From: Selaginella moellendorffii | Lineage: Eukaryota; Plantae; Lycopodiophyta | Direction of reading: 5' to 3' | Length of the DNA: 64,000 bases | Assembly: GCF_000143415.4 (NCBI RefSeq) | Contig: NW_003314347.1 | Coordinates: 395,438-459,437 of the forward strand | Shown: positions 1-64,000 of the stretch, in pieces | Layout of the letters: the number at the start of each line of letters is the position of its first letter | Numbering within the stretch: the first letter of the stretch is position 1 | Position numbers and translations under genes: made by a program | The notes under the pieces: generated by a model | Database searches by the model: none | The model's input: the letters and a program-made list of their open reading frames with translations, nothing else | What the model was told of the DNA's origin: nothing

Positions 1-591
1 ATCCCTTGCGGAGCTCCAGTGGAGGAGGAGGAGGAGGAGCTCCACCCATGAAAGATCTACGTGAGAAGCTGTCGGGACCAATCCCACCTCCAGTGGCTCA
101 ACCCGAGAAGCCTCGTCACAGGCTGCCCTCGACCATTGTCCGCGGTAGCACTGCTGCCTCGGCGTCAGTGGCGCCGCCGAGGCCTGTGATTCCGCGCAGC
201 AATCCACCACCTCCGAAAATCCAGCCAGTAAGTAGCAAAGCCACACATATCCATGCTCGACGCTCATCACTTTTTTGTGCAGGCCTTGGAAAGTGTTGCC
301 TCGTTTTTGACGTCTTTAGGATTGGAAAAGTACTTACTAACGTTCCAAGCGGAAGAGGTGAGTGATAGAATCCACTTTGGAAATTCCGGGGCTAAATGAT
401 GGGTTTTGCAGGTCGATATGACAGCATTGAGGCATATGAAAGATGAAGATCTCAAGGAACTGAATGTTCCCATGGTAAGAACCCACCCACTGATTCTTTC
501 TTCACTTTTGAGACACATCTCATCCTTTCTTCTGGATTGGTAGGGACCAAGGAAAAAAATTCTTCTTGCGCTGGGTAATCGTGCTTCATAG
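1..591 (+). CDS. SAM-domain protein, 3' part (exons approx. ..227, 283-357, 412-472, 544-591)
   Basis: Splicing at GT-AG sites gives ...SFLTSLGLEKYLLTFQAEE/VDMTALRHMKDEDLKELNVPM/GPRKKILLALGNRAS*, a typical SAM domain after a Pro-rich linker. The 5' end lies outside the window. Confidence 0.85.
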
Positions 592-1050
592 GTACCCAAA
601 AGCTCCAGTTTCACTGCAGATGTTTTAATATTTGTTGCTTACCAAGAAATGTCACTCTTTTTTTTTGTGTTTCCTTGTGAAACTTGCGTCCTAGCCCAGC
701 CCACATTTCTGTTGGCTGATCTAACTATCTTTGTCAGTTTGTGACTTGGACAGAAAAACGGCAGCGCATCGAAACTTGGTACTCTCTCTCTCTTAATTTT
801 TTTTTCTCTCGCTTTCGTTTTCTCTTACTATTATATAAGTTTTAATTAAAGCATGTTTGTACAGGAAATCTCACACCAGCAAATCTCACTTTCACGCTAT
901 ATGGGGTGGTCACACATAACTGGAAACAAGGATCAAAGGTCGGTCTCAGTTTGGAAACGCATCGTAAGCAACAGGAAACAACAGTTAAAACAAAGATCAA
1001 CCGCAGCATAAAGAGCACAGGTCGATCCGGAGGCTCGCTCGCTCGCTCGC

Positions 1051-1710
1051 TCAGTCGTAAGGCCCGTTGGGATTGAGCTGCTTGAGAAGGCCAACGTACG
1101 TGAGATAGAGAACCCGGTCCTTGGCCCCGGTGCGGTGGCGGCGGGTGTGCTTGCAGAAGTACTTGAGCTGGTCGAGCGTGCAGAGGCCGAGCGTCTGGGT
1201 GAGCAGCAGGAAGAGCCAGTTGATGTTGCGCTTCTTGGCGTCGATGACGGGCTTGACGCAGTCGCACTGGCGGCACAGCGAGCAGTCGAGCAGCCGGGGG
1301 GACGTCCAGCACTTGGGAGCGCGGTCGTGCATGGAGTCGCGGTAGCTGATGAAATAGTTGTTTACCTGCATGAAGGCGTCCCGGACGTCGAGGTCCACCA
1401 TCTGGGAGCCGTCGCAGCGCTTGCAGATCACCTCGCCGCGGATGCGAGTGATGGCCGAGCTCCAGAGGTAGTCGAGCGAGTGGACATGGGCGCGGTACTC
1501 GCTGGCCCACGGGAATGGAGCGGGGATTCTCTCCGACTTAGGCATGGTGGTGGTGGCGGCGGTGGCGGTGGCGGGGGTGGCGGCGGAGTGTGGCGATGAA
1601 GCTGGCGGCGCTGGCGTTAGAGATGATGCTCCAAGCTCGCGGGGGCTTCTAGTCCTGCTGGGTGGAGACAGTGTGAGCCTGAGAGATTCGTCGTCATCAA
1701 AAATTGGCAT
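1051..1710 (-). CDS. Plant Cys-rich uncharacterised protein (DUF7086-like)
   Basis: Intronless 219-aa ORF with PFPWA..RAHVHSLDYL, GEVICKRC, MHDRAP, CSLC, INWLFLLL, TRRHRTGAKDRVLYLTY, matching a conserved plant family from memory. Confidence 0.75.
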   Translation of the reverse strand: MPIFDDDESLRLTLSPPSRTRSPRELGASSLTPAPPASSPHSAATPATATAATTTMPKSERIPAPFPWASEYRAHVHSLDYLWSSAITRIRGEVICKRCDGSQMVDLDVRDAFMQVNNYFISYRDSMHDRAPKCWTSPRLLDCSLCRQCDCVKPVIDAKKRNINWLFLLLTQTLGLCTLDQLKYFCKHTRRHRTGAKDRVLYLTYVGLLKQLNPNGPYD

Positions 1711-3924
1711 ATGGAAGGAGGAGGTGCAGGATGATTATGGTACCGTGTTAATCAACTTGTGGGATGGAATATAAGCTTGGTGACGAAGGAGCGTGCGTAT
1801 GGGTGTCGTGATTGTGCGTGTGAGAGTACCCTCACCTCCTGCAAGGAAGAATATTTCACTGCCACCAATCAGCCACTTTGTACAGAAAAAAGAGAGCGCG
1901 GGGAAGAGGAAAGAAGGCCTTGCATGTAACATGAGGCGATCGATCCGGGCACGCTGACAAAGGTGGGGATTATGGAAAACAGGTATGGCACGGAGGAGAG
2001 AGAGAGAGAGCGAGCGAGAGAGAGGAGAGCTCTGAGATGATCTCTTCTCTCTCTCGTGATCCAATTCGCAGGGAGGAACTTCTCGGCGAGCTAGAGATGG
2101 ATTTCAAGTTGTGGATCGAAGAAATCGTGCGGGGGCGGCCGTCTCTTTCGATCTTTCGTTCCACGGGTGGACGCTTTTGTCGTGGGGCGCCGTATCACTT
2201 TCAGTGTCACAAACACATTCAAACACTGGCACTTCGAAGAAATAGTGTGGGTCTCTCGCTCACATCAGAAGCTCTCCAGGACAAGAGATCACCACTCGAG
2301 AAAGAGCTGCTCTCAGCATGATGCTATACCTGAGGAAATATCTTTCGGTTCGTTTCGTCGTAAGTGGTGGCGCTGTTCCGTCCCGGTCGCAAAGTATGGA
2401 GCAAGCAGTGGAAATCAAACAGCACTATCTGGCTAGAATCACTTTCTCCTCCTCTTTTTTCTTCTTGTGTTCTTTAGAGGAGAGGAAGAGAGGATGCGAT
2501 AAGAGAGAGAGAGGGAGAGAGAGAGAGGGAGGGAGGGAGGGAGCGAGCAGAGAGACAGAGGCGAGTAATCTTCCAATTTTGTCGATCACATCATCTTGGC
2601 TGCTCCAAGATTAAAATTTGCCGCTTGCGGCGAATCGGAAAGCCAATCGCTCTGCAAAGGGGTAGCGACTGCAAATTGCAAGACAAGTGGCTATAAGAGC
2701 GAAAACAATTGCCGCGATCGAGAGGTAAGAAGCCAGGCATAACACCGAGAAATATTTATAGGGAGGTGGAATTATACGGGATAACGAATCAAGAGCGAGC
2801 AAAGGCTTCTTACCTTTCTATCGCTGTTCTGTGCCTTCACAAAAAAAAAAGGAAAAAAAAATGTTAAATTCACAAAAAGGTAGCTTTTTCTCACTCTTAA
2901 CCATTCCATGTTAAAATGTTGATTCTTTCCAAAGTGACACTGTTAACAACGCCTACTTAGAAAAATCAAAAACTCAAGTCTTAACTCCAAGATGTAAAAC
3001 TAAAAATTTACCATCACAGTGAAAAAAAAATAGAACCCCAAGAAAACATAAACTCTATGCTTGTCACATATTCTCTAGTTTGGTAAAGAGTCAGACAAGG
3101 GACCCTTAAACTTGAGCTCACTTTTACTTTTGAATGCCTGAGAAATAGAGCTGGGGCCATGGATTTTTGTCATGTGAGAGACTTAGTTCATGGTTGTTTG
3201 GGCTGATTTTTTTATGCTATATATATATATATGGTGTCTGGATTGGGAAACCCTAAACCTAAAACCTATCCTAAGAAGAGAGATAAAAAAGGAAAAGTTC
3301 CAATGAAGCACGATTGTTCTTTCCAGCTTGGAAAGGAAAAAAAAGCCAATGCAAGTCAATTTATTCCATGGGCGTGCGGCAATCCTACGGTCGCAACACA
3401 GGCCTCTCGTCGGAACGAAACGATTCGCGGAATATTCTACGCCCCCCGGCAGCGCGGCAAAAAGGGTCACATTACTTTTACTTGATCGTCAAGACAGCGG
3501 CCTATCCACGGTGCTTATAAGTTGGGAAGAAGGTGGCGAGCAATTAGGGTACAGATTCAATCCGAATCGGCCACGTGCCGAATGAGGCCGTGCGACACTA
3601 ACTTCCCACTTTGGCCCGATTGACGTGGACGTATACTCCTACAGTCCTTTTCTTCGTTTCCAAAGCTAGCCAATATTCCAAGCTTCCAGTGTTTGTGCAC
3701 AGGACGCATTTGGCAAAGAAGAAAATGGAAAAAGCTAAGGTGAGCCCCCTATAGGTAGGCGAGTCACACCTCCAGCCTCCAGGTAGTTAGTAGCTATGGC
3801 TAGATTCAAGAGAGAGTGGGGGATACCTAGTAGCTAACTATTTCTCGGCGGGAATCGAGCTTTTTAAGTGGGAAGAATATTCGAGAGCATGCTCATATCG
3901 TCGCCGTCCATTGGATTCCAGGTT

Positions 3925-3945
3925 AAACCCTAGAAATTTAGGGTT
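3925..3945 (+). promoter_or_regulatory. Telo-box-like elements upstream of RPS12
   Basis: AAACCCTAG followed by TTAGGGTT about 300 bp upstream of the RPS12 ATG. Telo-boxes are typical of plant ribosomal protein promoters. Confidence 0.5.
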
Positions 3946-4228
3946 CTTGGCGGGCGGCGGCGAGTTCCTCCGGGGCGAGAGACGAGAGACAAGGTAAGGA
4001 TGCAATGCGCGTGTCCTAATTCTTGGCGGTGCGCTTGGAGAGCGCTCCCGCTGTAAATATGGACATAGATTGTGGCTGTGGGGGATCTTTAGGTGGGCGC
4101 GCTACGAGAGCTCGCAGCGCCCATAAAGCCTCCCCCGACACGCTTGCTGCGGCAGGGGAAATGCTAACTTTTGCCCCTTCTCGTTCTCGCAGTGATTCGT
4201 GCGGGGAAGTAACCGATCGAAAGCAACG

Positions 4229-5012
4229 ATGTCGGACGCGTAAGTATTTTTGCATAGTTCTTGTGTTTCTTTGATTGATATTGTATCTCAACTTCGAAAC
4301 TTCGCATAGTTCTTGTGACGATCTTTGCTTCTCAACGAAGAAACTTTGCATAGTTCTTGTGTTTCTTCGTGGATCTATTGGAAGGGGAGTCTGATCTTTG
4401 TTTCTTTGGTGATGCTGTAGCGACGAACCCATAGGTGAGGCTGCCGCCGAGAAGACGACTCCCGTGCTTGGAGAGCCCATGGATATCTTGACGGCACTCC
4501 AACTGGTGCTCAAGAAATCTCTCGCTCACGACGGTCTCGCCCGGGGTCTCCACGAGGCCGCCAAGTCGATCGAGAAGCACGCTGCGCAGCTCTGCGTCCT
4601 TGCCGAGGACTGCAACCAGGCCGACTACACGAAGCTCGTCCAGGCCTTGTGCGCCGAGCACGACGTCAACTTGATCTCCGTTCCCAGCGCCAAGAAGCTG
4701 GGTGAATGGGCCGGGGTAAGCTTCCCTTTTCCTTCTCCAAGTTCTCTCAAACTTTTCGCTTTGTTCTTGCAGCTTTGCAAGATCGACTCCGAAGGCAAGG
4801 CTCGAAAGGTCGTCGGCTGCTCCTGCGTGGTGATCCGGGTATGTCTCGTGTCACTTGGATTGCTCTCTTCTTTCATCGAAGAACTAGGATTGCTCCGAAG
4901 AACTAGTTTTGGATTCTCCGGGGTTTTGCTTACGAAAGTTTTGGTTCTCCAGGACTATGGCGAGGAGACTGAAGGGCTAAATGTGATCCAAGAGTATGTC
5001 AAGAGCCACTAA
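4229..5012 (+). CDS. RPS12: 40S ribosomal protein S12 (eS12); exons approx. 4229-4239, 4421-4716, 4772-4838, 4954-5012
   Basis: [63 protein letters not shown]; GT-AG introns. Confidence 0.95.
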
Positions 5013-5320
5013 GAAGAAAAAAAAAGAGGAAATAGTCTATAACGTTTGCCGCCGCCGCCATTGTGTTTTTTGGGAAAGAGAATGGAAAAAAAGGGGGACC
5101 TTTTCTTTTATTTGAAGTAACTCCGGGGTTTAAATCGTTTTAGTTTTAGGGAGGAGGAACCCTAGGTGGTTTTTGACTTCCTCTCCGCGGATCGATCAGA
5201 GGTATGGATCCTCGCTCCAGCGCTGCGATCGATTACGGCTGCACTGTCCCCGCTCTGTATCGCTACTCGGATCCACTGTTGGTGTAGCGGTGCTCTCCAT
5301 CGGTGGATTTGAAGCAAGCA

Positions 5321-7011
5321 ATGGACAAGAAAAGGAGTGGCAATGGCGGAGGTAGCGGAGCCGCGGGCAAGAGGCAGCGACTGATCGATGGAAGGAGGCC
5401 TTCCAGGTTCGTATTCTTCGCGGCAGGGATTTGGAAGGATTTCCCCGTGGAAATTAGCGCTGCTCTGTGCGAGGCCTACCGCGCCGGCAGGGAAATCGCG
5501 GAGATTTTCTTTGCGAGCTGTCATCTGGCGGTGTTCTTCGCGCATATGATCCAGCTAAACACCGGGACTGGATACAGGAACTCGATCGGTTGGTTTGACA
5601 GCGATGGAGAGTTTTCCAGCCCGATCCAGCCATTCGAGGGCCCTGGATCGGTCGACGATGTGGAGAAGCTCCTTGGCGGTGGAAAGGCTTCCTTGAGTGC
5701 ACGGCAAGGAAGCTCGATCTCTACCACCGACACGGACGCGGCTTGTTCCGCCGTGGAAGACGAGGGTGGCGAAGTGGAAGACGTGACTTCTAGCCGCAGC
5801 AAGCTCGCCAATCTCGTGGTTTCCAGCGGTGGCAGGCTCGCGAAGCTCGAGGCTGGCGATCCAAAACTCGTCGACGTCAAAGCAGCGTTTCTAGCGGGGC
5901 TCGGGCGACTGTCGGTGGTGGCCGATGTTACTTCGGTGTGCAAAGTTCGTTACGACTGTCCTGGCGGTCAGGCTCGCCGAGAAGCGTTTGAGACGCTCAG
6001 CGATCTCACGGCCAAGGTGCGAGGCGGGGATGCGAATTTGCAGCAGGCTTGGTACGGGTGTTCTCGAAACGAGCTTCTGAGTGTCATCAAGCATGGTTTT
6101 GGACGTCCGTCGGTGGACTCCACCTACGGTGTGGGGATATATCTTAGTCCGGAGAGTCTCTCTCGCCTGAGGTAAGTGCTTATGCTTTGTTTTGCGACGC
6201 GGTGAGACGTGATTGTCTTTCGTTCTTGTGCAGTTGCAGAGGCGCGGATATTGACGAAAATGGCGAGCAGCATGTCTTGCTGTGCCGTGCGATTCTTGGC
6301 AAAGCTGAGCTTGTGCGAGCAGGGAGCAAGCAGTTCCATCCATCCAGCGATTTGGTTGACACCGGTGTTGACAATCTGGCGAATCCGAAACGCTTCATTG
6401 TGTGGAGCACACGCATGAACACGCATATTCTGCCGCTCTACGTTGCCAGCTTCAAGTTTCCACGCAAGTGGCACGGTTAGTAGAAGCTCTCTTTTTTCCA
6501 CTTTCATCGTTTACACCTTGGCTCTTGTTCCCTCGCAGGTATTATGGAGGCATCAGCCAAGTGCAGCAACTCTTCCGAGATCAAGGAGAAAGTAATCGCA
6601 CCGAAGGTGTTTTTCTTTTTCATTTCTTTTTCCTTAATGCTTTAGGAGTAACGTAGTCCAATTTTCTTTGTTTAGCAGTCAAGTGTGACGGTGCCCATGC
6701 TGTTCTCGGTGCTCAAGCCCGAGCTTTCCTCGTCGGAGATGAATATAGTAGTCCAGGATTACTTGGAGCTCAAGGTAGTTCGCTGTTTTCTTGTCGGCCA
6801 AGTCTAAAGTCAATTTATCCTCTTGAAGAATGCTAAGATCTCCCGCGAGGAATTTCTGAAACGGGTGAGGACTCTCATTGGTGACGAGAAGCTGAAAAAA
6901 ATCCAGGAGCAAGTCTTTCGAAGCAGCGTCCTTTGTGGCTTCCTGATATGCCAGAGCCAGAACAAGCTTGCGGAGCATCAGGCTCACAGCGGTGCGAAGA
7001 TCCACATCTAA
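5321..7011 (+). CDS. RCD1/SRO-family protein (WWE-like + PARP-like + RST), multi-exon
   Basis: N-terminal WKDFP...MIQLN...IGWFD (WWE-like); PARP-like AWYG, HGFG, YGVGIYLSP, DENGEQHVLLCRAILG, SKQFHPS, DTGVD, FIVWS..MNTHILP.YV; RST-like ISREEFLKRVRTLIGDEKL. Confidence 0.88.
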
Positions 7012-7201
7012 GATCCAAAGCAGAGCTAAGTTGCAAATTTCCATTTGCTTTCTCCATGTTGTTATGTTGTTTTGTCCACCGTCTGCTGTTTTCAGCGTTT
7101 AGCTTGAAGACACTCTCATCCTTCTGCTCCTTTGTCTTATCTCTTCATCACTATATGAGGTACTTTTTATTCCACAACGCACTCACCTCACTTAGCGCAG
7201 C

Positions 7202-8086
7202 ATGGAGCTTCCACTCCTCAAATGGATCTTGCTGCTAAATCTACTGCGAACTTCGGCTGTCGGGAAGATGGTAATCTTCTCCGAGCCAGGCCGTCTCGAC
7301 AGATCCTCCAGCGACGCACTGCGAGCCAAGTTCTCGGAGATCTCGGCCACAATTCTTCCCAACTCGACTTACAAGGCAGGTAAGTCCTTCTACGGCTCGG
7401 TACTCCCCAGGAACTCGAGCAGCGATGACGCCATCCTCATCAACTTCCACTTCTACGACGAGGCTCTGTGCGATCCTTCCTTCGTCGCCACCGTCCCCGC
7501 GGCTCCCGGAAGCTCCCTGCTCGACAAGTTCGCTCCGGTCGCCAGAGAGGCGCTCGAGCTCGCGGCAGGCTCCGGCTATGGCTCCGGAGTGGTGATCCTC
7601 GGCCAGTTCCAGGTCGGCTACACGATGCAAGGCTCCAGGCTCGTGGGAGGAGCGGACAATTGCACCAAGCTCTCGATGAGCTACAACAATTCTCTCGACT
7701 ACTGCTTTGGCTACCGCAGCGTCCTCCAGAGCCACACTCCGTGGAACCATCTCTACTCGCAGTGCTCGCTTCGATCGCCCAATCACAAGTTCCTCCTCCA
7801 GATGCAAAGCGACTGCAATCTCGTGCTCACCGACACCGATTCCAACGTTGTTTTGTGGGCGAGCGACACTTACCTCGCTGGAAGTGGCTGCTACCTTGCT
7901 CTCCAAGAGGACATGAACTTGGTGATCTACGACGAGCGCCACAGCGCGAAGTGGGCGTCCGGGACGAGCAATTCGAGCCTTGGGCCGACGCAGCTCATCC
8001 TCGGGAGTGATGGGTCGAGCAGGATTTTCCGGAACGATGAGCCAGGGACTGTGATCTGGAAGAACAAGGACAAGAACAAAGAGTAG
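7202..8086 (+). CDS. Secreted protein with C-terminal bulb-type (GNA/B) lectin domain
   Basis: Hydrophobic N-terminus (signal-peptide-like); LQMQSDCNLVL, VLWASDT, LALQEDMNLVIY, KWASGT are B-lectin QxDxNxVxY-type repeats; intronless. Confidence 0.85.
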   Translation: MELPLLKWILLLNLLRTSAVGKMVIFSEPGRLDRSSSDALRAKFSEISATILPNSTYKAGKSFYGSVLPRNSSSDDAILINFHFYDEALCDPSFVATVPAAPGSSLLDKFAPVAREALELAAGSGYGSGVVILGQFQVGYTMQGSRLVGGADNCTKLSMSYNNSLDYCFGYRSVLQSHTPWNHLYSQCSLRSPNHKFLLQMQSDCNLVLTDTDSNVVLWASDTYLAGSGCYLALQEDMNLVIYDERHSAKWASGTSNSSLGPTQLILGSDGSSRIFRNDEPGTVIWKNKDKNKE

Positions 8087-8094
8087 AAAGAACT

Positions 8095-9951
8095 ATGGTT
8101 GTTCTTGTTGTTTGGTGGAACTTGGTATCCTCCTCCTCCTCCTCCTCCCGGAATTGCAGGGACGAGGTCTCAATCGAGCATCTTGCGTCCTTGGTGCGAT
8201 CGTCCAGGGGAGATTTGGCCCAGGCTAGACGCATTCACGCTCTTGTCTCGTCGTCCCGCCATTCGCACAACATATTCTTGGCGAATCTCATCGTGGAGAT
8301 GTATGGAAAGTGTGGATCCATCAAGGAGGCGGTGGCGACCTTCGATTCGATCGCGCACCCGAATGTCTTCTCGTGGAATATAATGCTTCGGGCATATGCC
8401 TGTAACGGGCATCTGCGAGACGCGAGGAGTCTTTTTCTTGTGATTCCCGACAAAGATAGCGTCACCTTTGCAACAATGATGCAAGCTTACGTCGATTATG
8501 GCGAGCTTGATGAAGTGAAGTCCATGTTTGATGCAATGCCAATCAAAGATGTGATAGCGTGGACGACGATGCTAACAGCATATGCCACTACAGGGCATTT
8601 GGAGGAGGCCAAAGCGGTGTTTGATACAATGCCGCAACGCAATGTGGTAACCTGGAATGCATTGCTTGTTGGGTATTCTCGTAATGGGAAGGTGGGGTTT
8701 GCGAAGAAAGTTTTTGATCTGATTCCACGGAAGAACACTTCTTCGTGGAATGCTATGTGTCAAGCGTATGCCGAGAATGGGCATCTTGATGAATCTCGGA
8801 AGCTGTTTGATGCTACGCCAGATCGAGATGTGGTGTCGTGGACGCAAATGGTTGCGGCTTATGTGAAATCCGGAGACTTGAAGGAAGCGAAGAGCCTGTT
8901 TGAGAAGATGCCGGACCGTAATGCTGTGTCGTGGAATGTGATGATCCAAGCTTATGGCGAGAGAGGGGATGTAGATCGAGCAAAAGAGCTGTTTGATAGG
9001 ATGGAGTTTAGAGATGCTGGATCGTGGAACTTGATGCTTTCTGCTTATGCTCAGAACGGGTATCTCAAAGAAGCCAGGGATTTGTTTGAGAGGATGATCC
9101 ACCGGGACGTGGTGTCATGGACGATTTTAGTTGCCGCTTATGCGCGGACGGGGAATTTCTCTGCTTCAAAGGATCTGTTTGATCGAATGCCGAATCGTAA
9201 TGTGGTTTCGTGGAACTGTATGATCCAAGCTTTTGTGGAAGGCGGAAAACTTGAAGAGGCAGAGAAGCTTTTCTCGAGAATGCCTGCAAGGGATTCAGTT
9301 TCGTGGAATGTAATTTTCTCGGGATATGCCAACCAAAGAACTTTGAGAGAAGCTCTGGAGTTTTTCGAGATCATGCCAGCGAAAGACGATGAATTCACGA
9401 AAACCACATTGATCGCCGCGTACGGACGAGCCGGGCAGATTGTTGAAGCCCAGATTATCTTTGATGGGCTCAAAGAGGAGCACAAGGCTTGTGCAGTGCC
9501 TTGGAACGCATTGCTCCATGCGTACGGTCACAGCAGGAGGCTCGAGAAGGCCGCAAAGATCTTTTCCGTACAAAAAAAGAAAGATCTCGTCTCGTGGAAT
9601 ATCATGCTCGCTGCATATACCCAATGCGGATATATACGAGAATGTGAAAGGCTACTTGCCGCGATGCCTTTTCACCACGACATTTTCACCTTGACCACGA
9701 TGGTAACAGCCTATGGTAAAGGTGGCAAGCTGAAACTGGCCAAAGAAACGTTTGAGAAGATCCCTGTTAAGAACCCAGTAGCCTATACTGCCATGGTTTG
9801 GGCATATGCCAAAGCCGGGCATGCTTCGAAAGCAAAGAAGCTGCTCGTTGAGATGCAGGCCGCGTTGCCGTCACCTGGTACGTACGGAGAGATGGACGCT
9901 TCAAATACGTTGTACCACCAGTTCGGAAGCTTGTTCATACATGGAAAGTAA
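8095..9951 (+). CDS. PPR protein (PLS-related, mostly ~31-aa short repeats; no recognisable E/DYW end)
   Basis: Many tandem repeats of the type D/NVVSWNxMxxAYAxxGxxxEAxxLFxxMP; N-terminal NLIVEMYGKCGS. Confidence 0.93.
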   Translation: MVVLVVWWNLVSSSSSSSRNCRDEVSIEHLASLVRSSRGDLAQARRIHALVSSSRHSHNIFLANLIVEMYGKCGSIKEAVATFDSIAHPNVFSWNIMLRAYACNGHLRDARSLFLVIPDKDSVTFATMMQAYVDYGELDEVKSMFDAMPIKDVIAWTTMLTAYATTGHLEEAKAVFDTMPQRNVVTWNALLVGYSRNGKVGFAKKVFDLIPRKNTSSWNAMCQAYAENGHLDESRKLFDATPDRDVVSWTQMVAAYVKSGDLKEAKSLFEKMPDRNAVSWNVMIQAYGERGDVDRAKELFDRMEFRDAGSWNLMLSAYAQNGYLKEARDLFERMIHRDVVSWTILVAAYARTGNFSASKDLFDRMPNRNVVSWNCMIQAFVEGGKLEEAEKLFSRMPARDSVSWNVIFSGYANQRTLREALEFFEIMPAKDDEFTKTTLIAAYGRAGQIVEAQIIFDGLKEEHKACAVPWNALLHAYGHSRRLEKAAKIFSVQKKKDLVSWNIMLAAYTQCGYIRECERLLAAMPFHHDIFTLTTMVTAYGKGGKLKLAKETFEKIPVKNPVAYTAMVWAYAKAGHASKAKKLLVEMQAALPSPGTYGEMDASNTLYHQFGSLFIHGK

Positions 9952-10176
9952 TACATGTTTCTTTTCTGGAAGTTGGGTACCAAGATAGAAGGTGTGGTTT
10001 TGGTTTTGAGGAAAACTCGGTGGTGGGAAGCTCCTGGGCTTGTTTGTAGCCGCTCGGATCTCACGGAGGAAAGAAAGACATCAATCCTTCTCACTTGTAA
10101 GTCTTTTAAGTGTGTTTGTGTAGTTTTGGGAGTTCTTCGCCCGATCAAATCGTGATCAGCTCCGCCTTTTGTGAGA

Positions 10177-10854
10177 ATGGAGGTCCAAGCCTGCGCGGCC
10201 TGCCGGTTCCAGCGGCGGCGATGCAGCCCTGCGTGCCCGCTGGCAAAGTACTTCCCAGCGAGCGAGAACCAGCGCTTCATGAACTGCAAGAAGCTGTTTG
10301 GGGTGAGCAATATGCTCCGGCTGCTCAACCAGGTGTTGGTCAAGGATCGAGACGAGACTATGCAATCGCTCATGTTCGAGGCGGACGTTCGCGAGCAGGA
10401 CCCCGTCCACGGCTGCATGGGGATCATCTGCATGCTGGAGCAGCAGCTGGACAAGCTGCGGCGAGAGTTAGCGGTGGTGAGAGAGCAGCTCCGCTTCTTC
10501 CAGGCCCAAGAACAGCAACAGCAACACAACCACAATCACCATCTTCGTCACCAGCAGCAGCAGCAGCAGCAGCAAGAGGTTCCAGGAGTGATCGATCATC
10601 ACGGCCTGATCAACTTGATGAGCAGCACCAACGTTGATGGTAGTGGCGGCGAGGATTTTGGAAATGGTGGTCACAGCAACGATCATCTCGGGAGCCGGCA
10701 TCACCCGCAGCAGCTTCTAGATGACCGGCAGCAGCAGCAACTTGTGGTGCAGCATTCGAGCTCTTCTTCCTCGGCGGCCGCCAGCTCCAGCACTGTGATG
10801 AACGCTGCCACTGTCGCCGCGGCTGCTGCGAGCTTCCATTATTGTTTCATCTGA
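10177..10854 (+). CDS. LOB-domain (LBD/ASL) transcription factor
   Basis: CAACRFQRRRC...C (CX2CX6CX3C), LAKYFP, KLFGVSN, DPVHGC, Leu-zipper-like segment, Q/H-rich tail. Confidence 0.95.
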   Translation: MEVQACAACRFQRRRCSPACPLAKYFPASENQRFMNCKKLFGVSNMLRLLNQVLVKDRDETMQSLMFEADVREQDPVHGCMGIICMLEQQLDKLRRELAVVREQLRFFQAQEQQQQHNHNHHLRHQQQQQQQQEVPGVIDHHGLINLMSSTNVDGSGGEDFGNGGHSNDHLGSRHHPQQLLDDRQQQQLVVQHSSSSSSAAASSSTVMNAATVAAAAASFHYCFI

Positions 10855-11951
10855 CTGTTCTTAGCATTTGCTCCATCGTCCCCAAATTTCCACAAGAGCA
10901 TGTACGAGCATTCAAGCTTGCAAGTTTAGTTTTTCTTCCCGGTTAAATGCTGCCAGTCTGACGCTCCAGCGAATCGAAGTAGAAGAAGAAAGGAAAAACT
11001 CGGCGGTTTTCATCAGGAGAAAGCATTCTCATTTGGCCGCAGCTTTCTTGCTTTGAATGCAACCAGAGACAAATTCAGTATATCAATCTCATTCATTCAT
11101 AAGTTTTGCCTCATGGCGCTGTGACTATCCTCATTTATATACCGTTTACATGGTGTTATAGCAGCAGGCATGAGGAAGCTGCCCTGATAGCTCCATTGTT
11201 AGAATTTAGTAACCCCTATGATTAGAATCAAATAAGAACAGTTGTGGCTTTATAACTTAAATAGTTGGCATCCTATGGTTTCAAGTGTGAAGACACAATC
11301 CCCATGGAGGTAATAGAGTCTAGAGTCAATGTTCCATGCACGCGTCCTCTTGACTCCTCTAGATGTTTGTCGGATTGGCCATATGCCAATCGTCCTCTTC
11401 TACTCCAATGCTCCAGACTCTGATCAAGGTAATTTTCATTTTTGGGTGAGTGTTGTAGTGAGGATACACTTGGATTGGCTTAGAGAGTTCGTATCCAAGT
11501 CCTTGTCAATCAAAAGGTCCAGCTCCGTTCGGCCGAGCTGCACGGAAGTGTCGAAGTAGAAAATATATGGCCATCCAATAACAAAGATATAGTATAAACA
11601 TGACCATTCATTACCACACTTGTGAAGCCATGTCTACGTTAGTGTCGCCTCCACGAAGAGGGCACGAAGAGAGCTCCCTGAAAGCGCAACGGCGCCAGAG
11701 ACCTCAACCATCAAGGAGGAGGATGGTGGAGGAGTTCCCGGCGCCAATTCATTCGGGCATCGCAGGAAGGACGGGATCACGGAGGTGTTTGTTGGCCATG
11801 TAAGCAGCCTGCAAAGTCTGACCAAGAATTGACCAAAGTTTTGCATTGGTTTATGCAGCATGTGATGTGCTACTAAATATCAGTATTAACTCATATCAAT
11901 ACAGACAAATATATATCAATGCAATAACAAAGTAGATACGATAGACTTGTA

Positions 11952-14238
11952 TCACCTTTGGTCCAACCACGCTCCGTGAATCCCATACGGGAGTCCATAG
12001 GGAAGTGGTGCTCGAGCAACTTCTTCAAAGCTCTTGCCGTCCAAGAGGAGCACGTATCCGTCACCTTTATCATCATTGACAATAGATATCGCCACACCTA
12101 CAGTCAGTAAGAGGTTTACACGATGATGTACAAGAAACTTTGAAACTTTACCATCGTCTTCTTCAGTGGCGCCGGGTCGTGGAACAAACATTGGCTCCGT
12201 TGGAATGCTCCCGTGCTCATACCACTCCTTAGCACTCTGGCCCTTGATGTCAATCTAGCAAACAAGAGCAATTCATTGGTGTTGTTTCGTATGGCCTGGA
12301 GGAAACTACTTACTTTGACCAGAGAATTTGGAAAGTGACAAGGCCTATGAGCCCCATTTGCGTAGACGTAGCGATAGTCACGAGAATAATAATGAGGATT
12401 CATGGTGTTCATGTCTAGTCCGTGCCCATGAACTTGGGGAGGCACAGCATTCTCTAGAGTTCCTTTGCCCCCTCCAGAGATTGGTATCTTAAATCTCCCA
12501 AGCCTGTAACTTCCTTAGCTAGAGCGAAACTGGAAGGAAAAACTTCAACACACCTTGCGTATGGCATTTCTTTCCCCTTCGATCGAAGCTCTGCCAGCTC
12601 CATTCTCCGGAGAATGATAGGATTTGACAAGTGTTCGCAGCAGTCGGCCACAATTCTTGGCTTCCCATCTTCGCCAGTTTCCTCGTAGGCATTGATGAAG
12701 TGAAACATGAGAAAGTTTGGAACCTCCACAACGTTTACCTTGAGAAAATCCAAGCTTGTAAGAAGATTCTAATATCAAAAGCACGTACCACTTTTCCCGA
12801 TTTCCTGTCCATGACATGCAAATACGATCCGTGCTCGGGCATATACTCGAATTTGTAGTACGGACATGGCTCCGCCTTGAGGAGATTTTTGGTCGAGTAT
12901 CTCAGCGCCATTTCTGGGATGACAATGTAATTCTCCGTAAGAGCGAAGGAATGGATCCATCCGGGAGCCGGACCTTTGCAATTCACCTGAAGACGTTACG
13001 AAGCTTTTGTAAGGTGACAATATGCAGAGCTTTGGAATTACTAACCCTGCCAAGATGTTTTCTTGTGTTTGTTCCTGGTTCCATCCTCACGATATCATAT
13101 CCGGGTTTGATCAAGTCTGGAAGGGCGGTGATGAATTCCTTGTCTGTAACATAAGGATGACCTGATTGGAGAAGACCCTGCCAAAAGTTTGGACAATTCG
13201 CATGAATCGAAGCGAGAAATCATGTTTGTACCTTGTGATTGTCGTCGTATGTAAATCTTCCAATAGTGTCCAGAGTCCATGGATCGATCTGTGTTGACGA
13301 CTTCACAGTCTCGGTGATGCAAACCACTCGCCCATCGCCCAAGCTGTCAGTTCAAGAGAAGCTCCTTAACATATCATTATCATCTAGTCAAGCTTATGAG
13401 CGATGCTACCATATGACGCCCGTATTGGCGTTGTCCGTGAGTGTTGTTCCCATCGCCATTCCAACCACGTCTTCCAGCAAAGACCAAATGTTTTCGTGCT
13501 TTGGTACCACTGAAAACTCCCTGAAACATGCTTGCTGGTTCTTTCTCGCACTCTTGTAAGCGTCGGATTGAAGCTGTGCGTGCTTGACATGAAGTTTTCC
13601 ATTCTCGAAGTAGAGCCGAAGCAAGCAAGAATATCTGTTCGATAGGAAAAGAACAAAAGAAAAGTAAAAAACAGAACTCGGAATTAGCGAAACAGAACAA
13701 AACCAGACAAGAAACTCTGTCAGCTTAATCTCAATGATATACCCGTCGAAGAGATGACCAAATCGGTGCTCTCCCATCTCAAATCTCCCAGGTCCATTTC
13801 GCAAATATGTTCCCTTCTGCTCAAAGCCAAGAGACAAGAGGACAAGCCTTGAATGTGAGGAACTTAAACGATGATAAGGAAAGAAAATATTACCAGCCAG
13901 AGAGGAATTTGGCCTTGGATAACCGGCAGCTCTCCTTCCCATGATTCTCTTCGAATCGAGTTCCAGGTTGCCAGACCCGCGTACTTATCGTTGAGCCATG
14001 CAGGCTTGAGTTCTTCGTGCTGGCATGATTCTCCTGCTTGTTTTGCAGGTTCTCGTGTTAAAATGGATCTGACTTCGATCGATTTGATCCTTGTCGACTG
14101 ATTCCAGCTTCGACCATGCAACAAGGGACCCGATCGAGGAAAACCAGCAGCATGACTCTTCTTTAGCTTCGATTCGCTATGGAGTAGCAATCCGTTATGA
14201 ACTCTGGTTGCTTGGGACGATACCGCAAGACTCTCCAT
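11952..14238 (-). CDS. CCD8: Carotenoid cleavage dioxygenase 8 (MAX4/D10-like), multi-exon
   Basis: WEGEL..QGQIPLWL, GTYLRNGPG, HLFDGY, LTDNANTGV, PGWIHSF, FHFINAYEE, EEDDG, LPYGLPYGIHGAW are CCD8-type motifs; N-terminal transit-peptide-like region. Confidence 0.9.
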
Positions 14239-15110
14239 GATCCGGCCTGGATTTACAAGGATAAACTAAAGAAATTTAGAAAACCAAGATGCACTCCTAC
14301 CCATGCGGCTGCCCTTTGCGGAGAAATGGAGGCCAAGCTCGTCCACTATATATCAAATTCCAGCCTGGAGTCTAGTGTTGTTTTCTTAACGCGAATATAT
14401 TCGCTCCAGCATCTTTCCCCGGAGAATAATCTCGCATAAACTCCAAAAACTCCTGTTGTTATAAATCATACAATCAAACTTTCGCTTGACGGGTGTACCT
14501 TCTAGACAGCAGTCAGCATTGATATTGTGGTCTCTCTCAAGTGCTTTCTAAAATAAATTCTGTGATTGTGATCAAAATCAAGATGCCCCAACACAATACT
14601 TTAGCAAAAAAAAAATCCATTCAAGCATTTTCCTCTATGATCCTGGAATCACGCAAGTTCTTGTCATGTTAGCAAAGACAAGGGCGAGCATCTTGGAACC
14701 AATTGACTACTAGTACTAACAATCTTATATTCTTCTCCGTGTGATCACCCAAATATCTTCTCGGCTCCATACCTTTATCAGAAGAAGAATCGGAGCCATT
14801 GATTAAATAACAGTAAAATCTATCATGGCCGTTGGTGCGCACATTCTTTTTTGATACTTTTGGGGGGAAATTCAAATTGCCTCCCATTTCCTAGGTTGGG
14901 ATTGATCTTGGACGAGGAGAGCGCGCCGGGCACGACGAGCGCTGCGGGCTTTCTCTCTCAGATCTGAGTCAGAGCTTCGAATGCTGGCGGGCGGAGAGGC
15001 GAGGCTAAGGCGCGCGGCGTGAGGAGCTCGATCGAGGTATGCCTAGGGTTTTAGAGCTTGTTTCCGAGCTTCGACTGAGCTGAAATCTCTGGCGGCTGGC
15101 AGGTTTGGCG

Positions 15111-18100
15111 ATGGGGCGGCCGGGAGCTGCCGCTGCTGGCGGCAAGACTATCGAGGAGATTTACCAGAAGAAAACCCCTCTGGAACACGTTCTACTGCGG
15201 CCGGACACGTACGTTGGCTCCATTGAGAAGCACACGCAGACGCTGTGGGTGTATGAGGGCGGTCAGCTGGTGAATCGTGCGGTGACCTACGTCCCTGGGC
15301 TGTACAAGATTTTCGACGAGATCTTGGTGAATGCTGCCGACAACAAGCAGCGGGATCCCAGCATGGACGCTGTCAAAGTCACGATAAGCGTGGAGCAAAA
15401 CACCATCTCCGTCTACAACAACGGGGACGGAGTGCCTGTGGAAGTTCACAACGAGCAAGGCGTCTACGTTCCGGAGATGATCTTTGGCCATCTACTCACA
15501 AGCAGCAACTACGACGACAATGAGAAGAAGACGACTGGTGGGAGGAATGGATACGGTGCTAAGCTCGCGAACATTTTCTCAACCGAGTTTGTGATTGAAA
15601 CCGCGGATGGCAAGCGGGGTAAAAAGTACAAGCAGGTAGGCATCATCTTCTTAGCATAGCTTTATAGAACCTTGCTTATCGTTTCGATTTGATCAGGTGT
15701 TCTCTAACAACATGAGTGCGAAGTCTGAGCCAGCTATTAGCTCGTGCAAGTCCAATGAAAATTGGACTAAGGTGACTTTCAAGCCCGACCTCGCCAAGTT
15801 CCACATGACGTATCTGGAGGAGGATGTTGTTGCCCTGATGTCCAAACGTGTTTTGGATATTGCGGGCTGTCTTGGCAGGACTGTTAAGGTGGAGCTGAAC
15901 GGCCAAAAGCTCCCAGTTAAAACGTTTTCGGATTACGTGGGGCTTTACCTTGCCTCCGCTCAGAAAGGCAAAGAAGAGACGCTTCCAAGGTTCTTTATAT
16001 TTCTTCGAGTCCTCACTTGCTAACCTCAGTTTGAATTGCAGGATATATGAGCGTGCAAATGATCGGTGGGAAGTATGCGTGAGTTTAAGCGATGGACAGT
16101 TTCAACAGGTAAGACTGTCTTCTTTCTGGTTTGCTGCTTGCTGACGTTGATGTTCACCCAGGTTAGCTTTGTGAACAGCATCGCCACAATCCGGGGTGGC
16201 ACGCACGTCCAGCATGTTTCGGAACAGATCGTAAGCCACATACAGGAAATTGTGAACAAGAAGAACAAAAATGCGAACGTGAAGGGTTTCCAAATCAGAA
16301 ACCATCTTTGGGTCTTTGTCAATTCTCTGATTGACAACCCTGCCTTCGATTCCCAGACGAAGGAAACATTGACTACTCGTCAAACTAGTTTTGGATCGAA
16401 GTGCGAGCTGTCCCCAGAGTTTCTGAAGAAAGGTAATATTTGTCTCCGCATAATGCACTTCCTTACTAACGGATATCCAAACAGTTTCTAAATGCGGGGT
16501 AGTTGACAATGTTCTGTCGTGGGCGGACTTTAAGCAGAGTAAGGAGCTAAAGAAGAACGACGGTGCCAAGAGGCAGCGCCTAACTGGAATAGCCAAGCTG
16601 GACGATGCAAATGATGCCGGCGGCAAGAACTCCGAAGCATGCACTTTGATCTTGACTGAAGGAGATTCAGCTAAAGCTCTTGCTGTAAGCTCAGTCTTTG
16701 CTCTTTCAGCCTTCTTAACTTTTTGTTGTCTTCAGATGAGTGGCATCAGTGTGGTTGGCCGTAACCACTATGGTGTGTTTCCTCTCAGGGGAAAGCTTTT
16801 AAACGTTCGAGAGGCAACGCACAAGCAAATAATGGATAACGCTGAAATCACCAGCATAAAGCAGATACTGGGGTTGCAGCAGGGAAAAGGTTATGAAAAT
16901 ACCAAGTCTCTTCGTTACGGTCATTTGATGATTATGACCGACCAGGTACATTGCTTTGTTAGAATCGTTTCCTTTGTTCCTAGCAGTTGTTGCTCCAGGA
17001 TCACGACGGGTCACACATCAAAGGTCTTATTATCAATTTCATTCACACGTTTTGGCCATCACTTTTGAAAGTTCCCGGTTTCTTGGTGGAATTTATCACG
17101 CCAATTGTTAAGGTTCGTCTTTTGATGACTAAACTATATCGAATGTTTCTTGCATATGCAGGCAACACATAAGAACGGAAAGGTACTATCCTTCTATACT
17201 ATGCCGGAATACGAGTCGTGGAAAGAGTCCCTGAGAGGAGAAACCAAGGGTTGGAGTATCAAGTACTACAAGGTTTGCACCCTGTACTATTAGCGAGGCA
17301 CAAACTAAAGGCTTGTCAACAGGGTCTGGGCACGAGTACAGCAAAGGAAGGCAAGGAGTACTTTCGAGATCTGGTCAAGCACAAGAAGGACTTCGCATGG
17401 GACAATGATGAAGATGGTGACTCTATAGAGCTAGCATTTAGCAAGAAAAAAACCGAAGCCAGAAAAATATGGCTGCGAGGGTACCAGGTACGTATTCTTG
17501 ATGATATAGGAATAATTTATTAACTCTGTGACATGGGAATGCAGCCAGGGACATTTCTGGATCAAACTCAGCGGGTCATCACGTACAGCGATTTCATCAA
17601 TAAGGAATTAATCCTGTTCTCGTTGGCTGATTTGGCAAGGTCTGTCCCGTCTATGGTGGACGGATTGAAGCCCGGACAGCGCAAGATTCTGTTTGCTGCA
17701 TTCAAAAGAAATTTTACGTCGCAAGCTAAGGTAAGTTATGATTTAGTTTCAAGATGTAATGCATTCTTTTGCCTTATATTTGCAGGTAGCGCAATTTTCT
17801 GGATATGTCTCCGAGCATTCTGCTTATCACCATGGAGAACAAAGTCTCGCGAGTACTATCATAGGAATGGCTCAGAATTTCGTCGGTAGCAATAACATCA
17901 ATATCCTTGCTCCGATTGGACAGTTCGGTACAAGGAGTCAGGTAATCCTATTTTCTCTTGTTTGGCACTGATTGAAAGCATGCATATCCAGGGCGGAAAG
18001 GACCATGCCAGTGCGCGTTACATCTATACGTCTCTAACTCCGTTAACACGTACTATATTTCCTAAACCAGATGACATTTTACTGAATTTTCTGAGAGAGG

Positions 18101-20320
18101 ATGGACAGTCGATCGAGCCCTTCTGGTACGTAGTTCTTTAGACTTTTGAAATATTTTGCTGAGATTTTCTATCAATTGTAAAGGTATGCACCAATTCTTC
18201 CTATGGTGCTTGTCAACGGCTCTGAAGGCATTGGCACTGGGTGGAGCACTTTCGTGCCAAATTACAATCCTCGAGATATCGTTACCAACCTTAAGCATCT
18301 TTTGCGCGATGAGCAGCTGGAGCCAATGGATCCGTGGTACAAGGGGTTTAAGGTCGTCTTCGTCAGCAGAATACCGTGTGGTGCTTACATTTCTCCTCTT
18401 GTGCAGGGGACGATAGTGAAATCGGCAACCAAAGAATCTGGTGTCAGCTATACAGTGACTGGCATCGTAGAGCAAGTCAACGAGACTACTATACGTGTGC
18501 TAGAGCTTCCCATTAGAAAGTGGACTCAAGACTATAAGGAGTTTCTTGAAGCGTTGCTTTGTGGCACAGAGAAAATCAAAGAACCCTCTATTAAGGTGAT
18601 GCTCTCATTCAACTCCCGCGAGTGTATTTTAACGTTTTGCTTTCAACATTCAGGACTACAGGGAGCATAACACTGATACGCGAGTGCACTTTGAAATTTC
18701 TTTATCCGAGGAAAAAATGGCTGAAGCTCTTGCAGAGGGTCTCACGAAAAAGTTCAAGCTGAGTACCACTATCAGCACCAGTAACATGAATCTTTTTGAT
18801 AAGGACGGGCATATTCGAAAGTATGACACGCCCGAACAAAGTATCCTTTTGGCATGCATGGTTTCTAGCACTTGCTTTTTTCCTTGACATAAGATACAGT
18901 TCTGGAAGACTTCTACCATATTCGTTTGGAGTTGTACGTCAAAAGAAAGGTTTTTATATTTTTGAGCTTTGTAATCGTGTATTGACGAGCTTTTGTAGGA
19001 AGTGCAAGTTGAGAATTTGCAATACGAGCTACTGAAGCTTGACAACAAAGTTCGATTTATTCTCGGTGTTGTCAAAGGCGAAATTGTTGTAAACAACAGG
19101 AAGCGAGCCGAGTTACTAGTCGAGCTAAAGACCAAAGGCTTTACTCCGTTCCCTAAGAAGGCAAAAGCTTCGGACTTGCCTGTTGTCGGTGGTGATGGTT
19201 CTGACGTGGAAGCGGATGACGAAGAAAAACTGAATAAAGGAGTTCGTGCCGGTGATTACGAGTATCTTCTATCTATGCCAATTGGCACGCTCACTCTAGA
19301 GAAGGTTCAGCAGCTCTGCAACGAGCGTGATAAGCTTGAAGGTGATGTTGAAGAATTGAAGAAATGTACACCGAAGGATCTCTGGGAGAAGGACTTAGAT
19401 AACTTCCTCGAACAACTGACGGTATGACGCTCTAATCACCTCGTTGCAAACGCTCATCAGTTGTATCCACAGGCTCAAGAGCTGGAGGAAGAAAAGGAAG
19501 ACGAGCTTGAACTTAAGCAAATGGCCAAAGAAGGTGCTGCTATATTCAAGCGCGCTGCTGCTGGCCGAAAGCCTGCTGCGAAGGCAAAAACTGCAGACAA
19601 GGAAAATGCCGTGAAGCCTACCAAAAGTAAGTCCTTCATTGAACGCGCGAAATCTAACCTGAAAATATCATCCTGCAGAAGCAACTGCCGCGACGAAAGC
19701 TTCGAATGCTTCCAAGAAGGCAGCTAAACCAGTGGTATGACACGAGAATGCTCTTTTCCTTCTTTAATGTCTTTTGTTATTGGTAGGAACTGGACAGCGA
19801 GGAAGAATACTTCAACACAAGCTTACAGGATCGCCTTGCTGCTTACGCGAAAGGAAAAGGACCGCTAACAGGTAATATGGCTTGTTTTCTCTTTCCCTGG
19901 CAATGCACTTAAACATTCTGTTCTCCAGAGGACAACTCCATGGAGGACGCTGTCAAGGAAGTGTCCCCGCCAACAAAGCCTAATGCGCCTAAAGCTGCTC
20001 CGGTCGCAAAGAAGCGCGCGAATACCAAAGCCTCCAAAGCATCAAAAGCCACTGAAGATGTTGCGGCCCATGACTCCCCTGATGCGAAAGTAAGGAAGGT
20101 GCGGGCTTCTCCATTCAACAAGAAGAGTGGTTCCGTCATTCCTCAGCTTGCAAAGCTCTCCATCGAGGCAGAGGCCGACTCCGACGTCGAAGCAGCTCCT
20201 CAAGCAAGGCCGAAGAGACGAGCGGCTCGCCCGGCTGTGCACTACATCGAGAGCGACACGGAGGAAGACAAGGCCGCAAGCGAAGACATCTCCGACTTTG
20301 AGGACGAAGGATCAGAGTAA
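15111..20320 (+). CDS. TOP2: DNA topoisomerase II, many short introns
   Basis: EHVLLRPDTYVGS, FDEILVNAADN, GGRNGYGAKL, LTEGDSA, PLRGK, MTDQDHDG, DGLKPGQRK, YHHGE, NGSEGIGTGWST; acidic/basic C-terminal tail. Confidence 0.97.
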
Positions 20321-20836
20321 AGTCTGGTTCCCCCTCCCCGGTTTTCTCATTCTGCTCGTTTGGTGCTAACGAGTTTGCTGTACTGCTCTTAACTTTCTAT
20401 GTTAAGGTGGAGGCTCCAGAAGAAAGGTCGTGTCATGGTACTGTGACTCGTATGGATTGTGTAATATCTCCATTGTTTTGTTCCAGACAATTGTTTCATG
20501 TCATTGATCATATAATGTTTTTCACCTTTTTCTTGTGTAAAAGGCTCCTCTACACATCAAATTTTTTCTTAAGCTGAAAGGCTTGAATTTAGAAATGCAT
20601 CTCCACAAACTTACGATACAATCTGTCATTGATATAAAAAGAATTACTAAAAGTTTTTATAAATCCTTATTTGCATAGGAAGTAGTTTTTCCTCTACTAA
20701 TTTATCACATTCAATTCTCAAAAAGAGGATTGGAAACGAAAACCAAAGTAACTCAAGTTCTCTAGCGAGGTTGTATTCGTTGGCTTTGTTGGGTCCTGTA
20801 AACATTGGAAAAAGGTGGTAAAAAAGAAACTGAAAA

Positions 20837-21664
20837 TCAAAAACACATTACATACCTTAATCCTAATCGGTAAGACTCTACTAAGCTTTCAAGATGCCCC
20901 ACCTCGAAGTTGAACAAATCCAAGGCACCTGATGGCGGCCAGTAGAAGTCAGACCCTAAAAAGCCGCCATTTGCCGCAACTTGTTTTGCCTCTCGCAGAG
21001 CCCTTACATAGTCCTCGCAGTCTTCGCTGAAATAGTTTTCCGACGGCACAGCAACATCCTCCCCCTCAAGCTTGTCTGGATCCACGAGAAGATGAAACGG
21101 CGTCAGGTGTATCATGACGAACTCTGGCCACTTGTGCACAAGCATCCGCGCGTCCAGCAGCAGCCGCGCATGCAACTCCTCGTCCTCAACTCTGCCGAAC
21201 AGATCCATTTCCGCCCACGACGCGAGCCGGTCGCAAAGCTCTATAGCCCCCGGGCCAAGAATGGGGTTGGAGGGCCAAGGATGGCAGATCAAACTCTTTG
21301 CGTGATCGACGAAGGCGGCGGGGAACGTCGGCCACGGAGGACAGCGCTGATAGTAATGGTAGTATTGGCGCTGCTGCTTCACCTCTTGGCGGATGGCGTC
21401 CAGGTCCGGGACACCCGTTAAAGTCCAGTGGCGAAAATTGTTGTAGGTGAGATTGGGCTCTGCATAGCCCTCGTAACTCAGTTCCTCGATCTGGCCTTCG
21501 AAAAACACCAGTGGCTTGGGTGCCAGTGCTGTTACGGCATTGATCGGCCTGAGACGTGCTTCCTTACAAGCATACCTGAGCAGGCGCTTGATCCTATAGT
21601 CCATCCTCCACAGCGCGAAATCCAAAACCCCGTAGAAGCTCTCCAAGACGGTCCCCATAGCCAT
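20837..21664 (-). CDS. Intronless hypothetical protein (275 aa), no recognised family
   Basis: ATG-initiated 828-bp ORF, GC-richer than its AT-rich flanks, with globular-looking composition. Confidence 0.6.
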   Translation of the reverse strand: MAMGTVLESFYGVLDFALWRMDYRIKRLLRYACKEARLRPINAVTALAPKPLVFFEGQIEELSYEGYAEPNLTYNNFRHWTLTGVPDLDAIRQEVKQQRQYYHYYQRCPPWPTFPAAFVDHAKSLICHPWPSNPILGPGAIELCDRLASWAEMDLFGRVEDEELHARLLLDARMLVHKWPEFVMIHLTPFHLLVDPDKLEGEDVAVPSENYFSEDCEDYVRALREAKQVAANGGFLGSDFYWPPSGALDLFNFEVGHLESLVESYRLGLRYVMCF

Positions 21665-22031
21665 TAGCTAAAACCCTCGTTTATTGCTAACTAGCCCTAA
21701 GTGTTGTGTTCACCTAGAGGAATTGTACCAGAAAGATAATTTTAAGCTACAAAACATAGTACTTATTATAAATTCATACACCTTTCTTCCACCTTAACAA
21801 AGAAAGTTAAGAGCAACTCGTTAGCTTGAAGTAATCTTTGTCTCAATTACTGACAGATATCAAAAACTTTTATATTATAACTTTGTACCTGGAGATTTAC
21901 GGTTAAACCAGAGAAGGATCCTTGCCAACGCATACACCACAATCTGGGTATATTTATCAGCATTATCGCGGCAAACTTGCCTCTCTTCTTCCGCGCACTC
22001 CCCCCTCCTTTTATTTCATTCTCTCCTCATT

Positions 22032-24057
<2,026 letters not shown>

Positions 24058-24688
24058 CCCCCGGTATCGATAGCGTCGCAATCTATCCACAATCCCAATC
24101 CCCGCCGGCGATATTCCTCGTCCTCCACTCCCGCCCTGTCACGAGCTCCTCCCCCCAGTCCCTGGCGGCAAGAAATACCATACAAACCTAAAATCAGGCA
24201 CAGATTTCACAGATTTCACAGATTTCGGGGCAAGAAAAGCATCGCGCAGCTCACCTCGTGATCGATCAAACGCGGCGGCGCCAAGAACAAGGCAAGAATC
24301 GATGCGGTGGCGGCGGTCAAGTCAGGGCTAATCGATGCGATCTAGCGTGACGACGAGGAGTGGGGATCGCGCGGCATGACGCCAGCGCCGTGCGCGCAAG
24401 AGAGAGAGAGGAGGAAGAAAAACCTAGAGAGGAAGAAACGAATGAGAGGAGAGAAGCTTCCACCTCATGGAAACCCGCCCCTCAATCGCCGGACTTGACA
24501 CCTTGCCTTAAACATTGGGCCGTCGTCCCAAACTTAGCCGGTGGTCACAAATTCGTACGGCGCACGTACGGCACATTATCCAGATTTATTATCCGCTCTT
24601 ATCCGGATTACTCTATTTTTAAGCCTGCTTTACAGAGAAAAATTTTAACTGCGCCGCAGTCCGGTTATTGTCTTTTTTTCTCGTTTTT

Positions 24689-25239
24689 TTACTTCTCCTT
24701 TGCCGTGAAGGATTCGCCGCAGCCGCAAGTGCCGGTAGCGTTGGGATTTAGAAACACGAATTCCGACCTGCGAGGATTGAGAGATCTTAGAATTGGAGCT
24801 GGGATTTCTTGACAACTTTGGAACTTTTCTCTCGTCCAGGAAGAACTTCAAACTTACTTGAGACGATCTTCGATGAAATCCATCTTGGTGCCGATGATCT
24901 TCATCAGCGCTCGCGGGTCGATCAAAACCTTGACGCCTTTGTCCTCCACGAGCTCATCGTGGCGCTCGGCTTGATCTGCAAGAGGAAGATAAGCTTTTCT
25001 CTCTCTCTCGCAAGAAAAGGAAGAGAAGCAGAGGACTGAGGCTTGCCTGCGTAGTTCATGGTGTAGGAGTAGCCATTGCATCCCCGGACCTTGACACCCA
25101 CGCGCAAGTAATCTTTGTTCCGCAAGTCTAGCAATTGCCGGATCCTCTTGGCCGCGCTGTCGCTCAGCGCAATCGCTTGCTTCTTCCGGGACGAGGAGGC
25201 TTGCCTCAATCCCTCCCTGGCGGCGCACGCTGCTGCCAT
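24689..25239 (-). CDS. A-type Fe-S cluster assembly protein (IscA/ISA1-like), 3 coding exons
   Basis: LRVGVKVRGCNGYSYTMNYA / DELVEDKGVKVLID...GTKMDF / SEFVFLNPNATGTCGCGESF; all three conserved Cys present; stop at 24689-24691. Confidence 0.93.
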
Positions 25240-27689
25240 TCCTGACCTGCGCTATAGAAGAAAGCCCTTCCCAGTGAGTCACAAGCGCGAGATCGCCGCT
25301 CTCTCGCTTCTCCTACGTCGAATCGGTCACAAGATTTCAAGGGAGCTGTGGAGCTAACCTGAACATAGCCTCCGCATCATCCTCGCCCCTCTCGCGCCAC
25401 AAGCCCTAAAATCGCACAAACCCTAGGAGACGAATATTCCCTTTTATTGCTAACTACATGTTTTAATCTGGATTACAGAGAAAAGTTTCCCAATTGAAGA
25501 ATATGCTTGGATCATATATTGGATAGCATTGAATATACCCATATTATCTAAGCTTAAATGTTATTTAGTTTCATCAAATGGATAATATTTAGAATTGTTT
25601 ATATAAGTTGATTTCAAGCATTATTCAATACTATGCATGCACAAAAACAAAATGGTGTAGGAAACTTATCATCTTTATGTGGAGTTTGGAAGTTGTGGCA
25701 ACTAAGGCCAATTCTTTCTTACAGGCATGGAGGATTTCCTTTTTAAGGGTTTTTCATGTTTGGCATTCAGGCATTTTGGCTGCCACATCATTAAAATTCC
25801 TTGTATATTCTAAGAACTAAATATATAAATATAAAGATATTTTAAATACTAATAATTATAATTATAATACAAATACATATTAGAAAATTAAAGCTTGCAA
25901 ATTATTGTAGAAATACTCACTCTTTGCTTCAATTGTAAAAGTCTTGTAGTCCTACAGCTAAAGGCTCACCTCAATAAATCCACCAAGCTATGTAGATCCA
26001 TCAATAAAAGCTCATAGCCCTAATGTTCATTTTTCAACTTAAACTCGTGAACTTGCATTTTGCCCTAAAATGGATCAATGTGAATCCAAAAATGAGGGGC
26101 TTCTTGTGTAGTGGCAAGAGGACAATTCCAAAGTCTTTTCATGCTTATTAATGAAGATTAGGGATTTATACTTTAACAGCTAAACAATGGATGTATTCAA
26201 ACTTTGTTATTACTTTCTACAAGGGCTTAATCTCGAGGGCAACAACTAAGCTCACCAAGATTTATAATTGCTCTAGAAATTGGTTGAAAGCTAGAAACAA
26301 TAATAAAGAAAGAATATAAAAAAATAAACTTGTAAGGTTTGTAAATATATATATGTATATATATGTATTACCCTAGCTAGGTAATACACTAATTATGGTA
26401 CTATAGCATATAAATCGTTTATTTGGGATTAAATTTGACCCATCCATTCTTATATATAAGTGCTAACTAATATATCTATTCCCATATCCCGAGCATTCAC
26501 ATTGGTGGAGATCAGGGATATTGCAATTTGTCCCTAAAGGGCAAAGCTTTTTTGGCAATGTTTTTCTTTAGTGTTCAGGATCATAGTTTTTGTTCTTATT
26601 TCTTCATTCTCTTTTAAATCTAAATTTGTATGAGCTTTTTGTGAGATCTAGAACTCTAGTTATCACTATACTTAGATCTACTCTTTCTTCTTACAATCAT
26701 TGCATTCTCTTCTTCTACCATGCTATGCTGTTATTGATTAAAGAATATGTCACTTGAGGTTGCTAATGTTGCTTGTAGGATTAAATTTTTAGTGCTATAG
26801 GGTATGATCATGTTAGTGTTATGCCCATTTTTGATGTGTTGACATCTCCAACTTCCATGGGATGTGATTACACAATTTGTTCTATTCTTGGTATTTTAGC
26901 ATCTCTCATTGATGTGGAGCATGATTATGATATTGATTGGCAAGTTATAGATGATGTAATCCAGTTCTTGGAGATGTTTGAAAATCAAGTTTATAGGAAG
27001 ACAATGTATATGAGCTTAAATGAATTCCAAATCATTTTGTCGAGCTTGATTATTATGGAGATAGTTTTGGAGATGAAGTAGAGATTTCACAGGGTAAGTG
27101 TCAATCCTTCAATTTGCCATTTAGTCCTTTCTTTTTACCTTCTGCTCTTTCTTAACTTTTTTTTTATTTCTTGGCTTAAACCAACATTTTATATTCTTAA
27201 TATTTCTTCCTCCTCTATAGTGTTTCTTTTTTATAGTATGTTGATCATCTATGACTTTCATGATTTTCATTCTTAGTCTAATATTGAATTGAGTGTTTTA
27301 TGTCCTCTTTATACTAATTTAGATGTTAAATATATGCATGAAGTTGAGAATCTTGCTTTTATGTTGTTGACAAAGTCTTTGATCAATTCTAGTGTTAAAT
27401 ATTCCTATATTCTAATAGTTGAGTTTCTTTGGCAAAAATTCAAGTTGTGTCCCCACTTATTAGTGATGTTGAGAGCCTTTGTTTTACCATTGTTGTTGAA
27501 AAGTTTATATATTCCCTTGAAAGTATGGATATTATTATTGATTTTCTTATCTCAAGTATTGAGTTGTGTATTGACTATAAACAACTAATTTTTCCATTCT
27601 ACTTTAGTCACTTAACCACACCTCCAACAACTTGGAGGAGTCTTATTTATAACTTCCATATGTCCAATTCAAGACTTAGGGCTTGCTAA

Positions 27690-29041
27690 CCCTGAGAATG
27701 GCATCCATGTCACTCAACTTTTGTATTTAGTCCAAGTGCTCCACGTGTCCGATCCCATGACCGACACACAAAGGTGCCACCGACATATTAGTCTATTACG
27801 CTAAGGCTATGCCTATTCACTTTTGTTATACTAATGATCTAACACCACTTACATCACAATCCCATCTCTTAAAGAATGGGCCATATGTTCATGAATGGTC
27901 ATTTTAAATCCACTCCTTAGCATCTTTAGAATGCCTGTAGGCATAGGGAATAGCCTTCCCCAATATGCCTTTTTCGGTCCCCACCAAATCCCTTTCTATC
28001 CATGGCCATGTTCACCAATACTACCATTGGATCAAGGCCCACAGGCCCAACCACTAAGTCCCTTTGTTCTCTAGGACTTCCTCACCATGTGATCGCATCT
28101 TTGGTCATTATCCCAGAAGACTGTTCCTCTTCCTTTCCACCATCCGGGATTCTAGGGTAACATTTCAGAACACTGTGGCCCTATGTGGGCCTCATGGGTA
28201 CTCTCCCCACCTTCTGCCTTTGGGTGTTTTAGCCATGGGGCTAAAGTGAGATTCTATTAAGCCATGCCAAGTATCTAAGTAGGTAGTGCCACCCATGCTT
28301 GGATTGGGAGCATCAGCCATTTGATCTCCTAGGGGAACTAGAGCCGGCTCTTGAACACTTCATCAAGCTTCCCTGCTTGTCAGTCTGTATTCACTCTAAC
28401 TCAGGGAAGGTTTGCTTTTACCCATGGTACATGGAACAACTCATGGAACCACTAGAACAACTTATGGAACCACTGATAGGCTAACATTAATCCTGCCAAC
28501 TCAAAGCGTAAGCTCGAGTTGCTAATGTGCCTCACTCACGAGCCCAAGCTCAAACTCGTGCAAACGGAACATCTCCAATCCATTCTATGAGCCCAAGCGC
28601 AAGCTCACATCATAAGGTACAACAAGGTAACCAAATCCATTCCCAAGGAACGAATGCGAAGTCTTTGCACCCAAACGTGTACCCACTCGGATCATCGTTT
28701 TCATCTCTGCATATGCAACAAGACTAGTTGCCCAATCTCATTGAATAGTACTTGCTGAGACTCATCCTCTGATACCAAATGTAGCACACGTGGTTTTTAC
28801 CCTTTATCCTATGGTGATTTACCATAGGATAACACTACGATCCATTTTATGAGCCCAAGCGCAAGCTTATATCATAAGGTACAACAAGGTAACCAAATCC
28901 ATTCCCAATGAACGAACGCGAAGTCTTTGCACCCAAACGTGTACCCACTCGGATCATCGTTTTCATCTCTGCGTATGCAACAAGACTAGTTGCCCAATCT
29001 CATTGAATAGTACTTGCTGAGACTCATCCTCTGATACCAAA
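27690..29041 (-). mobile_element. 5' internal fragment of a second, tandem LTR element sharing LTR 29042-30248, with a ~260-bp tandem duplication of the PBS region
   Basis: ctctgatacca (reverse complement of PBS TGGTATCAGAG) at ~28768 and ~29029; 28400-29040 is homologous to 34830-35187. Left boundary approximate. Confidence 0.7.
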
Positions 29042-32000
29042 TGTAACGCACGTGGTTTTTACCCTTTATCCTATGGTGATTTACCATAGGATAACACTAC
29101 GAAGCGGAACCTAAACCCTCTTTGTGCCACGTGACAGATGCCACGTGTCATATGCCACGTGTCTATGCCACGTGTCCTTAGGAACCCGAGGTTCAGGGCC
29201 TTGGGCCACTGAACGAAGGAACAGTGCCAAACTCCCAAGCGTGGAGCCAAAGAGTGGTGGAACCGAACCACGGAGCAACTCCCGAGCATATAGCCCAAAG
29301 GAGCGAAGGGACAGGAGCCCGGAGCAACTTGGAACAGTCCTAGAGTAACCAGCATCTCAATGCTAGGACCAGCATGTAAAACGGAGCCAAACGGAGTTTA
29401 GCGTTATTTTGGCATACCGATGGCCTAACGCGAGGACATGGGTACTCCACCAGCTAGCATGGAATGGAACTTGGGCTTAGACCCAAGCTGGACGCAGAAC
29501 AAGGATAGGCACGCAAGCGGGAGCTAGACTATGCCTCAGGTTGGTCGGCCATGCCCGACCTACCCACTATCCCTACTATACATTTGGAACCCCCCACAGC
29601 CCCCCCTCCCCCCCCCCCCCCTTGAGGAACACACACTTTGGGCTTTCCCCCCACAGCCCCCCCTCCCCCTTGAGGAACACACGCTTTGGGCTTTCACCCC
29701 AAGCCTCCCTTAGTATCAGGAGTTAGTCTTTGGGATAAGCTTAAAATTTACTAAATATAGAATGTCCCTAGATTGCGAATTTGGACACGAGACGAACACC
29801 ATTGTGTTCAGGACAATCTCTACATTCCGTAGATATGCCAAATGAGCAAATCTAGACACTTTCCATCAATAGCATTTGGGACCAAAATGAGACTAACACT
29901 AAAGGCATGATAGCGAGGGTCTTTGGTAGACACGGTAAACTATCATGTAGCGATATTGAGGGACCAATCTCAATATGCGAGGGTTCTTGTCAAGCCAGTG
30001 CAAGACAGAGCAAAAAAGAACTAAAAAGCCAGGCCAAGTATGCTTGGCTGAATAGACACTTAGGAATTCCGTCCTTATGCTCATTCGGCCAAGTACAGAT
30101 GCAAAGTCCAATTTACTAACACTTGAACAAGAAGGGCTGATAAAGGGTCCAACAATACCAACCTCCTGCCATCGTGGCAGTAAGGTAAAAGTGTCCGTAA
30201 AGACTGGTCGACAGGTAACTTTCGATACCCAAAGTCACATTCACAACACCCCCCCTAGGGAAGATCGACGTCTTCGTCGATGCATACTCGAGTCTAGAAT
30301 ACCGCCAAGGAAACAACTCTAAAAAAGGTTCATGGTAATCACACTATATGAGAAATACACCAACTTAAATGAGTTTAGGAGGCAACCTCTTTGTATAACG
30401 CAGATGTGCTACCAACTTAGACACCTTCCGGCTGTCGCTGACAAGGAAATGACCAACGGAGTTAGCCATCCGTGCTACTCTAGATGTCACCCAGCTTACA
30501 AAAGTGTGATATGCCTCTGCCCGCAAGTGGCATAGAGAGAGAAGCTAGAGGCCCCAACCCTCATGAGTAAAGAAACCAAACCCGTCAGTAAGGTTTAGAT
30601 AGATTACTATAAACAAGCAGTTAGAGTTGTTTACACGGTCACACCCTTTTAACGGAAGAAGGAACATCGACAAAGAGGCGGGTGATGTGACCAGTTGACA
30701 GTAGCTACCCCATGACTAAAGATTTCAATATGCACACGAAGTGCTGAAGCCAGTTTGCCCATTACTGGCCCAAACTCAAAGATCAATAGATGGACAATAT
30801 CAAAGTCAAAGACAATGATAGCTTTAAGACTTAATTATCAGTGAATATATCTTAGATTAGAACACAAAAAGTATTCCAAGTAAGTTATCATCCAATAAAC
30901 TAATAGTATAGTATAGGAACCACCAAGATCATCATGCTTGGAAAACATAGGATTCACCATCCAACAAAATTCAATAACTAGTGTATAACTCATTGATAAA
31001 ATGTAACTACCAAAGATGGTAGATAGTATACCAAACAACTTACTAAAGATAACTCAAAGAACACAAAGTATCATTGACTAACAAGTATAATGCTTGCGAA
31101 TGTATCACCCGAAGGAAATAACATCCCAACCTATCAAAGCTAACTCAAGCAACAATTAACAGAATAGAATGAATGTTGCATGGTTAACAAACATTCGTTC
31201 ATGCCAACTATCACACTAGCCAATCCAAATAGATCCTAGTCAATAATACTAAGGAACCAAAATTGCTCAAGCAAATGTCAGCAACATCCTATTGATGTTT
31301 CAAACCCAAAAGACCAATCTAGAGTAAACCATAAAGAACATGTGGTATTGAGAAAAGCCATAAGCTATCAAAGAGAATAACTAACTATCATGAAAGAATA
31401 TCAATCATCCCACCAATGTAAAGATGCATAATCATCATCGAAGAAACAATCTACCAACAATAATCAAGCAAAATCTTTGATAAGGATAATCAACTACCCT
31501 AGATGATAATCAATTATTACCAACGATTACCAGATGCAAAAGCCAACATTAACATTGAAGCTAATGAGCCAAAATGCCTTCCCTAACAACTTCTAACAAA
31601 TGGAACAATGAGCATGAAAACTCAAAGAACCAAAAGCTCAAAGAAGTTTATAGCCAAGTCTTGCCTAATAATGATCACAAGTCTTGCATAATTAATTTCA
31701 ATGCTAAAGAAGAAATCATGGTATAACTCACAATATCCTCCTCAACACATCCGTAAGCTAAACTTCATAATACCAAAGCTAATGAAGAGCATATCTGCAT
31801 CAATCCAAAAGCTAAATATAACAAAGCTATGCTCAATAAGTGATCATCTAATCGATCCTCCATAAATCCATCTATAACAAGACGTAACTCACTTCATAAC
31901 AAGCACAAAAAGAATAATTAATGATCGATATATTCCAACTTAAACTCAATAAAGATTCAAACTTTCCAATACCGATCATTAACTCTTTCTCCTGTACAGT

Positions 32001-35000
32001 TAGTATAGACCACGACTGAATCACTTTTCAAGAAAAAGCTAAAGCTCAACCTCTATTAAACAATTTCATCCAGAACACAACTAACTCAACTTGCCACTCA
32101 GTTCATTTGAACGTCAATACAGTTGCTAACTAGCAAATGCACAAATGCCAATAACACAAAGCCATAGCCAAATTATCAACACTATATTCATTGAGACTAA
32201 TGAAACTCAATATCAATCTTACGGAGAGACATCTCATTTCAGTGGAATCTCAACATCAATAATGTCAACGACAAGGCATCACTTCAATGCCATCAACACC
32301 AGAACAAAGCTAAAAGAAAGCAAAAGCGAATCACCACTCAAAGCTCCTTAGCAACTAAGCTAACCAAAGTCGAAGATATTTTAGTTAGTATCCAAGACTA
32401 ATCCTTCAGCAAAACTCAGTTACAGATAACACTTCATCAAGGAGTGTTTCACCACGTCCAAGACTCAATGAAATCCAACACTACGAACTAAATGCAACTA
32501 AATAATATTGACAAAGGTAGAGTCAACGTACTAACATGGAAAACCATATAAGTTTAATGACACGATCCTCCACAACACCATCTAGTAAAGCAAGCCCATC
32601 ACTACTGAATCATCATCAAGTGAAGTAAGTATCACAATTTTTGACAAAATTTACAAGCAATCACTAGTTGCAAAGCAACCAACAATTAATTTTTAACTTG
32701 CCTTTCACAAGATTCAAACACTAAACTCATGTTATCGAGTCACATACTTGTCCAACATGAACATAATACCTTAGGTACAAGGTAAAGGTTCATGGACAAG
32801 CACCAACCAAATGACCTCTCGAATTCAACTCAACCGCAATAAGCTCACTAATGCATTTAATCAATAGCTCTGAGCATGCCTTGAAGAGGCTAGCTATACA
32901 TGACCAACACTTACTCGAAACTAAAGTGAAGACCATGAGATAGACTTATATCGGTACACAACCTCCACTTAGACAAAGCTATAGTATGGGTACCAACATC
33001 TCAACCGCAAACAACTAAGTTAGACATCACCATCCTCAGCCAAGGTGCAAGGCCACCAAGACCAAGTCAAGATCAGTGAGAGCTCACTACTTTTATAGAG
33101 TCTTAATGAAATGCAAAGTGCAACCTGCCACCAAGTATAACGTTATAGGAAAAAGGCACAAGGGTCACCCTTCTTAGAAAAGTGCAATAGCCACTTTTTT
33201 ACACCAACTCTAGACTTTATCCAACTCAATTGCCTTAACTCCAAAAGTTAACATCCCTTTCATGTTGCATCATACAAACTATCTACTAAGGTCTAAGCTA
33301 ACTGAAGCCAACTCCAACCCCTTCACTAGTTTGTATTGGCTTTACGAAAATAGAATGGTTTTCGGGCAAAGTGATTAACAAATCAGCCATTGGAAAAGTC
33401 TAAGAAAATTTATGGAAAATTTTCCATTCTAGAGAAAGAATGACTCTTAGTCTAGGAATACAAACTTTCAAGACTCAAATAAGCTTTTCCTACCTACACT
33501 TCACATAGGTTCACTTTAACACTAATTCTTATGACCCAACAATATGCTAAAGCATCAAACATCTTTGCTTATACTTTCGACATCCAATACCGACATCTGC
33601 AAAGTGCAAAGTGAACATCTAAGGCTTGATCACAAAGACTATATTTTTAGATATCCACATTGCACTAACACTCTTCTTCAATCACCTTCAAGATCCAATG
33701 TAAAGCCAAAACACTAACAAAAAAAATGACATGAAAAATCAAGGTCTAGGGAAAATTCCTCATCACTTAAAATAATAATATCACTTTCACTAACACAAGT
33801 GCTAGTGATATCAATGCCTCAATTACACATTTTCTCCATCCAAGAATTTACTCCAAGTGTTAATGGATAAACCAACAAGCCATAGCAAGTGAATGCTTAA
33901 CACTTTAATGGGCAAACCCCCAAGGAACAAGGAATCAACTTAAACTTAGCATAATTGACCATTATAGAGAATTTAGTCAAAGCTACTTCAATGCTACTTC
34001 GTGCAAATAGACTAACATCACTATCAACCATTTTGGGGTTGATCATCGTTTAACCAAGCAACTTTATAAACACATTGCTCATTATCACATGGATATGATA
34101 TAAATATCACAATGACTTGATTATCAATTGAGTAACACCATAAGTAATACCTATGTCATTACTTCAAAGGTTTATGTGGATATCAAGTGGTAACTCAATT
34201 CGACAAAATGCAACATAAATGTCACATCCCATCAATAAAGATTTACAACACTCAACACTACTAATTTTTGTTCATAACACAGTCAAGCTCATGCCACTCT
34301 TTTTCTGACCAAACTCAAAATTAATCCAACACCAAGCTACTCAAGAAGCAATAGCAAAGTTCCCCAGAAAAGAATTGAGCATTGCAACCCAAGTCTTCCA
34401 ATAATAAGTCTAGATAAAATTGTATAGTGTTTCACTACTATCCATCCCATGACTCACCATTTACAAGACCGTCAATTCCAACATGCATCAAGGTAGAGAC
34501 TCTTTGATTGCATGATGTGAACACGAACAATGAGTTAACACCTCGTTGCAAATCATCTCTTCAAGAAGAAGAAATGATTTACGTGTTTGATCCTTCGTCC
34601 TCGATGACTCTCTTTTTGGTCTCATCTTTGACTAAACCTCAAGCTTGCGTCGCACTGCTTTCAGTCCAATCCAAGAAAAGTTTATGAGAGAGCATGGCAA
34701 TGACTACTTGAACCAATAGACTAATCCTTACAGTCTTGATTGATCCATTTGTAATCATGCCTAGCAAAGACCCACTAATGCCATGCTAAACAGCTACGGA
34801 CCAGCCTATTTGCCACTCATAACAAACCTAGGGAAGGTTTACTTTTACCCATGGTACATGGAACAACTCATGAAACCAACAGTAGGCTAACATTAATCCT
34901 ACCAACTCAAAATGTAACTTTGAGTTGCTAATGTGTCTCACTCACTCACCCAAGCTCAACCTTGTGCAAAATGGTATACCTCAAATCCATCCTATGAGCC

Positions 35001-36320
35001 CAAGAGTAAGCTCACATTATTACGGTACAAAAAAGTAACCAAATTCATACCCAAGGAACGATTGCAAAGCCTTGGCACCCAAATATGTACCCACTTCGAT
35101 CATCGTTTTCATCTCTGCATATGCAACAAGACTAGTTGCCCAATCTCATTGTATAGTACTTGCTGAGACATATCCTCTAATACCAAATGTAGTGCATGTG
35201 GTTTTTACCCTTTATCCTATGGTGATTTACCATAGGATAACACCACGAAGCGGAACCTAAACCGTCTTTGTGCCACATGACAGATGCCATGTGTCACATA
35301 CCACATGTCCATAGGACACGTGGTGTGGAACCCGAGGTTCAGGGCCTTGGCCACTGAACGAAGGAATGGTGCCGAACTCCCAAGCATGGAGCCAAGGAGT
35401 GACAGAACTAGACCATGGAGCAACTCCTGAGCATACAGCCCAAGGAGCGAAGGGACAGAAGCCTGGAGTGACTTGGAACAGTCCTGGAGCAACCAACATC
35501 CCAATGCCAAGACTAGCATGCAAAACGGAGCCAAACGAAGTTTAGTGCTATTTCGGCATACCGATGGCCTAACGCAAGGACATAGGTACTCCACCAGCTA
35601 GCATGGAATGGAACTTGGGCTTAGACCCAAGCCAGACGCAGAACAAGGATAGGCACATAAGCGGGAGCTAGACTATACCTCAGGTTGGTCGGCCATGCCC
35701 GACCTATCCACTATCCCTACTATACATTTGGAACCCCCTACAACCCCTCCTTGAGGGACACACACTTTGGGCTTTCACCCCAAGCCTCCCTTAGTACTAA
35801 GAGTTAGTCTCTGGGATAAGCTCAAAATTTATTAAATATGGAATGGTGCTAGATTGCGAATTTGGATACGGGACGAACACCATTGTGTTCAGGACAATCT
35901 CTACATTCCATAAATATGCCAAATGAGCAAATCTAGACACTTTCCATAAATAGTATTTAGGACCGAAATGAGACTAACACAAAGGGCATGATAGCAAGAG
36001 TGTTTGGCAGACACGGTAAGCTATCATCTAGCAAATATTGACGGACCAAGCTCAATATCGCAAGGGTTCTTGATACTAGCAAATGCAAGCCAATGACAGG
36101 AGTTTCTCAAACCAGGCCGAATATGCTCAGCAAGGAGTTCCTACCTTATGTTTATCCGATTTAAGTGCATGGTCATTGACTAGTTTCTCAACTAGCTCAA
36201 GTGGGAAACTGATAACAGGCCCAGCAATACCGACCTCCTGCCATCATGGCAGTAAGGTAAGAGTGTCCGTAATGACTGGTCGACAGGTAACTTTCGATAC
36301 CCGAAGCCACATTCGTGACA
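29042..36320 (-). mobile_element. Inner LTR retrotransposon with ~1.1-1.2 kb LTRs (29042-30248 and 35188-36320) and a decayed internal region
   Basis: Long direct repeats bounded by TG...CA; reverse-strand tRNA-iMet PBS variant (ctctaatacca, ~35175); reverse-strand PPT (ccccccctaggg, 30249). No long ORF survives, so the superfamily is not assigned. Confidence 0.85.
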
Positions 36321-36589
36321 CTAACTTTGGACTTCCCAATGGTTATCTCATCACCCAACACTTGAGTACAACCTTCCTAGGCCAAATTAACCTTTCCTAG
36401 CCAAAATGGCTCCATTGGGTCCAACCCCCACACTCTCCCTTTTGGAACCCCCTATAGCCCTCCCCCCTAAGGGGATGATCACTTTAAGCTTTTGTATTAG
36501 TATTAGTATTAGTAGTATAGTCTTCGGACTCGGACTTGGTCTCAGTCTCGGTTTCAGACTCAAACTTGGTCTTGGTCTTGGTCTCAGTC

Positions 36590-36900
36590 TCAATTCCATC
36601 TTGGACTCCATCTCGGACTCCATCTTGGACTCCATCTCGGACTCCATCTTGGACTCCATCTCGGATCCATCTCGAACTCCATCTCAGACTTCATCTTGGG
36701 TCCATCTCAGACTTCATCTCAGACTCCATCTTGGGTCCATCTCAGACTTCATCTCAGACTCCATCTTGGGTCCATCTTGGACTCCATCTTAAGTCCATCT
36801 CGAAATCCATTTCGAATCCATCTTGTACTCCATCTCGAACTCCATCTCGGGTCTATCTCGGACTCCATCTTGGGTCCATTTCAGACTTCATCTTGGATCT
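36590..36900. repeat. 12-bp minisatellite (GACTCCATCTYG)n, preceded by 6-bp GGTCTY repeats
   Basis: Direct reading of the sequence; explains the low-complexity ORFs MESK/MESE and SILD/SISD. Confidence 0.9.
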
Positions 36901-38742
36901 TTCTACGTGTCATGTGTTGATCCTTTTGTATCTCTTTTTTAAAAACTCACTTATTGCTCGTTTCATGCTCCTTCCTCGAGCACTTTATTGGGAGTTCCAT
37001 TTTCGCTCTCGACTTTTTAAGTTGGAGCTTTTAGTCCATATATGTTACACTCATTTGGCTTCCACCTCAACCATTATCATATGGCACCCTTTCGGCTCTT
37101 CTTTGGGGCCTAGGGATTTTATGTCTCACATTGACAAGGTTGAGTGGTGTGAATATTTTGCTTCTATTATGGTGGCCAAAGTATTTTATGATAAGAAGTT
37201 CTGTATTTTCTAAGTTTTGAACATTTGTCCTTTTAATTTCCCTACTTTTGCCTTGTCAACTGCTACAAATTCCTTTTCTAACTTTTTTTTTTTTCGAATG
37301 AGGGAGTAGAGAGGATAGATAGGAGTTCAGCCCCAACAATAGAGTGAGGACAAGTAGATACAGTAATAAAGCAAAGACAAATGATATGGATTGTGGAGTG
37401 AGGACAAACATAGTAAATTTGAATGGAAAATTCAACCTTGATATAATAACCCTAAACAAAGACAATAGTGGAATGAGGTCAAACATAAATAATGGAGTGA
37501 GGACGAATGCGTCTAAATAGAGTTAGTGCTTCAAAACTTTTTTTCTTTCAAAGAGGGGATAAAGAAGATATGAAGAATAAATGGAATGAGTTCAACCTCT
37601 TATGTGCAGTGCTAAACAAAGGTATAGGTTATATGTCTAAATTAACATAAGCCTTGGATGTTAATCGAAGGGAAGATGCAAAATTAGGATCTACTTATGG
37701 CCGTAAGTCTAAATTAACAATGGTCTCAGAGGATTATTAGCTCCCAAACTTAAACATGGGATATATCGTTTATTACAATGGCATTTCATAAATTATAGTG
37801 ATTCTTAAAATTTCTTGCTTTAATTCAAAGTTATGGCTTCAAGGTTGGAATGAGCATTTGGCAATTGCACATGAAGTTATAATTGGTTCATTAGGATTTT
37901 ATAATTAACTAATGTTTATGCTATGGTTTTGGGTTTTATTTCAATCATGGTTGCTAACAACTTTATTGGTAGTTTTATGTGAGTTTCAAATTCTTGTGGT
38001 AATTTATAATTGCTCAGTTTTGTTCCATCTAATTTATTGTCATCACCTTTTCATCTTCTAGAGGGGAGGATGGTATAAAGTTTGTAAATACATATATGTA
38101 TATACATATATTAACCTGGCTAGGTAATACACTAATTATGGTACTATAGCATATAAATCGTTCATTTGGGACTAAATCTAGTCCATCCATTCTTATACCT
38201 ATTCCCATATTTTAACCACTCACAAACTGAGTTTTATAATTTTATTTTAGATTTATAAAAATAAAATTTAAAATAAAGATATTCCATGATGCCCAACACT
38301 AAAAACCCTTAAAGTGGGCACACTGTTTTTGGATCAGCCACAGAAACATGCTTATAATATCATCTCTAATTTTTATGGTTTTTGCTACTGTATGCAGCTG
38401 CCAATACATGCCTCATTCAGTGGCAGACAACTTGTTTTCTAGATGGCAAGTCTAAACAGCTCAACAGCACCAAAACGTGCAGCTCCAAAAGTGACCTTCC
38501 ACCGACAGTGCAATGTGTGGCGGTGAGTTCCGTGATTGTAGGGACATACAAGAAATTATGAACCGTTTAAAAGGCAAGAAGTGGAGAAAAATTCCAATGT
38601 TACAATCCAAAACATTGTCAAACTCCTCCCACTTACACAGGCAATTACCTTTACACTTTCGGTGCATGAGACTTTGACTAAATGATTAGTTTCAGTCATA
38701 GGCTTTATAAATTTGCATAGCATGAAGTGATCAGCTGAGAAG

Positions 38743-40152
38743 ATGATAATCATTAGCTTTGCTTGCTTGCTCAAGTTTGGATGTGGAGACAATGGCCCCC
38801 GGGGAGATCTCCTCCGCAGGGCTCTCCAGCACTCCTCCTTCTTGGCCTATTCTTGCGGGGAGCTCGATCGCACTGCCGCAATCTCGACAATCTCGCGCAA
38901 ATTCAAGCTCACGGACCCAGCTCTCGTGGATTCCATGCTGCTCGAGGCCGCTTCCAGCTGCGAGGTGGACAAGGAGCTACTGTCACTGCTCCAGTCAACG
39001 AGGCAGCAGCTCCTGGGATGGATTGATATTCCTCCACAAGAGTGGGAGCGAGTTTACAGCCTCTTCCCGGTGTCGCTCTGGAAGAACTTCGCTACAATCT
39101 CCCGCGATCTAGATTCCCTCCTTGGAGATATCAGGTCCCATGCTGTGATTGTCGATAAAAGCGTGGAGATGGCCGCGCTACATGCCTTCGAGAGCTTGCT
39201 CGCTCTCCCGTATGCCTCGCCCAACAAGAAAGCTTGCCAGGACTTCTTGAAGCGTCGGTTCCTGCTGCCTCGAGCTGTGAAGCTGGGGATGGATCGAGTC
39301 AAGGAGGAGGTGAGATCCAAGCAGCTCAAATCACTCTACCTGCTTGACAATGGCCGGCACGAGCTCGTCTCCGAGATCTTCTTTCCCTGCGTGGCGGCCT
39401 GGTGCCTTCCGGAGATCATTCCTCTCGGCTGGATGAAATATCTCCAGGTACTGATCAAGCGCGGCCATCCCTTCGGTTACTTCGGTGCCGACGTCTCGCG
39501 CTATCCGCCGGACATCGACACCATGTCGACTTGTGTCTCCACACTTTTTGATCTTAGTCTCGTCACCTCCGCGCAAGCTATGCACTTTCTGGAGATTTGT
39601 CTCGAGAACGTCAACGATCAAAACCAGCTTCTCACGTACCTGGACGTGGAGCGGCCTCGAGTGGATCCGGTCGTCATAGCCAACGTTGTCTATCTCGCCT
39701 ATGCGCTCTCCATGGAAGATCACCCGGTTGTCCGCCACAACGAGAATCTGATCCAGAGATATCTGTTAAGCGGCGGATTCGTATACGGGACTCGCTATTA
39801 CCTCAGCCAGGAGGACTTCTTGTTCATGTATGGCCGGGTCCTCGCGACGTTTGGAGAGAAGAGGGAGATTCCCAACTTTGATCTCGTGTATCAAGCGATG
39901 GAGGCGGCTCTCGTCAACCGGATCGGGAACGAGACCGAGTCGAAGCCACTGGACGTTGCCAAAAGGATTCTGCTCAGCAGGGGTTTTGGAATCCGGAACA
40001 CGATAGATGTAGACTTGCTCCTCAAGATGCAGAACGAGGATGGTTCCTGGCCTTTGCAAGTGCTCAGCAATCTTCCATCTGCTAAAGGTGGTGTCTTCAA
40101 TTCGGTGGTGGACTTGAGCTTTGCGGTGAGAGCACTGCAAAGTCAAGATTGA
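38743..40152 (+). CDS. Intronless microbial-type HAD-like/class II terpene cyclase (AstC/drimenol-synthase-like); intact copy
   Basis: 469-aa ORF with YPPDIDTMS (DxDT), FGYF, TYLDVERPRVDPVVIANV, GTRYY and LLKMQNEDGSW (QW motif). N-terminal SSFLAYSCGELD...KFKL resembles a HAD cap, but the catalytic DxD is missing. TATAAA at 38706. Confidence 0.8.
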   Translation: MIIISFACLLKFGCGDNGPRGDLLRRALQHSSFLAYSCGELDRTAAISTISRKFKLTDPALVDSMLLEAASSCEVDKELLSLLQSTRQQLLGWIDIPPQEWERVYSLFPVSLWKNFATISRDLDSLLGDIRSHAVIVDKSVEMAALHAFESLLALPYASPNKKACQDFLKRRFLLPRAVKLGMDRVKEEVRSKQLKSLYLLDNGRHELVSEIFFPCVAAWCLPEIIPLGWMKYLQVLIKRGHPFGYFGADVSRYPPDIDTMSTCVSTLFDLSLVTSAQAMHFLEICLENVNDQNQLLTYLDVERPRVDPVVIANVVYLAYALSMEDHPVVRHNENLIQRYLLSGGFVYGTRYYLSQEDFLFMYGRVLATFGEKREIPNFDLVYQAMEAALVNRIGNETESKPLDVAKRILLSRGFGIRNTIDVDLLLKMQNEDGSWPLQVLSNLPSAKGGVFNSVVDLSFAVRALQSQD

Positions 40153-40261
40153 AAGAGTCGATTATAAGTTGCATATAGAAAAAATCTACCTGGATGCGAT
40201 AAGTTTTCTCCTCCTCATCTTGACATGACAATAGTGAAAACAAGCACGTTAGCACTCCAAC

Positions 40262-40670
40262 GGTCAGGCCCTCAAAGCGAAAATATCACGTGAGTCAGAC
40301 AAGGAAACACAGTGTCTTTTTGGACAGGAAGAACTTTAAACTTACTTGAGACGATCTTCAGATGAAACCCATCTTTGTGCCGATGATTTTCATCAGCGCT
40401 CGCGGGTCGATAAAACCTCGTCGTGGCGCTCCGTTTGATCTGCCAGAGGAAGGAAGCATTTGCCATAAGTCTTTCTCTATCTCGCAAGAAAAGGAAGAGA
40501 AGCAAAGGATTGATTGTATCCTAGCTTGCCAATAATGTAGGAGTTCTTAGCGATCGCTTGCTTCTTCCGGGACGCACTGTCATTACCTGCGGTGTCTTCC
40601 CAGCGAGTCACAAGAGATCGCCGCTCTCTCGCCTCAAGGGATAGCCTCCGCATCAGACGAATATTCCTTT
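40262..40670 (-). pseudogene. Chimeric fragment: IscA 5' part joined to a MATE intron/exon sliver
   Basis: 40326-40670 is a deleted copy of 24837-25443; 40262-40322 matches MATE 48617-48674. Confidence 0.8.
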
Positions 40671-40960
40671 TTGGGGCTACCTGTAGAAAAGATAGAAAAA
40701 GTTTACCTTCGAATATGACAGGTACAATATTATATTATACCAATTCAAAATCTAAATAATAATATTCTTTTGGCTGCTGCAATGGAGGTCCTGTTGTGAG
40801 CAGCCAGGAAGCAGCATTTGTTGTTCCAGCGCGATTTCTTTTTCTATTTCTTTGTGTGGTTCTTTGTGAACTGCTGCTTGGGTCTTGTGAATCGGTATAA
40901 AGTTTGATTACGCAATGAGGGATGCCAAGTCTATGTTCCACAAGATGCTGGCAGAGTCGC

Positions 40961-41084
40961 CTGCTTGGAAGCAACCACTGTCTCGGTCATATGCGGCGAG
41001 AATGATTCTTTAAGAATGTTCTTTAAATGTTCTTTAATTGTTAATCTATAAACATTCATTGAGACAGTGGTTGCTTCCAAGCAG
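40961..41084. repeat. Perfect 24-bp inverted repeat with a 76-nt AT-rich spacer
   Basis: CTGCTTGGAAGCAACCACTGTCTC (40961-40984) and GAGACAGTGGTTGCTTCCAAGCAG (41061-41084). Confidence 0.9.
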
Positions 41085-41608
41085 CTGCGAGAATCCGGAA
41101 AGAATGTTTAGAAATTATAAACAAAACTTCTTGCCAATTAAACATTTGCTTACGAATACCTTAACATTTCCAAAAATACAAAATGTGGCAAAATGTTAGC
41201 CTACTCAGTCGGGGCAAGGAACTGGGAAGTTGCAGCATCTCCCTCAAGCCAAATATCTCTCACAGGTGTTTTTGTGGGCACTTTCTAGCTGACGTCTGTA
41301 GAATATTGATCATCTCTATGGATTTTGCTATTGTACTGAATAGTTGCAGCTGCCAATGCGTGCCTCGTTCAGTGGCAGATAACTTGTTCTCTAGATTGCA
41401 AAAGAATATGATTAAAGATGTAGAAGCTCATGATTCAGAAGCAAGCTTGAACTGGCTGGGCAGCGAGACAAAGACCCCCTATGCTCAATGTCCACACCAT
41501 GTATAGCTCCAAACCATACCAAAAGCGAGCATCCACCACTGTTGACTAAATAACAATCTCTAAAAGTAGCCTTAACAACGCTTTAGAGTATAAATTAGCG
41601 TGAAGAAG

Positions 41609-42963
41609 ATGATAATTATTAGATTTGCTTGCTTGCTCAAGTTTGGATGTGGAGACAAGGGAGATCTTCTCCGCAGGCACTCCTCCTTCTTGGCCTATAC
41701 TTTCGGAGAGCTCGATCGCACTGCCGCAATCTCGACAATCTCGCGCAAATTCAAGCTCACGAAGCCACCTATCGTGGATTCCATGCTGCTCGAGGCCGCT
41801 TCCAGCTGCGAGGTAGACGAGGAGCTACTGTCACTGCTCCAGTCAACGAGGCGGCAGCTCCTCGGATGGATAGATATTCGTCCACAAGAGTGGGACCGAG
41901 TTTACAGCCTCTTCCCAGTGTCGCTCTGGAAGAACTTCGCTACAATCTCCCGCGATCTAGATTCCCTCCTTGGAGATATCAGGTCCCATGCTGTGATTGT
42001 CGATAAAAGCGTGGAGATGGCCGCGCTAACACGCATTCGAGAGCTTGCTCGCTCTCCCGTATGCCTCGCCCAACAAGAAAGCTTGCCAGGATTTCTTGAA
42101 GCGTCGGTTCCTGCTGCCTCGAGCTGTGAAGCTGGGGATGGATCGAGTCAAGGAGGAGGTGAGGTCCAAACAGCTCAAATCACTCTACCTGCTTGACAAC
42201 GGCCGGCACGAGCTCGTCTCCGAGATCTTCTTTCCCTGCGTGGCGGCCTGGTGCCTTCCTCTCGGTTGGATGAAATCTCTCCAGGCACTGATCGAGCGCG
42301 GCCATCCCTTCGGTTACTTCGGTGCCGACGTCTCGCGATATCCGCCGGGCATCGACACCATGTCAACTTGTGTCTCCACACTTTTTGATCTTGGTCTCGT
42401 CACCTCCGCGCAAGCCATGCATTTTCTGGAGATTTGTCTCGAGAACGTCAACGATCAAAACCAGCTTCTCCTGGACGTGGAGGCCTCGCGTGGATCCGGT
42501 CGTCATAGCCAACGCTGTCTATCTCGCCTATGCGCTCTCCATGGAAGATCACCCGGTTGTCCGCCACAACGAGAGTCTGATCTAGAGATTTAATTATACG
42601 GGACTCGCTATTACCTCAGCCAGGAGGACTTCTTGTTCATGTATGGCCGGGTTCTCGCGACATTTGGAGAGAAGGGAGATTCCCGACTTTGATCTTGTCT
42701 ATCGAGCGATGGAGGCGGCGCTCGTCAACCGGATCGGGAACGAGACCGAGTCGAAACCACTCGACGTTGCCAAAAGGATTCTGCTCATCAGGCGTTTTGG
42801 AATCCGGAACACGATAGACGTGGACTTGCTGCTCAAGATGCAGAACGAGGATGGTTCCTGGCCTTTGCAAGTGCTCAGCAATCTTCCACCTGCTAAAGGT
42901 GGTGTCTTCAATTCGGTGGTGGACTTGAGCTTTGCGGTGAGAGCACTGCAAAGTCAAGAATGA
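41609..42963 (+). pseudogene. HAD-like/class II terpene cyclase, copy 2 (frameshifted)
   Basis: Highly similar to 38743-40152 but frameshifted near 42029, 42480 and 42590-42660; DIDT changed to GIDT. Confidence 0.9.
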
Positions 42964-43079
42964 CATACAGAAAAAATCTACCTGGATGCGATGAGTTTTC
43001 TCCTCCTCATCTTGACATTGCGGACAATAGTGAGATCATAATAGATATTTGAAGGACTTCTCTTGAATTTCCTACTTCC

Positions 43080-43617
43080 CTGCGCGAGTAAAAATGCAGG
43101 TCAGAATGTTATAATCCGGAAACTCGGTATCAACTCAGTAACGGTGTGACCAGTTGCATTCACTCCAAAGCCTTTTGTGCCTGCGTGAAAGAAATGGGAA
43201 ACATTAAAACCATGACCACCGACTAAAAACTCATGACCACCGTATACCTGCTTGTTCCAGTTGGTTCTTACAGAAATAGTGAGCAGTGAGATCGCTTGCG
43301 TCGAAAGGCCACACAGAATCCCAATGATCAAGCCCTGAAAGCGAAAAAATCACGTGAGTCGGACAAGGAAACACAGTGTCTTTTCGGCCCACCTTTCTCG
43401 TTCATGTGAACGAAGGGCAGCACGTAAGCCACGACCAATCCAACAGCGTAATAAGAGCCAAGGTTGGCAAACGCGGCAAAAGCTTGCCATCCACATCCAC
43501 GAGCAACACCTGTTCACAGCAGACGGAAAAATCTAAACCATGTCACCGTATGCCATTTTTTTTTCAAACCCGAGACCACTCCTTGGAACGCATCCACAAC
43601 AACGAACGGCATCAGAT
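43080..43617 (-). pseudogene. 3' fragment of the MATE gene (last three exons plus part of one more)
   Basis: Homologous to 48380-48921 (GVARGCGWQ, GLIIGILCGLSTQ, NWNKQ). Confidence 0.85.
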
Positions 43618-43621
43618 TCTC

Positions 43622-44270
43622 GAGATCTTATATTGGAGCTGGAACTTTTCTCTCGAAGAATGAAATGGAGGAAGAACTTCATGTAACACTCTTGAAGAAT
43701 GCATATGTGATCTGGGTTGGCATTGGCCCTGAGCACATCGATATGCTCTTTCGTCACTCTCTTGGACAGATTATTGATCCGCTCGTTGTAGAAGAGCTCG
43801 TCCTCCCATGGATTGGTGCCATCCTCCCAATTATGCGATCTTTGATGAAATCCGATGATTTTCTCATCAGCGCTCGCGGGTCGACCGCCGTTGTCCTCCA
43901 CGAGCTCGTCATGGCGCTCCGCTTGATCTGCCAGAGGAAGGAAGCATTCGCCATAAGTCTTTCTCTATCTCGCAAAAAAAGGAAGAGAAGCAAAGGATTG
44001 ATTGTATCCTAGCTTGCCTGCGTAGTTCATGGTGTAGGAGTAGCCATTGCATCCCACGCGCAAGTAATGTTTGTTCCACAAGTCTAACAAATGCCGTATC
44101 CTTTTGGCGGCGCTATCACTCAGCGCAATCGCTTGCTTCTTCCGCGACGAACACGCTTGCCTCAATCCCTCCCTGACCTGCCGTAAAGCCCTACTCTCGG
44201 GGCTGTGGAGCTAACCTGAACATAGCTCCCACGCCTATAAGCCGCAAGAGATGAATATTCTCTTTTAAGG
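43622..44270 (-). pseudogene. IscA 5' fragment containing an inserted ~180-bp unrelated segment (43655-43835)
   Basis: RKKQAIALSDSAAKRIRHLL...CNGYSYTMNYA matches 25050-25220; internal deletions; last exon absent. Confidence 0.85.
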
Positions 44271-47018
44271 CTCTGTCTGGTTTATTGCTAAATTTATTTG
44301 TAATCGAGGTTTAATGATAGTATAAACTTTGTTTAAGTTTGTAAGATTTAAGTCTAGACAATTTGAAATTTTTGATTCGTGATAAGGTCTTTTGCCTCTT
44401 GCTTGGTGGTTTATATCTTGGCACTAACTTCTACTGGTCACTAGAGGATGGTCAATTTGATCTCTCATCGGCCAAGATTATTCCACTTTCCATGATAAGC
44501 AGTTTTGTTAGTGAAATACTGTCATATTACTTGAGATCACATTTGGATCAGATTAAGAATATGTAAAGATTTGTAAGTATAAGTGGGCTATACAAACAAC
44601 TAGTTAATTGGTACTGCATGTAGTGCATGGGTATGCAAAGTACTAGTTAACTATTAATTACAGAAAAATCTAAAACATTGAGTAAGAAGACTATTCAATA
44701 CCCCTGCACAAGATTTAACAGATTCCTTCACATATCAGTGTTGAAACAGTAATAATTCCCAGTCCTTGAGCTCCAAATCCCACCTTGAGCTCCTCAAACA
44801 AATCCACAGCTTCATTCTATCACTCATTTGATCCGAGGCAGGAAATATCACCAGAAGTCGACTATCACTACATTATGGCGTGAGACACTGCAGCTGTGGA
44901 GTGCAAAGAAATGAATGGTGATGACCTAGTGGCGCAGCAACGGCCATTGCTCTCTTCTTCCATTAGCTCTCCTAAGTTGATGCAAATCAACATTAGTTTT
45001 AGACACTAATACATGAGTTCCATTCTTGGTAAGCAATCTTAAATCCTGTAGTCTACTTTGATGTCTACTTTGATCTGATAGTTTGATTTACATCTACCTC
45101 TCATCTCGTTTTGTTTCTTGTGGTTTTATCCTTTGTATTTTTTTCTCTCTCCATGACTCAGCAAGGTGATGACCCCAATCTAGTATGAAAACCAGCAACT
45201 TTCTTCAACTATAGTAACAAATGGCAGGTTTGGTGATCGAGCAACCATGTAATTAAGCTTCTTGCCCTACAGAACCCAAAAGTCATTTTTTCTGCAAAGT
45301 TTGGAGGGCACCGGCACGAGCTTCATGGTTTTCTAAATCAAATGGATTTGATCTTCAAGTTGCAAATTAGGGTCATTGAAACTCTTCTTGCTTTCTTGGC
45401 TTTCACCTTTGCTTAAGTGTGATTTGCCTCAACATCCTGTTCATGAACTTCACGACCTTCTGCTATTTATTGTGTGTTTTGGGGACACAAACCGAGCTTG
45501 CATCACTGCAATCATGTCTCCGTTAGTGGAATTGATTAATCAATTAAGAATGATGGCCTTAAGGTTGTTTATTGTGACAATTGTCTTTTCGTGTCATAAG
45601 GAATTTAGCTGTTCTGGTACTTTTCCTAAGGATACTTCTTCTTCAACTCCGGCCTTAGTACCAGCTCCAGTCTTGACTCCCATAACACAAATTTGAGGTT
45701 CCAGTCCCGTTATAATAGAGATTGGTCAATAGCAACAAGGAGAGTGATATTAACTTTCTCTAGCACAGCGTCAGTGTCATCTCGATGAAGGGTTATGTCT
45801 CTACTGAACTGTACCACAGGATATGCCCCTCTTGCTCGCACTTGAGCTTTGGCCATCAACTCGAGTTTTTACCATATCAATTCCTGAGTCATCAAGTTTA
45901 GAGGATCATACTAATTTTTTAGTCTTAAACGGGGATCTCCAATCAACATATGAGCCGCCTGGTTTGATTGCAATAAAGAGAATCTTGTTATTTTCAAGGT
46001 TCCATTCATCAAATCATGGCTACAGATAATGCCTTTCTACATTCCAGGCACTTTACCTTGGCTAGGATCCCTTTTTCTTCATTCTTCACCAAGAGGTGCT
46101 TTTGGACTTTAGTGTTAGCATTTTCTTCAATTCTAATGTATGTCATTTGTTCCAGTCATCCGTTTTCCTTCCACTTATTCTGAAAAGGGGAAAAGATCCA
46201 CCTCATAAGTTAGCACATTGTCTCCCACAGGTTGCAAGTGTAGTTGGCACCATCTTTGCTAAGGACACTACCCTCATCAGTTCATCCAAATGTTAGTTGT
46301 GCCATCTTTGCACTCCGAATTGGGAAAGATTTGTGCATTGTTTATATATTAATACAATAATTATCACGAGATAAATATGAAAAAATATAATAGAATTCAA
46401 GATATTTTAATTATTTAGTTTTTATTTCAAAATATTAAAGTCTTTTAAAGAAAACCAAGAGTTTCTGTATACAAAAATTATTGTAATTACTTTTGGGGAT
46501 ATCTTGTAATTTTTTCTAAATCTATTTTTTGATAAATACAAAAGAAAATCTAGTGTTTAAACGGTAGATTATTTATGTTAATGTAAATATCATTTCCTGA
46601 GGTAAAAGTTTCTCAAGATTATTAAAAACGCGCTTGTTTATTTAAATATTATTTATATTAATTAGTTTTATAGATTTAAACTTCCATTACTTTCAAACTA
46701 GTTGTGATACTGAATATTGGCTTGGCAAAGCTGGCAAGAGTACAAGCTATCATGTCAAGATCGAGGTCCTGGTATTTGCAGATTCTTTGCGATTTTTTCT
46801 TCTATTTCTTTATGTGATTCTTTATGAATTGCTGCTTGCGTCTTAAACTTTGATTACGCAATGATCCCAGAGTCGCCTTCTATGCCTCCGCTACACCGAG
46901 GTTGTCCGACAGTCTCGGTCATGTGTTGACGCCGGACACTTTTAGGTGTCATTTCTGTTCAGATGGACCTAGAAGGGTGGTAAGAGGCACTGTGGATTAG
47001 ATTCGATCATAGCAGAAG

Positions 47019-48211
47019 ATGATTTGCTTGCTTTGGATGTGGAGACGATGGCGAGATCTTCTCCACAGGGCTACTCCTCCTTCCTCGCCTATGCTTGCGG
47101 GGAGCTCGATCGCGCTGCCGCAATCTCGACAATCTCGCGCAAATTCAAGCTCAAGCAGCCAGCTCCCGCGGATTCCAAGCTGCTCGAGGCCGCTTCGCTG
47201 CGAGGAGCTACTGGCACTAGCTCCTCGGATGGATTGATATTCCTCAACAAGAGTGGGAGCGAGTTTACAGCCTCTTCCCGGCGTCGCTCGGGAAGAACTT
47301 CAATACAATCTCCTGCGATCTAGATTCCCTCCTTGGAGATATCAGGTCCCATGCCGTGATCGTCAACAAAAGCGTGGAGATGGCCGCGCTACACGCATTC
47401 GAGAGCTTGCTCGCTCTCCAGTATGCCTTGCCCAACAAGAAAGCTTGCCAGGACTTCTTGAAGCGTCGGTTCCTGCTGCCTCGAGCTGTGGAGCTGGGCA
47501 AGGAGGATGTGAGATCCAAGCAGCTCAAATCACTCTACCTGTTTGACAACGGCGGGCAGGAGCTCGTCTCCGAGATCTTCTCTCTGCCTTCTGGAGATCA
47601 TTCCTCTCGGCTGGATGAAATCTCTCCAGGCACTGATCGAGCGCGGCCATCCCTTCAGTTACTTTGGTGCCAACGTCTCGTGCTATCTGCTGGACATTAA
47701 CATCATGTCAACTTGTGTCTCCACGTCAAGGGATGCACTTTTGGGAGATTCTTGAACACTTCATCAAGTCACTTGATTTATTCATTCTAACTTTGTTATA
47801 TCATCAACATAACCTTCCTTACTCACACTAACCTTTCATAGCTCCATTAGTTCTATTAGAATCTTCTTTCTATTATCTCATTGTTTTGGGCTTTCATCTT
47901 TAGACGTGGACTCAAACTCAAACTGAGACTTAGTCTTGATCTTCAAATTTAAATGTGCTACACTTAATAATGAACAATTTTAAAGTTATATAGAGTTGTC
48001 TCGAGAACATCAATGATCAAAACAAGCTTCTCACGTTACCTGGACGTGGAGCGGCCTCGCATGGATCCAGTCATAGCCAACGTCGTCTATCCTGCGTATG
48101 CGCTCTCCATGGAAGATCACCCAGTTGTCCATCTAGAGACATCTGTTAGGCGGTGGATTTGTTTACGGGACTCACTATTACCTCAGCCAAGCACTGCAAA
48201 GTCAAGATTGA
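47019..48211 (+). pseudogene. HAD-like/class II terpene cyclase, copy 3 (heavily degraded, ~245-bp insertion at ~47750-47995)
   Basis: Recognisable AYACGELDRAAAISTISRKFKL, KRRFLLPRAV and YLDVERPRMDPV; multiple indels; DIDT changed to DINI; region encoding the QW motif deleted. Confidence 0.88.
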
Positions 48212-48422
48212 AAGAGTCGATAATAAGTTGCATATAGAAAAAATCTGCCTGGATGCGATGAATTTTCTCCTCCTCATCTTGACATTGCAGACATAGTGAG
48301 ATCACCAAAACAAGCACGGTAGCTATAAAAGACCAATTCAGATGGATATTTGAAGAACTAACTATTGAATTTCTTTCTTCCCTGCGCGAGTAAAAATGCA
48401 GGTGACAGTGTTACACTCGGTA

Positions 48423-50248
48423 TCAACTCAGTAACGGTGTGACCAGTTGCATTCGCTCCGAAGCCTTTTGTGCCTGCATGAAAGAAATACGAAACATAAA
48501 AACCATGACCGGCGATTAAAAACTAAGGGTGGCATACCTGCTTGTTCCAGTTGGTTCTTACAGCAATAGTGAGCAGTGAGATCGCTTGCGTCGAAAGGCC
48601 ACACAAAATCCCAATGATCAGGCCCTGATAGTGAAAAAATCACGTGAGTCAGACAAGGAAACTCAGTGTCTTTTCGGCCCACCTTTCCGTTCATGTGTAG
48701 AACGAAGGCCAGCACGTAAGCCACGGGCAATCCAACAGCGTAATAAGAGCCAAGGTTGGCAAACGCGGCAAAAGCTTGCCATCCACATCCGCGAGCAACA
48801 CCTGTTCACAGCAAACAGAAAAATCTTAAACCACGTCACCGTATGCCATTTCCATTTTCAAACCTGAGACAACCCCTTGGAACGCATCCACAATACTGAT
48901 TGTAACAACGAACGGCATCAGCCTAGAAACGGAGCTCACAACCTCGGCTTCGTTGCTGAACAGGTGCCCCAGCTTGTGCCTGGCCAGGAACAGAATAGTA
49001 CTCACGAGTACAGCGTCAATGGCTGCAAAGAATATGGATGTTTTGAATGCCAGCTTCGCTGCATTCGTCTCTCCAGCTCCTAGCGCATTGCTTATACGGA
49101 CACTAGAATAGAAATCGAAATTTGACTCCACTGTGAAACAAAATCAAGCTGCGACTTACCTTGCAGCAGTACTCAAGCCATAAGCGATCATGAAGAAAAT
49201 TTGGATCGTGTTCAATCTGGAGTAGAAAATAAGAAAACGAAAGTTTATCCATCGAGGAAAAAGGCAAAAGAGCAGCCACTCACACAATTGTGAAGGTGGA
49301 GGTCTCGAGCTGAGGATCTGGCAGCAGCCCTGAGAGTAAAACAAGAGCCTCAAGTGACCACCATTCCAAACTGCAAGGAAGAATCCAATAAACGTGGAAA
49401 ATAAACCAAGCAAAAACTTACCAGAGCATGAGCAAAGAAGGAATGGCGAGAGCCATGAACTGTTTGAGGTCTCGAAACATTTCCATCGAGAGTCCACCCC
49501 AGCAACGCCTACAAGCGGGTGTGCACGCCACCACCGTGGAAAGAACTGCTACGTTGATCCAGCTCGCCAGGCTCGCCGATAGTGCCGCCCCTTTGATTCC
49601 CATCCCCAGCTTGTAGATCGACACCCAGCAGAACAAAGCGTTGAGCAGCAAATTCACGAACGAGGCCCCGAGCATCACGTAGACCTGGCTTTGCGACTGG
49701 AGGAACTTGTCCAGCGGCTGGAGCAGCACGAACGCGAAGAGCTCCGGCAGCAAGTATCTCGCGAAAACCCCGGCGTTTTTGGAGATCTCAGGGTCTTGGC
49801 CAAAGAACAAGAGGACGTGCTCCATGAAGAACCACACAATCGCGATTGGAATGGCGGCAAGGAACTCGATGAAGACGGCCCTTTGCAAGTAGACCCCAAG
49901 GCGCGTGTAGAGCTTGGCGCCATAGGCCTGGCCGCAAAGAGTCTCGAGAGCGCTCCCCAGCCCCAGCTGCCGAAGAGAAATGGATCGAAATATCACCAAG
50001 AATCAATCACCAATCGATCTTTCTCGCAAGATTTCACTCACCAGGATGCTGTAGCCGGTGACATTGGCCAGCGATCCAGCGATCGCGGCGCTCGCGAGCT
50101 CCAGCTCTCCCAGATGCCCCACGAACATGATCGCCACGGTCGTGACGGCGAATTGGAGGAGCGTGACGCCGACCATGGGGAGCGCGATCCATGCCTGGAA
50201 GCGCACCTCGATCCAGAAGGCGCTCGGTCGCTCGACGAGCAACGCCAT
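48423..50248 (-). CDS. MATE (DTX) efflux transporter, multi-exon, apparently intact
   Basis: MFVGHLGELELA, GLGSALETLCGQAYGA, FLQSQS, LAIPSLLM, SVRISNALGAG, QGVVSGVARGCGWQ, NLGSYY, TNW-like NWNKQ; stop at 48423-48425. Confidence 0.93.
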
Positions 50249-50385
50249 TACCACAAGAGAAAAACGTGGGAATCAGACGTGGCAGATACGTGGCAGTGAA
50301 TTGTTGACTGAATAAAATATCTCGAAAAATGCCGTAAAAGCTGACTTGGCTTCTTCTGCCCTAAAAAGCGCAAGAGCCCTAAATT

Positions 50386-52412
50386 ATGAAGGCTCTGCCA
50401 TCGCGGCGAAGCTGGGGCGTGATCCACGCCTGGAGGAGGCGATCTATCTCATCAGGTGATCCACACAGCAGTAGCGGCCCTAGCAGCAGTAGCAAGCCCG
50501 ATGCCTCGCAATCGGCCGTGCACCCGGCGATGCGAGGGCGCCCCGAAGAGCTGAGCGACTCCGAGGAGGGCAGCAACAATGCAGCGAGGGAAAAGAAGCG
50601 ATGGGGGCAGCAGCTGGCTTGGCTTAGTGGAATTCTCGAGCCGGCATTGAATCTCTATCACAAGGCATTGCCACCAGGTGAGAGATATCTTCTTCTTCTC
50701 TTTGCTTTCTAGAGTTTTGCTTGAATGAACCAAAAGAGAGATGGAGCTGAGTTATTTTCTCGTTTGCGTGGATGTGTGAAGGAAAGTCTGAAGGAAACGC
50801 TGGTCCTCCAAGCACTCGCTCGCTCGTAGACATCGCTGCTTGTCTTCACAGAAGTAACTATGGCATGCAGCAGTGGGGACTAGGAGATTTAACGCTCGGC
50901 TTGTATCTCCTTTCTCTTCGCCATGCTGCCGAAGGCGCTGTGGACGTGGTCGAAGGAGTCCAAGTTAAATCCGATGTCCTGGTGAGTTCTTCGTTTCTTT
51001 CTTGGAGGAGAAAAGTTTTAACAAGCCTTCTTGATTGATCACAAGGTGGAAGATTTTATCTACTATGTGGAGCTTGCCAAGGGAGCCTACTTGAAAAACG
51101 AGGCAGCGCTCGCACGGATTTCCATGCTCAAGGAGAGCAACGTTGTTAAGTTTGTGGATAAGGCCAGCGTGATGCGACCTGCGTATTACATCGGGTTGGA
51201 TCACAGGGCGCAAACTGTGATCCTGGGAATCCGCGGGACTCAGTCGATTCATGATCTCATCACGGACTTGGCATCACACGGCGAGGAAGAAATTTTCAAC
51301 GAGGGCAATGCTCATTTTGGGACAGCACAAGCTGCAAGGTGGTTTTTTCACAACGAGGTGCAAACTTTAAGGAAATGTTTGCAAGAAAACATGGTGAGCC
51401 TATCTTTGTTCTTGTGCTTTTCATGTTTTTGTGAAGTAACTTCTTTCGTGGTTTTAAAGGGGTATGGACTTCGTATTGTTGGCCACTCTTTGGGTGGTGC
51501 CACAGCATCTTTGCTTGCGATGATGCTACACAAACGATCGGTGGAACTTCTTGGTATTCCTCCGGAACAAGTTGCGGCCGTTGGTATTGCAACACCACCC
51601 TGTGTCTCCAAAAGTCTGGCTGTAGAATGCGCAGGCTACGTGACAACGCTAGCTTTACAGGTTTGTATTTTGTCTTTGCTTGTCAACTGGAAAGATAATC
51701 TCGAACAGTTTCAAGCAGTATGACGTAATACCACGAATGAGTGCTGCTGCATTGGAAAGACTGCGAGACGAGATACTTCTGCTCGATTGGTAAGTGATGC
51801 TTAGAACATTCCTAGCTTACAGCGATTTTTCTTCTTGTATCAGGATGAATGCCTTCAAGGAGGAGGAGAATCGCACAGGCCTTCTCGACATGGTGGCCAG
51901 CACACTTCAAGCGATCTCTTCTGTGCAGGAAGCAGCGCGTAGATACGCCATATATGCAAAGCTTCGTGGTCTTTCAGATGAACCAAGTAAGTTTCCATCA
52001 TTCTGGTTAGAAAAAAGAAGAGTTTGCACTGACTGCAGCCTATACAGAACAAGAAGCCACTCCACAAAATCCAAAAAACCAAATCATGGAGAAGGACGAA
52101 TCTTCAAAGAGTGAGGCAACAAAGACCGTAAAGGAACATGAGGAGCTATACTCACCAGGAATTCTTTATCATCTTTGCGGTCGAGCTTCGATGAAAGATC
52201 AACATGGTGACAGTGCTGCTCAAGGATGCTCGCTCTGGCTGGTCAATCGCGATGCGAGATTTAGCAGGATTGTGCTCACTGGCTCGATGCTATCCGATCA
52301 CAAATGTGACAGCCACTACTACGCCTTGCGAGATGTTCTCAAGAGCCTCCCAAGGTCAGAGAGGCGATCACCATTGCCGTCAGTTCGAGACAACACGCTG
52401 AACGATAAGTAG
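50386..52412 (+). CDS. Class 3 lipase family protein (alpha/beta hydrolase), multi-exon
   Basis: RPAYYIGLDH, ILGIRGT, AHFGT, IVGHSLGGATA (GxSxG), TPPCVS, YDVIPRMS, LYSPG, MLSDH. Confidence 0.9.
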
Positions 52413-52454
52413 CTTAGCATAGTTTTACAGATTGGAGATCTAACTTTCCATCTC

Positions 52455-52590
52455 TAGTAGCAAGTCGGGTGCTCGCAAACCGACTGGAAGCACGAGGAAA
52501 GTCATGAGGAGATCCACAAAGTCCTTCTTGGCCTCGAAGAACAAAATCTTGCCACTGCTCTTTCTTGTACAGGAGATTCACTCGCATCAC
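52455..52590 (-). pseudogene. 5' fragment of a DUF674 gene
   Basis: Reverse strand reads MRVNLLYK..GKILFFEAKKDFVDLLMTFLVLPVG with a frameshift, then truncates. Confidence 0.7.
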
Positions 52591-52815
52591 CTCCGCGGAA
52601 AGCAGCTCGAGTCGAACGCGACATAGCCGCTACTTTTCACCAAGGATGAGAAATCGAGAGCAGGAAGAACACCCCGCGAAAACACGCCCAATTTATTAAG
52701 AAAGCTTAACTCCACAAACTTTGTCATCATTTTTTCTAGTGTTTACGTAACTAGCACAAACTATACGAGAAAAGAACGAGAAATCTAAAATCATGACATG
52801 GTTTTTGTGATTGAT

Positions 52816-53593
52816 CTAGAACTGATAATAAGATCGCTTTGAAACGTAAGATTTAAAGACGTCGTTGAGCACAGTCTTCGAAACCAGCGACGCCTTGAGC
52901 AGGGACAAGGCCTGAAGTCAAAAGAAACATTGGATCAAAGTGCGAAAGAGATCGGTTTACCTCCTGAGCGCCCACGCTGACTTCGATGCTCTCGAGATCG
53001 GCCATAGCTTTCACCTTGAGCTTGTTGAGCAGGACGATGCTCTTGATGGTCGAAGTCGGGTACACCTCGAGCTCGTCAGTGATCATGAAGATCACATTCT
53101 CCTTCACGTAGCCAGCAGTTTCGGTGGAGTTTTCTTCGTTGGGTAGCATCGTCAGCTCCACAGATCTGCAGTGATGGCATTGAAAGGATGCATTGCCAGC
53201 CCTCACATTGTAGCAGCTAGGATGCCCACACTTATAGTACACCGGGGAAGTAGTCGACTGCGAGCCTTTGATGGCGAGGATCTTTCCTCCCCGAAACGCG
53301 GAAGCATCCGGCGGTGGATTGGTGAGAACACTCTTGCTAACCTCCATGCTCGACTGATCCATCTTCTCGATGCTCTCAAACAGCCTCGCAGCACCGGTCT
53401 CCATGAAGGAATTCACAGTGTTGCCCGCTCGCAGGAGCTTGATCAGAGACCCCACCGGAAGCACGAGAAAGCTCATGAGGAGATCGACGAAGTCCTTCTT
53501 TGCCTCGAGGAAAAGAACAGTGCCCTCCGGCTTCTTGTAGAGGAGATTGACCTTCATCCCCACGGCAGGAGAGCAAGAGCTGGCTCGCCGCAT
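52816..53593 (-). CDS. DUF674-family plant protein (2 exons)
   Basis: VLFLEAKKDFVDLLMSFLVLPVGSLIKLL, GYVK..VIFMITDEL.V.P, spliced end ALSLLKASLVSKTVLNDVF. Confidence 0.88.
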
Positions 53594-53829
53594 GATTCTT
53601 CGAGAAAAAAACTGAGAGCTCGAAACGTGTACACGAATGCCCCGAAACGTTCCAGAAGAGAATCACTTATAATTTCTTGGAGATATATGACAGGCTCGCT
53701 TCTTCCAAGGCCTTGCTCATACCAACGTATGTCACAGGACCGTATGAATCAGATCTCCAGAATCACTATCCGATTTTATAGCTCAGGTTAACTCAAACCT
53801 CCTCTGCCTCGAGAAAGTAAAGGAAAACT

Positions 53830-54420
53830 AATTCCTCTCATCGTGAGGAGGTCCTCGTCTCTCAAAGGAAACAACTCCAACCCCTGGTCTTCGTGAAACG
53901 CCTGTGCGAGACGAGTCCCGGCTGCTAGTGACTGCCGAGGCATTGCCCAAAACAAGCTCTCCATCGCGTCAACGTTTCCATCGCGACCATAATAGCCTCG
54001 AGCAGCAAAAGCCATGAAAGATGGTCCCTGCTAGGCATTTTCTTGAAATTCTTCTCCACAAGCATAGACGACGCTCTGGAAAGCGAAGAGCTCCAGCAAC
54101 ATAGCCCACGACACCGATGACCTCTTACGCCTAAAGATCTGTCAGGCCATTTCCAAATGCTTTGCTCTTCCATAGGCAACCATGAGTGTGTTCCACGAGA
54201 TGGAGTCTCTTCTCGGGAGCTTTTCAAAGATCTCCTGTGCCTCGGGGATGTTGACATTGGGCCACTGGATCTCGAGGAAGACTCGCCGGGCGTCGTGGGC
54301 GCTGCCGTTCCGGACGTGGAGATGGAGCAGCAGATTATAGAGATCGCCGTCCAACCCTCTTCTTGATCCATCCCTCGATCGTGAGATCCCCTCTGAAACG
54401 AAGCATCTTTCGAATATTCT
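53830..54420 (-). pseudogene. Internally deleted copy of the PPR gene at 56057-57418
   Basis: Shares the start (DGDLY, AHDARRVFLEIQ) and end (PRQSLAAGTRL) but lacks ~700 bp of repeats and has frameshifts. Confidence 0.85.
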
Positions 54421-54877
54421 AGTAATAGTTTTTGCTGACTAATCAGAAGAAGCGCCAGCAATGTTTCTCTCGCTGCTCCTCCTCGTGACCAAATGTGACC
54501 TGCCGTACAGAGAATGTTTAAGGGCTCCCGTGGCGATGGACGATGCGTCGCTCGAGGAGGAGGATCTGGCGAGGAGGCACAAGTTTGGAGACATGTACTG
54601 GTTCCATCCGTGAAGAAGTTTGTGCTCAAGAGGGATGATCGAGTTCCAGTGACTCGTACGGGCGAGGGTGTTTTCACGCTAGCGGGATTCAGACCGACGA
54701 AGGTATCAGCAGCAAAGCGAGCGCGATTAGATGGTATGTACGGAAGAACTTCCCGAGAACTTCCTGAGAACTCGCCAACTTTATACTCACGAGTGCTTTG
54801 TAGATGAGCTCGCTCAAGCTACGGTGAACTCTACGTACTAGCTCACGTTACCATGAGGAGCAAGGTGTCCTCCGGCA

Positions 54878-55534
54878 GTGGATAGCTCAACGATGGTAGC
54901 AGCTTCACAGGCTTCCCCGTGGTTGGATTCAACCACAAGCTCCAAACACTTGGGATTTCAACGCTCACGGCTCCTTTTTATTCGACGTCTCGATTTCCAT
55001 AGCTTTGTCACAGGTGAGCGACGTGAAAGCCATCCTGGCGAGAGATCCTACGGCGATACCTATGGAGGGCTGTGGCTGCGAAACGTGAGAGCTTCCAGAG
55101 CTTATCTCGGCGAGAAGAGGGACGTGACGCACGTCGAGTTCTTCGCGTTCAATCACAGGGACTCTGCTCGTCCACAAGCGTACGAGGCGATCATGGAAGA
55201 ACTGGAGCAAATCCTCCTGTTCAAGTACGATGGCATGCCTCACCTCGGGAAGAACCGGCCTCACACTTTCAAGAACATCGGATCCAAGACGAGGAACCTC
55301 GCAAAGTTTCTCGAGGTGAGACGAAAGATGGATCCCGACGGCTGGTTTTCCAGCGAGTGGTCGGGGATCCGAGGGAGTGTGGTGAGCTCCAGCGATGGCT
55401 GCGCGCCCGGAGGGCTGTGTGTTTGCAGCGAAGATCGCCACTGCGCTCCGGAGGAAGGATATCTGTGCAAGCCGGGGATCGTCTACAAGGAAGCGCGCGT
55501 TTATACGAAGACAAGCCACTCTACCGCGAAGTGA
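54878..55534 (+). pseudogene. C-terminal fragment of an L-gulonolactone oxidase-like (ALO-domain FAD oxidase) gene
   Basis: GGLWLRNVRASRAYLG, EELEQILLFKYDGMPHLGKNR, DPDGWFSSEWS, GLCVCSEDRHCAP. No FAD-binding N-terminus visible; degraded pieces may extend back to ~54500. Confidence 0.78.
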
Positions 55535-56056
55535 TCGATCCATTTCTATACAAAATTTACAAGATCAATTGGTATAAGCACTACTCTTTCGTTGGATCAT
55601 CGAAATGGCAGTCTCGATCAGCTGACATGTGCGTGTTGTCGATGTTTTCACATGATCACATGGTATTGGATGGTATTGGATTCCGAGGGTCGAGGCTGGC
55701 TGAGATTTGTAGTTGCTGCCATGGCGACTTCAAACCCCCATGGCTTCCTTGTTCTTTAACTATGACGAGCTGGATCTGATTTCCTGTAGAGGAGATTAGC
55801 TTTCATTTCCACGTCAGGGGAGTAAAGAGCTAGCACGCGGCATGATCAAGAGCTCCAAACTTTTCCATCTAGAGACTCACTTATATTGACACGAATGCCT
55901 CGAAACTTTCTGAGAAGAAAATCAGTTCTAATTCCTTGGTTTGCGAGATATATGACAGGTTCGCTTAATCCAAGGCCTTGCATATACCAAGGCATGATCT
56001 AAAACGTATGGGAATTAAAAAGGAGAGCTATCCGCTTGATTCCTTGAAGCTTTTGA

Positions 56057-57418
56057 TCAATGCCTCTCATCTTGAAGCTCGCATAGGAAATCCTCATCTT
56101 TGAAAGAAAAGCTCTCGTACAACTCCAACCCCTTCTCTCCAAAACCATTCTCGTGAAACGCCTCTACGAGACGAGTCCCGGCTGCTAGTGATTGCCGAGG
56201 CATCGCCTGAAACAAGCTCTCCATTGCGCCAACTTTTCCATCACGACCATAAGCTTCGAGCAGCAACAGCCATGAAAGATGGTCCCTGCTCGGCATTTTC
56301 TTGAAAATCTTCTCCACAAGCCTAGACGACGCTCCGTGGAAAGCGAAGAGCTCCAGCAACACAGCCCACGACACCGATGATCTCTGAGGCATACGCTTGA
56401 AGACCTGCCAGGCCATTTCCAAATGCTTTGCTCTTCCATAGGCAACCATGAGTGTGTTCCATGAGATGGAGTCTCTTCTCGGGAGCTTTTCAAAGATCTC
56501 CTGTGCCTCGGCCATGAATCCCACCCTCGAGTAGGCCTTGAGAATCAAATTCCACGAGACGAGATCATGCTGTGGCATTCTCTCGAAGAAGATCTCGGCC
56601 TGATCGACGAGACCATTGTGCGAATACGCCGCTGCCATGGAGTTCCAGATCCTCAAGTTCCTCACCGGCATCTTCCTAAAGAGAAACTCCGCTTCTTCGT
56701 GCTGCTCAAACTCTCCCAGCGCCGCCAGCATTGTCGCGCAAGAGATGAGATCCGCCTCGGGCATTTCATCCATCAAACGCCTCGCCTTTTCCAAATGCCC
56801 ATTTAAGGCAAATGCCGCAAGCATTGCGTTCCAAGCAACGATATTGCGCTGCGGGATCTTGTCAAACACTTCCACGGCAAGTTCTAGCAAGCAGAGATCG
56901 CCATAGCCGGTAAGAATCGTCGTCCACGAGATCACACTGCGATCGACCATCCTGTCAAACAGATCCTTCATTTGATCCAGATAGCCCCCACGGGCAAATG
57001 CTGTAACGATCGCGTTGACGCAGTAGATGCTCCACTGCGGGATCTTGGCGAAGAACTCAAAGGCCAGCGCGAGACTGCTGCTCTCGACATGCGCGGCGAC
57101 GATTGACGACCACGACACTGGATCGCGCCGCGGCATCTGGTGGAAGAGCTCGGTGGCGTCAGACAGATGCCCATTCTCGGCAAGCGCCTGGCAGAGGATG
57201 TTCCAAGAGAAGACATTGGGGCGCTGGATCTCGAGGAAGACTCGCCGGGCGTCGTGGGCGCCGCCGCTCCGGCCGTAGAGATGGAGCAGCAGATTGGCGA
57301 TGTAGAGATCGCCATCCAATCCATCCTTTTTGATCCACTCCTCGATCGTCCTCGCGAGGGCGAGGTCGCGGCCCGCCGTCTTCAAGAGATGGGCATAGGC
57401 CCCTCTGGAACGAAGCAT
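56057..57418 (-). CDS. PPR protein (short-repeat PLS-related; no E/DYW seen)
   Basis: 453-aa intronless ORF with tandem xVSWNxxLxAYxxxG...FxxMP repeats. Confidence 0.9.
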   Translation of the reverse strand: MLRSRGAYAHLLKTAGRDLALARTIEEWIKKDGLDGDLYIANLLLHLYGRSGGAHDARRVFLEIQRPNVFSWNILCQALAENGHLSDATELFHQMPRRDPVSWSSIVAAHVESSSLALAFEFFAKIPQWSIYCVNAIVTAFARGGYLDQMKDLFDRMVDRSVISWTTILTGYGDLCLLELAVEVFDKIPQRNIVAWNAMLAAFALNGHLEKARRLMDEMPEADLISCATMLAALGEFEQHEEAEFLFRKMPVRNLRIWNSMAAAYSHNGLVDQAEIFFERMPQHDLVSWNLILKAYSRVGFMAEAQEIFEKLPRRDSISWNTLMVAYGRAKHLEMAWQVFKRMPQRSSVSWAVLLELFAFHGASSRLVEKIFKKMPSRDHLSWLLLLEAYGRDGKVGAMESLFQAMPRQSLAAGTRLVEAFHENGFGEKGLELYESFSFKDEDFLCELQDERH

Positions 57419-57564
57419 CTTTAGAATATTCCATATCTTAGCGCGACTAGAAGTGGAAGCTCGCCAACTTTGTGTGTAGATGAGCTCTACGTACTATTGC
57501 AAGAACGCTCGCACTTGGGATCGTCCACAAAGGAGCAAGTGATCGATCCATTTCTATACAAAGT

Positions 57565-59108
57565 TTACAAGAAATCTATCATTGGATCATCGGAATGGAC
57601 GCGTTTGATCCTGTAAGCTTCGAGATCTTCGGCAGTGAAGACGTCGTGCGAGGACGCCGCATTGTATTTCCTCTTCCTCTCGTCCTTCTCTTCGTTCTCG
57701 GCCTCCTCTATCCTCTCGAGAGCCTGCTCGAGTTTCTTCTCGTCAAGATCACACACCCGCTTGACGATAATCTCTTCTCCACCTTCAAGACTTCTTAGAT
57801 TCTCCCGCAAGAGACTCTGAGCCGAGGCCTGTGCAGCGGCGATCCCGGCCTCCCAAGTGCAGTAGCTGTTCTTGCCAAACTGCCAGCAGCACTTGAATCC
57901 CCACTGCCCGTTCGCAAAGAACGATCCCCACACGCTGGTATGGTTGCCGAGGAAGACGTCCTCCTCATACTTGCTAGCTGCGACCACGATCACTCCCTCG
58001 CTTCCCTTGATCACCCTTCCAGCTCTATCATACTGGACTTGCGTCTCGGTTTGGCCGAGAAGCAGCTCCACGGGGAGCTTCTCCTCGCAAGCGGCGTTCC
58101 CATACTTGTCCTTGATCCTGGCCGAAGTTTCCTGCTTCAGCTTCTCCTTCTTCATCTTAAACTCCCTGTGGTGAAGCTCGGCCTGCGACGGCGCTGCCTG
58201 GGGATGAATGCCTTGTCCCTTCGCATAAGCTTCCATGGCGTGGATGTTTAGCAGCTGAAAGTCGCGAGCCTCGCCGGTCATCCTGTCCTGGTTGTCTCCC
58301 GCGTAGAACTTCTCGCTGGGATCACTGCTGGGCAGCGGGTCCTCGCGCATCGATCGCGACTTTGCATCGAAGTGTGCCGAGTTTGGGTCGAGGTTCTTCA
58401 AGTACTTGGCCTGGTCCTCTCGGATCCGCAAGTTCTTCACAGTCCCAGTGCTCCCACCCCCGGCAGTCTTCACTCGCTTTTCCACCCTCGCGAAATCCAT
58501 CTGCTTGCTCTCGTCAACTTTGGCCTCGTCGTGATCGTGATCCTCTTCGTCACTGGTCTCCTCATCGCCACCTCTAGGCTCCATCATCTTCTTGAGCTGC
58601 TCCACCTTCCTAAACTTGCTTCGTGCCTCGTCCCGGCGCTCGTAGTGCTCGATCACGCTCGAGTAGCTGGCCGGATCATATCCATTCCACCGGTCACTCT
58701 TGCCATCGTAGTCCAGCTCCAAGCTCTCGACTTCCTCGTCCGCCGCGATGCTCTTGTTGGTCCACTTCGCGCCCACAGTCCTCGGCCTCTCCAGGCACGC
58801 CTTTGCATCGTGCGTCATGGCACCGCAGTTCTGGCAAGCGCCCTTTCGGTACTTGGTCGCCTGGTGCGTCTTGCGTCCTCGATCGTGCCGCTCATTCGTG
58901 GCCGCGCAGCCGGATTTGTGCTTGGATTTCCAGTTGTGCTGGTGCTTGAGCGTCGCCTTGGCTTCATTGACATACCACGGCGCGGCGGACATGAATTGAG
59001 GAATGTGAGGATTGATCTCCTTGCTGTCCTCGTCGAGCTCCGACGGCGCCATGCCGCCCTCCGCGCCTCCTCCAGCTCCATCTTCTTGCGATCCCTGAAA
59101 CCCACCAT
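57565..59108 (-). CDS. SLU7: Pre-mRNA splicing factor SLU7 homologue, intronless, with a 1-nt frameshift near 59053-59059 (ORF from Met 59052 remains open)
   Basis: EINPHIPQFMSAAPWY, YRKGACQNCGAMTHDAKACLERPR (zinc knuckle), DRWNGYD, NLRIRED.AKYL.NL, SKYEED, NHTSVWGS, DDPM. Confidence 0.9.
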
Positions 59109-59209
59109 AGTCGCTCGCTAGAACAAACCCTAGCAATGCTTTAAAAAGCTTTCGCTAGAACCCTAAAAGGGGACCTTAATAATAAGTTAAAAGAGTTCAA
59201 AACTTTAGC

Positions 59210-59745
59210 CATTGTGGTCGTGGAACATACTCATGGTTGCCTGTAAGCATTTGGAAATGGCCTGTAAGCATTTGGAAATGGCCTGTAAGCATTTGGAAAT
59301 GGCCTGGCAGATATTCAACTCAGATTTCCTAGACCTTTTTTGCTTTCCACAGAATATCTGTTAGAACCTGATGCAGAGCAGATCCCGAGCCCTCTCCGCC
59401 ACTGCTCACAGGCTGTGAGCAACCGTGTCCCCCAAAAGCCCTTGATTAGTCGTGAACTAATCTCTGTAAAATAAACTGACTAAACTTAACTTAGTCATAT
59501 TTTAAGCCACATGGATTAACATTACGCCCTCATTTTCTTGAAAATCTTTTCCACAAATCCTTCATGGTTTTTGCTGCTCGATTATTGTCGCGATGGAAAT
59601 GTTGAGAGCTTGTCAAACGCTACTCGTTTGGCAGAGGTGTTTCACAAGAGAAGGGGTTGGAGTTGTAGGAGTACGGGAGCTTTCCTTTCAAAGACAAGGA
59701 CTTCCTACGCGAGTTTCAAGATGAGAGGCATTGATCAAAAGCTCC
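59210..59745 (+). pseudogene. Inverted 3' PPR fragment with a 21-bp triple repeat and an internal insertion
   Basis: Reverse complement of 56050-56460 (GGAACATACTCATGGTTGCC...GATGAGAGGCATTGATCAAAAGCT); (GCCTGTAAGCATTTGGAAATG)x3 at ~59238-59300. Confidence 0.75.
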
Positions 59746-59815
59746 AAGGCTTTAAAGTTTGAAGGCATATAGTGATTTTGGAGATCTTATGTGATGACTG
59801 AGACCATAACCAAGC

Positions 59816-61236
59816 GCCTCCCGTTAAACACCATCTTGATTCACTCTCTCTCCACTTACCAGGCGATCACGTGGCATCAGCCCTCCTTTTTGTTTTCTCT
59901 CCAGCGCACTCCCTCTCCCGTCCGTCGCCGCTGCACACTCCCGCCCGCGGCTATCGCCCGCCCGCGGCTCCCGCCCAGCGTGCGCCCTAAAATTACTTCC
60001 ACGTGGCCACAGCCCCAACACTTCCCTGGTCCACCCGGATGGTTGCCCCATAATTGACCTAAAAACGTTTCTGTTTCTTTTATGATCGGGCATGGCAGCA
60101 GCACATCAATTTCCAGAGGTAAGCAATTAATTCAATTTCATATTGATTCAAGAAAATCATTTAGGATCCCCCATGGCTTGATGAGGTGCAAGAATTCCAT
60201 GAAAAGGATTATTTTTGTGCAGATGATTTAGATTGGAATTTGTCTAAATCAAATGAAACTATAGCTCCTATTGTGTATATATTACAGAAGGATGTGAACA
60301 AATTTCTAGATGGTGAGAGGAGAAGGGGTGATGGAGTGGATTTTTGGCGATTTTCTAATAAAAATCGTGATCCTGGAGATTTGAAACGACCCAAAAACAC
60401 AAGCTTTTTATCATTAATCAGGTATATCTTTTTAACAAAATATAATTACTAACTTCATGATATAGGTACAGGACTACTATAGAGGTAATTTACACTAAAT
60501 AAATTTTAAATATTGATATGAACTTTAAGCAGGAAGTCACTCCATCAAAAGTTACAAAAATAACATTACAACAAAAGATGATGGATATCTTACAAGATCT
60601 TTCTGATGAAGAAACTTTTTTATCTATGGTTGACAACAATTTAAAAATGATACAGCAGAAGGTTGCAACTTTTAAAGCCAAGCTAGACGATCTTATTCAT
60701 CCTACAGCAGATAGTTATGGTACATCCTTGAAGCGAGTAAAACCTTTGGTGGAAAGAATTACAGGTAAAAGAAAAGCTTTTAGTAGTCCAGAAGCAACTC
60801 CTTTTACTAGGCAGAGGAAGACAAGAAAGAAAAGCTCTTTAAACGAAAAACTCAATCTTAGCAAAGAATAAATAAAAAAAACAAACTTATACTTACATTG
60901 CAATGTATTTAAATTAGCGAGAAGATTTCATAAGTTTACCACTCCTAATGGTCATCCATGACACTCATTGGCCACGTAAAGCACGTAGAAAGGCGTCCAC
61001 GCGCGCGCTGATTGAAATTTGGGGCTGTGGCCACGTGGAAGTAATTTTAGGGCGCACGCTGGGCGCGGGCGGACGTGCGGGGGCGGGTGGGAGTGCGGGC
61101 GGGCGATAGCCGCGGAGCACGGACGGGAGAGGTGGAGATAAAACAAAAAAGAGGGCTGATGCCACGTCATCGCCAGGTAAGCGGAGAGAGAGTGAATCAG
61201 GATGGTGTTTAACGGGAGGCCCATTGAACGGGAGGC
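59816..61236. mobile_element. Non-autonomous DNA transposon with ~200-bp GC-rich TIRs (Mutator-like architecture)
   Basis: GCCTCCCGTTAAACACCATC...CACGTGGCCACAGCCCCAA (59816-60018) is inverted at 61019-61220. AT-rich interior with short ORFs; CAAGC flanks both ends. Confidence 0.8.
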
Positions 61237-61399
61237 CAAGCGCGGCCTTGGAATAAGCAAGACTGTATATTCAATGCCTCCCGTTAAATAAGCAAGACTG
61301 TATATTCAATCAAACCAAAGTGGTTCGCATTATTTATGGCGAGTGTCTTGTCCGGAACAAGAAAGTTTCGAGCTCTCTCCTTGTTTTTCGAAAAAGGTC

Positions 61400-62164
61400 A
61401 TGCCGCGCGCTAGCTCTGGCGTGGAGATGAAGGTCAATCTCCTCTACAAGAAGCCGGATGGCACTGTTCTTTTCCTCGAGGCAAAGAAGGACTTCGTCGA
61501 TCTCCTCATGAGCTTTCTTGTGCTTCCGGTGGGGTCTGTGATCAAGCTCCTGCGAACTGTGGATTCCGGCATGGAGACTGGTGCCACGAGGCTGTTTGAG
61601 AGTATCGAGAAAATGGATCAGTCGAGCATGGAAGTCAGTAAGAGTGTTCTCACCAATCCAGCGCCAGATACTTTTGCGTTCCATGGAGGAAAGATGCTCA
61701 CCATCGAAAACTCGCAGTCGACTACTTCCCCGGTGTACTATAAGTGTGGGTACAGTAGCTGCTACAATGCGAGGGCTGACAATGCATCCTTTTCATGCCA
61801 TCAGAACTACGGCTATCAACCTGTACAGTTGACGATGCTACCCAATGAAGAAAACTCCACCAAAACTGCTGGCTACGTGAAGGAGAATGTGATCTTCATG
61901 ATCACCGACGAGCTCGAGGTGTACCCGACTTCGACCATCAAGAGCATCGTCCTGCTCAACAAGCTCAAGGTGAAAGCTATGGCTGATCTCGAGAGCATCG
62001 AGGTCAGCGTGGGCGCTCACGAGGTTTAAACTGATCTCTCTCGTACTCTGATCTTCCAATGTTTCTTTTGACTTCAGGCCTTGTCTCTGCTCAAGGCGTC
62101 GCTGGTTTCAAAGACTGTGCTCAACGACGTCTTCAAATCCTACGTCTCACAGCGATCCTTTTAG
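61400..62164 (+). CDS. DUF674-family plant protein (2 exons), inverted paralogue of 52816-53593
   Basis: Same motifs and intron position as the minus-strand copy; stop at 62162-62164. Confidence 0.88.
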
Positions 62165-62424
62165 ATCAATCATGTCTTCTCTTTCGCGACTTTAATCTAT
62201 AGCTGCTACGACGTTTGTGGAGCTTTCTTTAGCTGGTTTCGCTTCTCAAGTTCTCATCCTTTGTAGTAAGGAGTAGTGGCTCTTCGGCTTCTATCTCGGT
62301 TGGCGCAGTATGGGCTTTAAAGCCATTGAAAGGGTAAAAAAGTAGCCCTCCACTATAGAACCCTAAAAGTTTTTTCGCTTCGATCTATCGTCAGGGCGGA
62401 AGGATTCTCCGGCGCCGCACGGGA

Positions 62425-63873
62425 ATGGGAAGGATCAGCTTCTTCTTTCTGGTACTCCTCTTTGTGGCATTCACTGCTGCGATCTACAACACCGCTAGAT
62501 TCATCGCCGCAAGCGACAGCACTCTCGGCGGCGGGGAGGAGGAGTTCGATTTCAATCCCGGCGGCAAGAAGAAGCTCTTCCACACGGTAGTGACCTCCTC
62601 GTCGGGATCTTACGCGCGCTGGCAATGCCGGATCATGTACTACTGGTTCAAGAAGTTCAAGGACCAGCCAGGGTCGGAGATGGGCGGATTCACGAGAATT
62701 CTCCACTCGGGAGCTCCGGATGATCTCATGGATGAGATCCCGACCTTCGTTGCCGATCCTCTTCCCTCCGGTTTGGACAAGGTAGCGTGATCTTTGCTTC
62801 TTTCTTTCTCCCATACTTTTTTTTTCTTTCTTTCTTTACTTCGCAGGGATACATAGTGCTCCATCGACCTTGGGCTTTCGTCCAGTGGCTTCGCAATGCT
62901 ACCATTGAGGAAGAGTACGTTGTTCTACTTTTCTTCGTGTTGCTCGAGAACTTTGGTTACCTCTTTCGCAGCTATATCTTCATGGCCGAGCCCGACCATC
63001 TCATCACGAAGCCTCTTCCAAATCTGGCTTCCAGGCTGCGGCCCGCGGCGTTTCCATTCTTTTACATCACTCCCGAGAAATACGAGCGCGAGGTTGGAAA
63101 GTTTTTCAAAGGACCTGTGCAAGCTGTCGATCCGGTGGGAAATTCTCCTGCGATCATTCACAAGGTACGCAAGGTTTTTCGAGCTTGGGAAAGACTTCCT
63201 CGCAGCTTGGTGGACTTTGCAGGCTCAGCTTCTAAGAATTGCTCCAACTTGGCACAATCTTTCGATTCAAATGAAGCAGGACCCGGAGACTGATAAAGCA
63301 TTTGGCTGGGTTTTGGAGATGTAAGTATAGAGCTCTTTTTTCCTATGGTGTTGTTGATCCTACCGTGTTGTTCATAGGTACGCGTATGCTATTGCTTCCG
63401 CTGTTCACGGTGTGAAGCACACTTTGCGTAAGGACTTTATGATTCAGGTTTGGATTCAATCTACCTAGTTTCTGTGGAGATTGATTTTGCTGATGGTTTC
63501 TCGCAGCCTCCTTGGGATACATCACTGGGAGACAAATATATCATCCATTACACATACGGCTGCGATTACACTCTGGAGGTAGTACACCTACTGTTACGCA
63601 TCCAAATGAAGTTAGCTTCCTCGTCTCAGGGTGTTTTGACGTACGGGAAAGTTGGAGAATGGCGTTTCGATAAGAGATCGTTTACAGCAGGTGCTCCTCC
63701 GCGAAACTTAACACTGCCACCTGCAAATGTCCCAGGAAGTGTGGTACGTTTTTCTCTCATATTATACTTCTTGTCTTATTGTTCGTGCTGCGTCGCGTCA
63801 CTTACAGGCTATGCTTGTCAAGATGATCAACCAGGCAACAGCTGACATACCAAACTGGAAAGCTGGAGAGTAG
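62425..63873 (+). CDS. HPAT: Hydroxyproline O-arabinosyltransferase (GT95), multi-exon
   Basis: Type II membrane anchor, YARWQCRIMYYWF, MGGFTRILHSG, RPWAFVQWL, MAEPDH, FPFFYI, GNSP, AFGWVLEMY, QPPWD, IHYTYGCDY, WRFDKR. Confidence 0.95.
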
Positions 63874-64000
63874 AAACAAAACCGCGCTTTGGTCTCGCGA
63901 TTCTAATTTTTCTCGGGAAGTAAGCCTGCCTTCGTTTCCTTGACGCCGAAGCTAATGAACTCTGGCTTGCAGCTTGGATATTCGGGGAATGTCCGGACCC

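What the first reader, a model, noticed from the sequence alone, without database searches (positions are those of the whole stretch)
38743..40152. Intronless fungal-type HAD-like/class II terpene cyclase in a land-plant genome
Seen: a 469-aa intronless ORF among intron-rich genes, with PPDIDT (39511-39522), TYLDVERPRVDPVV, GTRYY and QNEDGSW. Established: these motifs mark the class II cyclase domain of fungal HAD-TC fusion enzymes (AstC, DrtB, drimenol/albicanol synthases), which cyclise FPP to drimane diphosphates. This family is distinct from canonical plant TPS and from class I microbial-type terpene synthase-like (MTPSL) enzymes. Inference: a horizontally acquired sesquiterpene cyclase in a probable lycophyte. 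Related enzymes may already be reported from other seedless plants, so novelty needs checking.
Basis: partly seen in the sequence, partly recalled or inferred. Interest (0 to 1): 0.9.

Follow-up and report, generated by a model that had tools for sequence, protein, structure and literature searches.

The report
Bacterial-type terpene cyclase gene in Selaginella
The spikemoss Selaginella moellendorffii carries an intact, intron-free gene for a terpene-ring-forming enzyme so far described only from bacteria and fungi; its closest relatives are bacterial rather than fungal, and most RNA from the locus comes from the opposite strand.

Summary
The 469-aa ORF at 38743-40152(+) and all four motifs are present.

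**What it is.** Sequence, precomputed Pfam (PF28380 AstC-like_C) and a confident AlphaFold model (pLDDT 95) place it in the HAD-like/TC-beta class II cyclase family (AstC, DrtB, AsDMS). The cyclase acid/base residues and their helpers are conserved. The HAD domain has lost its nucleophile Asp (Ser5) and has a deletion over motif III, so it is probably phosphatase-dead, as in AstC.

**Where it sits.** The genome is Selaginella moellendorffii. The gene lies among plant genes, is intact in both haplotypes, and heads a tandem array with two decayed copies. Substitution patterns show purifying selection on the sense frame.

- It is not fungal-type. In trees it groups with a metagenomic orphan, a bacterial-operon protein and Streptomyces proteins. 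Union with fungi is rejected (AU p 0.013).
- A liverwort (Riccia sorocarpa) has a separate, fungal-affiliated homologue.
- RNA-seq shows that the dominant transcript is a five-intron antisense RNA starting in a duplicated IscA gene fragment. The unspliced sense mRNA is about ten-fold rarer.

No paper in the searchable library reports this enzyme family in land plants. Enzyme activity is untested.

The parts
38743..40152 (+). Intact intronless CDS, 469 aa: HAD-like domain fused to a TC-beta class II terpene cyclase domain (AstC-like family)
   Evidence: ORF. PDB sequence hits to AsDMS and AstC. Precomputed Pfam PF28380. AlphaFold2 pLDDT 95.4, pTM 0.90. Foldseek top hits are AsDMS full length (2e-23) and DrtB (4e-24).
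38743..39252 (+). N-terminal HAD-like domain (about residues 1-170), degenerate. Motif I reads I-I-I-S-F-A-C-L-L where relatives have F-D-x-G-x-V. There is a deletion of about 12-15 residues over the motif III lysine. Motif IV is D137-K138 where relatives have DD.
   Evidence: Alignment A1. Fold matches to AstK phosphatase (residues 2-170) and to the sEH N-terminal domain and L-2-haloacid dehalogenase.
39265..40140 (+). TC-beta (alpha/alpha-barrel) class II cyclase domain, about residues 175-466
   Evidence: Foldseek matches to MstE, SHC-like cyclases, SsDMS and beta-only bacterial cyclases over query residues ~174-466.
39511..39522 (+). Catalytic D257-I-D259-T260 motif (DxDT). D259 corresponds to the AstC acid D273 and D257 to the AstC base D271.
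   Evidence: Translation. Mapping through P0020 to AstC numbering. Roles of these residues from PMC13244436.
38695..40640 (-). Dominant spliced antisense transcript. Minus-strand GT..AG introns at 39283-39339 (57 nt), 39589-39639 (51), 39748-39801 (54), 40135-40189 (55) and 40270-40344 (75), or alternatively 40219-40345.
   Evidence: read laying joints with CT..AC ends. First mates lie about 10:1 on the + strand. Contigs from two further studies carry the same joints. Intron ends checked.
40325..40635 (-). 5' exon region of the antisense RNA. It is a diverged duplicate (76-86% nt) of an IscA-like gene exon whose parent lies at 24837-25310.
   Evidence: blastn. The parent exon 24857-24997(-) hits IscA/YfhF at 1.9e-5.
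41604..43033 (+). Tandem copy 2, a pseudogene. It is about 91% nt identical, has several frameshifts, and its motif has mutated to G-I-D-T. It is nearly silent in RNA.
   Evidence: The gene model SELMODRAFT_426805 (P0003) patches over the breaks.
47024..48323 (+). Tandem copy 3, a fragmentary pseudogene (about 83% nt identity, large deletions)
   Evidence: tblastn and blastn.

Best explanation
The ORF is a genuine, selectively maintained Selaginella moellendorffii gene for a HAD-like/TC-beta class II terpene cyclase of the AstC-like family. It was acquired horizontally as a two-domain unit, from a lineage whose known members are bacterial (Streptomyces and an uncultured operon-bearing organism), not fungal. 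Inferred mechanism: D259, positioned by N314 and Y353, protonates the terminal double bond of a prenyl diphosphate. The substrate is most likely cytosolic FPP, because there is no transit peptide. The cation cascade closes a bicyclic, drimane-type skeleton and D257 acts as the base. The HAD domain lacks the nucleophilic Asp (Ser5) and the motif III region, so it should not hydrolyse phosphate. It probably only caps or holds the diphosphate, as in AstC. The product would then be a cyclic sesquiterpenyl diphosphate that needs a separate phosphatase or a class I synthase. The gene is expressed at a low level as an unspliced sense mRNA. It is overlapped by a roughly ten-fold more abundant five-intron antisense RNA, which starts in a duplicated IscA gene fragment and is most likely non-coding. 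Shown here: family membership, fold, conserved residues, genomic context, selection, strand and splicing of the transcripts, and tree position. Inferred: substrate, product, lack of phosphatase activity, direction and donor of the transfer, and any regulatory role of the antisense RNA.
For: Family and fold. Catalytic residues D257, D259, T260, R306, N314 and Y353 are all conserved against AstC numbering, with their roles taken from PMC13244436. Degenerate HAD domain: A1. AstC is likewise non-hydrolytic with non-canonical sites. Plant context: PPR, MatE, Lipase_3, DUF674, Slu7 and hexokinase neighbours on an 830-kb scaffold. Both haplotypes carry an intact 469-aa allele, with 27/1407 nt differences and no indels, while the flanks are 92-96% identical with many gaps. 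Selection: sense omega is 0.25-0.40 for copy 1 against copy 2 (0.18-0.32 over codons 147-469, the stretch the antisense ORF overlaps), against 1.4-1.6 for the in-phase antisense frame over that same stretch. The copy 1 lineage has 3 synonymous and 0 nonsynonymous changes since the split from copy 2. GC is 0.55 and GC3 0.68, host-like. Transcription. Sense-oriented reads cover only 38688-40066, none is spliced (0 against about 90 antisense junction reads), and they carry other-haplotype alleles (3 of 8, against 0 of about 20 for antisense-oriented reads). Phylogeny. In Streptomyces locus L008 a stand-alone HAD hydrolase lies directly upstream of the homologue. In L002 a class I terpene synthase lies directly upstream. 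Both fit a cyclase that hands on a diphosphate.
Against: No enzyme assay exists, so substrate and product are unknown. The AstC product-selectivity residues H447/Y448 align to N443/L444 here. Sense RNA is scarce and antisense dominates. Two of the three tandem copies are dead. HAD-domain omega between the haplotypes is about 0.87, which suggests relaxed constraint there. The pair sits on a long stem (0.81 plus 1.18 substitutions per site) and P0005 is also long, so long-branch attraction cannot be fully excluded. The AU groups were defined after seeing the tree. Only 17 of the 148 tree rows (16 of the 41 in the careful tree) carry organism labels. The bacterial nature of P0005 is inferred from gene arrangement only. 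The nearest relative, P0004 (35% identity), is from an unidentified, AT-rich, eukaryote-looking transcript.
Confidence: 0.6

Rival explanations
1. Relic on its way out: a horizontally acquired cyclase gene that is still intact by recency or weak selection but is no longer functional in planta, being effectively silenced by convergent antisense transcription.
For: Antisense RNA is about 10 times the sense RNA. Copies 2 and 3 are pseudogenes. The HAD domain evolves almost neutrally between haplotypes (omega 0.87). The haplotypes differ at 16 of 469 residues.
Against: There are no indels in 1407 nt in either haplotype, although the flanks are riddled with gaps. TC-domain omega is 0.21-0.29. There are 3 synonymous and 0 nonsynonymous changes on the copy 1 lineage. 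Every catalytic residue is retained. A distinct unspliced sense transcript population is present.
Confidence: 0.22
2. One reading: a fungal-type HAD-TC acquired from fungi.
For: The best reviewed structural match is fungal DrtB. AstC and DrtB are the best-known members. Fungi are common partners of lycophytes. The nearest relative P0004 has an AT-rich, eukaryote-like transcript end.
Against: The careful tree and both single-domain trees place it with P0005; the link to Streptomyces is well supported in the full-length tree (96/91) and the TC-only tree (86) but not in the HAD-only tree (36). AU rejects union with the clade of 19 fungi plus Riccia (p=0.013). The nucleophile position of HAD motif I is non-Asp in the same bacterial proteins (Asn), while Aspergillus P0020 keeps Asp (A1).
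Confidence: 0.1
3. Ancient vertical inheritance in streptophytes or land plants, with loss in nearly all lineages.
For: A second land plant, the liverwort Riccia sorocarpa, has a family member on a 52-Mb chromosome.
Against: A single clade of Selaginella plus Riccia is rejected (AU p=0.0004). Riccia groups with fungi and keeps a canonical HAD domain and DVDTT. Among 15 billion proteins the only relatives above about 30% identity are Selaginella's own copies and one orphan.
Confidence: 0.04
4. The real gene is the minus-strand one: the spliced antisense mRNA encodes a 314-331 aa protein (as in the annotated 321-aa model on the other haplotype), and the plus-strand ORF is incidental.
For: The isoform using joint 40218>40346 carries a 314-aa ORF from ATG 40466. 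A 321-aa minus-strand model is annotated in GL377585.1. This strand gives most of the RNA.
Against: That ORF is the exact reverse-complement frame of a GC3-rich gene with only 7 TTA/CTA/TCA codons. The two such codons in its span happen to lie in introns. Its omega is 1.4-1.6, against 0.18-0.32 for the sense frame. The equally used joint 40269>40345 cuts the ORF to 58 aa. The sense protein has deep homologues and a pLDDT-95 fold.
Confidence: 0.03
5. Microbial contamination or misassembly.
For: The family is otherwise microbial.
Against: The gene is embedded between plant genes on an 830-kb scaffold, and again on the 2.3-Mb allelic scaffold with the same neighbours (MatE). There are three tandem copies. 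Composition is host-like. The overlapping transcript has Selaginella-sized 51-57 nt GT-AG introns. RNA contigs come from at least four separate studies.
Confidence: 0.01

Closest known systems
AstC, drim-8-ene-11-yl pyrophosphate synthase of Aspergillus oryzae (PDB 22tz/22ty; PMC5024094, PMC13244436)
   Same: Two-domain HAD-like + TC-beta architecture. DxDT acid/base pair with Asn and Tyr helpers and the conserved Arg. The HAD domain has non-canonical active-site residues and is therefore non-hydrolytic, so the expected product is a diphosphate.
   Different: Only about 30% identity, and only over the TC domain (E 5e-17). It belongs to a different clade. Selaginella has Ser, not Glu, at the nucleophile position, plus a deletion over motif III and DK instead of DD in motif IV. 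The product-selectivity residues differ (N443/L444 against H447/Y448). The fifth motif residue is Met (DIDTM).
AsDMS, bifunctional drimenol synthase of Aquimarina spongiae (PDB 9mhs, 9m7d-f; PMC9128629, PMC12232559, PMC12365925), and fungal DrtB and AacA
   Same: Best sequence and fold matches over the full length. Same domain order and same cyclase motif position.
   Different: Those enzymes keep a working HAD phosphatase (Asp nucleophile, DDxxE) and release drimenol or a monophosphate. The Selaginella HAD domain lacks these residues.
Streptomyces 'hypothetical proteins' WP_133900367 (sp. KS 21), WP_362890005 (S. wuyuanensis), WP_400006577, and the uncultured operon protein P0005
   Same: Nearest named clade in the full-length and TC-only trees; the HAD-only tree leaves the Streptomyces link unresolved. 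They share the loss of the HAD nucleophile Asp (Asn in these proteins). They have the same length class and two-domain layout.
   Different: 24-27% identity. The Streptomyces proteins have the canonical DADDT motif. They sit in operons next to a stand-alone HAD hydrolase or a class I terpene synthase. None is characterised.
Microbial terpene synthase-like (MTPSL) genes of Selaginella and other non-seed plants
   Same: The same evolutionary theme: terpene-forming enzymes of microbial type in a seedless plant genome, outside the canonical plant TPS family.
   Different: MTPSLs are class I alpha-domain (ionisation-initiated) enzymes. This one is a class II beta-domain (protonation-initiated) enzyme fused to a HAD fold. 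The comparison rests on general knowledge, not on a test made here.
Riccia sorocarpa KAL3683812.1 (liverwort)
   Same: A land-plant member of the same Pfam family, located on a plant chromosome.
   Different: It belongs to the fungal-affiliated clade, keeps canonical HAD motif I and DVDTT, and has at least one intron. A single origin with the Selaginella gene is rejected.

Membership tests
HAD-like terpene cyclases (HAD-TC-beta; AstC / DrtB / AsDMS; Pfam PF28380 AstC-like_C) | C-terminal domain homologous to AstC-like TC-beta | tested here: met
   phmmer hits to AsDMS (3e-22) and AstC (5e-17) over residues 252-466. PF28380 is on record for this protein. My local Pfam copy lacks that model, so it returned nothing.
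HAD-like terpene cyclases (HAD-TC-beta; AstC / DrtB / AsDMS; Pfam PF28380 AstC-like_C) | DxDT(T) catalytic motif with the middle Asp as Bronsted acid | tested here: met
   D257-I-D259-T260-M261. It aligns to AstC D271/D273/T274. The fifth residue is Met instead of Thr, a variant shared only with P0004 among 118 aligned members.
HAD-like terpene cyclases (HAD-TC-beta; AstC / DrtB / AsDMS; Pfam PF28380 AstC-like_C) | Acid-positioning Asn and Tyr, and the conserved Arg (AstC N324, Y361, R316) | tested here: met
   N314, Y353 and R306 lie in the aligned columns.
HAD-like terpene cyclases (HAD-TC-beta; AstC / DrtB / AsDMS; Pfam PF28380 AstC-like_C) | N-terminal HAD (Rossmannoid) fold fused to the cyclase in one polypeptide | tested here: met
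   AlphaFold2 model with pLDDT 95.4. Full-length Foldseek alignments to AsDMS and DrtB. The N-terminal domain matches AstK, the sEH N-terminal domain and haloacid dehalogenase.
Bifunctional cyclase-phosphatases (AsDMS, DrtB, AacA type) | Intact HAD catalytic residues (nucleophilic Asp of motif I, motif III Lys, DD/DDxxE of motif IV) | tested here: not met
   Ser5 replaces the Asp. There is a deletion over motif III. D137-K138 stands where relatives have DD (A1). It should therefore not be filed as a drimenol synthase; it resembles non-hydrolytic AstC instead.
HAD-like terpene cyclases (any) | Cyclises FPP to a drimane-type (di)phosphate in vitro | not testable with these tools
   Needs recombinant enzyme and GC-MS or LC-MS.
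   It groups with P0005 (99/98) and with Streptomyces (96/91). AU p=0.013 against union with the fungal clade.
Horizontally acquired plant gene | Stable integration in the host genome, a patchy distribution, and a non-plant sister group | tested here: met
   Plant flanks, two haplotypes and a tandem array. Only one other plant was found, in another clade. The labelled sisters are bacterial. Direction and donor remain inference.

The most novel reading that the evidence does not exclude
Land plants acquired HAD-fused class II sesquiterpene cyclases at least twice and from different donors: a lycophyte from a bacterial lineage and a liverwort from fungi. This would give seedless plants a third route to terpene skeletons, one that is neither TPS nor MTPSL. 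In Selaginella the transferred gene would be active and governed by a cis-antisense RNA born from a duplicated IscA gene fragment.
Probability: 0.35. Interest if true: 0.78.

Novelty: new member of a known kind. Interest (0 to 1): 0.62.

Why it matters
Papers from 2022-2026 describe HAD-like terpene cyclases as bacterial and fungal enzymes, and describe plant drimane synthases as unrelated class I enzymes (PMC13244436, PMC9128629, bioRxiv 10.1101/2025.09.20.677545).

A selectively maintained member in a model lycophyte, plus an independent one in a liverwort, would extend the family to land plants. It would also add a class II counterpart to the known story of microbial-type terpene synthases in seedless plants.

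The case is a clean example of a transferred gene that keeps its intronless structure while the host lays a multi-intron antisense transcript over it. It also shows how annotation can then favour a spurious antisense protein model.

Practically, it names one concrete ORF to express and assay.

Tried and rejected
- **Upstream exon.** I first suspected a missing upstream exon carrying HAD motif I, as in gene model P0003, which splices into ...FGCGD. I rejected this for three reasons. Residues 2-10 align to the motif I strand of relatives and fold as strand 1. P0004 conserves them. Sense reads do not extend upstream of about 38688.
- **Local family searches.** Local Pfam and NCBIfam scans returned nothing for the protein. 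The local Pfam copy lacks PF28380.
- **Word-indexed protein searches.** The searches with the protein, with alignment A1 and with P0004 found only Selaginella copies or nothing new.
- **Collection scans.** The metagenome scan with A3 and the genome scan with P0005 found no relatives. A1 and A4 were too divergent to make search patterns.
- **Loose read ends.** Loose ends at 40553 and 40632 looked like further splice sites. They map to 25157-25323, a paralogous IscA-like segment, so they are cross-mapping reads and not joints.
- **Partner synthase.** No class I terpene synthase was found in the window by tblastn with the L002 neighbour.
- **Bacterial signals.** The bacterial promoter and terminator scan is uninformative for a plant gene.
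- **Earlier notes.** The search of earlier findings by words returned nothing.
Full report
**1. Observation**

The window holds a single 469-aa ORF at 38743-40152 on the + strand. An in-frame stop lies 15 nt upstream of the ATG (sequence).

**2. What the protein is**

phmmer against all PDB sequences hits the marine bacterial drimenol synthase AsDMS (9mhs, 3e-22; 9m7d, 1.4e-21). It also hits fungal AstC (22tz, 5e-17). All hits run over residues 252-466.

The protein collection records Pfam PF28380, named AstC-like_C, for this very protein. My local Pfam and NCBIfam copies returned nothing because they lack that model. An exhaustive HMMER search of 1.84 billion representatives gave 325 hits at E<=1e-3 and 107 at E<=1e-10.

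An AlphaFold2 model built on 118 of these sequences is very confident: mean pLDDT 95.4, pTM 0.90, and no disordered segment. A beta-strand starts at residue 2. The fold searches gave the following.
- **PDB:** Foldseek puts AsDMS first, over the full length (about 2e-23). Class II cyclase beta/gamma folds follow (MstE, SHC-like proteins, SsDMS). For the N-terminal domain it finds the soluble epoxide hydrolase phosphatase domain and L-2-haloacid dehalogenase.
- **Reviewed UniProt models:** the top hit is drimenol cyclase DrtB (4e-24, full length). The N-terminal 170 residues match the HAD phosphatase AstK.

The two-domain HAD-like + TC-beta identity is therefore established by both sequence and fold.

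**3. Catalytic residues**

I used the Aspergillus protein P0020 as a bridge. It matches AstC at 3.9e-94 with a fixed numbering offset. With it I mapped the AstC residues whose roles were shown by structure and mutagenesis in PMC13244436.

| AstC residue | Role | Selaginella residue |
|---|---|---|
| D273 | acid | D259 |
| D271 | base | D257 |
| T274 | motif | T260 |
| R316 | conserved Arg | R306 |
| N324 | positions the acid | N314 |
| Y361 | positions the acid | Y353 |
| H447/Y448 | product selectivity | N443/L444 |

All six catalytic and helper residues are conserved. The selectivity pair differs, so the exact product cannot be read off.

The HAD domain is degenerate (A1).
- Relatives with a working phosphatase read F-D-x-G-x-V in strand 1. 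Selaginella reads I-S-F-A-C-L, with Ser5 in place of the nucleophilic Asp.
- About 12-15 residues, including the motif III Lys, are deleted.
- Motif IV is D137-K138 instead of DD.

AstC itself has non-canonical residues there, binds no metal and has no phosphatase activity. Its HAD domain still caps the partner subunit's cyclase site and tunes the product. By analogy I infer a phosphatase-dead domain and a diphosphate product. This is inference, not a result.

**4. Whose genome, and is the gene really in it**

Paralogue names identify Selaginella moellendorffii (SELMODRAFT_426805 on the same 830,751-bp contig; SELMODRAFT_413221 on a 2.3-Mb contig).

Neighbouring ORFs are ordinary plant genes:
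- PPR proteins (8095-9948+, 56057-57415-)
- MatE (49418-49996-)
- Lipase_3 (51031-51720+)
- DUF674 (52853-53590-)
- Slu7 (57565-59133-)
- hexokinase (23280-23759-)

The second scaffold (GL377585.1 of GCA_000143415.2, locus L003) is the other haplotype. It carries an intact 469-aa allele that is 97% identical.

The window holds three tandem copies.
- **Copy 1** is intact.
- **Copy 2** (41604-43033) is about 91% identical, has several frameshifts, and its motif has mutated to GIDT.
- **Copy 3** (47024-48323) is about 83% identical and fragmentary.

The published gene models P0002 and P0003 are patched-up readings of copy 2. GC (0.55) and GC3 (0.68) are host-like. Contamination is excluded.

**5. 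Selection**

Between haplotypes the ORF has 27 differences in 1407 nt and no indel. The flanks are 92-96% identical, with 54 gap positions in 919 nt downstream.
- **Between haplotypes:** Nei-Gojobori omega is 0.60 overall, 0.87 for the HAD domain and 0.29 for the TC domain.
- **Copy 1 against copy 2:** omega is 0.25-0.40.
- **Copy 1 lineage, polarised with copy 3:** 3 synonymous and 0 nonsynonymous changes, against 3 and 3 on the copy 2 lineage.

The counts are small, but together they show purifying selection on the sense frame, strongest in the cyclase domain.

**6. Transcription: the unexpected part**

RNA runs from at least four studies hold about 0.6 of the sampled words of 38300-40400. 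I laid two raw-read runs and two contig sets on 37900-43800 at 97% likeness or better. Transcription covers 38690-40650. Its joints have CT..AC ends, which are GT..AG introns of the minus strand. I checked the intron ends directly.

| Joint | Skipped (nt) |
|---|---|
| 39282>39340 | 57 |
| 39588>39640 | 51 |
| 39747>39802 | 54 |
| 40134>40190 | 55 |
| 40269>40345 | 75 |
| 40218>40346 (alternative) | 127 |

First mates lie about 10:1 on the + strand. With the splice-site strand, this means a stranded library whose main RNA is antisense to the cyclase. Three of these introns cut out conserved cyclase sequence; GTRYY, for example, lies in the 54-nt intron. These RNAs therefore cannot encode the enzyme.

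The minority reads with the first mate on the minus strand have a depth of about 3 in X23 and up to 2.7 in X24. They form a separate population rather than strand leakage, for three reasons.
- They cover only 38688-40066 and vanish where the antisense depth is still 7-14.
- None of about 90 junction reads has this orientation.
- At 38912, 38916 and 38926 they carry the other haplotype's alleles in 3 of 8 reads, against 0 of about 20 antisense-oriented reads.

I read them as a low-level, unspliced sense mRNA with a 5' UTR of about 55 nt or less. This also supports ATG 38743 as the start. Copy 2 is almost silent.

**7. The antisense RNA**

Its 5' part (40325-40635) is a 76-86% identical duplicate of 24837-25310. 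The coding end of that parent segment is IscA-like (YfhF/IscA 1.9e-5). Loose read ends at 40553 and 40632 map to that parent locus and are cross-mapping, not splicing. The same fragment also follows copy 2 (43852-44018); behind copy 3 only the adjoining flank (48190-48677) was matched. It therefore belongs to the repeat unit, at least for copies 1 and 2.

With joint 40269>40345 the longest antisense ORF is 102 aa. With 40218>40346 a 314-aa ORF opens from ATG 40466. This corresponds to a 321-aa minus-strand model called on the other haplotype.

That ORF is the exact reverse-complement frame of the cyclase. The sense gene has only 7 TTA/CTA/TCA codons. The only two among codons 147-469 lie in antisense introns. 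Its omega is 1.4-1.6, against 0.18-0.32 for the sense frame on the same columns. I conclude that the antisense ORF is a by-product of sense codon bias and that the RNA is most likely non-coding. Whether it regulates the cyclase is untested.

**8. Relatives and origin**

The closest non-self relative is P0004, at 35% identity over both domains. It comes from a 1474-bp JGI metagenome contig (33.5% GC, an AT-rich tail with AATAAA, one frameshift). It shares the HAD deletion and the DIDTM motif and has no other relative in 5.8 billion clusters.

Next comes P0005, on a 3.5-kb contig where it sits between a class I terpene synthase and a SAM methyltransferase. All three genes are co-directional with about 73-nt spacers, which is a bacterial arrangement.

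A careful IQ-TREE (LG+C20 PMSF) of 41 full-length members gives this nesting.
- Selaginella + P0004: support 100/99.
- That pair + P0005: 99/98.
- That trio + three Streptomyces proteins: 96/91.

Two clades stand apart from this group. One holds Aquimarina. The other has 22 rows, whose labelled members are Auricularia, Calocera, Botrytis, Dentipellis, two Aspergillus, Exophiala (named DrtB), Colletotrichum and Kalmusia.

HAD-only and TC-only trees both recover pair+P0005 (SH-aLRT 94 and 90). The wider six-member group with Streptomyces gets 86 from the TC domain but only 36 from the HAD domain. The two domains therefore share a history.

AU tests reject placing the pair with the fungal clade (p=0.013).

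In Streptomyces locus L008 a stand-alone HAD hydrolase lies directly upstream of the homologue. This echoes the Ast cluster's separate phosphatases.

Caveats: the branches are long, the AU groups were chosen after seeing the tree, and most rows have no organism label. I rate horizontal acquisition at about 0.85 and a bacterial-affiliated source at about 0.65-0.7.

**9. A second plant**

One member of the clade that is sister to the fungi is KAL3683812.1 of the liverwort Riccia sorocarpa. It lies on a 52-Mb chromosome. Its gene span of 1584 nt for 452 aa implies an intron. It keeps canonical HAD motif I and DVDTT. Its two closest relatives come from unlabelled transcriptome-like contigs. A single Selaginella+Riccia clade is rejected (AU p=0.0004). 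Land plants therefore seem to hold this family at least twice, independently.

**10. Literature**

Searches combining Selaginella, lycophyte, fern, liverwort or moss with AstC, drimenyl, HAD-like or terpene cyclase found no report of this family in land plants. Recent papers present it as bacterial and fungal, and present plant drimenol synthases as class I enzymes. The library lacks most subscription journals, so prior publication cannot be excluded. The family itself is curated in Pfam, and the protein is a called gene product in the public assembly.

**11. Verdict**

This is a real, intact and constrained HAD-like/TC-beta class II terpene cyclase gene in S. moellendorffii. The observation and the family assignment are right. 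'Fungal-type' is wrong, because the affinity is bacterial. The gene is only weakly expressed under a dominant spliced antisense RNA.

It is a new member of a known enzyme kind in a new kingdom. I give moderate-to-high interest (0.62), limited by the lack of any activity data and by the low level of sense expression.

Earlier notes of this scan suggested a dead HAD domain (s1-341615) and a metabolic cluster with MATE and a hydrolase (s1-341566). I reached the first independently and tested it by alignment. For the second I only confirmed the neighbouring domains.

Noticed in passing
L004:5001-6584 (Riccia sorocarpa CM100799.1, 22.42 Mb): A liverwort chromosome encodes a 452-aa HAD-TC (KAL3683812.1) with canonical HAD motif I and DVDTT, and apparently with an intron. 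In the tree it is sister to the fungal clade, together with two unlabelled transcriptome-like sequences (P0064, P0115). It looks like an independent plant acquisition of the same enzyme family.
   Followed up: partly
window 40325-40635, 43852-44018 and 24837-25310: A fragment of an IscA-like (Fe-S assembly) gene is duplicated downstream of copies 1 and 2, in the opposite orientation (a further flank match behind copy 3, at 48190-48677, corresponds to 40131-40323 rather than to the IscA fragment). It supplies the 5' exon and donor site of the antisense transcript. The parent exon at 24857-24997(-) hits IscA/YfhF at 1.9e-5.
   Followed up: partly
L003:3148-4606 (-), equivalent to window ~39178-40636 (-): The public annotation of the other haplotype carries a 321-aa minus-strand protein model that is the reverse-complement reading of the cyclase. 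Substitution patterns (omega 1.4-1.6) indicate it is not a conserved protein.
   Followed up: yes
window 41183-42196 and L003:6001-6967: Gene models SELMODRAFT_426805 and SELMODRAFT_413221 are spliced-around readings of the frameshifted copy 2. They read out-of-frame stretches as protein.
   Followed up: yes
window 49418-49996 (-), 51031-51720 (+); L003:12690-12967 (-): MatE transporter and class 3 lipase ORFs lie just beyond the cyclase array, and MatE is also next to it on the other haplotype. I confirmed only the domains, not any functional link.
   Followed up: partly
L008:3984-4949 (+) next to 4992-6476 (+) (Streptomyces sp. NPDC046161); L002:3-992 (+): Bacterial relatives with a dead HAD domain sit directly after a stand-alone HAD hydrolase (Streptomyces) or after a class I terpene synthase (uncultured contig). 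This suggests a pathway logic in which the cyclase hands on a diphosphate.
   Followed up: partly
window 36400-36950: A degenerate 12/23/35-nt tandem repeat block (CATCTCGGACTC-like units) lies about 2 kb upstream of the gene.
   Followed up: no
runs X14 and X20: Runs labelled as two other organisms (coded B and C) hold about a fifth of the 31-mers of the locus, as expected for roughly 95% identical sequence. They may be related Selaginella species or mislabelled samples. The names are coded, so this could not be resolved.
   Followed up: no
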